Both the position numbers and the translations under genes were made by a program. The notes under the pieces are model-generated. The model had not been told where the DNA came from, made no database searches, and was given only the letters and a program-made list of their open reading frames with translations. From a virus (taxonomy: Duplodnaviria > Caudoviricetes): a stretch of 53,271 nt of DNA. This document shows positions 1 to 53,271 of this stretch, in pieces; position 1 is the stretch's first letter, and the number at the start of each line of letters is the position of its first letter. The DNA lies in the IMG/VR virus record IMGVR_UViG_3300034374_002820, positions 1 to 53,271 of that record; one strand, given 5' to 3'.

Positions 1-2
1 TC

Positions 3-974
3 GAACCCGGCGGATTTGTAAACAACATTTTCGGATTCAAGGGCGGCGGAGAGGTTCCTGTCCGAAGATATGAGAATGGTACCGAGGTCGAAGAGTTAGG
101 AACCGGCGCTAATCTGTACGACCAAGATGAACTGGAGAGGTACCGGCAGGAAGCATTGACACGAGATGCCGAGCGTGAAGAAAACGACACTGGGAGTTCC
201 TTTTTTGATTGGCTTAACACACAGCTTGAAACAAGTTACGATGATCCTGAAAATGTTATTTCTCAGGTTCAGGATGCGTTATCTGGAATACCAGCCCCTT
301 TGCAAAGGCGATTAGATATCGAAGCAGCAAAAGCAGCCGCACAAAGTGGGGGACCAAGTTCCGATCCTGATGCAGGAATGACACCCCTTCTGGCCGCAGC
401 TATGGCCGGAGATCCTGAAGACTCAGTAGTTGACCCAGACCCAGTCACATCCGACCCAGACCCAGTCACATCCGACCCAGACACTGACACATCCGATAGT
501 GGCTCAGGAGGGTTTGACTATGACCTACTCCTAGAACTCGGTCTCGGTATGATGGCAGCAGGAGCAGTCCCCGGTTCCACCCTTGCAGGTTCTCTTGGTC
601 AGGGTGGTCTATCTGCTCTTCAGGCTCGAAGAGAAGCCGATGCACTAAGAAGAAAAGAGGATCTGGAAAACAGAAAACTTGAGGCTATTATACAAGCTAA
701 TCAGCAGGACTACGTGTCTGCTCTTGCAACCCTTAGTCGGGATCAATTAGAAGATCAACTGAACATTGTTGAGGATGATGTAAAATTTATTTATGATGAG
801 CTTGAGTTTATCGCAGAAGATCCACTGGCTAAGGGTGTATCAGTAACGGGCCGAGATAAAGAAGAACTAGATGTCCGTCTAAAGGAACTCTTATTGCAAC
901 AAAACACTCTTAGGAATATGTTGGGATTTTCCTCTTCAGACGATTTCATTCCAGCAGATGCCGCAGCAGATTAG
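3..974 (+). CDS. Putative internal virion/ejection protein, 5'-truncated
   Basis: Frame of the 156..974 ORF is open back to position 3 (EPGGFVNNIFGFKGGGEVPVRRYENGTEV...); Gly/Ala hydrophobic stretch (LLLELGLGMMAAGA...GSLGQGG) followed by coiled coil; directly upstream of the giant ejection-type gene. Confidence 0.7.
   Translation, partial: EPGGFVNNIFGFKGGGEVPVRRYENGTEVEELGTGANLYDQDELERYRQEALTRDAEREENDTGSSFFDWLNTQLETSYDDPENVISQVQDALSGIPAPLQRRLDIEAAKAAAQSGGPSSDPDAGMTPLLAAAMAGDPEDSVVDPDPVTSDPDPVTSDPDTDTSDSGSGGFDYDLLLELGLGMMAAGAVPGSTLAGSLGQGGLSALQARREADALRRKEDLENRKLEAIIQANQQDYVSALATLSRDQLEDQLNIVEDDVKFIYDELEFIAEDPLAKGVSVTGRDKEELDVRLKELLLQQNTLRNMLGFSSSDDFIPADAAAD
432..497 (+). repeat. 21-bp coding tandem repeat (DPDPVTS x2 plus a degenerate copy)
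   Basis: gacccagacccagtcacatcc repeated in tandem, in frame. Confidence 0.85.
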
Positions 975-989
975 CTGTAGAAAGAAACT

Positions 990-3900
990 ATGTCAGAACT
1001 AACCCTCGATTCTTTTGGTAAGACTTATACCTTTGGGGACGATGTCTCCATGGAAGAGGCCATTGCCGAAGTCCGTGGTAAATTCAATCCTAAGTATGCC
1101 GGAACAGACATTGAAAGATTATTTAATTCAAATCTAAATCTGGCGGTTCAACAGGCTGACCCAACCCAGTTCGCCATCGACCGCTCCCTGTTTGACGAAG
1201 CCGTGAACGGCATACAACTAGGGTTCAACAACGTCTTAGGCGGGACGATCAGTGGCGTTGAATCTCTCTCAGAAGCAGTCGTGGGTACCGAACTCTTTGG
1301 TAATTATTTACAAGATTGGGGCACCGACATCATGGACGAAGGCCTACGTAACCACAGGCCCGGTCGTGACTACGAATGGGCCGGGAAGCTCGGAAATGCC
1401 TTGGGATCTATCGGTGGCTTCATGGCAGGAGTGGGCGCTGCCGCCTCTGTAGGCGGTGCGATTGCCGTCACAGCGCCTGTCTCATTACCGGTTGGTGCTA
1501 CGATGTCTGCTGTGACCTTGGGCACTGGTCTGGCTCTTGGTGCCGCATGGTCAGCCGACGAGGCAAACAGACGAGCACAAGCAGCCGGCGCAACAGAAGA
1601 AGAAATCAGATCGGCCACTCTTTGGGGCGGGTTGGCAGGTCTCCCCGAGGGAATCCCGGTAGGAAGAATTCTGGGCTTAGGACCACGTTTCCTCATGGCA
1701 GCATCCGGGGGAAAACTCGGCGCTCTGACCAGACAGCGGGCCGAGGGTCTTATCGATGACGCAACGTATTACCGAAAGCTTGAACAAATCAGGGACGAGT
1801 CAAAGTTTCTTCTCAGGTATGCAAAAGAGGTCGCAACAGATGCCGGGCTTGAAGGCTCACAGGAAGCACTACAGGCCATTGGTCAAAACCTGATTGAACG
1901 CTACATCTACAATCCTGATCAGCCTATCGTAGACATGGCTTCTATCGAAGAGGGCCTGTACGGTGGCTCCGCTGGTGCTATCATGTCTGTGCTCACAGCA
2001 CCATTCAAGGTACGTGGTAACCCCGCAGGGGACGTGATACAGGCTGCTGATACAGCCGCCCGTGAAACTATTTCAGTAGCCGCACCCGCATCTACTAAAG
2101 CACAGATAGACAATCTTCCCGGAGAAACTGCGTTTGTCTTGGCTGGTGCAGTGGATCGTACAGAGACGAAACTTGGTACACCTACGGAAAGTACCAGAGA
2201 TCCAGACACGGGCGAGGTTGTGGAAAGACTTATCCTCGAAACAGATCTACCCACGGATGTCAAGAAAACAATCATTGAACAGTTTGGAGAGAATAAGGTT
2301 GTTGCTGAAGAGGCTGCATCCGCTGTTGGTACGATACCGGGCATGGGAAAGGTGATGAAGGCTGTTGATGAACAGGCTGAAACTCGACCACTCAATAAAG
2401 TATTTGCTGATATTGCGGAAAGACAGGGACGTGCATCCCCAATAAATCTTGGTCGGGATCAAGATAGGGCAAACAGGAGAGCGGTCACTCAAGCCAGAGA
2501 AGGCTTGGAACAGGCTAGAAAAGACAGGCTTGAGCAAGCATCCAAAGAAGGTCGGGTAACAGAGTTTCTCCAAGAGGAGATGTTTGCCGAAGTAGCAGCG
2601 GGTGTAGAAAAATTAAGAAACAGACAGAGGTCTGAGAAAGAAGGAATGTTTGCCGAATTGTCAGCAGGCGTAGAAAGATTAGAGAGCGAAAGGCTCGAAG
2701 GAGTGTCTGAAGGTGTAGCGGAATTTCAGGCAAGGAGAGATGCAACCGAGCAAGCCAGAGAAGGCTTGAGACAGAGAGCAGATCGTCAGGCTGTCCGAGG
2801 CGAAGTCGAAAGAGGTGCCGAGTCTCAAGCAGAAACGGACATCCCTGTCATTGACGGCGTGATGATTCCCGAGAAAGACGTCGTGGCTCAGAACAAACTG
2901 AGAGATGATATCCGTAAGCTCGCCGGGGACAAGGTCAACGTCATGTTTGCCGGGGCAAAAAAAATCAGAGACATGTACAACAAATTCACCGGGAGTAGAT
3001 TTACAACGGTTCTAGGATTTACCATGGGCACTGGTGACGCAATCGTCTTAGACAAGGACTATGTCAAAAATAATCCCGGTGCCTCAGTGGATATGCTTGT
3101 TGGCGAGGAAGCCTTCCACGTTGCCCAGACAATGTTTCTCACCGAGGGTGAACAAAAAATTCTAAGAGAAGTCTTCACCCCGGAACTTGCCGGACAGAAC
3201 GGTATCGATCTCGGATCATACACCGATCCCGAAATGAAGAGACTTGAGGCACAGGCCAAGCTCATGGGCAAAGCCTATGCAGAAGGTCTCGACTCAATCG
3301 TGGGTCTACCAAAAAAGAAAAAGGGTTTCATCCGCAGAATCATGGACAAACTCTTGAAAGGTCTCAAGTCCTTGGCCGGGGTAGCCAAGAAAAATAACTC
3401 CGAGTACCAGAGCATCGATGAAATCTTTGATGCATTCACTTCCGGAGCGTTGGCCAGACCTTCGGAGGCACGGTCAGAATCTCTGACTGACAACACGAAT
3501 CTTAACAAGATCTACGCCTCCGGTGCCGCTACCGTAGGGGCAGAACCTCTGATCAAATCCTTGGAGAGTAAAATTGAGCCCGGTAAGAAAGCCCTGAAGT
3601 CTACTTATCAGTTTCTATATGACTGGATCTATTCCAAGGTTAACACATCGTGGGATTTCTTTAGCAAGTACGACGGTCTTCGGGCCGTTGCCGAAACCGT
3701 TGGTAAAATTGAAGATAAATATAGTAGTGTTCTGCAAGGTGTACGGGATCGAACCGGTGAAGGACACTTGAATAAACTCACCGAGCCAGAGAAAGCCATT
3801 CACAATATCTTCATGGACGTGGTTCAACATGTCTTGAATGAACGGTTTAAGCCTAACACAGTGGTGAACGAAAAATATCTCAGGGATCTTGGGATCACCA

Positions 3901-6695
3901 ATGCAGCCACAATTCAAAAGATTCTAAAAGCACCATTAACGGTCACGGATGCAGATTTCTTTGGTCAGGACCTTGTCCACCCTGATCCATCAGTTAGCAG
4001 AAACATGACTTTCCGAATTGACCCCGACACAATCCTGAGTGAAGTGTTGAGTGAAACCAGAAACGCACTCGATTTTCTCTTCATAGAAAAAGTAGAAGCT
4101 GTTATTCAAACCATATTGAACGAAGCAAACGCTGCCATCAAAAGGAAAGCTGTGGACGGGGAATCTTATGTCCCCGTGACTTTCCAAGATGTGAAAGACG
4201 GCGGGGCGAGTCTAGACGCTAAAATTAATCAGTTAGAACAGAACAATGTTAACGAAACTTTGATCAAACCCTTGAGAGATAGCCGTCTTATTTACACAGA
4301 AACTATGAAGAAAAAGGGTCTCTTCTATTCTCCGTCACTTCGTTCTGGATCATTTGGTTTCAAGTTCACGTACACCGACCGGTCCGGAAGAACCGTCGAA
4401 GGTTTCCACATGATACCTGATCCAAACATAGCGAAACCATCTATGAAAAAAGCCCGGGCTGTTGCGGCAAAGTTTTTTAAAGACAACCCTCTATATACAC
4501 CCGGGGGCCTTAACGATAAAAAAAGCAGTTCTCCGGAAGACGTTGTTTATGAACTGACTCGGGATAAGTTCTTGAAGGATCTAAGCCCTTCCGGAGTCGG
4601 TAGTATTATGGGTATCTTTGATTCTATCACCGAATCAACAGATATCGACGAGATAGCCGACTTTAGAAAAAAGCTGGCGGCGGCCTTAACCAAGGGAGCG
4701 GTAACAAAAAGTCTCCCACTATCAAGAAACATTCCCGGTTACCTGACGAATCAGAATCTGTCCTCGTATTTAAATGAGTCGTGGAATAGCTTTGTTACAG
4801 GTCAGGCCAATATCATTTCCCGTCTGCCAAATAATGCCACCCTCCAGAACGATATAAGAAAGGCAAAGGGCGACAGATCTATTCCAGAAGAAGTGACTGA
4901 CCAAATTGACAAAGTCTGGGGAAAAGAGGGCTATCTTACAGAAAACCAAAAAATAGCAGATCTTGCCAAGAGAGGTGCCTTTACATTCTGGCTCGGCGGA
5001 AACATATCATCTGCCGTTGTAAATCTGGTTGGCCTTGGTCATACAACGCTGCCTTACCTACTCGCATCTGCTGATAATCCAGCACAGGCTGTGCAGGCGT
5101 TGACCAAGGGAACAAAGATCGCCCTGAGTATGACAAAGCAGTTGCCGATAAAAGCCCCAAAGGTTGGAGCCCTGAAATGGAGAGATAAGTTTCTTCAGTT
5201 TTCCGACAAACCTTTTGACTTTATAAAAAAACCTGCGGGACTCACGGACGCAGAGTGGTCCGTGATACAAAACATCCAGCCTACCCTAGAGCCAATGCAG
5301 CTTTCAGATGTCACATCCGACCTCGCACAAAAGGGATTGCTCAAGGGTAACAATCCTGCAACCCGTGCCATTGATACAGCAATTCGGGGATCGGGCGTTG
5401 CGTTTGCATGGGTTGAGCAATTCAACCGGGTTGCCACGGCAATCGCCGCTATCGAATTGGCCAAGAAGTCCCCCCAGAAATCCAGATTACTCTACGAAGC
5501 CGAGGGTAAAAACAGATACGGGAACTACACACTGGAAAATTTTGTCAGGTTCTCTGTTGAAAAGACCCAGTTCAAGTTTGATAAGACCGAACGCCCGGCG
5601 TACAACCGTGGTGCTATCGGCGGGGTTATTACCCAGTTCCTTCCTTATCAGACAAAGGTTTTTAAATATTATCTTGGTGCGATGAACGCAGCCATGACCG
5701 GAACCTCTGGCATTGATGCCGATGGTAAGCCGATCAAGATAGATCGTGAGACAAGAAAAGTCTATGCTGCCATGGCCATGTATTCAACAATGGCTTTTGT
5801 CGTAGGTGGCGGCATCCTTGGTCTACCCGCTGCTGCGATAATCGGGGATATGATGTCAATGGTTGCTGAAATCTTCAGTGATGAGGAAGAGACCCCCGAA
5901 GATTTTCTCATGGATTTATTCAACGACGTTGGTCTTAATCAGGAAATATCAGCGGCCCTAACAAACAGGGGTGTGTTGTCATTACTCGGTTTAGAGATTG
6001 GTAAACGTACAGGTCTTGAGGGTCCACGTTCTCTGTTGCAAATAACACTTGGTCAGAAAAAGGCAGATCCAGAAGATTTCTTTGGACCAGCCGGTGGTAT
6101 TCTGGGTAGTGTTTCAAATGCTGTTCGACGTTACAGCAACGGTGATACTGGGCTGGCCTTGGCTGAGCTTATGCCCCCGGTTTTCAAGAACCTCTTCTTG
6201 GCCGCAGAGGGGGACAGACGTGTCAGCCTGTCTGGACGTGAGCTTGCGGTAGAATCTTTTGGTGGCGTGGATATGGCCGACAGAGTCCTACAAGCAATCG
6301 GCTTTGTCCCAACGTCTGTTATCGAAGCCCGAACCGCCGCTTACAAAGAAATCATGATCAACCGTGATTACCGAGACAGGGGCAGAACCTTTGCCAATGA
6401 TCTGAAAAATACTTACGTTGAACTGCTGGTCGCACAAGAGGAAGGTGATGACGACCGTGTTCAGCAGTACTCGGAGCAAGCACAGGTAATCATCATGGCG
6501 GCTGTGGAACAGATGCGAGAAAACCCTGACAAGCCCTTTAGCTTTAACCCACGAAATCTGATGCGGTCAGCGTTTGATGATTACATTCGCAGAACCGGGA
6601 AGGCTCTGCCCATGACGAACATCCCGAAGGTTGTACGCCCAGAGTTCACCGATTATCTGGACAGGTTCTCGTACAGGTATCAACCAGAGCAGTGA
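990..6695 (+). CDS. Large internal virion/DNA-ejection protein (polyvalent-protein-like), 1901 aa
   Basis: Size and position at the end of the structural arm; N-terminal Gly/Ala hydrophobic segments, EGSQEALQ motif, degenerate zincin-like motif (VGEEAFHVAQ), helical C-terminal region with QFLPYQ and hydrophobic segment. Confidence 0.75.
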   Translation: MSELTLDSFGKTYTFGDDVSMEEAIAEVRGKFNPKYAGTDIERLFNSNLNLAVQQADPTQFAIDRSLFDEAVNGIQLGFNNVLGGTISGVESLSEAVVGTELFGNYLQDWGTDIMDEGLRNHRPGRDYEWAGKLGNALGSIGGFMAGVGAAASVGGAIAVTAPVSLPVGATMSAVTLGTGLALGAAWSADEANRRAQAAGATEEEIRSATLWGGLAGLPEGIPVGRILGLGPRFLMAASGGKLGALTRQRAEGLIDDATYYRKLEQIRDESKFLLRYAKEVATDAGLEGSQEALQAIGQNLIERYIYNPDQPIVDMASIEEGLYGGSAGAIMSVLTAPFKVRGNPAGDVIQAADTAARETISVAAPASTKAQIDNLPGETAFVLAGAVDRTETKLGTPTESTRDPDTGEVVERLILETDLPTDVKKTIIEQFGENKVVAEEAASAVGTIPGMGKVMKAVDEQAETRPLNKVFADIAERQGRASPINLGRDQDRANRRAVTQAREGLEQARKDRLEQASKEGRVTEFLQEEMFAEVAAGVEKLRNRQRSEKEGMFAELSAGVERLESERLEGVSEGVAEFQARRDATEQAREGLRQRADRQAVRGEVERGAESQAETDIPVIDGVMIPEKDVVAQNKLRDDIRKLAGDKVNVMFAGAKKIRDMYNKFTGSRFTTVLGFTMGTGDAIVLDKDYVKNNPGASVDMLVGEEAFHVAQTMFLTEGEQKILREVFTPELAGQNGIDLGSYTDPEMKRLEAQAKLMGKAYAEGLDSIVGLPKKKKGFIRRIMDKLLKGLKSLAGVAKKNNSEYQSIDEIFDAFTSGALARPSEARSESLTDNTNLNKIYASGAATVGAEPLIKSLESKIEPGKKALKSTYQFLYDWIYSKVNTSWDFFSKYDGLRAVAETVGKIEDKYSSVLQGVRDRTGEGHLNKLTEPEKAIHNIFMDVVQHVLNERFKPNTVVNEKYLRDLGITNAATIQKILKAPLTVTDADFFGQDLVHPDPSVSRNMTFRIDPDTILSEVLSETRNALDFLFIEKVEAVIQTILNEANAAIKRKAVDGESYVPVTFQDVKDGGASLDAKINQLEQNNVNETLIKPLRDSRLIYTETMKKKGLFYSPSLRSGSFGFKFTYTDRSGRTVEGFHMIPDPNIAKPSMKKARAVAAKFFKDNPLYTPGGLNDKKSSSPEDVVYELTRDKFLKDLSPSGVGSIMGIFDSITESTDIDEIADFRKKLAAALTKGAVTKSLPLSRNIPGYLTNQNLSSYLNESWNSFVTGQANIISRLPNNATLQNDIRKAKGDRSIPEEVTDQIDKVWGKEGYLTENQKIADLAKRGAFTFWLGGNISSAVVNLVGLGHTTLPYLLASADNPAQAVQALTKGTKIALSMTKQLPIKAPKVGALKWRDKFLQFSDKPFDFIKKPAGLTDAEWSVIQNIQPTLEPMQLSDVTSDLAQKGLLKGNNPATRAIDTAIRGSGVAFAWVEQFNRVATAIAAIELAKKSPQKSRLLYEAEGKNRYGNYTLENFVRFSVEKTQFKFDKTERPAYNRGAIGGVITQFLPYQTKVFKYYLGAMNAAMTGTSGIDADGKPIKIDRETRKVYAAMAMYSTMAFVVGGGILGLPAAAIIGDMMSMVAEIFSDEEETPEDFLMDLFNDVGLNQEISAALTNRGVLSLLGLEIGKRTGLEGPRSLLQITLGQKKADPEDFFGPAGGILGSVSNAVRRYSNGDTGLALAELMPPVFKNLFLAAEGDRRVSLSGRELAVESFGGVDMADRVLQAIGFVPTSVIEARTAAYKEIMINRDYRDRGRTFANDLKNTYVELLVAQEEGDDDRVQQYSEQAQVIIMAAVEQMRENPDKPFSFNPRNLMRSAFDDYIRRTGKALPMTNIPKVVRPEFTDYLDRFSYRYQPEQ

Positions 6696-6704
6696 TCACA
6701 AAGG

Positions 6705-6896
6705 TCACTGACATACCCGCTCATAAAATTCATTGTGAATTAAAACCTGTCTCGCTGTCCCTTCGGTCAGGACATCATCATGTGAGATCAGGATTGGCTC
6801 CATGATAGAGCAGATGTCAATCCCGGCTCCACTTGTCGAGCAGCCGCTTAGTGACATCAGAAGCAGACATCCGCTTAACGTCAGTACGTACTTCAT
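6705..6896 (-). CDS. o-spanin (Rz1-like outer-membrane lipoprotein)
   Basis: MKYVLTLSGCLLLMSLSGC has a signal peptide ending in lipobox LSGC; overlaps the 3' part of the i-spanin gene in another frame; start reassigned to ATG 6896. Confidence 0.75.
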   Translation of the reverse strand: MKYVLTLSGCLLLMSLSGCSTSGAGIDICSIMEPILISHDDVLTEGTARQVLIHNEFYERVCQ

Positions 6897-7029
6897 TGTT
6901 CTCCTGTGATTTCTTAAGGGACTCCTCGGCATAGTCAGCACGGGCTGCTTTCTTACCCGCCAAGTATGGCATAAGAAAACCTGCTAATTTACCAACTACA
7001 CCGAGGATAGACCCGATTATCGAAAGCAT
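6817..7029 (-). CDS. i-spanin (Rz-like)
   Basis: N-terminal hydrophobic helix followed by short charged helical domain, overlapped by a lipoprotein gene. Confidence 0.65.
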   Translation of the reverse strand: MLSIIGSILGVVGKLAGFLMPYLAGKKAARADYAEESLKKSQENNEVRTDVKRMSASDVTKRLLDKWSRD

Positions 7030-7220
7030 TACTTGCCGGTGTCTTTGGACTTTCCAAAATTAAGGGAAGCCCATTCGATAAGTTTGTAAGCACGTCCCAA
7101 AAGGGTATCAGGGTCTGGGGTCTTTGTACCGGCAACCATCATTGATGCTGCGACAACAACCAGACCTCCGATTTGCATGAGGATATCTCGTGCATCCCAT
7201 ACTCTTTCCATAATTTCCAT
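7029..7220 (-). CDS. Putative holin
   Basis: 63 aa with one hydrophobic segment, TKTP.PD motif and basic C-terminus; coupled (TAATG) to the spanin pair. Confidence 0.55.
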   Translation of the reverse strand: MEIMERVWDARDILMQIGGLVVVAASMMVAGTKTPDPDTLLGRAYKLIEWASLNFGKSKDTGK

Positions 7221-7229
7221 AATAATAAA

Positions 7230-7493
7230 TTACTCCTGTTCTACTGCATCAACATACTCAATAAGAGCATTTTGGATACGACTAAGCATAAAATAGATCT
7301 CTGGCACTGACAAACCGGGAGTAATCCAATGATGACATTCATTCTTAGAGAAGGTCACTAACAAAACCCCGTCAACGTAGTCCTGAGCTTTTTCAAGATA
7401 CTCCTCAAGTTTTTCTATATCGTTTCTGACGTTACTAATTTTCTCTTCCTGAGTTTGTTCAGGTATAACTCCGGGGAAATTAATTACTGTCAT
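7230..7493 (-). CDS. Hypothetical protein (87 aa)
   Basis: Start reassigned to MTVINFPG (ATG 7493, GAGG upstream), just after the stop of the previous gene; the longer call overlaps that gene. Confidence 0.65.
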   Translation of the reverse strand: MTVINFPGVIPEQTQEEKISNVRNDIEKLEEYLEKAQDYVDGVLLVTFSKNECHHWITPGLSVPEIYFMLSRIQNALIEYVDAVEQE

Positions 7494-7497
7494 AGTA

Positions 7498-9768
7498 TCA
7501 GATTCCCTCAATTTGCAAGAAAGATTTGTACGAGTCGTAGTTTTTCTTTTCTTTCTCAATCTGCCAGAGGGCATGTCCCATACCGCCTTCGCCATACACA
7601 TGGTACTCAGAATCGTCGTCTCGTTGGAAGAACTGTTCCATGTCTTGGCCCATCGCCAGTAGCTCTCCGGTTGAAACAAAAGACTCTCCCCCGACACTGA
7701 CCTGTAGATACTTCGGACGACCCTTGTCATCCTTTGTATCCATGTCAAGCGGCTCATTTAAATCCATACAGGCATCGTAACCAAACAGATGGAACGTGCG
7801 GAACCCGAAAGTATGCATCAGGGCAATCTGTCGCATCGCTGCACAGGTTCCACCAGAGATCATGAGTCTATCAGACATCCCATCAAAAGTTGTCACAGCA
7901 TTCGAGAACGCATCCCATCCGATAATCTTGGCATTATTCTTTTTCAGATAATGGGTGACAGACGGATCTGTCATCGAAGCCACGAAGTAATATGTATCTG
8001 GATTCGGAGTGCCTAGTAGATCCCTTCGCTTGAAACCGTGCGTCGAGATACCATCAAGCTCTCGGGGATCAAGGATGACACAGCCCCATGGGATGATACC
8101 ATTTTCGATGAGGAAGTTATGAGCGTGTTTAACACACACAACCTTATGTCCCCTCTCGTAAAGCTCCTGAATCAGGTGCAAGTCCTTCTTGATTGTGGGA
8201 CCACCCGAGACACAGATAACACTCTCTGTGTTCCAGTGGTATCTGGAGTTAACCCACTTATCAATCATGAGATGATTCGACTTAATGTTATTGTGAATGT
8301 ATTCATCAGGGACGCAGTCACGAGGCTGCACCTTGATAGGAACCGTGACGTTCTCGAAGTCCGGTGGAACAGGTAGACTACCGTCGATAGCATAGGCAAG
8401 ACAGGTGATCCCGCCGCCCTGTACCCCGTCTCTGGACGGGATCACACCTGAGTGAAGATCCTCGGAAAGTTCCCCATCAATAATCAGGTTACACCCAAAC
8501 TTCGTAGTGTCTAGGATTTCCCCGCCTTCGCCAGATGGCATGTAGTAATCATCAAAGATGATAACAGGGACATCCTTCAGGTTATCATAGTCCGATCTGA
8601 TCGTTTCGATTGAGTGCCCCCCATCGATATAGGCAAAGTCTGGGGAATATCGAGACATGATATCGGGAAGAGTATCTCTTGAATTACCCTTGATCAGTTC
8701 GAAGCTGACCTTCTTTTTTTCGAGGAGCGCATCCTTGGCGTAAGTATTAAGGAGTGCTTTGACATTATGTAGATAGGTCCGTTGCTTTACGTTAGCTTCT
8801 TCCTTATCCAGTTCTTCATCTCCGTCTTCAAACATATCCAGTCCGACGTAATGAACAGAATCCGAATTTTGAAGCGCAGCGCTGAGTAAACGTAAAGCTC
8901 TCTTACCATTCCACGTACCCACTTCAAGCAGCTTCGTACTCTTGTAATGGACGATGAACTTCTCGATCTCTTTATAACGTAAGGGTCCGGGTTGATAAGG
9001 CGCATTAAGAATCGCCTTGCGTCCCCCCTTAAAGTGAATGAAGTACTCGGCCAAAACCGAGTATTCAAACGCATCCAGTGATGCTGCATGTGGTGAAAGA
9101 TTGTGTGCAGTAATCCCGTGATTTTTGTGTAAGTTAAGAAGTCGTTCAAATGAAAAAGCATCAGTCCATTCCCTTAGTCCTAGAATTTCATTGGATGTGT
9201 ATAGGCCCCTCCAGTCACGGAGAAACTCATGAGCTTTATTATAATTAAGATTAAAACCAATGAAGCCTGTTTCAGAATAATCAATGATACCTTCACGTCC
9301 AAGGTGAACCAGATCCGCCGTGTCTGGAAAAACAAGATTCAAAAGATTAGTGTCTACTTTCTTTGTGGTAATCACATCAGCATCGATCCAACACAACCAA
9401 CCCATGTCCTTCTTTGAAGACATGTACCTTACATGATCACATAAGGCGAACACCTTATGGCTGAATTTAACAGCGTCCATTCGATAGTTGTACGGCTCAC
9501 CGCCATTAAACTGAGCGTTCTTTTTCTTGAATGTATTTAGATCTGTGTTCTTATCCAGAGACACATAGTTAATATTCTTTGCTTTAATAACATCCTTTGG
9601 GAGCTTACCACCATCATAGTACACAGTGAGTCTGATGTTTTTGGGCCAGAACTTTACCCAGCTTTCGATAAAACGTCGGGCATATACTTCATAGTCACTG
9701 ATCCTGAAAGATGTGATTACGGTAATAGGGGTGTGTAGATCTAGTCTAGTGTTTGAGGCTGCGGTCAT
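7498..9768 (-). CDS. Three-domain fusion: GT-A-like glycosyltransferase + class I SAM methyltransferase + DUF115/MAF_flag10 (MptE-like) domain
   Basis: WIDAD (DxD) and ETGF in the N-terminal part; LLEVGTWNG and DFAYIDGGHS in the middle; ICVSGGPT and GGTCAAMRQIALMHTFGFRTFHLFGYD at the C-terminus. Confidence 0.75.
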   Translation of the reverse strand: MTAASNTRLDLHTPITVITSFRISDYEVYARRFIESWVKFWPKNIRLTVYYDGGKLPKDVIKAKNINYVSLDKNTDLNTFKKKNAQFNGGEPYNYRMDAVKFSHKVFALCDHVRYMSSKKDMGWLCWIDADVITTKKVDTNLLNLVFPDTADLVHLGREGIIDYSETGFIGFNLNYNKAHEFLRDWRGLYTSNEILGLREWTDAFSFERLLNLHKNHGITAHNLSPHAASLDAFEYSVLAEYFIHFKGGRKAILNAPYQPGPLRYKEIEKFIVHYKSTKLLEVGTWNGKRALRLLSAALQNSDSVHYVGLDMFEDGDEELDKEEANVKQRTYLHNVKALLNTYAKDALLEKKKVSFELIKGNSRDTLPDIMSRYSPDFAYIDGGHSIETIRSDYDNLKDVPVIIFDDYYMPSGEGGEILDTTKFGCNLIIDGELSEDLHSGVIPSRDGVQGGGITCLAYAIDGSLPVPPDFENVTVPIKVQPRDCVPDEYIHNNIKSNHLMIDKWVNSRYHWNTESVICVSGGPTIKKDLHLIQELYERGHKVVCVKHAHNFLIENGIIPWGCVILDPRELDGISTHGFKRRDLLGTPNPDTYYFVASMTDPSVTHYLKKNNAKIIGWDAFSNAVTTFDGMSDRLMISGGTCAAMRQIALMHTFGFRTFHLFGYDACMDLNEPLDMDTKDDKGRPKYLQVSVGGESFVSTGELLAMGQDMEQFFQRDDDSEYHVYGEGGMGHALWQIEKEKKNYDSYKSFLQIEGI

Positions 9769-9794
9769 CTGTTGTGCTCCTGTAGGTTCAAATG

Positions 9795-10541
9795 TTAATA
9801 GAGTAATCTTTGTGGACCCAGATTATCAAACTCGTTTACCCATGCCTGAGAAAATGGACAAGTCCTGTATTGTGGGAACCATGGACCACCCTCGGTATAG
9901 TGGATGGCCTTTGGTGTGACGCCCTCATTTTCATCCCCAATAAAATTCCATTCGACCGGGATGTCTCCGATCAGGTCTGGGGAAGACAGCCAACCAAACT
10001 GATGTAGATGTGAGCCCATGGATGTGTTCACGGTCATAACATCTAGTTTATTATTTTCGGGGTGGCCTATGTTGAAGATCATCAGACTGCTCCAAAGTTT
10101 CATATTGTAAGCCGACTGAATCCTGCCGTCCATCTTCACTAAGGACTTCGGCTTGTAGTCATGCTTGACGACCGAGACCGCTTTGGTATCGTCGAAGTGA
10201 TCCGAGATCATTTCTTGAATATCACCCAGAAACAGAAAATCACAATCGACAAAAACAACAGGTCCTTCAGATATTCCATTTCGTCTGGCAAGCTCGGGTA
10301 CAAGGAACCGTGTAAAAGCAAACTCTGTAGAGAAAGGTCGTCCGTCGATTTCATCCCAGTAGTCTCCTTTCTCATCAACCCTCCATGTGCGCCAAAACTT
10401 CTTAGCATCTCGAAGTTCTTGGTGTCGTAGCGGGATGATATCTTTCTCACTCAGACCCGGGGAGTTTCTAAGGATAGAAGCGTGGCATACACGGTACACC
10501 ACGTCTTCTCGGTTGTCATAACCGACAAATATTTTTGTCAT
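9795..10541 (-). CDS. Glycosyltransferase (GT-A fold, GT8-like)
   Basis: IFVGYD.RE, STEFAFTRFLVP, FVDCDFL (DxD), WSSLMIFN, HYTEGGPWF motifs. Confidence 0.85.
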   Translation of the reverse strand: MTKIFVGYDNREDVVYRVCHASILRNSPGLSEKDIIPLRHQELRDAKKFWRTWRVDEKGDYWDEIDGRPFSTEFAFTRFLVPELARRNGISEGPVVFVDCDFLFLGDIQEMISDHFDDTKAVSVVKHDYKPKSLVKMDGRIQSAYNMKLWSSLMIFNIGHPENNKLDVMTVNTSMGSHLHQFGWLSSPDLIGDIPVEWNFIGDENEGVTPKAIHYTEGGPWFPQYRTCPFSQAWVNEFDNLGPQRLLY

Positions 10542-10550
10542 TGTAGTACT

Positions 10551-10799
10551 TTACCAGTTTAAAAAGGATGGATGAATTCTGGGTCTAAAGTTATGGCGAA
10601 CTTCTAAGACAGCGCCTTTTTCTTTATACAGGATATTAAGATAAGACTGCCAAAGTTCTCTGGCATTCTCTGCCGCTACTTCGTAGCTGTTGTAGGCCCG
10701 GTCGCTTTCAGACATTGTGAGGTCATGTAGTTCTTCCTGACGCTTCCGAATCTCTTCGGAAAGTTCTTCAACTCTTTTTGTTTTATCTTCGGTAGTCAT
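10551..10799 (-). CDS. Hypothetical coiled-coil protein
   Basis: 82-aa ORF in operon orientation with AGGAG RBS. Confidence 0.65.
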   Translation of the reverse strand: MTTEDKTKRVEELSEEIRKRQEELHDLTMSESDRAYNSYEVAAENARELWQSYLNILYKEKGAVLEVRHNFRPRIHPSFLNW

Positions 10800-10813
10800 A
10801 TATATATATACTC

Positions 10814-11242
10814 CTAATATAATTGTGCTTGATTGGTTTGTATATGGTAAAAGGTTTCCCCTTTGTCAAGGTATCTATTACTAGCTTCCTTAACTTCTGA
10901 AGACCTCACCACATCTGAAGGGATCTTCCAGAAGTTACTACCGTCTGAGGAGACGACATAGAACGTCAGATGATCTTCGCTGTACTTATCAAGCAGTCTC
11001 TTCTTCCTCGATGGAATACGAATCTCTGACCAATGATCTGGCCACTTACCCTTCCATGAGTACTTCATCTCGGCCTCATGAAAGAAACTCTCCCCGTCCT
11101 TGGTTGTCTCTATATCTGCATAGTAATTTTCTTTGCTGTTGACAATCGAGTGACCCTCTTTTTTCAGGTAAGTACTGATGATATCTTTTGCGGTTTTGTC
11201 TGCCATGTTATACAGGCTCCGTGAGAATTTCTTTTTTAGCAT
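10814..11242 (-). CDS. Putative PD-(D/E)XK nuclease-like protein
   Basis: YYADIE...HEAEMK resembles the D..ExK catalytic motif; coupled to the RNR stop. Confidence 0.55.
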   Translation of the reverse strand: MLKKKFSRSLYNMADKTAKDIISTYLKKEGHSIVNSKENYYADIETTKDGESFFHEAEMKYSWKGKWPDHWSEIRIPSRKKRLLDKYSEDHLTFYVVSSDGSNFWKIPSDVVRSSEVKEASNRYLDKGETFYHIQTNQAQLY

Positions 11243-13146
11243 CAGAGGATCTCACAGACGCCACCGGCACAGGCAAGCTCTTGTGATGCGACAGTGTTAT
11301 CCTCTTTCTCATACGTGGATAGTCCTGTCCAATCGATATCCTTGGGCATAGTCATAAGCATTTCCTTATACTGCTGTTCGTTGATATCGGTGTACGGTGC
11401 TTGTTGATAGACATGGTCATCATTATTTAGAAATGCAATGCCTGATAGGTAATGAAAGTTATCATGAAGCCACGCCCCTACCTCAAGCCATTCATGTTCT
11501 TTTATCGAGACCGTAATTGAAGGCTTATGCTCACACCAAGTTGTGGCATAAATCTTCCAAAACTTTAGCTGTTGCAGCGCAGTCTTATCCGTTCGACAAA
11601 TTGCATTTTCTGGCGCAGCCACCGGGAAAGAGAAGATAACATTCTGTGAATTACTTAGATCTACCTCGTTTGGAAAGCCAGCATTGATCATAAATGTTGT
11701 AAGCGGGTCTTTAATGTCAGAGCGGACAGTGCGTATATAGTAAGGACTATGACGGGCATGAATACCACTAGAACTATTAACAAGCTGAGAGACAGTACCA
11801 CTAGGTTTAACACAAGTGATCGCTGCACTAGGATTAATGCCCAGTAGATCAGCGTATTCACGATTGACTTCAACTGCGTAGTCACGTAGGTCATTCAGAA
11901 GTTCTTCCAGATTAGGGTTCTCTTCGGTCAAGAGCGGGCAATCTAAAATCCCAGTCAGGGAAACACCAAGAAGCCTTTCTTCCTCTGTATTTTTAGTCCA
12001 GATTTTTCTGAGGTATTTGAAATTAGTAAGCGTGGACTGCATAGTGCCAAGGATTGTTGCGGCCTTGATCTTATCCATCAAGGTTTCTTTCGTATCAGAG
12101 GGACGGCAGACAACCTCTGTCAAATTACAGAATTGATTTGGCCTGAGAATAATCTCGGAGCATGGGTTTGTCCCGAACTCGTGATCAGGATCACGGCGAC
12201 CGATTTTCCTGACATGATCTTTTGCTGCTTGTCTATTGAAGATACCCCGCTCCCCATTCTTAGACATGTAGAGAGCCAGCCACTCTTCCATGAAGACACC
12301 AATATTATCTGGCTTCTCGGTATAGCATACCGAATTATTAGCCAAGGCCCTTTGTGGATTTGCCTTGTACCACTCACCTGCTTTTGCATTTCTCATACGC
12401 AGGTCAGATAGATTAGACAGGGAGATAAGGGCTGACCTACGAACACCGCCGACAACAACCACATCTCCGATCTTGCACATGATGTCATGACACTGAAGGC
12501 TGTTAAGTTTACGCCCCGCTGCGTCTTTGAACGTGTCAACAGTGAACCTGAACAGGTCTTCAAGAGGCTCTGGTCCCGAGGCTCGACCACCAAATACTTT
12601 GAGCAAGGCCCCAGCAGGTCTGACCTTATCCATGTTCCACTGTGGGATAGACCCCTGATACAGGGACCCGATCAGTTCACGAAAACCTCTGGCCCATCCT
12701 TCTTTTGAATCTCCTACATTAATAACTGAGTCTGAATATTCCAAGGTGTCGGAGACAGCGGGTAGCTTATTAATGTAATCTCGTTCGACCGAGAACCCGA
12801 CCCCTGTCCCGTTCATCAGGATATAGAGACACTCATCAAAAGCCCGTGGATGATCGACCGGGAGATACGAGCAGTTATATCCTGCCACATTCTCTCTCTT
12901 CAATGCAGGGCCAGCGGTCATCAGGCATCGCATCGATGGCATGACCTCCAGACTCAGAACCTTGTTTTCCATATACTCTCGGAGTTCTGAGTTAACGATG
13001 TCTGGTCCAGTATGTTCCTCAAAAAAGTCAAAGTATCTGGACACTGTCTCTGGAAAAGTCTCTCGACGTTCCTCGTTCTTATCCCATCGTGAATAACGAG
13101 ATAGGTGAATATATTGTTGATAGGGTGTAGGCAGGTGGTTAGTCAT
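11242..13146 (-). CDS. nrdJ: Class II (adenosylcobalamin-dependent) ribonucleotide reductase
   Basis: MPSMR, YNCS, GGVRRSA, TNPCSEI, CNLTE, TCVKPSGT and C-terminal CAGGVCE; no small-subunit gene. Confidence 0.93.
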   Translation of the reverse strand: MTNHLPTPYQQYIHLSRYSRWDKNEERRETFPETVSRYFDFFEEHTGPDIVNSELREYMENKVLSLEVMPSMRCLMTAGPALKRENVAGYNCSYLPVDHPRAFDECLYILMNGTGVGFSVERDYINKLPAVSDTLEYSDSVINVGDSKEGWARGFRELIGSLYQGSIPQWNMDKVRPAGALLKVFGGRASGPEPLEDLFRFTVDTFKDAAGRKLNSLQCHDIMCKIGDVVVVGGVRRSALISLSNLSDLRMRNAKAGEWYKANPQRALANNSVCYTEKPDNIGVFMEEWLALYMSKNGERGIFNRQAAKDHVRKIGRRDPDHEFGTNPCSEIILRPNQFCNLTEVVCRPSDTKETLMDKIKAATILGTMQSTLTNFKYLRKIWTKNTEEERLLGVSLTGILDCPLLTEENPNLEELLNDLRDYAVEVNREYADLLGINPSAAITCVKPSGTVSQLVNSSSGIHARHSPYYIRTVRSDIKDPLTTFMINAGFPNEVDLSNSQNVIFSFPVAAPENAICRTDKTALQQLKFWKIYATTWCEHKPSITVSIKEHEWLEVGAWLHDNFHYLSGIAFLNNDDHVYQQAPYTDINEQQYKEMLMTMPKDIDWTGLSTYEKEDNTVASQELACAGGVCEIL

Positions 13147-13147
13147 G

Positions 13148-13351
13148 TTATTGGTCCTTTACTGTTACTAGGTTGATATTAGATCTGACTTGGTAATACT
13201 TGTTGTCATCAGAGCCAAGCGTAAAGGTCTCCACAAAAACTTCCGGATCATTACCTCTGTCTCTCCAGTATTTTCTAATAGCCCGTGCCAGCCTAAGACT
13301 GTTACTGTAACTACCAAGATAGTCTGGAATTTTTCTGTTGATTTCTAGCAT
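13148..13351 (-). CDS. Hypothetical protein
   Basis: 67-aa ORF tightly packed in operon orientation. Confidence 0.6.
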   Translation of the reverse strand: MLEINRKIPDYLGSYSNSLRLARAIRKYWRDRGNDPEVFVETFTLGSDDNKYYQVRSNINLVTVKDQ

Positions 13352-13376
13352 GGCTGAACCCTTATCCTATCACATA

Positions 13377-13796
13377 TCATGGCAAGCGCAACGAGAATTC
13401 AAGTTTGTCCTTTAACCTTTTTACCTCGGCTTGCAGGCTTTCAATTTGCACAGTCTGGTCATTTAGTTTAGAGCGCATCTTGGTCCCACCGAGTAAGTTC
13501 TTTTCAAGGCGTCCATTGAGTTTATCCAAATTGAGCCTTGCCACATCCCCGAGACTAAGATCCATATCAGAGCATAGAGCAGAGACATACCACAGCACGT
13601 CACCAATCTCCCCGGCAAGATCATCTTTAATCTCATTTAGCTTAACATCACCCCGTGTGATCTTCTTGATCTTGTTGCAAACTTCTCCAGCCTCTCCGGC
13701 CAGACCCATGGCAGGGTACACTACCTTGGCATCATCTGGGTAAACGGCAGTCTTCTTCGCCGCTGCCTGATACACATTAAAATTCAATTCAATCAT
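13377..13796 (-). CDS. mazG: MazG-like NTP pyrophosphohydrolase
   Basis: YPAMGLAGEAGEV...KK..R and EIGDVLWY motifs. Confidence 0.88.
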   Translation of the reverse strand: MIELNFNVYQAAAKKTAVYPDDAKVVYPAMGLAGEAGEVCNKIKKITRGDVKLNEIKDDLAGEIGDVLWYVSALCSDMDLSLGDVARLNLDKLNGRLEKNLLGGTKMRSKLNDQTVQIESLQAEVKRLKDKLEFSLRLP

Positions 13797-14014
13797 TGTG
13801 TATGTCCAATCAATTTAGTTAGGTACCACTGAGCTTTCTGAAGATCTGTTACGCCGCCTTTGTTTTTATAACGGAACAAATACTTTAGGATGTTTCCCCG
13901 GAGATATCCACAGAATTCTTCTTGGGTCAGTTGGTCTTCAAGAATATCAATAACTTCGAGCTTACCAGTTTTGTAGTGTGGGGGGCTGTTGACCATGTCA
14001 ATTTTATCAGACAT
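13793..14014 (-). CDS. DUF3310 / T7 gp1.7-like protein
   Basis: DMVNSPPHY...GNILKY.FR...K....DLQKA.WYL signature. Confidence 0.85.
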   Translation of the reverse strand: MSDKIDMVNSPPHYKTGKLEVIDILEDQLTQEEFCGYLRGNILKYLFRYKNKGGVTDLQKAQWYLTKLIGHTQ

Positions 14015-14284
14015 CTATTGGAACCAAGTTACGGAGTCATTAGTATCTGAGTTAGATACACTCTCCAAAAAGATAGCTTCGTCACTATCAATAGAAGGAT
14101 CATAGGCAGTGCCAATTCTCAGACATACGACTTTCCTATAGTCGAGATCCTTATAAACTTCATTGTACTCTGCTGCGGTTTGTTCACAGAGTTCTTTACT
14201 ATCCCCAAAATAGATGGGGGTACTACTGATACCCGGACCCACTACAAAAGCAAATACTGTGATAGCTACATAATATAATCCCAT
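14015..14284 (-). CDS. Hypothetical exported/membrane-anchored protein
   Basis: Hydrophobic N-terminus, two Cys, AGGAG RBS. Confidence 0.6.
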   Translation of the reverse strand: MGLYYVAITVFAFVVGPGISSTPIYFGDSKELCEQTAAEYNEVYKDLDYRKVVCLRIGTAYDPSIDSDEAIFLESVSNSDTNDSVTWFQ

Positions 14285-14297
14285 AGTTTTAATCTCC

Positions 14298-14690
14298 TTA
14301 TGGTGTTGTTGTGTTTATCGCTGTGTCAAGTAGCGCATTGATTCGGAATCTTTCAAACGGTTGACCGTGGAACAGAACATTCGTGGACAACCTTATCACC
14401 TGACTTTCCGAGATACCTGCGTACTCACAGACACACTCTCGATCCTCTGCTGTAACGCAGGCAGACACCACTGTCAACCATCGTGTAGCAGCACGACGAT
14501 ATTCACAGATAGCTTCCGAATCAGAAGACCGAGGTTCCTTGGTGGCGTCGAGAATAGCTTGGGCAATAACAGCAAGCCACATTAACCGTTCTGCACTCCA
14601 ATCATTATCTGAAGTGCGGAGCATCTCATACGTCACATAATCTAGATCGACATCCGAGGATGTAGATTCTTGGTATTCTGATTCGGTCAC
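14298..14690 (-). CDS. Conserved phage hypothetical protein (start uncertain)
   Basis: ERLMWLAVIAQAILDA...VCEYAG motif; start placed at GTG 14690 to avoid overlap with the upstream HTH gene. Confidence 0.6.
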   Translation of the reverse strand: MTESEYQESTSSDVDLDYVTYEMLRTSDNDWSAERLMWLAVIAQAILDATKEPRSSDSEAICEYRRAATRWLTVVSACVTAEDRECVCEYAGISESQVIRLSTNVLFHGQPFERFRINALLDTAINTTTP

Positions 14691-14697
14691 CAATATA

Positions 14698-14898
14698 CTA
14701 AGTCTTCCAGTAGCGTGTGTAAATTTTATTATTAACTGGATTAACTTTCTTCTCAGTAATGATGTCAACGCCCTTACGGCGGAGCTTATAGATCGCATCT
14801 CGGAGAGACACGATCCCATAATCTAGGAGGGCTTCTCTGGTAGAGATATGACCAACATCATCAAGGTGCTGTTCAATATTCGTGATCTTATTTGTCAT
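14698..14898 (-). CDS. Small winged helix-turn-helix protein (HTH_39-like)
   Basis: GHISTREA...YGI.SLRDAIYKLRRKG.DI.T...Y pattern. Confidence 0.75.
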   Translation of the reverse strand: MTNKITNIEQHLDDVGHISTREALLDYGIVSLRDAIYKLRRKGVDIITEKKVNPVNNKIYTRYWKT

Positions 14899-14922
14899 TC
14901 CTTGTCTCCATCTTTCTTATGT

Positions 14923-15576
14923 TTAGAAGTCTTCTATAATTTTTTCTAGCTTTTCATTTAGATCGTGGCATACTTCTTTAGGTATGAATTTAATACCACC
15001 GATCTGTCTGTTATAGTACTCCCGTTCTTCCTGACTGTCTAGTTTATTTGTCAGGACATCGAGTTTATGCTGAGCGTTTGCTTCTGCGTATGTCAGTCCT
15101 CCTCTTGTCTCATACTGGTGGATGATTACAAACCTGAAGTTAGTAAGACCGTAGTCTTTAATAGCTTGGTGGAGATATTTTGACGAACCTTTATAAGTCT
15201 TCCAGTCCGTATAACCTACGGCTTTCTTCTTGGAATATCTTTTGAATTGTTTTCGTCCAATATATTTCTGTTTTGTTTTGTTATTGTAGACGATGTAAAG
15301 AAAACCAAAGAACCGCTTAGGGTCTAGGTCTTCTTCAAAAGAAACTTCCCACGGCGTCAGTGTAATACTTTGGCTTGTCGTTCCAGCCTTTTTCTTCGAA
15401 GAGCCCCTCGCCGTTGTTCGAGTCCGCCCAACACGTATGTTTGAAATCGCAGTAGACACATCCTGATCTAAGATACTGTCGTCCGTCCTTCTTGGCCGTG
15501 ACCGGGGTAAAGCATCTTTCCGGGGGTTCTTCCTTGCTGATGATTTCCTTGGCTTCGGCGATCCTTTCTTTGGCAT
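14923..15576 (-). CDS. GIY-YIG family nuclease (true start uncertain, probably near 15360)
   Basis: GFLYIVYN...KYIGRKQF, W..YKGSS, E...Q and YYN motifs; the first ~70 codons overlap the exonuclease gene. Confidence 0.75.
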   Translation of the reverse strand: MPKKGSPKPRKSSARKNPRKDALPRSRPRRTDDSILDQDVSTAISNIRVGRTRTTARGSSKKKAGTTSQSITLTPWEVSFEEDLDPKRFFGFLYIVYNNKTKQKYIGRKQFKRYSKKKAVGYTDWKTYKGSSKYLHQAIKDYGLTNFRFVIIHQYETRGGLTYAEANAQHKLDVLTNKLDSQEEREYYNRQIGGIKFIPKEVCHDLNEKLEKIIEDF

Positions 15577-16174
15577 CTGGCATTTCCATGTCAGTGACTG
15601 GCATATAACAAATCTCTCCAGTCACTTTGTTAATAGCAAGAAACCCGCCCTCATGTGCATTGTCAGCCTGAACGTAAGCACCTAGCTGCTGCATATATCC
15701 GAATGGATCGTCTTGTAAATCTCCTTTTTTAAATTTCTGAAATCCAAAGTCAGACGCACTCTTTGCGTCAACGATGATACCATCAATCTTACAGTCGATG
15801 TGTCCTTTGACACCGTCAATTTCATATTCTCTTTGCTGGTCCGTGACGGTATGTCCGGCGGTCTTGACTAAAAGAAGAAGCAGGGATTCGAGTAGATGAC
15901 CATAAGTGAATTTAAGTAATGTGTCATAAGGCAAAGAACTCTCGGCACTTTTCATATGTGCCATGTACCATAACTGTCTGTTCTTTTTGCCAAGAGAAGA
16001 GAAGCGGAGGGTACTTTTCTCTTTCTCTTTTTCCGAATCCCTGCGTTCTTCGAATAGGCCAGTGACCGTTTCACGTACTTCGTCAAGGAAATCATCCATG
16101 TCTTTTGCAGAAGGAGAAGACTCACCAGATTCAATGGTTTTTTGAATGTTCTTTACGATGTTGTGAAGTGTCAC
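15335..16174 (-). CDS. PD-(D/E)XK (Cas4-like) phage exonuclease
   Basis: GHIDCKIDG..VDAKSAS, YMQQLGAY, C-terminal CVYCDFKHTCW. Confidence 0.85.
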   Translation of the reverse strand: MTLHNIVKNIQKTIESGESSPSAKDMDDFLDEVRETVTGLFEERRDSEKEKEKSTLRFSSLGKKNRQLWYMAHMKSAESSLPYDTLLKFTYGHLLESLLLLLVKTAGHTVTDQQREYEIDGVKGHIDCKIDGIIVDAKSASDFGFQKFKKGDLQDDPFGYMQQLGAYVQADNAHEGGFLAINKVTGEICYMPVTDMEMPDAKERIAEAKEIISKEEPPERCFTPVTAKKDGRQYLRSGCVYCDFKHTCWADSNNGEGLFEEKGWNDKPKYYTDAVGSFF

Positions 16175-16185
16175 TGACCTAAACC

Positions 16186-16722
16186 TCAGAAGGGCAAGTC
16201 GTCATCTAGATCAGCATTTGATCCCGAGACTTCTGAGCTAGGCGCTACGAATCCATCTTCTTCATCGAACCCATCAGAGCCACCATCATATTCAACAAGA
16301 TTAATAATCTGAACCTTATCGATAGAGAACCCCCACTTGTTCCACTTCGACATGAAGAACCGGGACACAAGAACCTTTACATCCGTTCCCCATCCAATGC
16401 TACTAAGGATGTCATCAGAAACTCTATGCTTCTTAGCATCAACTACAATAGGTGCTTGATTCTCTTCACCCTTTGCGTTCCTCACATTCTTATGCAGAGA
16501 CACAAACGGATTATCCATAATAGCTGTTGGCTCTTTTAGCGTCATGTTATTATTCAGGGCAAGTTCCTGCATGTCCTCTTCCAGAGACAGAGCCATTCCC
16601 CAGCGTGGAGTATAAGCTGTGTCAGGAAAGTCGGGATGTAGGTGACCGTAAAACAATTTACCCGAGAGAACGAAACGTGATGGTGAAGTATCTTGTGTAG
16701 TAGCAACTGTCTTCTTTGTCAT
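16186..16722 (-). CDS. Single-stranded DNA-binding protein (T7 gp2.5-like)
   Basis: IG.GT.V.V and VQIINLVEY motifs; acidic tail ending DLDDDLPF; sits between polymerase and exonuclease. Confidence 0.8.
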   Translation of the reverse strand: MTKKTVATTQDTSPSRFVLSGKLFYGHLHPDFPDTAYTPRWGMALSLEEDMQELALNNNMTLKEPTAIMDNPFVSLHKNVRNAKGEENQAPIVVDAKKHRVSDDILSSIGWGTDVKVLVSRFFMSKWNKWGFSIDKVQIINLVEYDGGSDGFDEEDGFVAPSSEVSGSNADLDDDLPF

Positions 16723-16841
16723 AGTTTATATGTTCCTTTATGTGTGTGTGTATCTATCTAGCTAGGTATCCGGGTTCTCCCGGCCTACCCTCTAGGTGGG
16801 GATGGGCCGACGGGTCGTCAACCCTCGACCCGAGAAAATTT

Positions 16842-18551
16842 TCAGTGGGTCTCTGCCCAGCTTTCGCCAATTACAACAGAACAATTTAGGTCACAATTAA
16901 ACCCAAGAATTGTTTTGGTCTTCTTGATAGAAGCATGGACGGCATCAGTTAGTTCATCAGTATCCTTTCTGTTAACTTCGAATTGGATTTCATCATGGAT
17001 GTTGGCAACAGGAACTGCACGAATTCTTTTTTGTTTAATTACCCTGTCAATCTGAACCAACCATGTTTTACATATGATAGCCCCAGCACCTTGGAGTAAA
17101 TAGTTTAGAGCAGTATGGGGAAACTGAACTGGTATACGTCGTCCATCCAACGCTGTTATATATCCACGTTGAACCTCTCGTTCTACCTTTGACTTCAGGG
17201 TCTGAAGTTTTGGTAAGGATGTCATGAAAGTATCTATCATAGTCTTACCTTCTCGTGATCCTCCCCCCACAATCTGACCAATCTTTGCAGGACCTGCCCC
17301 ATAAATCAAAGCGTAAATAAATGTCTTGGCCTGATCTCTGGTATCAAGTCCTGCTTTGTTCTGATTGAATGTATGGATGTCACCATCTAAAACTTCCCGT
17401 GTAAATTCTGGATCATTCATGTAATGAGCAAGGCATCGAAGCTCAAGCCCTTCTGCATCAGTGCCGAGCAACATGTTGTTCACCCGGTCCTTTGGAACCC
17501 AGAGGCTCCGGCATCTATCGCCATACACGGCTCTCACAGAGGGCACCTGAGCCATGTTAGGATTGTTATGTGTCATCCGTCCTGTGACTGTGCCCAGTGT
17601 CCTGACACTACCGTGAACCATGTTATCTTCATCAGCAGCAGCAATCCATGACTGAACTTGAGCTTTCCTTTTTTGTAGTGTCAGGTAGTCTACCATCTTC
17701 AAAGCCTCGGGACTGCCTATATCTTTCAGGATTGTCTCATCAATCTTTGGTTGTCCGGTTGGTGTGAACTCTTTCGGCTCCCACCCAAACTTATTAATTA
17801 AACGGTCACCAATTTGCTGACGGCTCCCCGGATTAAAGGGGATGATCTTTGTCTTTGTCTTCATCTGGATCGTGGTAGGTTCAAAGATATCCTGAAGTTC
17901 TTTTTCTGCAATGTTAAGGCTATCTTCAAGAAAAGCGTAGAAGATCATGGCCTCTGGCATATCAAGACAGAAGCCATGATCTTTTTGTTTGTCTATGATG
18001 TGTCTAACATGACGTTCCATTTGCAAAACATTCTCAAGTATATCTTTGTTGTTACGCAGGGTCATCCATACTTTTGCATTTACCGAAACATCTTGTACAC
18101 AATACTCAATCATCTTTTCAGTAAGGCCCCCGGCAAAGTCAGTGAACTCCTGCTTTGGAAAGTTAAGTATCTTACCCCAGTTTTTCAGGGAGTTACCGCC
18201 TTCTCTTCTCGGGTCAGCAATCTGAGACATCAGCAGAGTATCCTCGGCCTGATGCTCGATCTGTATGTCCATCCTTAATAGTCTGTTGATAATTGGGATA
18301 TCAAAACTGATGATATTATGGCCCACAAAAATAGTATTGTGTTTACCCAAGAATCTTTTCCTGAAATCGTTGAGGCTTGGGTAGCCGAAGCCCCCACCAT
18401 AGGTGAAGACCTCGGGAATTCCAAAGCTGACTTCCTGTACCCCAGAAAACTCAGACACCTTTTGAATTACAACACAGTAAATCTTTGTTGCGTCTAGGGC
18501 ATCCGTCTCGATATCAAGGATATATTTATTACCATAGGGGTTTTTCTGCAT
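16842..18551 (-). CDS. polA: DNA polymerase, family A (T7-like, with 3'-5' exonuclease)
   Basis: DIETD, GHNIISFD, YCVQDV exonuclease motifs; TGRMTH..PN, DAEGLELR, RDQAKTFIYALIYG (Tyr at the position equivalent to E. coli 762, as in T7), NIHDE. Confidence 0.95.
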   Translation of the reverse strand: MQKNPYGNKYILDIETDALDATKIYCVVIQKVSEFSGVQEVSFGIPEVFTYGGGFGYPSLNDFRKRFLGKHNTIFVGHNIISFDIPIINRLLRMDIQIEHQAEDTLLMSQIADPRREGGNSLKNWGKILNFPKQEFTDFAGGLTEKMIEYCVQDVSVNAKVWMTLRNNKDILENVLQMERHVRHIIDKQKDHGFCLDMPEAMIFYAFLEDSLNIAEKELQDIFEPTTIQMKTKTKIIPFNPGSRQQIGDRLINKFGWEPKEFTPTGQPKIDETILKDIGSPEALKMVDYLTLQKRKAQVQSWIAAADEDNMVHGSVRTLGTVTGRMTHNNPNMAQVPSVRAVYGDRCRSLWVPKDRVNNMLLGTDAEGLELRCLAHYMNDPEFTREVLDGDIHTFNQNKAGLDTRDQAKTFIYALIYGAGPAKIGQIVGGGSREGKTMIDTFMTSLPKLQTLKSKVEREVQRGYITALDGRRIPVQFPHTALNYLLQGAGAIICKTWLVQIDRVIKQKRIRAVPVANIHDEIQFEVNRKDTDELTDAVHASIKKTKTILGFNCDLNCSVVIGESWAETH

Positions 18552-19515
18552 CTACCATTTCCCTGATCATTCGTTCAAAGCCAATCGTTGGCTCCCACCC
18601 TAATTCATATCGTGCCTTGTCTGCATTTCCACAAAGCCTCGTGACATCATTAGGTCTGAGATCTACCGGTGTATTATGTTCCACGATTTCTGTCCAATCC
18701 TGTATTCCAATATGATTGAACGCCACGTCCAGAAGATCTCGAATGGATCGGGTAACTCCCGTTGCCAGAACGTAATCGTCTGGATCTTGTTTGTCAAGCA
18801 TCATCATCATGCCCCTCACATAATCAGGTGCCCAGCCCCAGTCCCTGACTGATTCGATGTTACCGAGCTTGAGCTTCTGGCCTGTGGTAGGGACATATCG
18901 TTTGTAGTCTGCCACGAATGCTGTCACCTTACGTGTCACAAAATCTTTACCACGTCTGGAACTCTCGTGGTTGAACAGGATACCTGAACATGCAAACAAC
19001 CCATATGATTCTCGGTAAACCCTGACCATATGATGAGCCGCTGTCTTGGCAACACCGTAAGGAGATGCAGGGCTAAGTGTGGTGCGTTCAGATGCCATAC
19101 CTGATGCCACCGTTCCAAACATCTCAGATGTTGATGCCTGATAAAACTTGGTATGTGGGGATGTGAGTCGAATTGCTTCGAGCATTCCGAGTACTGCGTT
19201 GGCATTCACGTCAAAGGTTGTATCAGGATTTTCAAAGCTGTATCCAACATGACTCTGTGCTGCCAGATTATAGAACTCGTTGGGTTGTTCCTTTTTAATT
19301 AACGACATCATAAAAGAGGTGTCGCAAATATCTCCCTCAATCTCTCGGTACTCTGAGTCGTAGTGTACGGGACCTCGATCATATTTAGATGAATGACGGC
19401 GGCTTATACCAGTAACTTGGTAACCCCTGTCGAGCAACATTCTGCTTAGGTAGTAACCATCTTGTCCCTGTACACCAGTGACGATGGCTCGTTGGTTTAG
19501 CTGTGCTTTTGACAT
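18529..19515 (-). CDS. gmd: GDP-mannose 4,6-dehydratase
   Basis: TGVQGQDGYYL, YNLAAQSHV, FYQASTSEMFG, SPYGVAK, GILFNHES.RRG..FVTRK, LGN....RDWG. Confidence 0.93.
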   Translation of the reverse strand: MSKAQLNQRAIVTGVQGQDGYYLSRMLLDRGYQVTGISRRHSSKYDRGPVHYDSEYREIEGDICDTSFMMSLIKKEQPNEFYNLAAQSHVGYSFENPDTTFDVNANAVLGMLEAIRLTSPHTKFYQASTSEMFGTVASGMASERTTLSPASPYGVAKTAAHHMVRVYRESYGLFACSGILFNHESSRRGKDFVTRKVTAFVADYKRYVPTTGQKLKLGNIESVRDWGWAPDYVRGMMMMLDKQDPDDYVLATGVTRSIRDLLDVAFNHIGIQDWTEIVEHNTPVDLRPNDVTRLCGNADKARYELGWEPTIGFERMIREMVDAEKPLW

Positions 19516-19517
19516 GT

Positions 19518-21218
19518 TTAAAAACCTTCATGTGTTGTGTCATTGATGTCATCAAATACTTCGGACATTCTCCCGGTCTCTTTACACCAGAGAAGTTTAC
19601 TGCCGGGGCCTGACTCACCAGAGAACCGGTTCTTCAGAACCCTTAGCTGCGTAGTGTTTCTGGCGATAGGGTCTTCTGCTTGGCTGTCCCGTTCCAGACC
19701 GATGACGATATCTGAAAGCTGACCAATACCAGCGGAGCCTCGTAGCTGCGAAAGCGTGGTGACTCCACCAATTTCATGGCCACCACCCTGTGGCCTCTTG
19801 AGATGTGAAACAATAAACAATGCAATATTAGTTTCTTGCACCAGCATTCTCAGCTTTGTAACAATTTCATCCAGTGCTTTCCGTTCATCACCATTTTCTT
19901 GGGACGATACGATGATCGAGATGTGATCAAGGAAAATGTACTGGCACTCTAAACCTTTGGCCATATACCGGATACGGTTGATGATATTATCGATCTCGGT
20001 TGATCCGAAATGATCATACAGATACACACGTCCAGAGCCCACGGTATTTTTAAAAGATGTTCTCATCTCATCCTTGGTATACGTGGTAGTCGGTAGATGG
20101 AATTGTTTGTTCGCATCAATAGACATGAGCCCCAGACCAGTACGCCTGATGCTTTCTTCCATAAACAAAGCACCCACTTTCTCGTCGGTATTTTGTAGGA
20201 TGTGATAGATAATTTCTCTGAGGATGGCAGACTTACCAATGCCTGATCCGGCAGTGACTGTGACAAGCTCACCTTTACGAATGCCATATGTCAGATCATT
20301 GAGGGCCTGCCATGGGTAGTCGATTGATTCGTTAGTCAACTCGGTACTGACAATGTCCCAGATGTCTGTGCCACAGATGATACCATCAGGACTGATTGGC
20401 TTTGCTTCCCACCATTCTCGACTGAATGTTGAACTGTCATTGGCGTTGAGATATTCACAAGGATCTTTACGATGCATGGGCATGATCAGGCACTGACCTA
20501 CCTCAAAGATCTGACTTAGTTTCTCTGCGGCTTCCTTGCCCGGTTTGTCATTGTCCAAGGCCAAGACAACCTTGTCGTACTGATTAAAGAACTCTAGATT
20601 TTTCCTGATATCTTTCTCGGCTGAGTTCGCACCAGACTTCAGGGATACGACAGGCCACTTTGATCCGAGCATTTGGTAAGCAGCAAGGGCATCAAGTTCT
20701 CCCTCGACAAGAGTGATGTACTTACCCTTGCCAGAGAATAACTGCTGTCCAAACAAAGATGAATCAGAGAACGATCCGTTATCGGATGTCATGATCGAGA
20801 ACGATTTATTCTCCACGTCTCTTTTCTTATATGCGAGAACTTTCTGTCCGTTATAATCGTAGTAAGGGTAAGCATGGCTGACGATGTTACCGTCGGTATC
20901 TTTACGAACTTTAACACCATACTTTTTCGCTGTTTCTAAACTGATACCCCGATCAGGGATAGGTTCAGTTGTGAATTTAGAGTTCATCCTTTCTCCTTTT
21001 GATTCCTGAATATGATTACGAGAGTGCGGTACATAATCTGGCCTAGTATCTGACAGCATGTCTGTCTTTTTACAGACAAAGCAGTGAAAGTGTGAACCAA
21101 TGTCTCCATTCTCGTGAGTATCTCTATACTCGGAGTTCCCATCTGAACTCCCACAGTTTGTGCAGGGTAAATGTCGTACAAAAACTGAGTCTGTTATTGG
21201 GTTATTTCTCGGCATCAT
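19518..21218 (-). CDS. DNA primase-helicase (T7 gp4-like)
   Basis: N-terminal CxxC zinc finger, TOPRIM (EGELDA, DND..G), Walker A AGSGIGKS, LDHISI, VSHLKR, LRGSA. Confidence 0.95.
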   Translation of the reverse strand: MMPRNNPITDSVFVRHLPCTNCGSSDGNSEYRDTHENGDIGSHFHCFVCKKTDMLSDTRPDYVPHSRNHIQESKGERMNSKFTTEPIPDRGISLETAKKYGVKVRKDTDGNIVSHAYPYYDYNGQKVLAYKKRDVENKSFSIMTSDNGSFSDSSLFGQQLFSGKGKYITLVEGELDALAAYQMLGSKWPVVSLKSGANSAEKDIRKNLEFFNQYDKVVLALDNDKPGKEAAEKLSQIFEVGQCLIMPMHRKDPCEYLNANDSSTFSREWWEAKPISPDGIICGTDIWDIVSTELTNESIDYPWQALNDLTYGIRKGELVTVTAGSGIGKSAILREIIYHILQNTDEKVGALFMEESIRRTGLGLMSIDANKQFHLPTTTYTKDEMRTSFKNTVGSGRVYLYDHFGSTEIDNIINRIRYMAKGLECQYIFLDHISIIVSSQENGDERKALDEIVTKLRMLVQETNIALFIVSHLKRPQGGGHEIGGVTTLSQLRGSAGIGQLSDIVIGLERDSQAEDPIARNTTQLRVLKNRFSGESGPGSKLLWCKETGRMSEVFDDINDTTHEGF

Positions 21219-21516
21219 AGTTCCAAAGTGTGCTTGCTATATCATGAATCATTACTTGAACATCACCTACATTACTATTCAGCTCATCAAAGTGTATTGC
21301 ATAGAGCGTAGTTATAGACTTAAACAGATTTTCTAGATTGATTCGTTGGGAATACAGATGGTGTTCCCCAAGGCTCTTCTGCTTTTCCATAGAGGATTCG
21401 TATACTGAAGTGATATCCTCAAGGATAGTCCATGTCTTTAACACGGATGTCTTAACTTGTTCTTGTTTATCCAGCAGTTCACTGAACTGTTTCTTTAACT
21501 CGTCGTTGTTAGTCAT
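21202..21516 (-). CDS. Hypothetical protein
   Basis: 104-aa helical ORF in operon orientation with AAGGA RBS. Confidence 0.6.
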   Translation of the reverse strand: MTNNDELKKQFSELLDKQEQVKTSVLKTWTILEDITSVYESSMEKQKSLGEHHLYSQRINLENLFKSITTLYAIHFDELNSNVGDVQVMIHDIASTLWNYDAEK

Positions 21517-21570
21517 GATTAATTCTGATCCTTTGATTATGTTAGTGCTGTGATTTTGTGGTAGCAGATG

Positions 21571-21647
21571 TGGTGAACACTGTAGGACTCGAACCTACGA
21601 CCTGCGGCTTAGAAGGCCGCTGCTCTATCCAACTGAGCTAAGTGTCC
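21571..21647 (-). tRNA. tRNA-Arg, anticodon UCU, with encoded CCA
   Basis: GGACACT TAGCTCAGTTGGATAGAGC A GCGGC CTTCTAA GCCGC AGGTC GTAGG TTCGAGT CCTAC AGTGTTC ACCA folds into a complete cloverleaf. Confidence 0.95.
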
Positions 21648-22324
21648 GAATTACTAAAGGCCGTGTATGGGATGTTAGGGCATTGTTCAATAAGAATCTT
21701 CTTGCATTTCTCTGCGATTACCCTGTGTTCTTTCTGCGTCTCGGGGCCGGAGCGCAGGGCAACATAGTGAATCCAAGACCGGAGTGTACCATGCATGAAG
21801 AGCCTTGTCGAGACCAAACCTTCAGGCAGAATTGCCCGGGCCTGCTCTTTGGCGATGCCATGTTCCAAGGCCCAGCGATATGCTTTGCCTGCTGCCTCGA
21901 CTACATCGTACATCTGGAATCCCCACTGCTCTGAGAGCTTCTGATGTTCTTCGTTCTCATAGTCAAGTTCAATAGAATTCTGGCGGTTCTTATTATCCTG
22001 AAGCCGGGCTGCTCTTTTTTCCCAGAGACAATTAGGGTGCATCTCAAACGATGTCTTGGCATATCGCTGTGAGAATTCCTGAAAGGAAAACGAGCGATGC
22101 CTTAACATTTGCCGTGAGATATCTCGGGTCGTTGAGATATCCATACACATCGAGACCATCTCAAACGGTGACCAATGTTCATGGTCAATGAGGTACTGTA
22201 GAAGACGCCCATCAGATTTATTCTGGGACTCTGGGTTAGAAACTCTGGCATAATAGAGCACTGATTCCTCCGGGGTTTTACCCGGTATCGTGGATATGTG
22301 GGATAGATTCACTGAGATTGGCAT
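21638..22324 (-). CDS. thyX: Flavin-dependent thymidylate synthase
   Basis: ARVS, HWSPFE, RHRSFSFQEFSQRY, EQARAILP, TQKEHR; start reassigned to ATG 22324 behind AAGGAG. Confidence 0.93.
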   Translation of the reverse strand: MPISVNLSHISTIPGKTPEESVLYYARVSNPESQNKSDGRLLQYLIDHEHWSPFEMVSMCMDISTTRDISRQMLRHRSFSFQEFSQRYAKTSFEMHPNCLWEKRAARLQDNKNRQNSIELDYENEEHQKLSEQWGFQMYDVVEAAGKAYRWALEHGIAKEQARAILPEGLVSTRLFMHGTLRSWIHYVALRSGPETQKEHRVIAEKCKKILIEQCPNIPYTAFSNSDT

Positions 22325-22370
22325 GTGGTCTTTGACTCCTTGGTGTTGGGTGTGACCCTGAGTATCACAG

Positions 22371-22399
22371 TTGACAGGGTGGTTCATGTGTGTTAGGCT
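22371..22399 (+). promoter_or_regulatory. Sigma70-like promoter pointing antisense to the early operon
   Basis: TTGACA-17 bp-TAGGCT. Confidence 0.5.
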
Positions 22400-22438
22400 A
22401 GGCAGGAACCCCGGGAGGTACTAGGTATATCTAGAATA

Positions 22439-22561
22439 TACCACGGATACCACGGATAGCTCTGAGTAGCTCTGAGTAGCTCTGAGTATCTTGGATAGTG
22501 TACCTTATTATTCCTTACTCTCTAGCTAAGGTTTCTAGAATTTCTAGGATTCTCAGAGCTA
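22439..22561. repeat. Iteron-like repeats in a non-coding gap (candidate origin)
   Basis: taccacgga x2, tagctctgag x3 (22457-22486), inverted copy ctcagagcta (22552-22561). Confidence 0.7.
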
Positions 22562-22721
22562 CCTCTAGCTACTCCTAGATCAGGCGGGTGTTTATAAAAG
22601 ATGTTATGTTAGTGGTGGTGGGATGTTGTGGTTCACCATCCGAGATGTTCATGGGGGTACTGGGGTGTGATTCTAAGGGGTGCTGGGTAAGCCAAAGGAT
22701 CTTTGTGGTACGTGGGTACCA

Positions 22722-23153
22722 CTAAGTGTGAAACACATGTCTCAGCCCGTAGCTCTGTATCATGTGGCGGCATATGATACAGGGTTTCGATGATACTGTG
22801 TCACCATCCTTGTTGAATCGGACGACCAAGATGTCGGCGTCATAAACTGATTCAGGACCCCCATGTTTGTTCATGGCTTTAATCAGGGCATCGGTCTCAG
22901 CATGTAAATAGATCTTATGATCTTTCCCAAGTCTCTTGGCCCAGTATGCCTGTATGGGGTGTGTCTTAAGTTTATTGCGACCCAGAGACAGGGTTCTGCC
23001 TCTGGGTCCAATGATCATTGCAACATGGTTTTGAAAAGGGACTTTTGTCCCCTGTGTTTCTTTCTGTGTGATCCTACGGTCACTGGCATACTCCCTTAGT
23101 TTATTAATGTGCCCCTGATATATATCGTCATCCTCTCGCATAAGATGGATCAT
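22722..23153 (-). CDS. Zinc-dependent cytidine/deoxycytidylate deaminase-family protein
   Basis: HAE...SKPCIIC signature. Confidence 0.85.
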   Translation of the reverse strand: MIHLMREDDDIYQGHINKLREYASDRRITQKETQGTKVPFQNHVAMIIGPRGRTLSLGRNKLKTHPIQAYWAKRLGKDHKIYLHAETDALIKAMNKHGGPESVYDADILVVRFNKDGDTVSSKPCIICRHMIQSYGLRHVFHT

Positions 23154-23317
23154 CTGATATTCCCCAGACCAGAATAGAACTTATCAAGATCAGACAGGAA
23201 GTCGTTAATCTCAGTAAGACTAAGTTGCTCATAAGGTGTGGCTGATACAGTCTCGATATAGTCCCTGACCAGATCAGAGTGTACTTCTGTGCCCTCAGGC
23301 TGTTCTTTGTTTGTCAT
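23150..23317 (-). CDS. Small hypothetical protein (55 aa, not in ORF track)
   Basis: MTNKEQPEG...; ATGA overlap with the deaminase start. Confidence 0.55.
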   Translation of the reverse strand: MTNKEQPEGTEVHSDLVRDYIETVSATPYEQLSLTEINDFLSDLDKFYSGLGNIR

Positions 23318-23322
23318 TCTAT

Positions 23323-23493
23323 CTATCCAATTTCCGATAGTTTATTTCTAAAAAGCGATGTTCCAGAAGGACTCACATGTTGCTCATACCACATATAAGC
23401 ATAAGACTCCCCCCATTTATCTGTGAATTGTTTATATGTCATGTCATGTGCATCGTCTTCCATATCCATTAGCAAGCTTTTGACTTTTCCCAT
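23323..23493 (-). CDS. Small hypothetical protein (56 aa, not in ORF track)
   Basis: MGKVKSLLMDMEDD...; GGAGG RBS. Confidence 0.65.
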   Translation of the reverse strand: MGKVKSLLMDMEDDAHDMTYKQFTDKWGESYAYMWYEQHVSPSGTSLFRNKLSEIG

Positions 23494-23497
23494 AATC

Positions 23498-23572
23498 CTA
23501 CCTCCGAGGCATGTTGGTGTTGATGATAAAAAACAGGATGATCGCAGGGATAATGAACAAGAATAAATCCAT
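23498..23572 (-). CDS. Hydrophobic micropeptide (24 aa)
   Basis: MDLFLFIIPAIILFFIINTNMPRR; TAATG-coupled to the DUF932 stop and fills the gap exactly. Confidence 0.5.
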   Translation of the reverse strand: MDLFLFIIPAIILFFIINTNMPRR

Positions 23573-24474
23573 TATGCTGCGATCCCACTTTGGCTATCAT
23601 TGGTCAAGGTCTTCCAAGCATCAGACTTGATCCATGAATTAACCCGAGTATTGCGTCGATCCAGACGCTCATGGTGTGTGTCATTAGCAGAACGACTAAG
23701 GCCAAATCGCTCTGAATCGTGGGATGCAAAGAATGTCATGGCGCTATACAGAGACCAGAGATTATTACCACGTACTTGGGCCTCATCAATATACTGGTCA
23801 TATAGCTTGTGACCCATACGATTGAGCCTGATACGTTCCGTAGAAGAATGCATATGACCAAGATCATCAGGATCCTCTTGTTTATTCGGGAGAATCTTTT
23901 CGATAAACCTAAGCGCATCGGAATTTTTGAGTGGCGTATTGGCCATGATGTTATAACGGGTCACCTGATTTGAATACTGGGCCAATGCCTGACCAAGAAT
24001 CCCTTCCATGTTTGGGATCTCATGCGACCCTTTGTGAACCCGTTTGAATACGTCGAACTCACCATGGATCATTCCATTGGTGCAAAAAAAATCGATAGCT
24101 CCGAACAAGACCTTATTAGAACCGGAACCGTCAAAGCTATTGTCAACGATAATACGGAACCCCAATTTGGTCTCGTGTTTATCGTTCTTAATCTGGCGCT
24201 CAATATCGGGGAACACATATTCCCGCCAAGTCCGAGCATAGCCCCGGCTCTGATGGTTAATCACATGGTAGTTCTGGTGGGGAAGCTCATTGTCAATGGC
24301 TCCTTCGACCTTGTCGAATACCTCTGGATTAGAGATAACCCGGAACTTGGAACCCACAATGCCAAGGACATTGTTTGTCTCCGGATGTAGGATTGCCTTG
24401 TGATTAGGACATTCCCCGTGAACCGTTGAAATGTTATGGACAACGGGTTCGAAATCGAGATCGATGACACTCAT
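23572..24474 (-). CDS. DUF932/DUF945-family early protein
   Basis: LGIVGSKF.VI.N, NSFDGS, FCTNGM, RVHKG, NLWSLYSAMT motifs. Confidence 0.8.
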   Translation of the reverse strand: MSVIDLDFEPVVHNISTVHGECPNHKAILHPETNNVLGIVGSKFRVISNPEVFDKVEGAIDNELPHQNYHVINHQSRGYARTWREYVFPDIERQIKNDKHETKLGFRIIVDNSFDGSGSNKVLFGAIDFFCTNGMIHGEFDVFKRVHKGSHEIPNMEGILGQALAQYSNQVTRYNIMANTPLKNSDALRFIEKILPNKQEDPDDLGHMHSSTERIRLNRMGHKLYDQYIDEAQVRGNNLWSLYSAMTFFASHDSERFGLSRSANDTHHERLDRRNTRVNSWIKSDAWKTLTNDSQSGIAA

Positions 24475-24489
24475 GATATTATTAGCTCC

Positions 24490-25146
24490 TTAGTGTTGTG
24501 GATAAGAAACGTTGGGAATCTTATGATCCCAACAAGCACGACATGTATCACACTTACCGTCTCTTGTATAGGCTTCACATGTAAACCCTACAGGCTCTGT
24601 AGAACTACTATGAACCGTGGAAGTATGTGTGAACTTTGCATAGTCCAACGGGGGCTGGTCTATGTTAGGCGATGATACCCGGACTACCATGTTGTCAGGG
24701 ATAGGCTCATTGAAAGCCCTGATAATCCGATACTCTTTTGTAGGAAGCCAGAACTTAATATCGGGTAACTGGGTAGCGATGAAGATCCAGTCACGAAGCA
24801 TCTGGACACTCTGAATATCCCCGGAATCGAAGATGCGGAAATACTTAGATTCTTCTGGGGAATCTTGTGGGATACGCTTCCTGACTAGCTCAATCATAGC
24901 GTTGCGCCATTTGATATTGTTCCGATTATAACCAGCGATCCGGTTATTATGGGACGTTACCACGGATTCATATAGGTAATTACCCCGGAGTGCATAGCAC
25001 TTGTGGCATACAGAACCCTTGATCTTAACAAGGTTACCCCCGGTCTTACACAGTTTTGCACTGATACCCCACGAAGGCCCCGGCATTTTACTGGGACGAC
25101 CAAGGTCAGATCCCACATACTCTTTGAGAACTTTAAGTGTTGTCAT
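24490..25146 (-). CDS. GP88-family phage protein (Cys-rich, radical-SAM-like)
   Basis: SKMPG..W, C..G......GSVCHKCYA, YFRIFDSGD, FWLPTKE, C-terminal CDTCRACW. Confidence 0.75.
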   Translation of the reverse strand: MTTLKVLKEYVGSDLGRPSKMPGPSWGISAKLCKTGGNLVKIKGSVCHKCYALRGNYLYESVVTSHNNRIAGYNRNNIKWRNAMIELVRKRIPQDSPEESKYFRIFDSGDIQSVQMLRDWIFIATQLPDIKFWLPTKEYRIIRAFNEPIPDNMVVRVSSPNIDQPPLDYAKFTHTSTVHSSSTEPVGFTCEAYTRDGKCDTCRACWDHKIPNVSYPQH

Positions 25147-25442
25147 TAGTGTGCTCCATATTTAACTGGCATTGCCTTGAATAAATACTCTGATTCATTG
25201 TTATGGTGTACTTCGATAGTACGATACTGGGGATAATCTTTGGCGACATCCTCGATTGATTCATAAAGATCCGCATTGACATTGTACATGCCGCCTTCCC
25301 CATGTCCACCACATTGAGTGCAGGGTACTAAACAATCCGTAATCCATGGTCCGTTCTGATTAACAGATCCACGTCGAACCGTGTATTCCCCGGTCCCTTC
25401 GCAGTGTTCGCAATTAAATATGATGCAGTATTCCATGGTCAC
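25146..25442 (-). CDS. Small zinc-finger protein (CxxCxGxG repeats)
   Basis: CEHCEGTG and CTQCGGHG. Confidence 0.7.
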   Translation of the reverse strand: MTMEYCIIFNCEHCEGTGEYTVRRGSVNQNGPWITDCLVPCTQCGGHGEGGMYNVNADLYESIEDVAKDYPQYRTIEVHHNNESEYLFKAMPVKYGAH

Positions 25443-25591
25443 TTAACTCCAATTAAGTTTTCTAATTCATTTTTGTTAGGCAAAGCCTCAATTTCCACTG
25501 TCTGTTCCGCAGATTCTGATTTAGGTTTCATGGCATAGCAATGGATGATGCGGGGTTCCGTTTTAGCAAACTCACAAACGTTACGTTCCAT
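25439..25591 (-). CDS. Small hypothetical protein (50 aa, not in ORF track)
   Basis: MERNVCEFAK...; fills the gap with GTGA overlap and upstream AGGAG. Confidence 0.5.
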   Translation of the reverse strand: MERNVCEFAKTEPRIIHCYAMKPKSESAEQTVEIEALPNKNELENLIGVK

Positions 25592-25592
25592 G

Positions 25593-25802
25593 TTATTTAA
25601 CTCCTTTGATAAGATCGTTTTCCATGGTCACTTCTGCAAAGAACTCACGTCCTAATCCGGTAATGTGGGGCCTATTGGCCACAATGATTACACCATTGGA
25701 CTTGTATTCCGGACCAAACATACTGGTCTCGATATACCTCAGACGTTTACCGATCTGGGTCTTAAGTTCTTTCTTGGAAGGATAGGTCACTATCATTGTC
25801 AT
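25593..25802 (-). CDS. Conserved phage early protein; first gene of the leftward arm
   Basis: YPSKKELK..IG..L.YIETSMFG.EY motif; AAGGAG RBS. Confidence 0.7.
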   Translation of the reverse strand: MTMIVTYPSKKELKTQIGKRLRYIETSMFGPEYKSNGVIIVANRPHITGLGREFFAEVTMENDLIKGVK

Positions 25803-25898
25803 ATCTCTGATCTCCTTAGAGTTAGTTATTCTAAACCTTGTTTAATCAGATATAAGATTATTATATATCTAGGTGACAAGGCTGGTTTCGATGGGCCA

Positions 25899-25927
25899 AG
25901 TCTGGCAACCCCACGGCACCTTGTCAA
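25899..25927 (-). promoter_or_regulatory. Putative sigma70 early promoter for the leftward arm
   Basis: TTGACA-17 bp-CAGACT about 100 bp upstream of the first early gene. Confidence 0.45.
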
Positions 25928-26079
25928 GCATCTTGTAACCCCTTGTTTTTGCAGGCTTTTTCCCGGCACCGTGGCAAAAACCACACAGTCAAGCGGTTTT
26001 TTTCCGGGCATCTCGGCTGACTAAGTCCCTGACCATAAGTGTTACTTTAATATCACAGTCAATAGAAAAACTAATGTAT

Positions 26080-26263
26080 GTTCTTGTCATGTTCTCATAT
26101 GTTTATCAGGGGATTGTTCACGGTTTGTTCCAAGTTAAACAAGATGTTCACGGTTTGTTCCCGGAGTTTTATTAAAGTTTGTTCATGGTTTGTTCCACAA
26201 CATGGGGATATGTTCACGGTTTGTTCTTAAACACCATGATCAAAGTTTGTTCACGATATGTTC
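26080..26263 (+). promoter_or_regulatory. Array of six GTTC-N7-GTTC boxes (alphaproteobacterial LexA/SOS consensus)
   Basis: Boxes start at 26080, 26116, 26146, 26181, 26212 and 26249; three are exactly GTTCACGGTTTGTTC. Confidence 0.75.
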
Positions 26264-26338
26264 TGAGGACATGTTCAGGTTAGTCTGCTGATAAAATAAG
26301 AAACGTTCATTATAAAATCATATAGATATATATATATA

Positions 26339-26387
26339 ATTGTAATTAAGAATCATTCTCATTGTAATTAAGAACTATTCTCATTGT
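26339..26387. repeat. 22-bp tandem repeat, each unit with a Fur/Irr-like palindrome, next to an AT-rich tract
   Basis: attgtaattaagaatcattctc / attgtaattaagaactattctc; preceded by a (TA)n tract. Confidence 0.6.
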
Positions 26388-26489
26388 GATATAAATGTTA
26401 CAGTCAAGACAATAAGCCATGCGTCAGACGCATACCAGCCATGCAAAAAAAGCATGTGATTCCCGGGAAACTTCCTGTATAGTCCACTC

Positions 26490-26816
26490 ATGACCAAGCA
26501 GAAGGCCACGGCGGCCCAAGCCGAAAACAATATCAGCACGAACCATTCTGTTGATATTGTTATCACTGTCCCACTCAACGCCTTTGAGCAGGGCGCACCC
26601 TTAAAGGCTACTGGCGACATCCTCGCTGGCCATTGGGTCAACCTATCAGGCAATGCTTCTGTTAGCATTGTAGGCTTGCCGGAAGGCACCGATATAATCG
26701 GCACCTTTAACGGCTTCAAGAAAAGCCTTACACTCCGGCACGTAACAGAACGTGCGGAACCTAAGGCCGCCAAGGAAAAAGCCGAACGCCCCGCAGCAAT
26801 TAAGCTGTTCGGCTAA
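26490..26816 (+). CDS. Hypothetical protein, lone rightward gene inside the control region
   Basis: 108-aa ORF followed by a GC hairpin; no recognisable family. Confidence 0.6.
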   Translation: MTKQKATAAQAENNISTNHSVDIVITVPLNAFEQGAPLKATGDILAGHWVNLSGNASVSIVGLPEGTDIIGTFNGFKKSLTLRHVTERAEPKAAKEKAERPAAIKLFG

Positions 26817-26832
26817 GTTAACCCGCTAAACA

Positions 26833-26859
26833 GCCCGGTCACTTTCACGGTGACCGGGC
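26833..26859 (+). terminator. GC-rich hairpin after the 26490 gene (no clear U-tract)
   Basis: gcccggtcac-tttcacg-gtgaccgggc, perfect 10-bp stem. Confidence 0.45.
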
Positions 26860-26865
26860 GAAAGC

Positions 26866-26928
26866 GTGCCCGGTTTGTTCACGTTTTGTTCTTTATGGTT
26901 TATATCCGGAGATGTTCACGGTTTGTTC
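26866..26928 (+). promoter_or_regulatory. Second cluster of GTTC-N7-GTTC boxes
   Basis: Perfect boxes at 26877-26891 and 26914-26928; degenerate GTGC-N7-GTTC at 26866. Confidence 0.7.
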
Positions 26929-26989
26929 CTTTGAAGATTTGCGGGAGGGAGTCTGGGGAAATGTTCAGGTTAGTCCTGAAGAACAGCGG

Positions 26990-27029
26990 AAAAGAAAAAG
27001 AGAGGGACCCCAGATCTCTCCGGGGCCCC
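26990..27029 (-). terminator. Intrinsic terminator closing the small leftward unit
   Basis: Minus strand GGGGCCCCGG-AGAGAT-CTGGGGTCCC followed by TCTCTTTTTCTTTT. Confidence 0.7.
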
Positions 27030-27035
27030 AGTGTG

Positions 27036-27131
27036 TCAGGCTCTGATGATTTCGATGTAGATTATCAGGCACGTTGCCCAGAGTATCAGAGAGATAGCGC
27101 CAGCGTGGTTAGAGAGTGAGTCCTTATACAT
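27036..27131 (-). CDS. Hydrophobic micropeptide (31 aa)
   Basis: MYKDSLSNHAGAISLILWATCLIIYIEIIRA; AAGGA RBS within the repeated intergenic module. Confidence 0.6.
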   Translation of the reverse strand: MYKDSLSNHAGAISLILWATCLIIYIEIIRA

Positions 27132-27137
27132 GGTCGT

Positions 27138-27188
27138 CATCCTTGGTGATAGTTGGGACCCCGGGGTATCCGGGGTCCCTAGTGATCA
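27138..27188 (-). repeat. Intergenic stem-loop + RBS module, copy 1
   Basis: TGATCACTAGGGACCCCGG-ATACC-CCGGGGTCCC-like stem followed by AACTATCACCAAGGA. Confidence 0.7.
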
Positions 27189-27368
27189 GAGACTCATTAC
27201 GGAGTTGATTCCGCTTTCGGCTTCCATCTCGTCCAGCAGGACGTGTATCCGCTGTACTGCTTGATCGGCTTCCTCAAAGCGAGACACGTGTAGCATCATG
27301 ACCATGAAGTCCACGTTGAATCGTACTTGTTCGATCAGCGTGGTCGCAGGCTTTGTTGTGGTAGTCAT
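27186..27368 (-). CDS. Small hypothetical early protein (60 aa)
   Basis: AAGGAG RBS; bounded by the two repeated modules. Confidence 0.65.
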   Translation of the reverse strand: MTTTTKPATTLIEQVRFNVDFMVMMLHVSRFEEADQAVQRIHVLLDEMEAESGINSVMSL

Positions 27369-27377
27369 GTCTCAATT

Positions 27378-27429
27378 CTCCTTGGTGATAGTTGGGCCCC
27401 GAGTTATCCTCGGGGCCCCGTGGTTATCA
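27378..27429 (-). repeat. Intergenic stem-loop + RBS module, copy 2
   Basis: TGATAACCACGGGGCCCCGAG-GATAA-CTCGGGGCCC followed by AACTATCACCAAGGAG. Confidence 0.7.
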
Positions 27430-27648
27430 ATCGACTGTGACAGAGAAAGACATCTCCCGGACTTTCTTGTCGATCATGTCCTCGATCTCGTTCTCATAGT
27501 CGTGGATGTCGAAGCCTTCGACGCTCGAGAGCGCCGCTTCAACGACCTCTTCAACGACTGTAGGGAGACGGCTCTCGACCATCTCCGCCGCACGCTCGTC
27601 GATAATATCGAGAAGCAGTTCGACCAGTTGGGTGATTGAGTCCTGCAT
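27427..27648 (-). CDS. Small, very acidic early protein (73 aa)
   Basis: Asp/Glu-rich helical sequence; GAGGA RBS. Confidence 0.7.
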   Translation of the reverse strand: MQDSITQLVELLLDIIDERAAEMVESRLPTVVEEVVEAALSSVEGFDIHDYENEIEDMIDKKVREMSFSVTVD

Positions 27649-27755
27649 TGTCTTAAGTCCTCTGTGTTGTCGGATCGTGATTGATCCGATGTATGCAGGA
27701 TCTCATAGATCGATCATGACTTACAGAAAATAATGCACCTATTTGAAATTATTTT

Positions 27756-27884
27756 GTACCCTGTTTGTTCTTCCCGTGATTGTTCTACGGATTGTTCCCT
27801 GTTTGTTCTTCCCGTGATTGTTCTAGGGTTTGTACCCTGTTTGTTCTTCCCGTGATTGTTCTACGGATTGTTCCCTATACGTTC
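27756..27884 (+). repeat. 38-bp tandem repeat (3 full + 1 partial), each unit starting with GT(T/A)C-N7-GTTC
   Basis: Units start at 27756, 27794, 27832 and 27870: GT(A/T)CCCTGTTTGTTCTTCCCGTGATTGTTCTA(C/G)GG(A/T)TT. Confidence 0.85.
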
Positions 27885-28134
27885 CCCAAGGTAAAAAGCA
27901 AAGCAATCTCTGTGCTAATCCAACCCACATCGCCCGAGGGGGAGGGGGAAAAATGCGCCCGTCTACTTCTGTTATAACATACCACCCCCACATAATTTCA
28001 AAATTTCAGACTTTACATAGAACAACATCTTACAAAGACCCCCCTTATGTTTTTTCTGAATTACCCCACCCCCAAAAATTTTTTATAATTTGCACATCGG
28101 TGTTATCCTCGATATGAAAATAGAGGGGTCTCCT

Positions 28135-28302
28135 ATGGAGCTGCTAGAATCAGTTGGATCATTGTGGCCCATAGGGGTATCGTTCATAACACTGGTTGTT
28201 GTCCTCTCCAAAATGCACGCTGAAATCGATATCTTGAAAGAAAAAGTAAAGACATTATTTGATCTATACAACGACATACGTTCGAGTAAGAAAGACAAGT
28301 GA
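28135..28302 (+). CDS. Small single-pass membrane protein with coiled coil
   Basis: MELLESVGSLWPIGVSFITLVVVL...; GAGGGG RBS. Confidence 0.6.
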   Translation: MELLESVGSLWPIGVSFITLVVVLSKMHAEIDILKEKVKTLFDLYNDIRSSKKDK

Positions 28303-28306
28303 CCAA

Positions 28307-29188
28307 ATGAGCGCCCCCCAGAAACAACCACGTCAAAGCAGGCATCTTCTTCTCCAGTACAAGGGAACCACACTGGATGAGCTAAAGGAACTTGCATCCA
28401 TCCATTCCAAGGCGGGTCATCGGATGCAGCAAACCATCCGTGACCGTAGGATCACACACGACCCTGATGCCGGAAACCCTACCGGTGATTTTTCTGAACA
28501 CTACGCACCTGCTACTCTGGGTCTCATACGAAAAGAAATTTACTACCGTGAGAGATTCGGCGGAACCACGGTCTCGGAAAAATACCCAGATCTTTTTACT
28601 GTAAAAGGCCCCAAAAGCCCTCAAGCGATAAAAAAACAGGATAAGAAATTGTTGAAACAATATGATAAGTACCTAGAGACAAAGGATCTGGATGGACCAA
28701 AGTTTTATCAGAACGGTTCCTACAAGGACATCACCCGTGTCACCCTGAGCAACGGGCTGACAATGAGAGAAGAAAAGTTTTGTCTTAACTACATCGCCAC
28801 CGCAGATCCTATTGAAGCATGGATAAAGTCAGGGTATGATCATAGTTATCCAAACTACGATGTCCATGCACGTATGTGGGTCAGGCAACCAAAGATTCAG
28901 GAAAGGATCAACGAACTAATGGAAGAAGCAAAGGAAAAGATGCGTTGGAGCGCCGACAAGGTACTGGACAGATTCGACGAAATCTACAAGAGTGCGATGG
29001 CAGAACAGGATCACACGAACGCTTCCCGTAGCATGGAGCAGATCGCCAAACATCTTGGTATGTTCATTGACCGGTCAGAGTCACGGATCGGCAATCTTGA
29101 CAGCATGAAGTCCGAAGACATCGACACCGACATTTCAAAGCTCGCTGACGTTGTCGGACTCAAGGTTGTCAATGGTGGAAAAGACTAA
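28307..29188 (+). CDS. terS: Terminase small subunit with long N-terminal extension
   Basis: LT.REEKFC..YI......A.IKSGY....A......PKIQERI.EL HTH region and AKHLGMF tail; directly upstream of terL. Confidence 0.75.
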   Translation: MSAPQKQPRQSRHLLLQYKGTTLDELKELASIHSKAGHRMQQTIRDRRITHDPDAGNPTGDFSEHYAPATLGLIRKEIYYRERFGGTTVSEKYPDLFTVKGPKSPQAIKKQDKKLLKQYDKYLETKDLDGPKFYQNGSYKDITRVTLSNGLTMREEKFCLNYIATADPIEAWIKSGYDHSYPNYDVHARMWVRQPKIQERINELMEEAKEKMRWSADKVLDRFDEIYKSAMAEQDHTNASRSMEQIAKHLGMFIDRSESRIGNLDSMKSEDIDTDISKLADVVGLKVVNGGKD

Positions 29189-29304
29189 CACTGTGTCTTT
29201 GGCATTTCGGTCACACTTCGGACAATCACCTGTTCTTCAGAACATCTCCCCCTAGTATAACTCTGCACATTGATCCATCGACAGACCCCTTCGAACATAC
29301 GAAC

Positions 29305-30837
29305 ATGATAGCAACAAACGAAACCACAAAAGAAAAACTCCGTGATGTCCTTCTGGAAAAGATGGTATCTCAGTCGAGATCAGACTTTTTCACATTTACA
29401 AAGGCAATCGCCCCAATTCTCATCCCCGACTTTGTCGTGGGAAGACACATTGAAGTAATCTGTGACACCCTACAGAAAGTCTCGGAAGGCGAGATCAAAC
29501 GGCAGATGGTCTTCCTACCACCCCGCTCATCAAAGTCTGTCCTATGTTCCAAGATCTTTCCAGCATGGCACATGGGTTTACACCCTGCCCATCAGATCCT
29601 GTGCGTGTCTCACTCCGACCGTCTCGCCACCGACTTCGGTCGATCAGTCAGGGACATTGTAAATGACCCCCTATTCTCGGTAATCTTCCCCGGTGTATCC
29701 CTCAGAAAAGACGTACGGGCCGCAGGCAAATGGGAAACAAACCAGAACGGTGTCTACTTCGCCGCCGGTGTAAAGTCCCAGATCGCTGGACGTGGCGCTC
29801 ATGTTGCAATCCTTGACGACGTAATGTCCGAGGAAGACGCATTCTCCGAAGCCGGACGGCGCTATGTAAAAGAATGGTACCCTGCGGGCCTAAGAACCCG
29901 CATGATGCCAAACGGCGGAATCATCATCATCAACACCCGGTATCACGAGGACGACATCTGCGGCTGGCTCCTCCGAAACTCGGAGGAGGACGAGTGGAAC
30001 GTCCTCAAGATCCCTGCATGGATCGATGAAGAATCCTCAAAAATCCTCAGTCTCCCTGTCGGCTCCTCATACTTCCCCGAATGGAAAACCACAGAATCTT
30101 TGAAGCTCGATGAAGCCGAGATCAAGAAGTATAACGGGACACGTTATTGGGAAGCCCTGTACATGCAGAACCCTGTCCCTGCCGAGGGTGGTCTCCTGAA
30201 AAAAAGTTGGTTCCAAGAATGGGAACACCCTGAGCCCCCCGAGTGTGACTTCATCATCCAGACCTTGGATACCGCATTCTCCACCCGGAGCACGGCGGAC
30301 AACTCGGTGATTCAGACATGGGGAATCTTCGAGTCTATCGAGGTTGATTCTTCGGGTCAGGAACACCATGTAGGGAACCTGATCCTTCTGTCGAATGTCG
30401 TAGGTAAATTCGAATACCCCGAACTCCGAATGATCGCCCAAGATCTTTACTCTGAGCACTCCCCAGACGTGATGATCATTGAAAAGAAAGCCAGCGGTCA
30501 ATCCCTGATCCAAGACTTGCGACGTGCTGGTCTTCCAATCCGTGAGTACACTCCTGACAAAGACAAGGTCTCAAGGGTCAACGCAATTTCACCCTTGGTC
30601 GAAAGCGGAAGAATCTGGATTCCAAAAGAAAAACCATGGGGCGATTCTCTGATACTCGAAGCAGCATCATTCCCCAATGCCGCCCACGATGATCAGGTCG
30701 ATGCCATGACCATGGCAATCCACTACATGCGAGAATCATGGAGACTTGAGCATCCCTTCGATTCGTCCTATAATCAGGAGGACGAACCCCCGGGACAACC
30801 TCGGGGTAAGACCTACTGGAATTCAGTAGCTGCTTAG
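29305..30837 (+). CDS. terL: Terminase large subunit
   Basis: PPRSSKS Walker A, GRGAH...ILDD Walker B, TRYHEDD, LYMQNP, IEKKASG, FPNAAHDDQVDA. Confidence 0.95.
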   Translation: MIATNETTKEKLRDVLLEKMVSQSRSDFFTFTKAIAPILIPDFVVGRHIEVICDTLQKVSEGEIKRQMVFLPPRSSKSVLCSKIFPAWHMGLHPAHQILCVSHSDRLATDFGRSVRDIVNDPLFSVIFPGVSLRKDVRAAGKWETNQNGVYFAAGVKSQIAGRGAHVAILDDVMSEEDAFSEAGRRYVKEWYPAGLRTRMMPNGGIIIINTRYHEDDICGWLLRNSEEDEWNVLKIPAWIDEESSKILSLPVGSSYFPEWKTTESLKLDEAEIKKYNGTRYWEALYMQNPVPAEGGLLKKSWFQEWEHPEPPECDFIIQTLDTAFSTRSTADNSVIQTWGIFESIEVDSSGQEHHVGNLILLSNVVGKFEYPELRMIAQDLYSEHSPDVMIIEKKASGQSLIQDLRRAGLPIREYTPDKDKVSRVNAISPLVESGRIWIPKEKPWGDSLILEAASFPNAAHDDQVDAMTMAIHYMRESWRLEHPFDSSYNQEDEPPGQPRGKTYWNSVAA

Positions 30838-30853
30838 AAACCCAAGGACACCC

Positions 30854-33800
30854 ATGGCACTCCCTAACGACAACATTAACATCCTAGATTTTATTCTCCC
30901 AGACGAAATGGATCTAGACGCTATTCCTTTTGAGCCAGCCCCCGAGATTTTTTTCTCGGACAATCTCGCTGAAGAATACCTTGATGAATCCGAGATCGAA
31001 AGAATCGGAAGCATTGTCATGGACTCTTACACGTCAGACAAAGAATCCCGGGCTGAATGGGAAAGCATGTTCGAGAAAGGCTTCGAACTCCTTGGTCTCA
31101 AGTTAAACACAACCTCTGAGCCTTTCGAGGGTGCCTGCACAGCCGTACATCCCCTACTGATCGAGAGCGCCGTAAAGTTCCAATCAAAGGCTTCCGAGGA
31201 ACTCTTCCCACCACAGGGTCCTGTTAAAGCCCAGATCATCGGCAAATCCAATGCTGAAAAAGAAGACCAGTCCGAACGTGTCCAGTCATTCATGAACTTC
31301 CAGCTCACCGAAGTAATGCCAGAATACTTTGACGAATTCGAGCGTATGCTCTTCCATCTCCCACTTGTAGGCTCGGCATTCAAGAAAATCTACTATGACC
31401 CCGCCTCGGAACGCCCTGTCTCCGAGTTCGTCCCCGTTGACCAGTTCTATGTCTCGTACAACGCCACGGACCTACGCCGGGCTGACCGATACACCCACGT
31501 CATTTACATGACCCCCCACGAACTCCAGAAGCAGATCATGTCCGGGATGTATCGTGACATCGATCTCTCAGAGCCCGGAAACTTCCAGCCATCGACCATG
31601 AGCCAGACAATCAACTCAATCATGGGCATCGAATTCAACGCCGAGCACGACAAGCAGTACACCCTGCTAGAACAGCACCTGTACCTCGAACTCGAGGATG
31701 ACGAATTCCCATCACCTTATATTGTCACCGTTGAAAACGACTCTGGTCAGGTCCTCGGCATCCGACGCAACTGGAACGAAAACGATCCAACCCGTGAGAA
31801 GAAGATGTACTTCACTCACTACAAGTACGTCCCCGGCTTCGGCTTCTACGGTCTCGGCCTGATTCACTTCCTCGGTAACATGACCATGTCTGCCACTCTG
31901 GCAATGCGTTCCCTCCTAGATGCTGGCCAGTTTGCCAATCTACCCGGCGGCTTCAAGGCCCGTGGCATCAGGATTGTCGGCGGTGATGATCCCATCGCCC
32001 CCGGCGAGTTCAAGGAAGTCGAAGCAACGGGTATGGACCTGAACAAGGCCATTGTCCCACTCCCTTACAAGGAGCCTTCCCAGACCCTGTTCCAGCTTCT
32101 GGGCTTTATCACGCAAGCCGGTCAAAAATTCGCAGACTCCACGGACGCTGTGGTATCTGATGCATCGAACTACGGACCCGTGGGTACGACCTTGGCTCTT
32201 ATCGAGGCTTCAGCAAAGCTCTTCTCGGCCATTCACAAGCGCCTACACAAGAGTCAGAAAGATGAACTCCGGATTTTGGCCCGGCTAAACTACGAGTTCC
32301 TCCCAGATGAGCAGATGATGATCCCTATTCCGGGCCGTGAACTACCTGTCACCCGTTCTGACTTCGACGGACGTGTCGATATCATCCCGGTCTCTGACCC
32401 TAACATTCCCTCACAGGCTCATCGTCTGGCACAGGCCCAGCTACTTCTCCAGATTTCAGCACAGTCAACCCCCGGCACCTATGACATGCGAGAAGTACAC
32501 AGGTCCTTGCTCACAGCCGCCGGTGTACGGGAACCATCACGTTTCCTATCCGCCGAAAAGGAACCTCAGGAACAAGATCCTGTCTCTGATATTCTGGCGG
32601 CATCAAAGGGTCTCCCGATCTCTGCCTTCCCCGGTCAGGATCATCAGGCATACATCCGAGTCTTCACATCATTCTTGCAAGACCCCACCCTTGGCCAGAA
32701 CAAGATTCTTCAAAGCATCGGTCCGATCCTACAAGCCGCCATCAGGGATCATATGATGATGCAGTATCAGGAGACCATGAGTGGTCTGATGAATGAAGCC
32801 GGTGTCGCACAAAACCCAGATGTCATGCCCGAGATCATGGCCGAGGCCGCTCAACAGATCCTGAATGCTAACCAGCAGCTCGGTCAGTACCAGAGTCTGG
32901 AACAGCAGCAACTAGCCCTAGAGTCCAGAAGTCTTGAGCTAAAGGAAAAGAGCTTAGATCAGGACAACGCCAGAGAGATGGCCGACCTCTCCCTGAAGAA
33001 ACAGGAACTCGACATCCGCCGCCGTGGTCAGGACATCGACGCAGCAAAAGACATCGGTGTCAACACAATCCGAAACAAGGAAGCCGAGAACAAAAAGGAC
33101 ATCATGCTCCAGAAATTCCTTTTGGAAGGACTTGGCAAGATGCGAGACATTAACTTATCACAAGAGACCAAAGGATTTGCCGACGGCGGAGCCGCAGAAA
33201 TCAAAGGGTATAAACCCGGAGGCACGGTAACCTTTGACGATGTCATTGCCTTGATCAATAGCTACGATCCTGAACAGCTAGGTACCGGCTCTGATATTTA
33301 CCCCGACGAAGCCCGTGCCATGGCGGAAGCAGCAGCATATCGAAACAACATGAGTATGTACGAAGATATTCAGAACACTAAGAAATCACAGTTCTCTGAA
33401 ACCCCGGATATTAATGTATCAGGGTTAAAAGTACCAGAAGTAGAGCCCCTGTCTCCCACCGACGCAAGCATGTTCAAGGCTATGCAGAGTCTGCCAGAAG
33501 TAAAGCCCCTGTCTCCCACCGATGCAAGCATGTTCGAGGCTATGCAGAGTCTACCAGAAGTAAAGCCCACGGCACCTCAGAGTACTACGTCAGAAGAAGT
33601 AGAAGAACCCACGACATCCCAGATTCTAGGGGGCCGTCCACAACATTTATATACGCACCCAATAACTACATTTATGGAAGGTCTTGGAGGCCGTGAGGGC
33701 GATTACGATCATTGGGATAAAATAGCCAACGAATTCACTCTAGCTTACGGTGTTGTTCCTGAAATCGATAGTGTTACTATTGTCTTGGATGCCAAGGGCA

Positions 33801-34369
33801 ACATTGATGAGGAGAAAACTGATATCTCCGGTGCCAGAAAAGGTGATATTGATGATCCGGATGCTCTGTATTTGGCAGACTACAATAATGATAAGAAAGC
33901 CTTTGCGGAAGCCGTTGCCTTACAATTTTATAATGAAGTTAAAGATCAAGAATATAATGGAAAACCCTTAAAAGCTTATAATGAAGAAGCTCAAGCAGCA
34001 GTGATTGATACTATCTATAATTTCCGAGAGGCTTCGGGCTGGGACGATGTTAGCCTGTTTCTAGATGAGTCAGATAATATTGGTACTGAGGATTATAATA
34101 GGGATAACCTCCTCCAGTTCACACGAAATTTTAGGGCAGGTGGAAAATTTCTACCGGGCATGTTAAAAAGAAGACTCTTAGCATACAATATGGTTGCACC
34201 TTTAGAAGACCGAGCAGTCAAAATTGAAATCTCAGAAAGACTTGGTGAAGACGGGGAACGAACAGGAACATTTTACGATATCTACAACGCAAACGGTGAT
34301 ATTATGCAAAGATGGGAAAAAGATTATGAGGTTCCCCCAAAAGATCTAGGTACCTTACTGGTGGAGTAA
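30854..34369 (+). CDS. Portal protein with C-terminal extension carrying a GH24 lysozyme-like domain
   Basis: Portal core (PFEGAC.AVHPLL.E, GSAFKKIYYD, GFGFYGLGL.H, PYKEPS, PVGTT.AL, PVSDPN) to ~aa 770; then REG..HWD....FTLAYG, QAAVIDTIYN, AGGKFLPGMLKRR. Confidence 0.9.
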   Translation: MALPNDNINILDFILPDEMDLDAIPFEPAPEIFFSDNLAEEYLDESEIERIGSIVMDSYTSDKESRAEWESMFEKGFELLGLKLNTTSEPFEGACTAVHPLLIESAVKFQSKASEELFPPQGPVKAQIIGKSNAEKEDQSERVQSFMNFQLTEVMPEYFDEFERMLFHLPLVGSAFKKIYYDPASERPVSEFVPVDQFYVSYNATDLRRADRYTHVIYMTPHELQKQIMSGMYRDIDLSEPGNFQPSTMSQTINSIMGIEFNAEHDKQYTLLEQHLYLELEDDEFPSPYIVTVENDSGQVLGIRRNWNENDPTREKKMYFTHYKYVPGFGFYGLGLIHFLGNMTMSATLAMRSLLDAGQFANLPGGFKARGIRIVGGDDPIAPGEFKEVEATGMDLNKAIVPLPYKEPSQTLFQLLGFITQAGQKFADSTDAVVSDASNYGPVGTTLALIEASAKLFSAIHKRLHKSQKDELRILARLNYEFLPDEQMMIPIPGRELPVTRSDFDGRVDIIPVSDPNIPSQAHRLAQAQLLLQISAQSTPGTYDMREVHRSLLTAAGVREPSRFLSAEKEPQEQDPVSDILAASKGLPISAFPGQDHQAYIRVFTSFLQDPTLGQNKILQSIGPILQAAIRDHMMMQYQETMSGLMNEAGVAQNPDVMPEIMAEAAQQILNANQQLGQYQSLEQQQLALESRSLELKEKSLDQDNAREMADLSLKKQELDIRRRGQDIDAAKDIGVNTIRNKEAENKKDIMLQKFLLEGLGKMRDINLSQETKGFADGGAAEIKGYKPGGTVTFDDVIALINSYDPEQLGTGSDIYPDEARAMAEAAAYRNNMSMYEDIQNTKKSQFSETPDINVSGLKVPEVEPLSPTDASMFKAMQSLPEVKPLSPTDASMFEAMQSLPEVKPTAPQSTTSEEVEEPTTSQILGGRPQHLYTHPITTFMEGLGGREGDYDHWDKIANEFTLAYGVVPEIDSVTIVLDAKGNIDEEKTDISGARKGDIDDPDALYLADYNNDKKAFAEAVALQFYNEVKDQEYNGKPLKAYNEEAQAAVIDTIYNFREASGWDDVSLFLDESDNIGTEDYNRDNLLQFTRNFRAGGKFLPGMLKRRLLAYNMVAPLEDRAVKIEISERLGEDGERTGTFYDIYNANGDIMQRWEKDYEVPPKDLGTLLVE
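33434..33568 (+). repeat. 60-bp coding tandem repeat in the portal-lysozyme linker
   Basis: PEV(E/K)PLSPTDASMF(K/E)AMQSL x2 plus a partial third copy. Confidence 0.9.
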
Positions 34370-34374
34370 CATAG

Positions 34375-34521
34375 ATGCCTTGGCGTAATGTTGGAAATGT
34401 GGTACAAAAGAAAGTAGGCGGTAAATGGAAGAAACATGCCAAGGCTTCTTCTGTTGATAACGCCAAGAAAATGATCCGTCGTCTTTACCAAGTCGAGCGG
34501 AAAACGACAAAAGGAAAATAG
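34375..34521 (+). CDS. Small basic protein (48 aa, not in ORF track)
   Basis: MPWRNVGNVVQKKVGGKWKKHAKA...; GGAG RBS; fills the gap after portal. Confidence 0.6.
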   Translation: MPWRNVGNVVQKKVGGKWKKHAKASSVDNAKKMIRRLYQVERKTTKGK

Positions 34522-34526
34522 GTATT

Positions 34527-34724
34527 ATGAAAGGCAAAATGAGCAAGGGTCCCGGTAAACTGGCCCCGAGTCAGGATTGGTCTAAACTCCCCTCTTCAGA
34601 ATGGACGGTGCGATCACATGTTGCCGTTTTACGTGGTGATCCTTCCAGTGATTACAACACAAACGTGACGCCAACCATGGCAAATCTTTCCTCGTACACG
34701 GCAAAGGCCAGCCGAAGAAAGTAA
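34527..34724 (+). CDS. Small basic hypothetical protein
   Basis: 65-aa ORF in late operon. Confidence 0.55.
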   Translation: MKGKMSKGPGKLAPSQDWSKLPSSEWTVRSHVAVLRGDPSSDYNTNVTPTMANLSSYTAKASRRK

Positions 34725-34730
34725 TCGAAA

Positions 34731-34922
34731 CTGTTTGAAGACCTAAAATCCGAGATTCGGCAGGAAATTGATGGTGTCCAGTCGAGTCTGTCCAAAGGTG
34801 TTTGCGAAACTTATGCAGAGTATCAGCGCATGGTAGGAATGATCCACGGTTTAGAGTTGGCCATTTCAAAGTGTTCTGATATTGAGAGAAGACTCACCGA
34901 ATATGATGAGGAAGAATTTTAA
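34731..34922 (+). CDS. Small protein upstream of GroES, apparently starting at CTG
   Basis: (L)FEDLKSEIRQEIDGVQSSLSKGVCETYAEYQRMVGMIHGLELA...EEEF fills the gap; no ATG/GTG/TTG at its 5' end. Confidence 0.6.
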   Translation: MFEDLKSEIRQEIDGVQSSLSKGVCETYAEYQRMVGMIHGLELAISKCSDIERRLTEYDEEEF

Positions 34923-34927
34923 CCACC

Positions 34928-35344
34928 ATGTTTGAACCAGAACTAAGCCGATCCATGTTAAATGATGACTGGATCTCAGAGTCAGCTATCCCAGATCCAG
35001 AACCACTCCCAAAGATCCCCGGCTATCGTCTCCTGATCCGCCCTGTGCCGATCAGGTCAAAGACAAAGGGTGGCATCATTCTCCCTGACAAGGCCAAGGA
35101 TGACATGAAGTACCTGTCAACGGTGGGCCGTGTTCTCTCCGTGGGAGACTTGGCCTATGATGACAAGGACAAGTTTCAAAAAGGTCCATGGTGTAAACCG
35201 GGGGACTATGTTTGCTACGGTAAGCACACAGGTGCTAAGTTCTTATACAAGGGTGTCAGACTAATTATCTGCTATGATGATGAAATCACCATGGTGGTAG
35301 AAGATCCTTCAAGTCTTGACCCAATGTTTAATCTATCTAACTAG
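34928..35344 (+). CDS. groES: GroES-like co-chaperonin
   Basis: GYRLLIRP...KTKGGIILPD, GRVLSVG, GPWCKPGDYV, YDDEI. Confidence 0.88.
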   Translation: MFEPELSRSMLNDDWISESAIPDPEPLPKIPGYRLLIRPVPIRSKTKGGIILPDKAKDDMKYLSTVGRVLSVGDLAYDDKDKFQKGPWCKPGDYVCYGKHTGAKFLYKGVRLIICYDDEITMVVEDPSSLDPMFNLSN

Positions 35345-35403
35345 GCGTAATTCGATTGATTCGCCCCCAGCGGTGACCCCAAGGTCACAGGAGAAAAATA
35401 AAA

Positions 35404-36366
35404 ATGTCCGAAGAAAACGAAGACGGTTGGTCAACCATCAACACCAGCCCCGACAATAAGAAAGAAGCCCCCCCTGTAATTGAATTCGAAGATAGCGAGG
35501 GTGATACTGTTGCCGCCCCAGAATCTCAGGTTGATCTTGAGATTGTGCAAGAAGAACAGAGCAACGAAAAGGAATCACAGGAGCCCGAAGAACTACAGGG
35601 CATCAACACCAAGGGTGCTGAGAAAAGAATCAGAAAACTGGTGGCACAGCGAAAAGAACGTGATGAACAGCTCACGCTTGCCTTGGATAAGATCAGGTAT
35701 CTTGAAAACGCTTTGTCCGACAAGGACAAGAACATCACTGATTATCAAAGACAGTCCATTGATTCAAAGAAGGAAGAGATCCAGCGCCGTGTAGAAACGG
35801 CAAAAGCATCTTTCTCCCGGGCCTTTGACGACGGAGACAAGGACACTCTTGTAAAGTCGCAGTCTGATCTATCAGAAGCTCAGGCTGAACTCAAGATGCT
35901 TGAGTACGCCATTCTAATGAACCCGCCAACGGCATCTGGTCGTGTAAAGGAACAGCAGTCTGTACAATACTCACCACAGAAGCCGTTAGATGAGGGTGCA
36001 GTTGAATGGGCAGAGAAGAACGCTTGGTTTGGCAAGGACAAGATTGGTACAACCATCGCCTTGGCCATGGATCAGACTCTGAAAGAAGAAGGCTTTGATC
36101 CAAGAGATGACGAGTTTTACGAGGAGCTGGACAAGAGATTGTCAACAGAGCTTCCCCCAAGACTTCGTCCTAGTGGTGGGGACGTAAAAACTAACACCCA
36201 AGTAGTAGCAGGTCAATCACGCAGACAGGCAACCTCAAATAAGGTAAGACTCACACAAGCTGATGTTAGTCTTGCCAAGAAATGGGGCCTTACTCTTGAA
36301 AGGTATGCAGCCGAAAAGAAGAAAGCAGAGCGATCTGCCGGTGACTATACCTTGATTAACGGATAG
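35404..36366 (+). CDS. Capsid scaffolding protein
   Basis: Acidic N-terminus, long coiled coil, WAEKNAWFG, C-terminal LAKKWGLTLERYA; precedes capsid genes. Confidence 0.7.
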   Translation: MSEENEDGWSTINTSPDNKKEAPPVIEFEDSEGDTVAAPESQVDLEIVQEEQSNEKESQEPEELQGINTKGAEKRIRKLVAQRKERDEQLTLALDKIRYLENALSDKDKNITDYQRQSIDSKKEEIQRRVETAKASFSRAFDDGDKDTLVKSQSDLSEAQAELKMLEYAILMNPPTASGRVKEQQSVQYSPQKPLDEGAVEWAEKNAWFGKDKIGTTIALAMDQTLKEEGFDPRDDEFYEELDKRLSTELPPRLRPSGGDVKTNTQVVAGQSRRQATSNKVRLTQADVSLAKKWGLTLERYAAEKKKAERSAGDYTLING

Positions 36367-36383
36367 CGTGGGAGAGACACAAC

Positions 36384-36875
36384 ATGGCACGAGTACTAGA
36401 GAAGAAATCAAGAACCGATAGCGAGCGAGACAGGGATTCACGTCAACATACAAAAGAGCGTCCCAACTGGCTAGACATCCCGGAGCACGTGATCAACACA
36501 TTTGATGACAAAGGCTTTGCCCTCAAGTGGGTCCGGATCTCAGTCAGAGGCGAAGAGGACACCAAGAACATCGGTGTCCGCCTTAACGAAGGTTGGGAAT
36601 TTGTGACGGAAGAAGAATGCCCTGAAATGGCTCGTAATTTCAAAGGTCTTGATCACGGTCGCCTTTCTGGTTGTATTATTCGTGGGGATGTAGCCCTTGC
36701 AAAAATGTCCCACGATCTGAGAGAAGACCGACTTTTTAGAGCCCACGAACGTACAAGAATGCTCAATGAAGCTGTTAATAACAGCCTCATGCGGGATAAC
36801 GATTCACGGGCTCCTATTACTAATGCAAGCAAATCAAGGGCAAGGACAGGCAGGTCCGCTCATTTCGATGGGTAA
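36384..36875 (+). CDS. Conserved head-module protein
   Basis: WVRIS..GEEDTKN...RL.EGWEFV motif; between scaffold and capsid genes. Confidence 0.65.
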   Translation: MARVLEKKSRTDSERDRDSRQHTKERPNWLDIPEHVINTFDDKGFALKWVRISVRGEEDTKNIGVRLNEGWEFVTEEECPEMARNFKGLDHGRLSGCIIRGDVALAKMSHDLREDRLFRAHERTRMLNEAVNNSLMRDNDSRAPITNASKSRARTGRSAHFDG

Positions 36876-36911
36876 GACACTGCCACTCAGAGCTATCAAG
36901 GAGGAAATTTA

Positions 36912-37490
36912 ATGGCTTTGAATAAAGGTTTAAATGGCCTAGTCCCTGCTAGAATGCGAGGCTCGGGTGCCAACTCAGGTGGCACCACCCGCTATCGTAT
37001 TGCCAATGCTTTCGGTTCAAGCATCTTCTCAGGAGATATCGTAAAGCTAGGCTCAACAGGAACTGTTGAGGTCATCACCACGACTACTGATCACGTTCTC
37101 GGAACCTTCCAAGGTTGCGAATACGTTGATCCCGTTAGCAAGCAGCCAATTTTTGGCAAGTATTGGCCAGCCAGTACATCGTCTGTTGACGGAACCCCCT
37201 ATGCTATCGTCAATGACGATCCAGCATCCACTTACATCATTCAGGCTGACGCCACTGTCACCCTCGCTGATGTGGGTATTAACTACACCGTCACACTAGG
37301 TGCGGGCTCAACCCTGACTGGCCGTTCTGGCTTTGGTCTAAAGGTTGCTGGCCGTGCTACTGCTTCTGCAATGCTACAGGTAATCGGGCTTTCTAATGTC
37401 CCCGATAACGCCTTTGGCGATGCGAATCCAAAAGTTGAAGTCCGTCTCGTCCAGCATGTCGATTCTTACACTTCAGCAGCACAAAGCTAA
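36912..37490 (+). CDS. Putative capsid decoration/minor capsid protein
   Basis: Beta-rich Gly/Ala/Thr protein (IFSGD.V, G.FQGCEY.D, VNDDP) with strong RBS directly upstream of the major capsid gene. Confidence 0.65.
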   Translation: MALNKGLNGLVPARMRGSGANSGGTTRYRIANAFGSSIFSGDIVKLGSTGTVEVITTTTDHVLGTFQGCEYVDPVSKQPIFGKYWPASTSSVDGTPYAIVNDDPASTYIIQADATVTLADVGINYTVTLGAGSTLTGRSGFGLKVAGRATASAMLQVIGLSNVPDNAFGDANPKVEVRLVQHVDSYTSAAQS

Positions 37491-37504
37491 GGGAGGTTTA
37501 GAAC

Positions 37505-38410
37505 ATGGCTATTAATCGTGCGGATATCGCCAAGCAACTCCTTCCCGGCCTGAATGCAATTTTCGGTCTAGAGTATGCAGCCGTTGATGAAGAGCATAGT
37601 CCTCTATTCGACATGGAAAACTCTGATCGTGCATTTGAGGAAGAAGTGCTTATGACTGGCTTTGGCGCAGCCCCAACTAAAGCTGAAGGTGCAGCAGTTG
37701 TTTATGATACCGCTCAGGAATCATGGACTTCCCGCTACACCGCTGAGACTGTTGCCCTTGCTTTCGCCGTCACGGAAGAAGCAATGGAAGACAATCTCTA
37801 TGACACGTTCGCAAAGGTCAGGGCTCGTGCCTTGGCCCGGGCAATGGCTCAGACCAAGCAGGTCAAGGCCGCTAACGTGTACAACAACGGTTTCACTGCT
37901 GGCTATGTCGGTGGTGATGGTGTCGTGCTGTTCTCAGCCGCCCATCCCACTGTCGGCGATGGCAATCAGTCAAACCTAGAGACTGCCGCTGATCTATCAG
38001 AAGGCACCCTCGAAACCGCAATCATCAACACTCATAAGATCAAGGATGATCGTGGTATCTTCATCGGTGCTTCACCAGTCTCACTCCATGTGGCCCCGGA
38101 TGGCCAGTTCGATGCAGATCGAATTCTTGCTTCTCCGGGTCGGTCCAACACAGATTTGAACGACATCAACGCCGTTCGTAATCTGGGCCTTGTTCCAAAT
38201 GGTTACTATGTCAACCGTCGTTTCACCGACGCAGACGCATGGTTCCTGCGGAACGACTGTCCCAATGGTACAAAGATGTTCATGCGAGCACCTCTTGCCA
38301 CGAAGATGGAGCCAGACTTTGACACCGGTAACCTTCGCTTCAAGGCCCGTGAGCGTTATAGCTTTGGCTGGAGTGACTGGCGTCAGTGGCGAGGCAACCC
38401 GGGCGTCTAA
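37505..38410 (+). CDS. Major capsid protein
   Basis: AINRA.IAKQLLPGLNAIFGLEY, SDRAFEEEV, TEEAMEDNLY, DFDTGNLRFKARERYSFGWSDWR; strong GGAGG RBS, followed by a terminator. Confidence 0.9.
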   Translation: MAINRADIAKQLLPGLNAIFGLEYAAVDEEHSPLFDMENSDRAFEEEVLMTGFGAAPTKAEGAAVVYDTAQESWTSRYTAETVALAFAVTEEAMEDNLYDTFAKVRARALARAMAQTKQVKAANVYNNGFTAGYVGGDGVVLFSAAHPTVGDGNQSNLETAADLSEGTLETAIINTHKIKDDRGIFIGASPVSLHVAPDGQFDADRILASPGRSNTDLNDINAVRNLGLVPNGYYVNRRFTDADAWFLRNDCPNGTKMFMRAPLATKMEPDFDTGNLRFKARERYSFGWSDWRQWRGNPGV

Positions 38411-38442
38411 AAGACCCTTGTTAAATCTCGTACACTAAGATT

Positions 38443-38475
38443 AGGGGGAATTCCAGTTGGAGTTCCCCCTTTTTC
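38443..38475 (+). terminator. Intrinsic terminator after the major capsid gene
   Basis: agggggaattcca-gt-tggagttccccct followed by a T tract. Confidence 0.8.
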
Positions 38476-38543
38476 TATTTATAATTAGCTTAGATCATCG
38501 ACATAATCATCGTCATATGTCGATAAAAAAAGGATTGTTAGAT

Positions 38544-38828
38544 ATGTCAACAAATGTAAAGGCTTATTTTGTTTCCGCTTCAACAACTCTGACCAATTCC
38601 GGTGGACGCCTCCACGGTGTTAACTTTGTCGGACATGGTGCAGGCGGAGATATAGCCAAGGTTATTATGAGAGAAGGGGCCAGCACCACTGGTAATATTG
38701 TTCTAGTTCTTGGTGCAAAAAATAATGATGTAAACGACATTTATATTGCTGAGCATGGTATCCGATTTGATGGCGGTCTCTACGTAGAAATGCCCACCTC
38801 CGCTCATGCAACAATTCTGGTAGGATAA
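38544..38828 (+). CDS. Small virion protein, paralog A (94 aa)
   Basis: Start reassigned to MSTNVK (AAGGA RBS); aligns end to end with the next gene. Confidence 0.75.
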   Translation: MSTNVKAYFVSASTTLTNSGGRLHGVNFVGHGAGGDIAKVIMREGASTTGNIVLVLGAKNNDVNDIYIAEHGIRFDGGLYVEMPTSAHATILVG

Positions 38829-38830
38829 AA

Positions 38831-39115
38831 ATGTCAACAAACCTTAAATATTATGCTGTTTCGGTATCTCAGACAGTCACAAAGGCTGGGGGCAGACTTC
38901 GTTTCATTGACTTTGTAACCCCTTCGGGCCAGACTTCAGCCCAAGTTCTGATTTTAAGAGAAGGGGCCAGCCCAACTGGTAATATTGTTTTTAAGATGTT
39001 TGCCAATAGCGGTTCCCGCAATGATGTTTTTATGGCAGATCATGGTATCCGATTTAATGATGGCCTCTACGTAGAGATGCCTACATCAGCCAATGCAACA
39101 ATTCTGGTGGGCTAA
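38831..39115 (+). CDS. Small virion protein, paralog B (94 aa)
   Basis: Shares GGRL, REGAS.TGNIV, HGIRF..GLYVEMPTSA.ATILVG with paralog A. Confidence 0.75.
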   Translation: MSTNLKYYAVSVSQTVTKAGGRLRFIDFVTPSGQTSAQVLILREGASPTGNIVFKMFANSGSRNDVFMADHGIRFNDGLYVEMPTSANATILVG

Positions 39116-39396
39116 TGGCAAAAATGCCCAGCCTTTCAGTTAAACGTGGAGAAAAATTACCCACTTCCAAAGGTGCGGGTCTGACAAAAAAGGGCGTGGC
39201 AAAGTACCGCCGTGCCAACCCCGGGTCTAAACTTAAAACTGCGGTGACTGAAAAGAAACCCAGTGGATCACGGGCAAAACGAAGAAAAAGCTACTGCGCA
39301 AGATCTGAGGGTCAGAAGAAAATGCACAACATTGACTGCTCAAAAACCCCTAAGAAAAGAATCTGTGCAGCCAGAAAAAGATGGAGATGCAACTAA
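39115..39396 (+). CDS. Lys/Arg-rich conserved phage protein (DUF6321-like)
   Basis: GAGLT.KG...Y...NPGSKLK, RRKSYCAR, RW.C motifs. Confidence 0.65.
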   Translation: MAKMPSLSVKRGEKLPTSKGAGLTKKGVAKYRRANPGSKLKTAVTEKKPSGSRAKRRKSYCARSEGQKKMHNIDCSKTPKKRICAARKRWRCN

Positions 39397-39776
39397 TGAG
39401 TATGCCTATGATCACAGTCATTATCGAAAACGGACCAGAACAGTATGAAGAACAGGAAATTGAAATCTCTTGCCCCACGGCAACCCAAGATGAGACCCTA
39501 AACGAAGCCAATAAAGAAGCTGCTATTCAGGATCATTCTTACGGACCCACAGACATCTCTGATAAGCGATGTGGAAACTGTGGTTACTTTAACATGACCA
39601 AGGCAATGCTCGATTGTATCGGCGACACTGAAGAAGACGTTGGCTACTGTCAACTGTTTCACTTTAGTTGTCTCGCAAAAAACGTATGTGATTCTTGGAT
39701 GAAGGGTGGTCCAATCATTGACCACATTGAGGAACCACAGGATGACGAAACAATGCTAGGCAAAAGGTTTATCTAA
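39396..39776 (+). CDS. Cys-rich acidic protein (HiPIP-like Cys pattern)
   Basis: CPTATQD, YGP, CGNCGYF, GYC..FHF.C....VCDSW. Confidence 0.6.
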   Translation: MSMPMITVIIENGPEQYEEQEIEISCPTATQDETLNEANKEAAIQDHSYGPTDISDKRCGNCGYFNMTKAMLDCIGDTEEDVGYCQLFHFSCLAKNVCDSWMKGGPIIDHIEEPQDDETMLGKRFI

Positions 39777-39783
39777 CACCACC

Positions 39784-40035
39784 ATGTCAGTAATATCTAG
39801 ATCCAGCGTATCAAAGCAGCTAGTCTCTGGAAAGAGGAAGAAGCCCTCTTATAAAAAAGGCGGTCCTGTCTCTCGTGTGAACGAGGCAGGCAACTATACA
39901 AAACCGGGAATGCGTAAGAAAATTTTTGAAAGAATAAAAGCCGGTAACAAGGGCGGACGTTCAGGACAGTGGTCCGCAAGAAAAGCTCAGATGCTGGCCC
40001 GACAATATAAAAAGGAAGGCGGGGGCTACAAGTAA
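39784..40035 (+). CDS. Basic conserved phage protein (DUF5872-like, first part)
   Basis: NYTKP, GQWSARKAQML...YK..GGGY; contains YKKGGPV. Confidence 0.7.
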   Translation: MSVISRSSVSKQLVSGKRKKPSYKKGGPVSRVNEAGNYTKPGMRKKIFERIKAGNKGGRSGQWSARKAQMLARQYKKEGGGYK

Positions 40036-40292
40036 TGCCTCTTAAAAAATCTCAAAGGAGTTTAAAGAACTGGACGAAACAGAACTGGCGAACAAAATCT
40101 GGTAAGCCTTCGACACAAGGTGCAGACGCAACCGGGGAAAGATATCTCCCCGAGAAAGCTATTAAGTCTCTTAGTTCCTCTGAGTATGCTGCAACCACTC
40201 GGGCAAAGCGAAAGGGAACAAAAGCAGGAAAACAAGTGGTCAAACAACCAAGACGTATAGCAGAAAAAACAGCTAGATTTAGAAAGGCATAA
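40035..40292 (+). CDS. Basic conserved phage protein (DUF5872-like, second part)
   Basis: SQRSL..WTKQ.W.TKSG, ERYLP.KA, KQ.VKQP. Confidence 0.7.
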   Translation: MPLKKSQRSLKNWTKQNWRTKSGKPSTQGADATGERYLPEKAIKSLSSSEYAATTRAKRKGTKAGKQVVKQPRRIAEKTARFRKA

Positions 40293-40299
40293 TACCATC

Positions 40300-40974
40300 A
40301 TGACAACATCAGGAACTACCACATTCAACATGGACATCGATGAGATTATCGATGAAGCCTTGGACATGATCGGTGGCGAATCAGATCTCGGTAAAGAGCC
40401 CAGATCAGCCCGACGCAGTCTAAACCTGATTCTCACGGACTGGCAGAACCGTGGCATCCTCCTATGGAAGACCGGGCTCGGAACCACGACCACCGTTGAA
40501 GGCCAGACGAGCTACGATCTTGATCAGAACATCATCGACATCACCGAAGCCTCGATCAGACGCTCCGGCACGGACATCGAACTAACCAGAATTTCCATGG
40601 ACAACTACCAAGAGCTTCCAAACAAGAGCACACAAGGAAGACCAACCCAGTACGCTGTCCATAGAAAGCGTGACAACATCGAGGTCTATCTATGGCCTGT
40701 CCCGGAAAATTCCACGGACGTTTTCAGATACTGGAACGTCAGCAGATACGAAGACTTCACAAAGTCCGTGGACACCGCCGACGTGCCTTTCCGTTTTCTC
40801 CCGTGTCTTATTTACGCCTTGGCCTACTATATGTCGATCAAGCGCCCCGGTGTACCCGGTGACAGGGTTGCTTTCTTAAAGCAAGTTTATGAAGAAGCCC
40901 TGCAGAACGCCATGCAAGAGGACAGACAACGTGCCCCATTCAGGGCCATCCCACGTTTCAGGGTCGTGGTCTAA
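40300..40974 (+). CDS. Head-tail adaptor-like virion protein
   Basis: TTSGT..F..DIDEII.EA, ARRSLNL...W.NRG, PNK..QGRP.Q, LWPVP, PFRFLPCL..LAYY. Confidence 0.7.
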   Translation: MTTSGTTTFNMDIDEIIDEALDMIGGESDLGKEPRSARRSLNLILTDWQNRGILLWKTGLGTTTTVEGQTSYDLDQNIIDITEASIRRSGTDIELTRISMDNYQELPNKSTQGRPTQYAVHRKRDNIEVYLWPVPENSTDVFRYWNVSRYEDFTKSVDTADVPFRFLPCLIYALAYYMSIKRPGVPGDRVAFLKQVYEEALQNAMQEDRQRAPFRAIPRFRVVV

Positions 40975-41309
40975 TGGTATCTAGCAGAAAATCCCCATGG
41001 TTCATCAGCGACAGATCCGGTTTCAGGTTCCCCTATGATCAGCGGGTAAAGGAGCAGGGCACTGGAATGGTTGTCCACTTCTCAGAAAGCGATGGCGCTT
41101 TTGATCTCAAGAACCATCCACAAAACCAAGCACCACGTATTGGACCAACCCGTATTCTCAGGGATGCCCGGACTGAGACACCTGTTTCTGTTAACCCACT
41201 TGTATGGAATCCATCAATGACAACGTTTGTCTCAAATCTTAACATAGTGGTATCATTAAGCAGAATCACGGGCTCAGTGCAGTGTGGTACTGTAACCATC
41301 GGGAGTTAA
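40974..41309 (+). CDS. Conserved virion-module hypothetical protein
   Basis: ISDRSGFRFPY, KNHPQ motifs; TAATG-coupled. Confidence 0.65.
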   Translation: MVSSRKSPWFISDRSGFRFPYDQRVKEQGTGMVVHFSESDGAFDLKNHPQNQAPRIGPTRILRDARTETPVSVNPLVWNPSMTTFVSNLNIVVSLSRITGSVQCGTVTIGS

Positions 41310-41317
41310 AACTAATC

Positions 41318-41737
41318 ATGGCTATCTCACAGGGAATGAGCATCTCTTTCAAGAAACAGGTTCTATTGGGCGATCAGGATTTTGACGCCGATACTTTCAA
41401 GCTCGCTTTATTCACAGACACTGCTTCTTTAAGCTCTGGCACCGCAACCTACAGTACTTCAGCAGAAGTCAGTGGTATTGGTTACACAGCAGGCGGAAAC
41501 ATCTTAACCATTGTTGATGTTACAGTAGATGGATCTGTAGGAATTGTTGATGTAAGCAATACGGCATGGACCACTGCAACCTTCACTGCCCGAGGCGGCC
41601 TGATCTATAACTCGTCCAAGTCAAATTCAACAGTTGCAGTCCTAGATTTCGGTGGTAACAAGTCTGTAGAAAATGGCACCTTCACAATCCAATTCCCAGC
41701 CGCTGCTGCTGCCACAGCCATTATCCGACTAGTATAA
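41318..41737 (+). CDS. Virion structural protein (tail/fibre-associated)
   Basis: SFK...L.G..DF..DTFKLALFT, GYTAGG, TARG.LIYN, VLDFGG.K, FTIQFP; start at ATG 41318. Confidence 0.7.
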   Translation: MAISQGMSISFKKQVLLGDQDFDADTFKLALFTDTASLSSGTATYSTSAEVSGIGYTAGGNILTIVDVTVDGSVGIVDVSNTAWTTATFTARGGLIYNSSKSNSTVAVLDFGGNKSVENGTFTIQFPAAAAATAIIRLV

Positions 41738-41755
41738 AAAGGGAGTCTGGCAAGC

Positions 41756-43369
41756 ATGGCTCTCGTTGTCAAAGACAGAGTAAAGCAAGATACGACAACC
41801 ACAGGAACGGGCTCTGTTACGCTCAGTGGTTCGTATACGGGCTTTGATACTTTTTCTGCAATTGGTAATGCCAATACCACATACTATGTAATCTCAGACA
41901 GTGGCTCTGGTGACTGGGAAGTGGGCCTCGGTACCTATACCGCATCAGGCACCGTACTCTCACGTGACACTATCTTGGCTTCCTCGAACAGTGGGTCTGT
42001 GGTCAATCTGGCAGCAGGGACCAAGGTTGTCTTCTGTGGATATCCCGCCGGAAAATCTGTCTACCTAGATGCCTCTGGTAACCTTGGTATTGCTGGGACT
42101 GTCTCAGCAACAAATATCACCGGTGCCACGGTAACTGCAACGTCCAAGATTCATACTCCTGCAATCTCGGTCACAAATGTCTCAGCCACAAATATCTTTG
42201 CGTCTACAAAGATCCATACCCCAGTCCTCTCTGCGACTAATATCATCGCAGGTACTGTCACAGCCACATCGATCCATACCCCGTCACTCTCCGTGACGGA
42301 CTTCATCGCTGCGACAATCACAGCAACGTCCAAGATCCATACCCCTGCGATCTCGGTCACAAACGTCTCAGCCACAAATATCTTTGCGTCTACAAAGATC
42401 CATACCCCAGTCCTCTCTGCAACTAATATCATCGCAGGTACGGTTACAGCTACCTCGATTCATACGCCATCCCTATCTGTGACGAACTTTAATGCTGCGA
42501 CAATCACAGCAACGTCCAAGATCCACACTCCTGCGATCTCGGTCACAAACGTCTCAGCAACTAATATCTTTGCATCAACAAAGATTCATACAGCAGCATT
42601 ATCAGCAACAAACATCGTAGCAGGTACGGTTACAGCTACCTCGATCCACACACCAGCCTTATCTGTGACGAACTTTAATGCTGCGACGATCACTGCCACA
42701 TCTAACATTCACACTCCGGCTTTGAGCGCCACAAATATCCTAGCGGCAACAATCACGGCCACAACAAAGATACATACCCCCGCCCTCTCTGCGACTAACA
42801 TCACCGCAGGTAGCGTGACAGCGACCTCAATCCATACGCCGTTACTCTCTGTGACAAACTTTATTGCAGCAACAATAACGGCAACGTCGAACATTCATAC
42901 CCCAGACCTGTCGGCCACGAACATTATTGCTGCAACCATTACTGCAACCACAAATATCCATACCGTGGCTCTCTCTGCCACAAACATTGTTGCCACCTCA
43001 ATTGACACAGATGTAGTTTTTGCAATCTCTGGTCAATACGGGGACGAACTTGATTCGGGATTCACACCAGTATTTCTTGTGCTCGATTCCCCCTTTACTT
43101 TCACAGTAAATACGTTTTCAAGAAAACTGTCAGCCGGGGCAATCGTGGCCTCTGTTGTTATTGCAACCAGCGCCGCCGGTACAGAGACCACTGTCACAGG
43201 TCTGAATGCCTTGGCAGTCGGTACAACACAAGCAATTACAACAGCCACAGGCAACAACATAGTTTCCGTGGGTAACGCTCTCGCATTCAAACTAACCGGG
43301 GTTGCGGCAACAGACAGAAACTTCTCATTCACCCTAAAGTGTACCCGTAATAATTTTAGTGGGGCGTAA
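41756..43369 (+). CDS. Fibre protein with Thr/Ser-rich repeats
   Basis: N-terminal LVVKDRVK.TTTTGTG...WEVGLGTY...LSRDTILASSN attachment domain followed by 14 IHT-containing repeats. Confidence 0.75.
   Translation: MALVVKDRVKQDTTTTGTGSVTLSGSYTGFDTFSAIGNANTTYYVISDSGSGDWEVGLGTYTASGTVLSRDTILASSNSGSVVNLAAGTKVVFCGYPAGKSVYLDASGNLGIAGTVSATNITGATVTATSKIHTPAISVTNVSATNIFASTKIHTPVLSATNIIAGTVTATSIHTPSLSVTDFIAATITATSKIHTPAISVTNVSATNIFASTKIHTPVLSATNIIAGTVTATSIHTPSLSVTNFNAATITATSKIHTPAISVTNVSATNIFASTKIHTAALSATNIVAGTVTATSIHTPALSVTNFNAATITATSNIHTPALSATNILAATITATTKIHTPALSATNITAGSVTATSIHTPLLSVTNFIAATITATSNIHTPDLSATNIIAATITATTNIHTVALSATNIVATSIDTDVVFAISGQYGDELDSGFTPVFLVLDSPFTFTVNTFSRKLSAGAIVASVVIATSAAGTETTVTGLNALAVGTTQAITTATGNNIVSVGNALAFKLTGVAATDRNFSFTLKCTRNNFSGA
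42130..43000 (+). repeat. Hierarchical coding repeat (20-21 aa units in a 186-bp super-repeat)
   Basis: tccaagat(t/c)ca..c.cctgc.atctcggtcacaaa recurs at ~42143, 42329 and 42515. Confidence 0.85.
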
Positions 43370-43378
43370 GATCCCACC

Positions 43379-43873
43379 ATGACTTTTTCCACCGCCCCCT
43401 TTTCCCAGATACCTTTCTCATCTTCGATCAGAACGATTGATGTAGCGGTTCCGGTCACCGGTGTATCAGCAACCTTTCAACTAGGTTCTGTTGTTGCTGG
43501 CGCAGAAATAAAACTCAATGTATCAGGTGCCTCTGCCACATTTGAACTAGGCACACCCAGTTTTACCACAGACTCAAATATCTCTGTCACCGGGATCACG
43601 GGCACATTCTCAGTAGGCACTGTCACACCTTCGATTGATCATGTCCATAATGTATCAGGGGTCGCAGGTACATTTGAAGTTGGCACCGCCGGGTTTAGTA
43701 TTAACGCAGATATCCCCGTTACCGGAGTTACAGGCACATTTGAAGTTGGTAAGATTTTCTTCTGGTTCCCTGTACCTGATGTAACCACTAGCTGGACCAC
43801 GGTTTCCCAGACATCAACCACATGGACCCTGACTTCTGACGTATCTACTACATGGGAATCTATAGCTGCCTAG
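43379..43873 (+). CDS. Tail/fibre-associated beta-repeat protein
   Basis: FSTAPFS..PFS N-terminus; repeated V(T/S)GV..TFE(V/L)G units; W-T-rich tail. Confidence 0.65.
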   Translation: MTFSTAPFSQIPFSSSIRTIDVAVPVTGVSATFQLGSVVAGAEIKLNVSGASATFELGTPSFTTDSNISVTGITGTFSVGTVTPSIDHVHNVSGVAGTFEVGTAGFSINADIPVTGVTGTFEVGKIFFWFPVPDVTTSWTTVSQTSTTWTLTSDVSTTWESIAA

Positions 43874-43924
43874 TGCTGCAAGAGCTAATTGGCTCATATT
43901 AATAATATATGATAGGATCATCGT

Positions 43925-44584
43925 ATGCCTGTAACAACTTATTCATCCCTTGTAACCCAGATTCAAGAAACTGCGGAAAACACAGGTTCCGAGTTTGTTG
44001 ACTCTATCCCTAATTTTATCTCACGTACAGAGAATAGACTGACACGTGATGTAGACTTACTAGGTTTGACAAGTTTTGCCACAACAAACTTTGTCGTCTC
44101 GACCCCTGTTTACCAGAAGCCACCGAACGCATTGATTGTAAAAAACTTGACGATCACCAGCAACGGCTCCCGAATTAATCTGGTCATGAAGACCAAAGAA
44201 TATCTAAATGATTACTGGCCAGACCGTACCTCGGTAGGGGAACCCAGATATTATGCAAACTACGGTAACGAACTCTTGATCGCACCGGCTCCTGCATCAG
44301 CATATCCCGTTGAAATTTCATATGTGGTCGAGCCAACCGCTTTAGCTTCGTCAACACAGGAAACAAACTATTTCACACAGTACTGCTCAAACGCCCTATA
44401 CTACGGTTCCATGGTTGAGGCAACCTTATTCATGAAGAACCCAACCGCCGCAACCATGTGGGAAAGTTTTTATCAACGAGAACTTGAGGGTCTGAACAAC
44501 GAGGCACGTAGATCCCGTAGGGACAGCATGGCCATGCCAGCAAGTCCAGCCGGTGGCCCTAACACTTTAACAGGAAGTAACTAA
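43925..44584 (+). CDS. Tail tubular/adaptor protein
   Basis: TYSSL...IQ...EN, FI...ENRL.R, G.PRYYA, APAP, LYYGS.VEA. Confidence 0.7.
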   Translation: MPVTTYSSLVTQIQETAENTGSEFVDSIPNFISRTENRLTRDVDLLGLTSFATTNFVVSTPVYQKPPNALIVKNLTITSNGSRINLVMKTKEYLNDYWPDRTSVGEPRYYANYGNELLIAPAPASAYPVEISYVVEPTALASSTQETNYFTQYCSNALYYGSMVEATLFMKNPTAATMWESFYQRELEGLNNEARRSRRDSMAMPASPAGGPNTLTGSN

Positions 44585-44588
44585 CACC

Positions 44589-45788
44589 ATGTCATCATAC
44601 ACATCCAGAATCAGACTAGAAAAACAGATCCCCGGTCAAAACGAAAACACATGGGGCACTGTCCTTAACGATAACGTCATTGATCTTGTCGATGATTCTA
44701 TCGCAGCCTACACCACGATCACCGTATCATCTGTTGATGTTACTCTGACGCAGTCGAACGGTGCTTCTGATCAGGCACGTAGTGCATTCCTAGATATCTC
44801 GGGAACCTTGACCAGCAACGTCAATGTCCTTATCCCTGCCCTTTCAAAAGGCTACGATGTTCGTAATTCCACATCTGGTTCTTTCACCGTTAACATGAAG
44901 ACCGCCACGGGCTCTGGACAAATTATCCCACAAGGCCAGAGTATCGGTGTTGTATGTGATGGCGTCTCAGTACGTGACATCGAAACACCCGGCATCCGAT
45001 CCACATCAAACGTGGTTAATGTATCCGTGGGAACCTCTTTGATTGACATTAAAGTTCCTGTGGCAATTTCGGGAACTGTCTCCATTGGAGGAGGCATTGC
45101 TGTATCTGGTTCTTCAACATTCTCCAGCAATATCACCATGAACGCCCAGAGTGATGTAAGATTTGCTGATGCTGATAGTTCAAACTACATCGCCCTACAG
45201 GCACCAACCTCTGTTTCAGCCAATGTTACCTTTTCGCTCCCTGCCGCAGATGGTTCATCTGGAGATGTCCTTCAAACAGACGGCAGCGGAAACCTAAGCT
45301 TTACTCCTTCCGTTCCAGCGGGTTCTGTTATGCCTTATGCAGGATCAACGGCCCCTTCTGGCTGGCTCCTTTCTTATGGTCAGGCAATCAGCAGATCAAC
45401 CTATGCAACCCTGTTTGCAGCCATCGGGACCACGTATGGTGTTGGTGACGGGGCAACAACATTCAACGTCCCCGATCTTAGAGGTCGCCTTGTTGCTGGT
45501 CAGGATGACATGGGTGGTACTTCTGCTGATCGTCTCACAGGTCAATCTGGTGGTGTTAATGGCGATACCCTTGGTGCATCTGGCGGCGCTGAGACCCATA
45601 CACTAACACCCGGGGAATTACCAACAGCAGCCACTTACCAGAGACAAACCAGCAACGGTGGTCAGGGCGGTGTATCATCATCCGGTCTTGCACAAAATCC
45701 GGCATATATTCCACTAGTAGGGGCTAATGACGAGGCGCATAACAACGTACAGCCAACAATTATTCTCAATTATATCATTAAGACATAA
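44589..45788 (+). CDS. Tail fibre with phage tail-collar domain
   Basis: G.NENTWG...N N-terminus; VPAGSVMPYAG..APSGWL...GQAISR.TYA.LFAAIGTTYG.GDG.TTFNVPDLRGR; HNNVQP...LNYIIK. Confidence 0.88.
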   Translation: MSSYTSRIRLEKQIPGQNENTWGTVLNDNVIDLVDDSIAAYTTITVSSVDVTLTQSNGASDQARSAFLDISGTLTSNVNVLIPALSKGYDVRNSTSGSFTVNMKTATGSGQIIPQGQSIGVVCDGVSVRDIETPGIRSTSNVVNVSVGTSLIDIKVPVAISGTVSIGGGIAVSGSSTFSSNITMNAQSDVRFADADSSNYIALQAPTSVSANVTFSLPAADGSSGDVLQTDGSGNLSFTPSVPAGSVMPYAGSTAPSGWLLSYGQAISRSTYATLFAAIGTTYGVGDGATTFNVPDLRGRLVAGQDDMGGTSADRLTGQSGGVNGDTLGASGGAETHTLTPGELPTAATYQRQTSNGGQGGVSSSGLAQNPAYIPLVGANDEAHNNVQPTIILNYIIKT

Positions 45789-45791
45789 CCC

Positions 45792-46466
45792 ATGCCTGAT
45801 ATTATTCTAGTAGGCGGACTACTAACTCCACCGCCACCACCACCACCCCCGCCACCTCCTCCACCTCCACCCCCGCCACCAGCAATGACCTGTTTTGCCA
45901 GCGATACTCTAATATTGATGGGTGATCTTTCATGGAAACAGATCAACGAAGTCGAAGTCGGAGATTACGTAATCTCGATGTCTGGCAAACCTGTTGAGGT
46001 TCTGGAGAACAAACCTGTCCCTGTATCCAAAGGACGACGGATGATGAGCCTACATCGTAAAAGACAGAGTAAACCCTTACGCTTCAGTGATGACCATGAC
46101 ATGTGGATCAGAGACGACAACGGGGTTGAACGCTGGGGTGTCTATAATTATAACTGGTGGCTATTGGAAGACCGTGGCTATGCCGAATCTTCCGAGGAAA
46201 ACTTCCCCGGTGAAAGCCCCTATGACTACGAACACATTGGTAAAGCAACGATGCCTCTCTTATACGGGAAACAGTACGAATTCGCCACCATCGATGGCTG
46301 GGAAAAGACCGAGGCAACATGGGATTCTGAACAAGACCCCGAAGAAATTATCCATGGCCTGTTACTAAAATCTGGTGGTGGATATATAGTAGATGGATTT
46401 GTAGGGATTTCACAGTGGTGCAGAACAGAGGACATTCGGGATATTCAATGGAAAGGTCTACCCTAG
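45792..46466 (+). CDS. Polyproline leader fused to a stand-alone Hint (hedgehog/intein) domain
   Basis: 18 consecutive Pro codons (45828-45881), then CFASDT.I.M.D...K.I.EV.VGD.V (block A), S.DH (block B), YIVDG (block G-like). Confidence 0.8.
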   Translation: MPDIILVGGLLTPPPPPPPPPPPPPPPPPPAMTCFASDTLILMGDLSWKQINEVEVGDYVISMSGKPVEVLENKPVPVSKGRRMMSLHRKRQSKPLRFSDDHDMWIRDDNGVERWGVYNYNWWLLEDRGYAESSEENFPGESPYDYEHIGKATMPLLYGKQYEFATIDGWEKTEATWDSEQDPEEIIHGLLLKSGGGYIVDGFVGISQWCRTEDIRDIQWKGLP

Positions 46467-47089
46467 TCTGTGGTCTTTATAGATCAGGTACCACATATCT
46501 TCAAACCATTCTTGATCCTGATAATACGCATACCGAGTACAAGCACGAGTTTGTCAGGACAGACATCCCAGACAAGATTAAATCCATGGACAGGGTAATT
46601 ATTCATAAGTCCCCGTACAAATGGATCGACAGCATCATCTCTCAATCATGGGAACTTGGTGATCACTACAGAGTCCATTACGAAAAAGGACACACCAAGA
46701 TCAGATGCGCCACAAGCCGGACACTCAGGGATACACCCGATATTGTCGAAGAGTATAAGACATACAGTTTGGAAAACATCTGTGATCTCTACAACAGATT
46801 TTTCCACTTCTGGTTATCAGATCCTTTTTCCTCAGTTATTAAATTTGTAAAATACCGGGATCTTATCAGTGACCCCGTCACAACACTGAAGAATCTTGAT
46901 ACCAGAATAGATCCAGACGGCTTACCTATAAAAGTTTCTGGTTCTTTTGAATTTACCCCTGAAAGAAAAAGAATGGCTCTGGACCCACGTATGTCGTATA
47001 ATATGACACCAGACATGTCGCATATCATAAAGAACAACGTAGACAAGAGTATATTAAAATCTCTTAATTACACAGGAGTGTTTGAGTAA
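46448..47089 (+). CDS. Sulfotransferase-like (P-loop) protein
   Basis: VCGLYRSGTTYL (5'-PSB-like), KH, KSPYKWIDS (3'-PB-like), VKYRDL..DP. Confidence 0.7.
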   Translation: MERSTLVCGLYRSGTTYLQTILDPDNTHTEYKHEFVRTDIPDKIKSMDRVIIHKSPYKWIDSIISQSWELGDHYRVHYEKGHTKIRCATSRTLRDTPDIVEEYKTYSLENICDLYNRFFHFWLSDPFSSVIKFVKYRDLISDPVTTLKNLDTRIDPDGLPIKVSGSFEFTPERKRMALDPRMSYNMTPDMSHIIKNNVDKSILKSLNYTGVFE

Positions 47090-47862
47090 TGCCCGTATCA
47101 TACGCTGAAAAACTAGCTGTAGTCATGGAGAACACTATTCTCCCTGATTGGAAAGTACTGGTGTCTTCTTACTTTGAAACAGAGACCGTTAATCGAGAGT
47201 CTGTTTTAGATGCACTCTATAATAACTATAATAGAATCAGGTGTGTTCAGGGAAGACCTATTCTTCCCAGCATTATCAGAGATTTTTCCTATATTGGTTG
47301 GGATAAGGACATGGAGCCGACCCCTCCTTTTACTGATCCTAATGAGGAATGGACCAACGGAGAAATTATTAAATACAGTTGGTTAAAAGGCCGGGGGTCA
47401 ACCTCCCCACTGGACTACTCGAATTACTGGCAAGATAAGAGGGTATGCGACATAGGCTGTGGGACTGGGACCTCAACTATCATCACACACAAACTGGGGA
47501 GTGTTAATGCTGTCTACGAAGGTCTGGACGAATCCCAAGTGATCGCAGCTTGTAATTTCGTCTTACTTAATTATGACGTAAGATTTTTTTCAGAGGTGGC
47601 CTCCATAGAAACTATTGATATGTCTTACGATACCTATATCATGTCCCGTATTTTTTATGGTGGGTGGGCTCAAAAGAATTTGGATCTGGGTAGATTTTTA
47701 CGAGACGAGGGAAAAGAAGTTCTTATCGCATCAAAGTCTCTTGTTGAAGGTACGAATCCTGAGACCACCTTAAACCCCTCAGAATATGAAATTCTTTTAG
47801 ATATCCCCCTCATATCAGACCCTGTGGGTTTTGGTAATAGATACGTTGTAAAACTAGTATGA
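47089..47862 (+). CDS. Class I SAM-dependent methyltransferase
   Basis: KRVCDIGCGTG motif I; TAATG-coupled. Confidence 0.75.
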   Translation: MPVSYAEKLAVVMENTILPDWKVLVSSYFETETVNRESVLDALYNNYNRIRCVQGRPILPSIIRDFSYIGWDKDMEPTPPFTDPNEEWTNGEIIKYSWLKGRGSTSPLDYSNYWQDKRVCDIGCGTGTSTIITHKLGSVNAVYEGLDESQVIAACNFVLLNYDVRFFSEVASIETIDMSYDTYIMSRIFYGGWAQKNLDLGRFLRDEGKEVLIASKSLVEGTNPETTLNPSEYEILLDIPLISDPVGFGNRYVVKLV

Positions 47863-49007
47863 TAAAGATTTACCCGGTGATATCTGATTCAGTCAAATCA
47901 GTTGATATAGTCCCTGCCACTAAAACCAGAGATTGGTTTTCCCCTCACTCTTATAAATGCACACCCCTTACTTGTGCGAATACCCTTGGATGGGACTTGG
48001 TACTAAATGAATCAATCACTGTCGAATGGGACGGGGGTGTCTACAAAGACAATCTCACGGTCCTAGAAGGTCACGGTGCAAAGAGCCACTTCGGAATAGG
48101 GACATTCACTCTAGACCCCGGATATGTCTGGCGCACTGATGAGAACATTAATCTCATGGTTATGCCAGTTCCTAACACAGACAACACAGATATTCAAACG
48201 ATGTCCGCAGTCATCGAGACTGATTGGTTATCGTACCCATGGTTTCTGACAATCAGGGTCATTAACAAAGGAAAAACCACAATCCCAAAAGGTACCCCCG
48301 TTGCCCGTGTTATTCCTGTGGACACCGGAACCATCGAAAATACCAAGATTTATAAAATGTGTGAACCGGACAGTGTCCGCAAAGAACGAGAAGTATTGAC
48401 AGACAAACGTGACAAAGCAGATGAGTGGACAAAAGATTATTTTAAAAAAGCACGTAGGTTTGTCCGGTGTTCTCCTGTTATAGACTATAACGATAGTTTC
48501 AAGATACTAGAAGAAAACGATATTCACTCTAAAGAATCTTTCTTAGACACAGACGAATGTTCTTATTTAATCAGAAACTGGGTTCCTGAAAACCCTGATG
48601 ACACTTCTGATCTTTGGAGAAACAAGATGTGCTGGTCAACCATTGAGGCAAATAAAGGAGTTATTGAGGAAAGACTATTACAATTCGCCCAGCAAAAAAC
48701 TGGTCTCGACCTATCAATATTAAACCCACATACTGTAAGGTGGGGCAAAGGGGATGAGATGTTAGTACATGATGATCTAGGTGAGCACCGAGAATTTCCT
48801 AACAGGCATTTTGCTGCTATAGTTTATCTTAATGAAGATTATGAAGGAGGTGAGCTTGTATTTCCACATCTTGGCTTAGGGATAAAAGGACATACGGGGG
48901 AACTTATTCTTTTTAGAGGCGGCTCTGTCATGCACAGAGTAAACATGATTACATCGGGTAATCGTTATACTCTTGTATGTTGGTTTGGTATAAAAGAGAG
49001 TGACTAA
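47859..49007 (+). CDS. DUF6065-like domain fused to a 2OG-Fe(II) oxygenase (prolyl 4-hydroxylase-like)
   Basis: N-part RDW...Y.C.PL..AN..GW, ETDW; C-part HDD, IVYLNEDYEGGEL.F, H.V..ITSG.RY. Confidence 0.85.
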   Translation: MIKIYPVISDSVKSVDIVPATKTRDWFSPHSYKCTPLTCANTLGWDLVLNESITVEWDGGVYKDNLTVLEGHGAKSHFGIGTFTLDPGYVWRTDENINLMVMPVPNTDNTDIQTMSAVIETDWLSYPWFLTIRVINKGKTTIPKGTPVARVIPVDTGTIENTKIYKMCEPDSVRKEREVLTDKRDKADEWTKDYFKKARRFVRCSPVIDYNDSFKILEENDIHSKESFLDTDECSYLIRNWVPENPDDTSDLWRNKMCWSTIEANKGVIEERLLQFAQQKTGLDLSILNPHTVRWGKGDEMLVHDDLGEHREFPNRHFAAIVYLNEDYEGGELVFPHLGLGIKGHTGELILFRGGSVMHRVNMITSGNRYTLVCWFGIKESD

Positions 49008-49009
49008 AA

Positions 49010-49222
49010 ATGGCTAATTTCACAGACAGAGAACTGGGTAATATGGAGGCTAGGATTGTTCTTCTTGAGAAAGAACTGAGTGCCGTCCGAAACGACACCC
49101 GTAAAATTCTTCTTACTCTCTCAGAAGCACAAGGTGGCTGGAAAACATTGATGATGCTCTCCGGATTCTCCGCTGCTCTTGGGGGTATCATATCTCAAGT
49201 TTTCCTAAATTTTCCGAGATAA
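49010..49222 (+). CDS. Small coiled-coil membrane protein (holin/XhlA-like)
   Basis: Coiled coil, GGW, C-terminal hydrophobic helix. Confidence 0.55.
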   Translation: MANFTDRELGNMEARIVLLEKELSAVRNDTRKILLTLSEAQGGWKTLMMLSGFSAALGGIISQVFLNFPR

Positions 49223-49228
49223 TCTAAC

Positions 49229-51067
49229 ATGTCAACAGACACAATCACAACAAAATTTAAATTTGCCCCTACTCTTCTTCGTGATGATACACAATACGAG
49301 GCCGAGGGCGGCTGGTATGACGGTAACCGTATCCGGTTTCGTAATAGCAACCCTGAAAATATCCGGGGTTGGAACAAACGAGTTCTTGGTGAATTGACAG
49401 GAACTCCTCGTGACATCGAGATTTGGTCAGGACTAAATCAAACAAACTATATTGCATGGGGAACAAACAATGCACTTCAAATTTACGAGGGCGGTTCAGT
49501 CTCTGACATTACCCCTATTACTTCAACTACATCCTTGGTCAACCAGATTAGCACCTCCGTTGGTTCTTCATCTATTCTTGTATCTTTGACAGGCCACACC
49601 AGAGTAGCGGGTGACCGTGTCGCATTTGTCTCGATGGCTGCAACAGTCGGCAACAACGTTTTCCTAAATTCCATGTTTACCATTACCACTGCATCAGACG
49701 CTAATCATTTTTCTTTTACATACACAACCGTGGCCGCTGCAACATCTGCCAACGTTGGTACAGTGACCCTTCAATACTTACTAAAGTCAGGGTCCCGGTA
49801 TAATACCAACGGCCTCGGCTGGGGCGCTGGCACCTACGGCACGGGAACATACGGTACTCCTGCCTCTACATCAAATATTACTTTACGTATGCGTAACTGG
49901 AGCATGGACACCTTTGGAGAGGATCTTCTGGCGAATCCCCGTGGAGGCTCAATCTATCTCTGGGATGCAACATCAGGTACTGACGTAAGGGCGCAAATTG
50001 TCTCGGCTGCTCCTGTGTCTGTCAACAGTATCATAGTCTCAGAAAAATCGAGACACGTCATTGCCTTGGGTTGTAATGACGTATCCGGTAATTTCGATCC
50101 TATGCTGATCAGGTGGTCTGATCAGGAAGACTATGACGTATGGACGCCAACAGTCACGAACGCCGCAGGTGATTTCCGAATCCAGAGGGGAACACAGATC
50201 AATCAGGGTGTCTATTCCAGAGGCGGTGTCCTTGTACTAACAGACTCGGCCCTGTACGGCATGGTTTACGTCGGACAGCCCTATATCTTTGCCACGGATA
50301 TTCTTGGTGACGGTTGTGGTTCGATCTCACCCCATGCAGCAAAAGATTTTAATGGTAGTTTGTATTGGATGGGTGAGAGCAACTTCTTTGTCTTCAACGG
50401 TCAGGTACAGGTTCTCCCGTCATCTGCCAGAAAATATGTTTTCTCAGACTTTAATTTCTCTCAGAAAGAAAAAGTATTCTGTGGTATCAACACAGAATTT
50501 TCTGAGATTACATGGCTATACCCATCTGCTGATTCGCAAGAGTGTAATAAATATATCTCATACAGCCCCGTGGAAAACTATTGGGTCTTCGGCGATGCCT
50601 ACTGGACAACATGGGATTATGGGGCGGACATCTTTGGAAATATTATTACCACAGGTGTCTCGGCTGGTGTTGCTTATCTTTATAACAACGAGCCCCCCAA
50701 CACTTACAGTGCTGTCATCGGAGATAACCAGTTAATCGGATACGAATCCTTTATTCAGAGTGGTGACTTCGATCTCGGGGACGGTGACGATCTCTTGTTT
50801 GCCGATAAATTTATCCCGGACTTTGAACTCACCGACCCCGGTGGAATCAACAACGACCCCGAGGTCAACATCCTGATGGGTGCTAAACAATACCCCACGG
50901 CAACAACAGTATCCAAAGGTCCCTTTGTTGTCTCGGCATCGACCCGATTCCAGAACATCAGACTCCGGGGAAGACAGGCAAACCTCAGGATATCCACAAG
51001 TGCTGTCGGCACTTCATGGAGGCTCGGCACATTCAGACTTGATCTGGTACCGGATGGGAAACGCTAA
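49229..51067 (+). CDS. Tail nozzle / tubular protein B-like
   Basis: Y.AEGGW.D...IRF, WS.D.FGEDL, IRWSDQE, F.EI.W.YPS, RLRGRQ, WRLG..RLD..PDG.R; beta-propeller-like. Confidence 0.75.
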   Translation: MSTDTITTKFKFAPTLLRDDTQYEAEGGWYDGNRIRFRNSNPENIRGWNKRVLGELTGTPRDIEIWSGLNQTNYIAWGTNNALQIYEGGSVSDITPITSTTSLVNQISTSVGSSSILVSLTGHTRVAGDRVAFVSMAATVGNNVFLNSMFTITTASDANHFSFTYTTVAAATSANVGTVTLQYLLKSGSRYNTNGLGWGAGTYGTGTYGTPASTSNITLRMRNWSMDTFGEDLLANPRGGSIYLWDATSGTDVRAQIVSAAPVSVNSIIVSEKSRHVIALGCNDVSGNFDPMLIRWSDQEDYDVWTPTVTNAAGDFRIQRGTQINQGVYSRGGVLVLTDSALYGMVYVGQPYIFATDILGDGCGSISPHAAKDFNGSLYWMGESNFFVFNGQVQVLPSSARKYVFSDFNFSQKEKVFCGINTEFSEITWLYPSADSQECNKYISYSPVENYWVFGDAYWTTWDYGADIFGNIITTGVSAGVAYLYNNEPPNTYSAVIGDNQLIGYESFIQSGDFDLGDGDDLLFADKFIPDFELTDPGGINNDPEVNILMGAKQYPTATTVSKGPFVVSASTRFQNIRLRGRQANLRISTSAVGTSWRLGTFRLDLVPDGKR

Positions 51068-51069
51068 GG

Positions 51070-51357
51070 ATGTCTATTGATGTAGGAAAATCAGGAAAAT
51101 TCTTTGTCAGATATCCGGGGGCACCGAGAAGTGCAACCCCCGAGATGCAAGGGGCGTGGTCCCAGCTTATCAGAAATCTGGAACTGCGGGATAATCAGAG
51201 TAATATTGAGGCTGCTTCTCAGGAGCCTTATGTTATTTCAAATGTATCTGTGAATAGAACATATGATGTAAGTGCGGGTCAAATCTCGGTCTCTGTTGTT
51301 GCAAATGCACTGGGGACTTTATTGCAGGATCTTAAACTAAAAGGTATTATAGGATGA
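51070..51357 (+). CDS. Small virion protein
   Basis: 95-aa ORF ending LGTLLQDLK.KGII directly after the nozzle gene. Confidence 0.6.
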   Translation: MSIDVGKSGKFFVRYPGAPRSATPEMQGAWSQLIRNLELRDNQSNIEAASQEPYVISNVSVNRTYDVSAGQISVSVVANALGTLLQDLKLKGIIG

Positions 51358-51376
51358 TTAACAGGGAAATTTACTG

Positions 51377-53271
51377 ATGAGGCTCCAGAAACGCAATTAC
51401 AAGGCAGGTGGCAATGTCGGACTTGGCGGTGGGCTGGGTGATGATAGAGGTCTGGACTCCCGCAGAGACAACGCAGGAGATGGGTCACCCAATGTGGGTG
51501 TCGGTAATGCACCCGGAAACGCTCCATCTGGAAGTCCGGCCGACAATCCCGACGCAGGACAAGTACGCTCCGGCGGTTATGGCAAATCAGGAGTTGCCCA
51601 TGGCTATGACGGTACATCAGCGAATGCGATTGCGGCAGGAAGACCACAGTTAGGGGACTTGGGTCTATCTTTTGATCTAGGCAACCTAGGTTTGGCCGAT
51701 GTAGCCAAGGCAGTAGGTGGTTTGGCGCTGGGTGCTAATCCTTTGGGAATAGCTGCCGGTCTGGGTGCCAGTGCTCTAGGTCTCTCTCTTGGTGATTTAA
51801 CTGATTTCGATTTTAGTTCAGGAACGCCGGGTCCTCCCCAAGGCAAAGGACCGGGAAACGACCAAGGAACAGGCGGTGGTCCCGAAGGCCCTGCTCGGCC
51901 AACGAATCCGGGTATCCCTACCTTTGGGCCTACTGCTCCTGCAACAGAACCAGCTTCACCCCAAGCCTTACGAGAAGCCGCTGATATTCAGAATTATCTC
52001 TCGGATCTTCAGAGAATTGCACTGGGTCAATCAGATTCCCGTGCAGCCCTTGAAAGATTTGGGGTATCGCCAGAACAGGCAATGTTTAATTACCGGAAAT
52101 CTTTCCCAGAGTTTGGAGACTCTATGTCAAATTTATCCCTTGCCGAAATTATCAAAAGATTGGGGAATATGTCCCCGAATCCCGCACCTTTTGCAGAAGG
52201 TGGCCGGGTAGGTGATGAACGTGTCCGTCCCCGCCCTGACACAACAAGTGATCCTTCGGTCACAGATGATTCGGTATCCACAGACCTCTCACGGTTTACT
52301 AAGATGCTCAAGGATCTTATGATGATGCCCTCTGGGGCAGTTGATAGTCAAGGTAGAGAGAATTCTTTCGGTGCTATTGATAAGCCCCAAGCTCGTAGAC
52401 CCCTTATCCCCGGTGGTCTTATTCCCCCTGAGACAGGATCTCCCCGCTACGGTGGCGATGCCGAGGCATTCAGATTTAAGGAACAATTCGATGTAACAGC
52501 CGGTAGCCCCCTAAATATTATCCCAGAAGGTGCCCGTCCTGAGATTGAAGTAGAGCGTTTAGCTCCCCCCGTAGCTCCTGCCGAGTCTACTCCCACGATG
52601 GATAGCGAATTCAATCTTTCTAGAAGAGAGCTGACTGCATTCAACACTCTTACAAGAGAAGGCTTCTCTGGAAGAGAGGCAATGGATCGTGTGAAGCGCA
52701 TGACACCCGAACAATTAGATCTAATGGTCGAGGTGGCTAATTCTCCCGACGGTTTTAAGAATGGTGGTGAAACCCGACGACCTGCCCCCGGCTTACTTCT
52801 AGAGAATCCTCAACGAACCATAACGGTGGAAGAGGCGGTAAGAGACAGAATGGAGTCTCGGGGTTTAACTCAAGAGGAAGCTGTACAAGAGTTGCAAGCT
52901 CTATTTAGAAAATCCTACCCAATGTCTGAGACGGTCCCAGACTTTTCATTTGCCAAGGGTGGCAACACCCAACGGCCTTTCCCCGGCTTACTTCAAGATA
53001 ATCCTCAGCGAACCGTAACGGTGGAAGAGGCGGTAAGAGACAGGATGGAGTCTCGGGGTTTAACTCAAGAGGAAGCTGTAAAAGAGTTGCAAGCTCTATT
53101 TAGAAAATCCTACCCAATGTCTGAGACGGTCCCAGACTTTTCATTTGCCGGTGGTGGCTCAGTCCGTGGACGCAGAGACGCACTACCCTTGGTCGAGGGC
53201 GACCACGTCGTACCTGCCCATGCGGTAAAAGGTAACGAGGGTGGCCTTGCAGCCCTATCCAAAAAGCTCAT
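51377..53271 (+). CDS. Putative internal virion protein, 3'-truncated (>630 aa; absent from the ORF track)
   Basis: Read by hand: open from ATG 51377 (MRLQKRNYKAGGNV...) to the window end; Gly/Pro-rich; five [FY]xxGG motifs; ends ...DALPLVEGDHVVPAHAV. Confidence 0.8.
   Translation, partial: MRLQKRNYKAGGNVGLGGGLGDDRGLDSRRDNAGDGSPNVGVGNAPGNAPSGSPADNPDAGQVRSGGYGKSGVAHGYDGTSANAIAAGRPQLGDLGLSFDLGNLGLADVAKAVGGLALGANPLGIAAGLGASALGLSLGDLTDFDFSSGTPGPPQGKGPGNDQGTGGGPEGPARPTNPGIPTFGPTAPATEPASPQALREAADIQNYLSDLQRIALGQSDSRAALERFGVSPEQAMFNYRKSFPEFGDSMSNLSLAEIIKRLGNMSPNPAPFAEGGRVGDERVRPRPDTTSDPSVTDDSVSTDLSRFTKMLKDLMMMPSGAVDSQGRENSFGAIDKPQARRPLIPGGLIPPETGSPRYGGDAEAFRFKEQFDVTAGSPLNIIPEGARPEIEVERLAPPVAPAESTPTMDSEFNLSRRELTAFNTLTREGFSGREAMDRVKRMTPEQLDLMVEVANSPDGFKNGGETRRPAPGLLLENPQRTITVEEAVRDRMESRGLTQEEAVQELQALFRKSYPMSETVPDFSFAKGGNTQRPFPGLLQDNPQRTVTVEEAVRDRMESRGLTQEEAVKELQALFRKSYPMSETVPDFSFAGGGSVRGRRDALPLVEGDHVVPAHAVKGNEGGLAALSKKL
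52754..53158 (+). repeat. 195-bp (65 aa) coding tandem duplication
   Basis: Near-identical PGLL..NPQRT.TVEEAVRDRMESRGLTQEEAV.ELQALFRKSYPMSETVPDFS units; FxxGG at 52754, 52949 and 53144. Confidence 0.9.

What the first reader, a model, noticed from the sequence alone, without database searches (positions are those of the whole stretch)
30854..34369. Portal protein fused to a C-terminal GH24 lysozyme-like domain
Seen: the portal ORF runs ~400 aa past the portal core. After a low-complexity linker with a 60-bp repeat come REGDYDHWDKIANEFTLAYG, QAAVIDTIYN and AGGKFLPGMLKRR (~33670-34180). Established: these match the EG..Y.D...T.GYG, Q.DAL.SF.YN and AGGK.LPGL..RR hallmarks of T4/P21-type muramidases; the E-D-T spacing is slightly non-canonical. 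Virion lysozymes normally sit on tail or ejection proteins, and I know of no characterised portal fusion. Inference: the portal loads up to 12 muramidase domains into the head for cell-wall penetration, or releases one as the endolysin. The segment looks more AT-rich than the portal core, hinting at acquisition.
Basis: partly seen in the sequence, partly recalled or inferred. Interest (0 to 1): 0.85.

Follow-up and report, generated by a model that had tools for sequence, protein, structure and literature searches.

The report
Phage portal carrying swappable cell-wall enzyme
The portal (DNA-entry ring) protein of this uncultured phage really is fused to a lysozyme-like cell-wall-cutting domain, and close relatives carry two other kinds of wall-cutting domain at the same spot, an arrangement I found no report of.

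Summary
Observation confirmed. ORF 30854-34369 (+, 1171 aa) is an SU10-type portal (Pfam PF23899). It runs about 415 aa past the point where cultured relatives' portals end (777-840 aa).

The last ~235 aa give no Pfam hit, but several tests point to a divergent GH24 lysozyme:
- The AlphaFold model is confident (pLDDT 90).
- The top nine Foldseek PDB hits are phage endolysins or muramidases.
- A profile comparison with nine R21-like endolysins gives 90.8% probability and aligns E948/D955/T962 with their E/D/T triad.

The fusion is not an artefact:
- 52 of 52 portal clusters sharing the junction region carry a C-terminal wall-hydrolase domain: 9 window-type, 37 Pesticin-like, 6 SLT.
- Independent metagenome contigs reproduce the sequence with no indels.

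Core and cargo have discordant divergence, so the cargo is a recombining cassette.

Best reading (0.55): a peptidoglycan hydrolase tethered to the portal and packaged in the head, used for cell-wall penetration and possibly also for lysis. Main rival (0.25): it is chiefly the endolysin, since no other wall hydrolase was detected.

Enzyme activity, location in the virion and any cleavage are untested. I rate it a new variant of a known kind.

The parts
30854..34369 (+). Whole portal-cargo ORF, 1171 aa, including the stop codon
   Evidence: No stop or indel in independent metagenome contigs.
31406..32584 (+). Portal core (aa 185-577), matched by Pfam SU10_portal
   Evidence: 43.6 bits, cut-off 30; phrog_1216, E 3.6e-40, aa 146-579; 18 phage records with portal matches, all below 60% identity.
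32972..33160 (+). Long predicted helix, aa 707-769: a barrel-like C-terminal helix shared with short-portal relatives, whose proteins end here
   Evidence: Secondary structure from a low-confidence full-length model. Alignment to the ends of the HTVC023P, CRP-902 and 023Pt portals. Calling it a P22-like barrel is inference.
33170..33268 (+). Constant junction segment, aa 773-805 (GFADGGAAEIKGYKPGGTVTFDDVIALINSY). It is the last part shared by all cargo variants and the likely 5' recombination boundary.
   Evidence: Alignment A2; tails of SLT and Pesticin variants; raised word depth at 33170-33277; variant joints starting at 33266/33267 in two independent runs.
33269..33655 (+). Variable low-complexity linker, aa 806-934. 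Length and sequence differ between relatives.
   Evidence: 33-84% identity with many gaps; low pLDDT.
33432..33568 (+). 60-bp tandem repeat, 2.3 copies, encoding PEVKPLSPTDASMF(K/E)AMQSL
33656..34213 (+). Divergent GH24-like lysozyme-fold catalytic domain, aa 935-1120, with a ~45-residue beta-rich insertion after the catalytic hairpin
   Evidence: AF2 pLDDT 90, pTM 0.83; Foldseek; hhalign 88-91% probability; family of 34 representatives.
33695..33739 (+). Candidate catalytic triad: codons E948 (33695-33697), D955 (33716-33718), T962 (33737-33739)
   Evidence: Aligned to invariant E35/D44/T50 of nine R21-like endolysins. At least 90% conserved in the 31-member family alignment. E948 and D955 are invariant in 7 portal fusions.
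34214..34366 (+). C-terminal four-strand beta subdomain, aa 1121-1171, part of the family domain; function unknown
   Evidence: strands 212-260 of the 262-aa piece, pLDDT above 80; conserved in the family.

Best explanation
Architecture. The gene encodes one polypeptide with five parts:
- an SU10-type portal with a C-terminal barrel-like helix (aa 1-~770);
- a short constant junction (aa ~773-805);
- a variable disordered linker (aa ~806-934);
- a divergent GH24-type muramidase domain (aa ~935-1120), with E948 as the general acid candidate;
- a small beta subdomain (aa 1121-1171).

Proposed mechanism.
- Portal C-termini point into the capsid (recalled from solved portals such as P22). Up to 12 enzyme domains would therefore be packaged inside the head, anchored to the portal.
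- At infection they would leave through the portal-tail channel ahead of the DNA, most likely after proteolytic release or unfolding. They would then cut peptidoglycan locally. This is the job done in T7-like podoviruses by the lysozyme or transglycosylase domains of internal virion proteins.
- The same enzyme may also serve at lysis.
- The catalytic module is an interchangeable cassette, swapped by recombination between the constant junction and the sequence just downstream of the stop codon.

Shown: the fusion, the fold-level homology, the conserved triad, the alternative cargo types, the cassette exchange.
Inferred: location inside the head, exit route, catalytic activity, timing.
For: 1. 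The fusion is real.
- 7 protein clusters of 1086-1188 aa combine PF23899 with this domain at 38-100% identity.
- Among the best 80 of at least 534 IMG/VR portal relatives, 14 of 14 close relatives (at least 70% identity) with an intact 3' end have open frames of 1031-1188 aa. The 64 distant ones have 794-880 aa.
- Contigs from two independent DNA runs cover all 30 bins with no indel.

2. Lysozyme fold.
- AF2 pLDDT 90.
- The nine best PDB hits are phage endolysins or muramidases (R21, DLP12, a GH24 muramidase and others), probability 0.89-1.00, target-normalised TM 0.36-0.59.
- The best viral hits are annotated as lysozymes.
- hhalign against nine R21-like endolysins: 88% and 90.8%, E 1.2e-6. 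E948/D955/T962 align with their invariant E/D/T.
- 6 of 31 family members hit PF00959 at E<=1 (best 1.6e-5; the two whose scores I saw were below the cut-off). 6 of 31 carry LysM and 1 of 31 carries PG_binding_1.

3. Functional replacement.
- 52 of 52 portal clusters sharing aa 640-810 end in one of three wall-hydrolase domains: 37 Pesticin PF16754, 6 SLT PF01464, 9 window-type.
- Pfam scores on eight tails are far above the cut-offs.
- The three cargo types are not detectably alike.

4. Virion context elsewhere.
- The same domain ends a 913-aa protein next to a 1482-aa 'internal virion protein' in L008.
- It also ends a 532-aa protein in a structural module in L011.

5. Cassette exchange.
- Window vs L023: core 98% aa, dS 0.10; domain 51% aa, dS 0.88.
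- L023 vs L029: core 85% aa, dS 1.64; domain 92% aa, dS 0.07.

6. Literature.
- Podovirus internal virion proteins variably host tail lysozyme domains (PMC4819975, passages).
- T7 gp16 carries a transglycosylase domain and leaves through the portal channel (PMC8954989, passages).
Against: - The window protein gives no Pfam Phage_lysozyme hit even at E<=10. Sequence searches against the PDB gave no lysozyme.
- Foldseek E-values are only ~1e-3 and query-normalised TM is 0.30-0.37.
- The N-lobe alone is not significant in hhalign (E 0.024). The E-to-D spacing is two residues short.
- dN/dS in the domain is 0.65-0.72 between close copies, against 0.06-0.09 in the portal core for the same pairs (NG86, few changes). 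The domain is therefore weakly constrained or under diversifying selection.
- Some relatives have linkers of only a few dozen residues. P0057, for example, is 1020 aa with its cargo starting at 822. That is too short to reach the periplasm while still tethered, so release is needed, yet I identified no protease or cleavage site.
- Twelve folded ~26-kDa domains must unfold to pass a portal channel (recalled dimensions).
- No other wall hydrolase was found in this 95%-complete genome or in a 100%-complete sister genome. This points as much to a lysis role as to an entry role.
Confidence: 0.55

Rival explanations
1. The domain is chiefly the phage's endolysin. Portal-cargo protein that is not assembled, or a fragment cut from it, degrades the wall at the end of infection. 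Fusion to the portal would only be a way to express it late.
For: - No other peptidoglycan hydrolase was detected in the window. PF00959, GH19, SLT, Amidase_2 and Pesticin six-frame searches were all empty. Pfam scans of 38 other ORFs found none.
- The complete sister genome G003 has only its portal-borne Pesticin domain among the five models tried there (four Pfam families and the window-type profile).
- The short-portal relative CRP-902 has a free-standing gene annotated 'chitinase' with a weak GH19 hit (E 0.0023, below the cut-off) and one annotated 'peptidase'. Neither has a homologue in the window.
- In L038 a stand-alone copy of the window-type domain (P0003-like, 242 aa) follows the portal-SLT gene directly. 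The family can therefore exist as a small free enzyme.
Against: - There is no internal start with a ribosome-binding site, and no promoter-like site, before the domain.
- No membrane-protein (holin-like) ORF is evident next to it, by eye only.
- Elsewhere the domain sits on large proteins of virion modules, some with LysM. That is typical of virion enzymes and not of small Gram-negative endolysins.
- Failure to detect another lysin is weak evidence. Many ORFs have no known family, 5% of the genome may be missing, and several hydrolase families were not tested.
Confidence: 0.25
2. The domain keeps a lysozyme fold but is not a working enzyme. It could bind peptidoglycan or sugars, organise DNA or ejection proteins inside the head, or act as a plug.
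For: - Non-canonical E-X6-D-X6-T spacing.
- A ~45-residue insertion in the catalytic lobe.
- High dN/dS of 0.65-0.72 between close copies.
- No Pfam hit.
Against: - E, D and T candidates are conserved in at least 90% of 31 family members. E948 and D955 are invariant in 7 fusions.
- The position is filled in sister phages by SLT and Pesticin domains that score far above Pfam cut-offs. This argues that catalysis on peptidoglycan is the selected property.
Confidence: 0.1
3. The fusion is an assembly or sequencing artefact: a lost stop codon or frameshift, or a chimeric contig joining a portal gene to a neighbouring lysozyme gene.
For: - The linker contains a 60-bp repeat that fragments short-read contigs.
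- In L038 a stand-alone copy lies just after a portal gene, separated by one in-frame TAG.
Against: - 9 window-type fusion clusters come from several sources.
- 4 IMG/VR loci have the same uninterrupted frame.
- 14 runs hold at least half of the sampled words.
- Two independent runs show identical sequence with no indels, and one 852-nt contig spans 33571-34422 with 0 differences.
Confidence: 0.01

Closest known systems
Lysozyme or transglycosylase domains on podovirus internal virion (ejection) proteins: T7 gp16 N-terminal transglycosylase; phiKMV-type IVP lysozyme domains
   Same: - A peptidoglycan-cutting domain carried inside the head of a short-tailed phage, presumed to exit via the portal channel.
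- The domains are mobile and variable between related phages (PMC4819975 passages; PMC8954989 passages).
- Homologues of the window's domain sit on such proteins in other phages.
   Different: Here the carrier is the portal protein itself, a fixed 12-copy structural ring that is not ejected. A separate polypeptide was tested for and not found: there is no stop and no internal start.
R21 / DLP12 RrrD / P21-type GH24 endolysins (Pfam PF00959), and more distantly T4 lysozyme
   Same: - Fold.
- Aligned E/D/T triad, the 'YN.G' helix and the 'GL..RR' motif.
   Different: - No Pfam score for the window protein.
- E-X6-D-X6-T spacing.
- A ~45-residue beta-rich insertion and an extra C-terminal beta subdomain.
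- No signal-anchor region.
- Against T4 lysozyme alone, hhalign is not significant.
MuF polymorphic toxins of temperate phages (head proteins encoded next to the portal gene, with variable C-terminal toxin domains)
   Same: A constant portal-associated head module, followed by a linker and an exchangeable C-terminal enzymatic cargo (PMC5576092 passages).
   Different: - No MuF domain was found.
- The cargo is fused to the portal itself.
- All three cargo types seen are cell-wall hydrolases, not toxins aimed at the cytoplasm.
P22-type portal with a C-terminal helical barrel
   Same: A C-terminal helical extension beyond the portal crown that projects into the capsid. A 63-residue helix is predicted at aa 707-769 (low confidence). 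PMC8954989 passages say ejection proteins may be loosely connected to the barrel.
   Different: The P22 portal ends with the barrel. Here a further ~400 residues, including an enzyme domain, follow it.

Membership tests
SU10-type portal (Pfam PF23899) | Profile match above the curated cut-off | tested here: met
   43.6 bits against 30, aa 185-577; phrog_1216 portal, E 3.6e-40.
SU10-type portal (Pfam PF23899) | Position directly downstream of the terminase large subunit in a head module | tested here: met
   TerS 28259-29188, TerL 29305-30837, major head protein 37505-38410.
GH24 / Pfam PF00959 Phage_lysozyme | Profile match above the curated cut-off (22.3 bits) | tested here: not met
   No hit at E<=10 for the whole protein or two C-terminal pieces. 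None of 5 other portal fusions hit. The relatives P0003 (18.9 bits) and P0031 (15.6 bits) fall below the cut-off. 6 of 31 family members hit at E<=1, best 1.6e-5.
GH24 / Pfam PF00959 Phage_lysozyme | T4-lysozyme-like two-lobe fold | tested here: met
   AF2 pLDDT 90. The nine best PDB Foldseek hits are phage endolysins or muramidases, followed by T4 lysozyme entries. However, the best E is 1.1e-3 and target-normalised TM is 0.36-0.59. hhalign 90.8%.
GH24 / Pfam PF00959 Phage_lysozyme | Catalytic Glu at the end of helix 1, followed by Asp and Thr on a beta hairpin (E-X8-D/C-X5-T) | tested here: inconclusive
   E948, D955 and T962 align to invariant E35/D44/T50. They lie at a helix end and on two strands. 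The spacing is E-X6-D-X6-T, and the N-lobe alone is not significant (E 0.024).
GH24 / Pfam PF00959 Phage_lysozyme | Muramidase activity | not testable with these tools
   Needs an enzyme assay.
Podovirus internal virion / ejection protein with a lysozyme domain | A separate polypeptide packaged in the head and ejected | tested here: not met
   A single uninterrupted ORF with the portal. No internal start with a ribosome-binding site by eye, and no promoter-like site. Packaging and ejection are not testable here.
Endolysin of a holin-endolysin lysis cassette | Adjacent holin or spanin genes; small soluble or signal-anchored enzyme | tested here: inconclusive
   The two small ORFs downstream (48 and 65 aa) are basic and not hydrophobic, by eye, and have no Pfam hits. 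No transmembrane prediction tool was available.
MuF polymorphic toxin | MuF (Phage_Mu_F / Phage_min_cap2) domain N-terminal to the variable cargo | tested here: not met
   Pfam lists only SU10_portal, plus a sub-threshold, presumably spurious Coagulase match.

The most novel reading that the evidence does not exclude
The portal ring is itself the carrier of a hot-swappable cell-wall warhead. In this reading:
- a clade of uncultured aquatic podovirus-like phages packages up to 12 copies of a peptidoglycan hydrolase inside the capsid on the portal's C-terminus;
- the enzyme is released or threaded through the portal's own channel ahead of the DNA;
- it is the phage's only wall hydrolase and so also serves at lysis;
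- phages exchange the catalytic cassette (GH24-like, Pesticin-like or SLT) by recombination between a constant junction motif and the sequence downstream of the stop, under diversifying selection from host wall chemistry.
Probability: 0.3. Interest if true: 0.9.

Novelty: new variant of a known kind. Interest (0 to 1): 0.78.

Why it matters
Virion-borne wall hydrolases are known on tails, tape measures and ejected internal proteins. Here one is covalently attached to the portal, the fixed ring through which DNA enters and leaves. That raises a concrete mechanical question: how does an enzyme anchored inside the capsid reach the periplasm? The possibilities are cleavage, unfolding and threading, or no exit at all with a role only at lysis.

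The clade offers a natural experiment. One constant portal carries three unrelated hydrolase cassettes, and the exchange is recent. This could help explain how such phages adapt to different cell walls. It also suggests the portal C-terminus as a natural site for loading cargo into phage heads.

The window-type domain is, in addition, a lysozyme family that Pfam does not detect. It has 34 representatives among 1.84 billion proteins.

Tried and rejected
Searches that did not find the lysozyme link:
- Pfam and PHROG scans of the C-terminus gave nothing relevant.
- phmmer and a family profile against PDB sequences gave no lysozyme.
- tblastn of the domain against 50,697 phage records gave no match.
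- hhalign of the family against T4 lysozyme alone gave 0.7% probability. Against RrrD alone it gave 16%. Only a nine-sequence endolysin profile gave a usable result.
- hhalign of the N-lobe alone was not significant.
- The ESM Atlas gave Phage_lysozyme clusters at scores of 0.89-0.90 with 144-151 shared features. By the tool's own calibration that is a lead only.

Locus and genome searches:
- The search for related loci failed with the wide alignment and found nothing with the single domain. A narrower alignment worked.
- The family profile and PF00959 found nothing in HTVC023P, CRP-902 or 023Pt_psg01. At that point there was no positive control for the profile; later supplied one.
- SLT and Pesticin searches of five short-portal relatives were empty. 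The positive control for Pesticin came only.
- No BLASTP similarity was found between the window's 1901-aa ORF and the L008 'internal virion protein'.
- No Rfam match in 34300-35000.

Structure:
- The full-length AlphaFold model (7-sequence alignment) had pLDDT 38.8 and pTM 0.27. It is useless for 3D and was used only for the long helix.

Reads:
- Run X7 laid nothing.
- The RNA-library run X15 gave only two 151-nt contigs inside the domain, which does not show transcription.
- No single contig spans the whole linker, because the repeat and strain variants fragment it. No gap or indel was reported.

Considered and rejected:
- Tethered threading as a general mechanism. Some relatives have linkers of only tens of residues.
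- An internal translation start. None has a ribosome-binding site.


Full report
**What is there.** The window is a 53,271-bp IMG/VR virus record, estimated 95% complete. ORF 30854-34369 (+) encodes 1171 aa without interruption. It follows the small and large terminase genes. A GroES-like gene, scaffold-sized ORFs and the major head protein come after it. Residues 185-577 match Pfam SU10_portal above the cut-off (43.6 against 30 bits). Residues 146-579 match PHROG 1216 'portal protein' (E 3.6e-40). By tblastn, 18 phage records match the core, all below 60% identity. They include pelagiphages HTVC023P and HTVC027P and roseophages CRP-901 and CRP-902. Portals in HTVC023P, CRP-902 and 023Pt_psg01 are 777, 823 and 840 aa. 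They end opposite window residue ~755, right after a long helical segment. The 60-bp repeat (33432-33568, 2.3 copies), the three quoted motifs and the drop in GC (0.403 against 0.525 in the core, lowest 3.4% of same-size windows) are all confirmed.

**Is the C-terminus a lysozyme?** Direct sequence methods say nothing. There is no Pfam hit at E<=10, no PDB sequence hit and no tblastn hit in phage records. An exhaustive phmmer search of 1.84 billion representatives found a real family: 34 proteins at E<=1e-3 and 17 at E<=1e-10. In most of them the domain sits at the C-terminus of a 240-620-aa protein. In a 31-row alignment, E39, H44, D46 and T53 of the 262-aa piece (E948, H953, D955, T962 of the protein) are at least 90% conserved, and G193, R197, R198 and N203 are invariant. 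Six of the 31 members hit PF00959 at E<=1 (best 1.6e-5), six carry LysM and one carries PG_binding_1. The two PF00959 hits I looked at, P0003 and P0031, span almost the whole profile but fall below the cut-off.

With this alignment AlphaFold2 gives a confident model (pLDDT 90, pTM 0.83). It shows a helix ending at E948, two short strands carrying D955 and T962, a beta-rich insertion, a helical lobe and a four-strand C-terminal subdomain. The nine best Foldseek PDB hits are phage endolysins or muramidases: PHAb10, DLP12, EC340, R21, the AB5075UW muramidase, PHAB8 and a GH24 muramidase. Many T4 lysozyme entries follow. Probabilities are 0.89-1.00, but the best E is only 1.1e-3 and target-normalised TM is 0.36-0.59. 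In BFVD, 4 hits reach E<=1e-3, led by a 953-aa 'Lysozyme' of Erwinia phage vB_EamP-S2.

I built a profile of nine R21/DLP12-like endolysins, in which E35, D44 and T50 are invariant. hhalign gives 88% probability for the C-lobe. With the family alignment trimmed to the domain it gives 90.8%, E 1.2e-6, over 134 columns covering RrrD residues 23-159 of 165. E948, D955 and T962 fall on E35, D44 and T50. The N-lobe alone is not significant (E 0.024). Spacing is E-X6-D-X6-T here, E-X6-D-X5-T in most of the family, and E-X8-D-X5-T in the endolysins. I conclude it is a divergent member of the GH24-like fold with a plausible intact active site, not detectable by Pfam.

**Is the fusion real?** A search with residues 900-1171, restricted to proteins of 644-2050 aa, returned 7 clusters, including the window's own. 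All are 1086-1188 aa, all carry PF23899, and the domain is 38-100% identical. E948, H953 and D955 are invariant among them. Fourteen public runs hold at least half of the sampled words of 32900-34500; one may be the source sample. Contigs from two independent DNA runs, X2 and X5, cover all 30 bins with no insertion or deletion. One 852-nt contig spans 33571-34422 with no difference. The only joints seen are variants with other linkers, or with the whole cargo replaced (33267 to 34365). No promoter-like site and no plus-strand terminator-like site lie inside. The internal ATGs have no ribosome-binding site, by eye.

**The wider pattern.** This is the main new result. I scanned IMG/VR with the portal alignment and kept the best 80 of at least 534 relatives. 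I then read the frame through each match.
- Sixteen loci have at least 70% identity. Two are cut by contig ends. All 14 others have open frames of 1031-1188 aa.
- The 64 loci at 56-61% identity have frames of 794-880 aa and no extension.

Only 4 of the 14 carry the window-type domain. Of the others:
- Five end in an SLT lytic transglycosylase. L026, L034 and L038 score E 1e-24 to 1e-22 by Pfam; L027 and L028 have tails identical to L026.
- Five end in a Pesticin-type lysozyme-like domain, PF16754 (E 4e-24 to 7e-38).

A database-wide search with residues 640-810 gave 52 clusters of 847-1188 aa. With my three HMMs, all 52 end in one of these domains: 37 Pesticin-like, 9 window-type and 6 SLT. 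The precomputed Pfam labels agree. One caveat applies: the query included the junction segment that only long portals have, so '52 of 52' describes the long-portal clade and not all relatives. The three cargo types are not detectably similar to each other (hhalign 2.9% and 0.5%). Three different wall-cutting folds at one position argues that peptidoglycan cleavage is the selected function.

**Cassette exchange.** Identity by segment is discordant. P0038 is 98% identical to the window in the core but 48% in the domain. P0036 is 86% in the core and 82% in the domain. At the DNA level:
- Window vs L023: core dS 0.10, domain dS 0.88.
- L023 vs L029: core dS 1.64, domain dS 0.07.

Word depth in two runs rises at the constant junction (33170-33277) and just after the stop codon (34358-34465). 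This fits conserved flanks shared by several co-occurring strains. dN/dS is 0.06-0.10 in the core. In the domain it is 0.65-0.72 between close copies and 0.47-0.49 against the window (NG86, few substitutions, so rough). That means relaxed or diversifying selection.

**Where else the domain lives.** In nine other IMG/VR loci it is not on a portal. In L008 it ends a 913-aa protein (32% identity over 249 aa, E 7e-24) that lies next to a 1482-aa protein matching an 'internal virion protein' PHROG. In L011 it ends a 532-aa protein among tail and structural genes. In L038 a stand-alone 242-aa-type copy follows the portal-SLT gene, separated by a single in-frame TAG.

**Mechanism.** From solved portals (recalled, not tested here) the C-terminus faces the capsid interior. 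Published work places lysozyme or transglycosylase domains on podovirus internal virion proteins that leave through the portal channel (PMC4819975, passages; PMC8954989, passages). I therefore favour a head-packaged, portal-anchored hydrolase used at entry (0.55). How it gets out is open. The window's linker of about 165 residues could in principle span a short tail if fully extended. Some relatives have only tens of residues, so release by cleavage or unfolding is more likely than tethered threading. No protease was identified.

The main rival (0.25) is a role at lysis.
- No other wall hydrolase turned up in the window. PF00959, GH19, SLT, Amidase_2, Pesticin and six-frame HMM searches were empty, and 38 other ORFs scanned by Pfam had none.
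- None turned up in the 100%-complete sister genome G003 apart from its portal-borne Pesticin domain.
- The short-portal phage CRP-902 has free-standing genes annotated 'chitinase' (weak GH19 hit) and 'peptidase' that the window lacks.

Not all hydrolase families were tested, and many ORFs have no family, so this is suggestive only. A dual role is possible.

**Literature.** Five full-text searches were read as ranked listings with abstract starts. Term look-ups in six papers gave no report of a portal fused to a lysozyme or transglycosylase. The HTVC023P-type paper (PMC9599517) has no occurrence of 'portal', 'lysozyme' or 'endolysin' in its main text. Subscription journals and supplements were not searchable. 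MuF polymorphic toxins, which are encoded next to portal genes and bound to the portal, are the nearest architectural analogue (PMC5576092, passages).

**Verdict.** The feature is real, conserved and modular. It is a new variant of a known kind, a virion-associated peptidoglycan hydrolase carried on a carrier I found no report of. Activity, packaging and cleavage remain to be shown.

Noticed in passing
window 34375-34724: A 48-aa, very basic ORF starts 6 nt after the portal stop, and a 65-aa ORF follows it. Neither has a Pfam hit, and the region has no Rfam match. The first ~100 nt after the stop show raised word depth in two runs, as if shared by many strains.
   Followed up: partly
L038 4040-4382 (IMG/VR contig end): The portal-SLT ORF ends at a single TAG. 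A stand-alone copy of the window-type lysozyme domain then begins in the same frame. This could be the ancestral state of the fusion, a recent split, or a read-through pair.
   Followed up: partly
window 990-6695: A 1901-aa ORF has no Pfam or PHROG hit and no BLASTP similarity to the L008 internal virion protein. Its size and position (the record's ends may adjoin in the phage) make it a candidate giant internal virion protein.
   Followed up: partly
window 45792-46466 and 14923-15576: A Hint-like segment (Hom_end_hint, E 4e-6, below the cut-off) lies just after the tail-fibre gene. A SegE-type GIY-YIG endonuclease (E 3.6e-25) lies in the replication block. Both are possible mobile elements.
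   Followed up: no
window 7498-9768, 18529-19515, 46415-49007: Sugar and modification genes are scattered through the genome: an MptE-like domain plus methyltransferase, a GDP-mannose 4,6-dehydratase, a sulfotransferase-like ORF, and a DUF6065 plus 2OG-Fe(II) oxygenase.
   Followed up: no
L026 (tail of the 1134-aa portal ORF): The linker holds a duplicated ~75-aa module (…DDVI.L.NSYEMPRYTPSQEEID..VAEMRNPTT.EP…). Linkers in this clade therefore grow by internal duplication, like the window's 60-bp repeat.
   Followed up: no
window 33170-33268: The junction motif GGAAEIKGY.PGG.V.FDDVIALINSY is kept in recognisable form across most cargo types but is absent from short portals. It might be a cleavage, docking or recombination signal. 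No explanation was tested.
   Followed up: no

Follow-up and report, generated by a model that had tools for sequence, protein, structure and literature searches.

The window analysed here is the whole 53,271-nucleotide stretch of IMG/VR virus record IMGVR_UViG_3300034374_002820 (Caudoviricetes). Reading its sequence between a Collar-domain tail fibre gene and the gene for a large virion protein, we find four open reading frames on the + strand (45792-49007), referred to below as the cassette. The locus is made up as follows.

44589..45788, + strand: tail fibre protein with a phage tail Collar domain, 399 aa (Pfam Collar, 3.9e-24; many PHROG tail-fibre families)
45792..45827, + strand: hydrophobic 12-aa leader of the first cassette protein, MPDIILVGGLLT (codon comparison, clade members)
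45828..45881, + strand: run of 18 prolines in mixed codons (CCA 10, CCG 3, CCT 3, CCC 2)
45882..45893, + strand: junction Ala-Met-Thr33 / Cys34, predicted scissile bond and catalytic Cys1 (family alignment)
45891..46466, + strand: Hint (hedgehog/intein-like) domain, residues 34-224 (AF2, Foldseek, alignment)
46448..47089 (alternative GTG start at 46415), + strand: sulfotransferase-like P-loop protein, 213 aa (Sulfotransfer_3, PAPS loop)
47089..47862, + strand: class-I SAM methyltransferase-like protein, 257 aa (weak profiles, GCGTG motif)
47859..48470, + strand: DUF6065 domain, N-terminal half of a fusion protein (Pfam DUF6065, PF19541, 8.2e-34)
48500..49007, + strand: P4H-type 2OG-Fe(II) oxygenase domain, C-terminal half of the same fusion (2OG-FeII_Oxy_3, PF13640, 4.3e-11)
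49010..49222, + strand: 70-aa ORF product, hydrophobic at its C-terminal end, retained in relatives between cassette and virion protein
49229..51067, + strand: virion structural protein, 612 aa (phrog_3287, 1.8e-65)

The Hint ORF (45792-46466, 224 aa, + strand) begins just downstream of the tail fibre gene, whose TAA stop sits three bases ahead of its start. The sulfotransferase-like ORF can be read from a GTG (46415-47089), with the ATG at 46448 better matched by relatives, and is followed by the methyltransferase-like ORF (47089-47862, 257 aa, + strand) and the fusion of DUF6065 with a 2OG oxygenase (47859-49007, 382 aa, + strand). Taking the ATG at 46448, successive genes overlap by 19, 1 and 4 nt, and the four are therefore tightly, that is translationally, coupled; the preliminary description of the locus as four overlapping or coupled genes from fibre to virion protein agrees with these coordinates. 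On the 5' side lie an SU10-type adaptor and the Collar-domain fibre (Pfam, PHROG), the C-terminal half of which is exchanged in two relatives, L003 and L008, that retain the cassette. On the 3' side, the 70-aa ORF is found in all related loci reaching that position (67-100% identity) and has no family match in Pfam, PHROG or NCBIfam. The 612-aa virion protein has matches at 30-36% identity in DSL-LC04, roseophages CRP-901/902 and pelagiphages HTVC023P/027P; its earlier name, 'nozzle', has no backing from any Pfam or PHROG family model. Exact matches to stretches of the Hint, methyltransferase and oxygenase genes occur in RNA-library contigs, a weak hint that the cassette is transcribed. One DNA run suggests that variants without the cassette co-exist. 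A putative glycosyltransferase at 7.5-10.5 kb, suggested in the preliminary description as a possible further decorating enzyme, is encoded on the opposite strand, 36 kb from the cassette.

The first cassette protein consists, in order, of the leader MPDIILVGGLLT, 18 prolines, Ala-Met-Thr and the domain that begins with Cys34. Among seven clade sequences the leader shows synonymous differences at 10 of its 12 codons, and residue 10 alone varies (L, Q or K). Relatives carry 18-23 prolines with reshuffled codons, and no other run of five or more prolines occurs among the ORFs of 60 aa or longer of this 53-kb genome. As the leader changes are synonymous, and the prolines are retained despite changes in codon and length, the Hint ORF is real and constrained at the protein level, which bears out an early reading of the mixed proline codons as a sign of such selection. 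A search for the Hint family gave 257 cluster representatives at E <= 1e-3; 87 family members were aligned, and 74 sequences reach the column of Cys1. This cysteine is conserved in all 74 and is preceded by Ser in 36, Thr in 23 and Cys in 8.

In a Foldseek comparison, the AF2 model of the Hint domain (pLDDT 88, pTM 0.80) comes closest to 6y75, the BIL2 domain (E 3.4e-8); inteins, Vint and hedgehog 1at0 rank next. At least 50 PDB entries match at E <= 0.001, and those among the matches listed are inteins, BIL, Vint and hedgehog domains. Block B reads Ser99-Asp-Asp-His102 (46086-46097), with the histidine conserved in 86 and Ser/Thr99 in 83 of the 87 family members. A second cysteine, Cys210 (46419-46421), lies within Gln-Trp-Cys210 at the place where an intein would end; some family members still have Ser-Asn-Cys there, and the window protein stops 14 residues further on. 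The Hint core is followed by a conserved tail of ~18 aa with Trp220 (69/87). None of the 87 members carries the terminal His-Asn in the C-terminal block of the alignment, so that the Hint domain first described, with an N-terminal Cys and no terminal His-Asn, is upheld by fold and alignment alike. Both Pfam models score below their cut-offs, Hom_end_hint at 27.4 bits against 32.1 (residues 34-72 only) and Hint at 15 bits against 29.7 (block A alone aligns). The domain has the HINT fold, the N-terminal nucleophile and block B and misses the Pfam cut-offs; judged from its sequence it is best classed as a divergent subfamily of the HINT superfamily, predicted to be competent for the N-terminal acyl shift, the residues for which it retains. 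An intein proper was ruled out, as the C-terminal His-Asn is missing (0/87) and no host protein is interrupted.

The enzymes encoded downstream were named at the outset as a sulfotransferase-like protein, a methyltransferase and a DUF6065/2OG oxygenase, and here the evidence is uneven. DUF6065 (117.6 bits against a cut-off of 26.6) and 2OG-FeII_Oxy_3 (44 bits against 27) stand clear of their cut-offs, the sulfotransferase is barely above its own, and the methyltransferase falls below all. Sulfotransfer_3 reaches 28.3 bits against 27, over model positions 4-41 only, the PAPS-loop region. Across seven homologues GLxRSG, K54, W59 and S62 are invariant and a YRDLxxDP-like stretch is also conserved. 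A sequence-profile search of the PDB gave no solved-structure match for this protein, and its putative identity as a sulfotransferase leans on one loop plus motifs. All Pfam and NCBIfam matches of the methyltransferase-like protein stay below threshold, Methyltransf_31 coming closest (17.8 bits against 27); the protein has a DIGCGTG motif (GCGTG at residues 123-127), resembles PrmA-type protein methyltransferases best, though weakly, and its orthology to the methyltransferases of distant loci is weak. The AF2 model of DUF6065 (pLDDT 83) is closest in fold to trimeric dUTPases (E 1.4e-4), at a TM of 0.44-0.47 normalised by the query and ~0.65 by the target; a literature search for the name DUF6065 returned no occurrence. 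The 2OG domain keeps His-x-Asp, the distal His and Arg-x-Thr in alignment (VHDD, MHRV, RYT), and its PDB sequence matches are the PKHD hydroxylase PiuC (1.3e-4), P3H1 (0.021) and a Bacillus P4H (0.027). By its profile score and these residues it belongs to the P4H-type 2OG-Fe(II) family, and prolyl hydroxylation would be its putative activity.

Family architecture sets this small gene in context. In 62 of the 74 members the Hint domain forms the C-terminal end of a larger protein, past a Pro-, Cys- or Gly-rich linker, and among the best 25 of 51 PHROG families matched by the 87 aligned members all annotated ones are tail or tail-fibre families. The window gene is thus a short stand-alone form, a minority architecture, of a Hint subfamily that usually ends fibres, and a free-peptide, RiPP-like system, the main reading of the preliminary description, is not what the family as a whole suggests. 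Proline tracts also occur internally, directly before Hint, in fused fibres of 650-780 aa, and modifying enzymes adjoin fibre-fused Hint forms that have no 12-aa leader. In L101, L224 and L022 the adjacent fibre genes carry at their C-terminus, instead of Hint, the self-cleaving chaperone Peptidase_S74. Hint and S74 alternate at fibre ends and thus share one architectural position.

The cassette was found in all 11 related IMG/VR loci. Across the polyproline clade, seven lineages have readable downstream DNA, with Hint identities of 36-96%: the window clade, L018/L127 (54%), the L020 group (about 45%), L019/L132 (39%), L133 (38%), L134 (36%) and L022/23 (36%). A P4H-type 2OG gene is present in all seven, a methyltransferase-like gene in six (two of them weak), and a sulfotransferase-like homologue and DUF6065 in five each. 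Gene order, strand and fusions (MT-DUF6065, DUF6065-2OG) vary between the lineages, and linkage is kept despite these rearrangements; the expected co-occurrence of polyproline-Hint genes with 2OG and sulfotransferase genes therefore holds down to 36% identity, and the shuffled neighbourhoods that an ordinary hypervariable fibre island would show were not seen. The polyproline-type Hints form one clade in a FastTree tree without support values, so the seven lineages are not fully independent, and the enzyme block may have been inherited in part as one unit. In other Hint branches the type of enzyme tracks the type of linker. A SPASM-type radical SAM gene lies within two genes of Hint in all five loci with a Cys-rich linker (L100, L222, JWF, L224, L227/228) and in none of ten family loci without one. 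The pairing with such enzymes also recurs independently: in L218 a protein with TPR repeats and Sulfotransfer_3 (2.9e-36) and an APS kinase (3.4e-62) come after the Hint protein; in L101 two 2OG genes flank collagen-like Hint proteins, and in L219 a 2OG gene lies two genes 3' of Hint. None of these enzyme families was found at the Hint loci of Providencia phage PSTNGR1 and L103. The L103 locus holds a glycosyltransferase-like gene.

Relatives without Hint limit what the oxygenase alone can tell us. In marine phages 2OG genes are common at this position. Pelagiphage HTVC023P has 2OG genes (four annotated 2OG-like) in the same fibre-to-virion-protein interval and DSL-LC04 has one near the fibre, and in both phages Hint, DUF6065 and sulfotransferase-like genes are absent. 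The presence of a 2OG gene at this position is therefore, by itself, no argument for proline hydroxylation. DUF6065 is likewise widespread in Hint-less viral contigs (35 clusters, mixed neighbours). Homologues of the sulfotransferase-like protein were seen in Hint loci only, with none in the 64 DUF6065-anchored loci without Hint and none in 50,697 cultured phage records.

What was computed is the reading frame together with its constraint, the fold, the conservation of the catalytic residues, the family architecture and the conserved neighbourhood; from these we infer every chemical step, the substrate of each enzyme and the destination of the product. Together, the polyproline-Hint gene and the conserved enzyme set point to an undescribed route of finishing phage tail-fibre tips. 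We put at about even chances that the locus encodes a Hint-terminated, enzyme-modified maturation module for a fibre tip or peptide, the chemistry of which would run as follows. Cys34, aided by Ser99 and His102 of block B, would convert the Thr33-Cys34 peptide bond to a thioester; splicing would not follow, because the terminal Asn is absent. The thioester may be resolved by water, which would free the 33-residue leader-polyproline peptide, or by an amine, which would ligate the peptide to a target in the manner of BIL2, the closest solved relative. The three downstream genes would supply modification enzymes of the Hint module, most likely acting on the segment just upstream of Hint, so that the polyproline would be hydroxylated by the 2OG domain and then sulfated and/or methylated. 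Hint itself would provide a constant handle and a built-in release step. Within this best explanation, the window gene is a stand-alone member of a set of phage 'linker + Hint' self-processing modules that normally close a tail-fibre or adhesin protein at its very C-terminus.

Several known systems resemble parts of this module. BIL2, a bacterial-intein-like domain from the Tetrahymena BUBL locus (PDB 6y75, 6tmm), is the best structural match (E 3.4e-8, TM 0.71 on target) and like the window Hint starts with Cys and keeps the block-B His; it processes its own upstream segment, as the window Hint would. BIL2 is reported to join an upstream ubiquitin-like domain to substrate lysines through an ATP-free isopeptide bond (PMC8616854). 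The two share 12-14% sequence identity; the C-terminal Asn of BIL2 (mutated in the crystallised C1A-N143A form) is missing from the window protein, and the BIL2 cargo is a folded ubiquitin-like domain rather than a polyproline peptide or fibre. We know of no partner enzymes for BIL2. The hedgehog Hog/HhC domain (1at0, E 4.2e-5) shares the HINT fold and likewise has no terminal Asn; the thioester chemistry at its N-terminal Cys, with release of the upstream part and possible transfer to a nucleophile, is what is predicted here too. The hedgehog junction is Gly-Cys, unlike the Thr-Cys of the window protein, which also has no evident sterol-recognition region, only the ~18-aa tail, and which has a 33-aa upstream part and a phage context. 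With inteins the window Hint shares fold, blocks A and B and, in Cys210, a residue at the place of the +1 nucleophile; unlike them it has no host protein to rejoin and no homing endonuclease, and stands at the end of its protein rather than inside it. Peptidase_S74, an intramolecular chaperone known from endosialidases and tail fibres, takes the same place as Hint at the end of a trimeric fibre, from which it removes itself, as Hint is predicted to do. In sequence and fold they are unrelated; S74 uses a Ser-Lys dyad, and to our knowledge no modifying enzymes accompany it. RiPP systems, including SPASM radical-SAM thioether peptides and sulfated RaxX, similarly place a gene-encoded substrate beside tailoring enzymes that fit its composition and separate the product proteolytically from its recognition part. 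Here recognition and release would reside in a 190-aa self-cleaving domain after the core, rather than in a short leader that a protease of its own cuts off, and the presumed substrates in the Hint family are mostly whole fibre proteins. Collagen P4Hs (PBCV-1, Bacillus anthracis) belong to the same 2OG-FeII_Oxy_3 family as the window oxygenase, which keeps their metal- and 2OG-binding residues. The known substrates of these P4Hs are Pro-rich repeats. The window oxygenase, however, matches true P4Hs at E-values of 0.02-0.03 only, has PiuC as its best solved match, and carries a DUF6065 fusion not found among the features of known P4Hs.

It is also conceivable, if rather unlikely, that Hint serves only in assembly or as a cap, being either a self-removing fibre chaperone like Peptidase_S74 or a separate protein with polyproline as a rigid spacer, and that the enzymes act on other virion proteins or on the host surface. 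The shared C-terminal position of Hint and S74 and their alternation within single loci would suit this, as would the fibre-fused majority of Hint members and the 2OG genes beside the fibres of Hint-less relatives. It does not account for a sulfotransferase-like family confined to Hint loci or for the pairing of Cys-rich linkers with SPASM radical SAM genes (5/5 loci against 0/10), and a stand-alone protein with 33 aa before Hint offers no fibre body that would need folding. We consider it quite improbable that there is no functional link at all, the enzymes being moron or auxiliary metabolic genes gathered after fibre genes and the Hint ORF the leftover of a former fibre-Hint fusion. Close relatives do swap the fibre C-terminus, cassette-less variants may co-exist, and marine phages commonly have 2OG genes at this position; against this stand purifying selection on the leader, proline tract and catalytic residues, the tight overlap of the cassette genes, and a linkage that survives rearrangement and two different domain fusions down to 36% identity.

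Improbable to a similar or slightly greater degree is a hedgehog-like transfer, in which the enzymes make or tailor a small nucleophile that attacks the Hint thioester and is joined to the peptide or fibre at its newly formed C-terminus. The missing terminal Asn, the structural match to 1at0, a conserved tail with Trp220 that could be an adduct-recognition region and a dUTPase-like fold for DUF6065, i.e. that of nucleotide-binding enzymes, would all be in keeping with it. Peptide substrates fit better, however, with enzyme sets (2OG, sulfotransferase, radical SAM) that vary by branch and track linker composition; the L218 sulfotransferase bears TPR repeats, which are protein-binding modules, and a small-molecule biosynthetic core is absent. 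Long proline runs stall ribosomes, and 18-23 consecutive proline codons head the four overlapping genes, so one might regard the tract as mainly a translational brake whose EF-P-dependent stall sets expression of the coupled downstream genes. This we find very hard to credit, since the same tracts lie internally in the fused fibres of 650-780 aa, where no leader-proximal regulation is possible, and since it leaves the conserved Thr/Ser-Cys junction unexplained.

Returning to the enzyme-modified maturation module, a wider generalisation is possible, and we offer it tentatively. Phages may generally finish fibre tips or small virion peptides by modifying a low-complexity stretch (polyproline, collagen-like, Cys-Asn/Asp repeats) with matching enzymes: P4H-type oxygenases, sulfotransferases supplied by phage APS kinase, methyltransferases and SPASM radical-SAM proteins. 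The C-terminal Hint would serve all of these as a common docking handle and then remove itself via its thioester, maybe ligating the tip to a lysine of the virion or host, much as a self-cleaving RiPP on a protein scale. The window gene would be a minimal case, yielding a 33-residue hydroxylated, sulfated or methylated polyproline peptide. The cultured Achromobacter phage JWF bears the Cys-rich and radical-SAM version, and the general idea can thus be tested directly in virions.

If true, this would extend the natural uses of Hint thioester chemistry by a new one, with possible value for protein ligation or in a compact tag that releases itself. Phage 2OG oxygenases, which are very common, DUF6065 and phage sulfotransferases would for the first time be placed in a functional context. 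Many uncultured phages would then have receptor-binding ends that are chemically modified and trimmed after translation, and host-range prediction from sequence alone, like fibre engineering, would miss part of the picture.

The viral record, 53 kb long and about 95% complete, derives from an aquatic podophage with an SU10-type adaptor and portal, and proteins of phage DSL-LC04, roseophages CRP-901/902 and pelagiphages HTVC023P/027P share 30-36% identity with its large virion protein. A DNA-level search against cultured phages gave a match limited to the fibre Collar region. The preliminary description of four coupled genes between fibre and virion protein is confirmed: the ORFs, all on the + strand, overlap at their boundaries by 19, 1 and 4 nt and are followed by a 70-aa ORF.

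The cassette and the genes that bound it
44589-45788: tail fibre with Collar domain, bounding the cassette upstream
45792-46466, + strand: leader-polyproline-Hint ORF (MPDIILVGGLLT, 18 Pro, AMT, Cys34)
46448-47089, + strand: second gene, sulfotransferase-like; Sulfotransfer_3 barely over cut-off, PAPS loop only
47089-47862, + strand: third gene, methyltransferase-like; methyltransferase matches all sub-threshold, the best ones PrmA-like
47859-49007, + strand: fourth gene, clearly DUF6065 (8.2e-34) fused to 2OG-FeII_Oxy_3 (4.3e-11)
49229-51067: large virion protein, bounding the cassette downstream

The 2OG domain of the fourth gene retains its metal- and 2OG-binding residues. In a promoter and terminator scan, promoter-like sites were no more frequent than in shuffled controls and no convincing terminator was found within the cassette. 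The 70-aa protein (49010-49222) has a hydrophobic C-terminus, is kept between cassette and virion protein in all relatives, and is without any family match. Elsewhere in the window lie a 756-aa protein (7498-9768, - strand) with MptE-like (Maf/PseD flagellin-modification-like) and Methyltransf_24 domains, which is what had been put forward as a glycosyltransferase, a 1901-aa ORF without Pfam match (990-6695), and the SU10-type portal protein, unusually long at 1171 aa (30854-34369).

The Hint ORF is a genuine gene under constraint. The same cassette, in the same gene order, is present in 11 IMG/VR loci and 9 metagenome contigs at 55-97% protein identity. Compared between seven of these sequences, 10 codons of the 12-codon leader carry synonymous differences, and residue 10 (L, Q or K) is the single variable position. 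The Pro tract, written in the window with CCA 10, CCG 3, CCT 3 and CCC 2 times, remains all-Pro in related sequences at a length of 18-23 despite codon reshuffling, which bears out the earlier view that it is selected as protein. Counting all ORFs of 60 aa or longer across the window, it is the sole run of five or more Pro, and the window holds no collagen-like repeat. A 58-aa poly-Gly ORF (45770-45946, - strand) was rejected as a gene, being merely the complement of the Pro tract. Fibre and Hint ORFs stand in one frame in the window, and stop-codon read-through from one into the other was rejected, because in the related loci L008-L010 the upstream frame differs and is full of stops while the ATG leader is conserved.

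One DNA run (X1) yielded cassette contigs identical to the window. Contig depth in this run is about three times lower over the cassette (41-49) than at the 3' end of the fibre gene (112-146), with the step at the fibre/Hint boundary (45735-45804 region). Two contigs part from the window here, at 45787 and at 45804; one goes on with 17 letters of which 15 equal the start of the 70-aa gene (49010-49040 region). These contigs suggest that cassette-less variants may co-exist in the sample. Partial matches to the Hint, sulfotransferase-like, methyltransferase and oxygenase genes, exact in some cases, come from contigs of three RNA libraries, where DNA carry-over is possible; these contigs span only parts of the cassette, and the uncovered parts are uninformative.

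An AlphaFold2 model of the Hint domain, built from an 87-sequence alignment (pLDDT 88, pTM 0.80), was compared with the PDB by Foldseek, and the matches listed are exclusively Hint-type folds. The top structural match is BIL2 of Tetrahymena BUBL1 (E 3.4e-8), followed by inteins and Vint and then by hedgehog 1at0 (4.2e-5). The N-terminal Cys and the lack of a terminal His-Asn, both read earlier from the window, hold across the family: the first Cys is present in 74 of the 74 sequences reaching that column, preceded by Ser (36), Thr (23) or Cys (8), and His-Asn occurs in the C-terminal block of 0 of 87 members. Block B retains its His in 86 of 87 and its Ser/Thr in 83 of 87. With Cys1 and block B conserved and His-Asn absent, the domain is predicted to be catalytically equipped for an N-S acyl shift giving a thioester at Thr33-Cys34, and splicing would not follow. 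According to PMC8616854, BIL2 employs such thioester chemistry, ATP-free, to couple the domain that precedes it to lysine residues on other proteins. A complex prediction for the DUF6065-2OG protein with the Hint protein scored 0.01, a value that counts neither for nor against contact. A separate set of phage proteins (L237, L239, L244, L245, L253, L273 and L276) has a C-terminal Hint ending exactly in Val-His-Asn-Lys-stop, an intein-like C-terminus with a one-residue 'extein', and in some of these poly-Gly precedes the Cys.

Searched exhaustively at E <= 1e-3, 1.84 billion cluster representatives yielded 257 relatives, of which 87 were aligned; 74 of the aligned ones include the N-terminal side. 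In 62 of these 74 the Hint terminates a larger protein; short forms like that of the window number 12, every one with a hydrophobic strand-like leader. The 87 aligned proteins matched 51 PHROG families in total and, among the 25 families listed, every annotated one is a tail or tail-fibre family; at individual loci the N-terminal parts are gp36-like, gp38-like or collagen-like. At three related loci (L101, L224 and L022) adjacent fibre genes terminate in a Peptidase_S74 chaperone rather than Hint, so that Hint takes the place of a known self-removing fibre domain at the same end-of-fibre position. By the composition of the 30 residues upstream of the Cys, the 74 divide into 11 Pro-rich, 16 Cys-rich, 3 Gly-rich and 44 other cases. 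Polyproline-type Hints form one clade with short and fused forms interleaved inside it, in a midpoint-rooted FastTree without support values that left out 13 rows lacking the Cys column. A profile search of prokaryote genome contigs gave mostly generic intein/Hint block-A matches in actinobacteria; only 3 ORFs match at least 140 positions of the profile, one of them from an alphaproteobacterial MAG with a 2OG-like ORF nearby.

The earlier suggestion that polyproline Hints travel with 2OG oxygenases and sulfotransferases was examined in the seven lineages of this clade with readable downstream DNA.

Genes in order at the Hint locus of seven polyproline-clade lineages (Hint identity in brackets; (-), opposite strand)
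Window clade: Hint, sulfotransferase-like, methyltransferase, DUF6065-2OG
L018/L127 (54%): Hint, methyltransferase, DUF6065-2OG
L020 group (about 45%): fibre-Hint, sulfotransferase-like, 2OG (-), methyltransferase-DUF6065 fusion, 2OG
L019/L132 (39%): fibre-Hint, DUF6065, B12 radical SAM, ..., sulfotransferase-like (-), 2OG (-), DUF6065, ..., 2OG
L133 (38%): fibre-Hint, weak methyltransferase-like, 2OG
L134 (36%): short Hint, sulfotransferase-like, methyltransferase, DUF6065-2OG
L022/23 (36%): gp38-like adhesin-Hint, sulfotransferase-like, 104 aa, weak methyltransferase-like, 2OG (-)

The co-occurrence holds, with 2OG found in 7/7 lineages and the sulfotransferase-like gene in 5/7, and DUF6065 is likewise found in 5/7. 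Seeds for the local HMMs (sulfotransferase-like, methyltransferase and 2OG) came partly from these same loci; detections independent of the seeds are the sulfotransferase-like gene in L019 and L134, the methyltransferase in L127 and L134, and 2OG in L127, L133 and L134. Methyltransferase orthology between lineages is weak. Taken together, the data support a conserved module of Hint and enzymes.

How far each enzyme belongs to Hint was judged from loci without it. The corresponding interval of HTVC023P contains four genes with a 2OG-like annotation, and one such gene lies near the fibre of DSL-LC04; both phages are without Hint, and a fibre-adjacent 2OG is therefore not Hint-specific. DUF6065 is also far commoner than Hint, with 189 viral relatives, and 64 Hint-less DUF6065 loci in 35 clusters were kept; the 135 ORFs adjoining DUF6065 there include Peptidase_M23 (8), 2OG-FeII_Oxy_3 (7), Collagen (4) and PG_binding_1 (4). 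The sulfotransferase-like family was found in 0/64 of these loci and in 0/50,697 cultured phage records, and its profile had no match among solved structures. Three cultured Hint-less relatives, HTVC023P and DSL-LC04 among them, have no DUF6065, no sulfotransferase-like gene and no methyltransferase either. Four viral contigs (L045, L052, L055 and L060) carry two DUF6065 genes among 4-7 tandem 2OG paralogues, with no Hint.

The DUF6065 domain model (pLDDT 83) is nearest to trimeric dUTPases (E 1.4e-4; TM 0.44-0.47 by query, about 0.65 by target) and adds two C-terminal helices to the dUTPase-like barrel. Its conserved polar residues (R24, H30, C34, N41, N106, E120 and D122) suggest a candidate binding or active site. 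Some lineages join it to 2OG in one protein, another joins it to the methyltransferase, and from these alternative fusions we speculate that DUF6065 may act as an accessory or substrate-docking domain that the enzymes share. No paper naming the domain was found in the full-text literature searched.

Other branches of the family carry other enzymes. Asn/Asp-Cys repeats stand before the C-terminal Hint of tail-fibre proteins, often after Ser-His-x-His, in L100 (4702-7611), L222, L224, L227/L228 and Achromobacter phage JWF (L002, 3077-6598). At all five of these Cys-rich-linker loci (linkers such as NCNCDCNC) a gene for a radical-SAM enzyme whose C-terminal Cys cluster is SPASM-like lies at most two genes downstream, and such a gene was found at 0/10 family loci without a Cys-rich linker; the repeat may form a thioether-crosslinked fibre tip. 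L101 (3870-8670) has three consecutive Hint-bearing genes, two of them collagen-like, and a collagen-like Peptidase_S74 protein in between; a 2OG-FeII_Oxy_3 and a 2OG-FeII_Oxy_5 gene flank the group. L219 has a 2OG gene two positions beyond its Hint gene. In L218 (4335-8243) a 420-aa Hint-terminated protein has a stop/start overlap with the next gene and is followed, in order, by TPR plus Sulfotransfer_3 (2.9e-36), APS kinase (3.4e-62) and DUF7941, the last of which lies directly behind the Hint protein in sister loci L216, L217, L220 and L229. APS kinase makes PAPS, the sulfate donor. Profile comparison of this clear sulfotransferase with the sulfotransferase-like family was weak (E 0.027). 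The occurrence of this second, unrelated sulfotransferase supports the idea that sulfation genuinely belongs to the system. The Hint loci of Providencia phage PSTNGR1 and L103 have none of these enzyme families; L103 has a glycosyltransferase-like gene. Overall, the data support a tendency for enzyme class to fit the composition of the stretch preceding Hint.

The full-text literature searched, with subscription journals largely outside it, gave no account of a C-terminal Hint on phage fibres or of its enzyme association. The RiPP-like pathway first proposed for the window stands in part. The conserved module and the tendency of enzyme class to fit the linker speak for it, with cleavage and modification as predicted steps throughout, but the usual substrate, judged from family architecture, would be the C-terminal tip of a tail fibre, and the mini-gene of the window a reduced form. 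The version with a Cys-rich linker and radical SAM is carried by JWF, a cultured phage.
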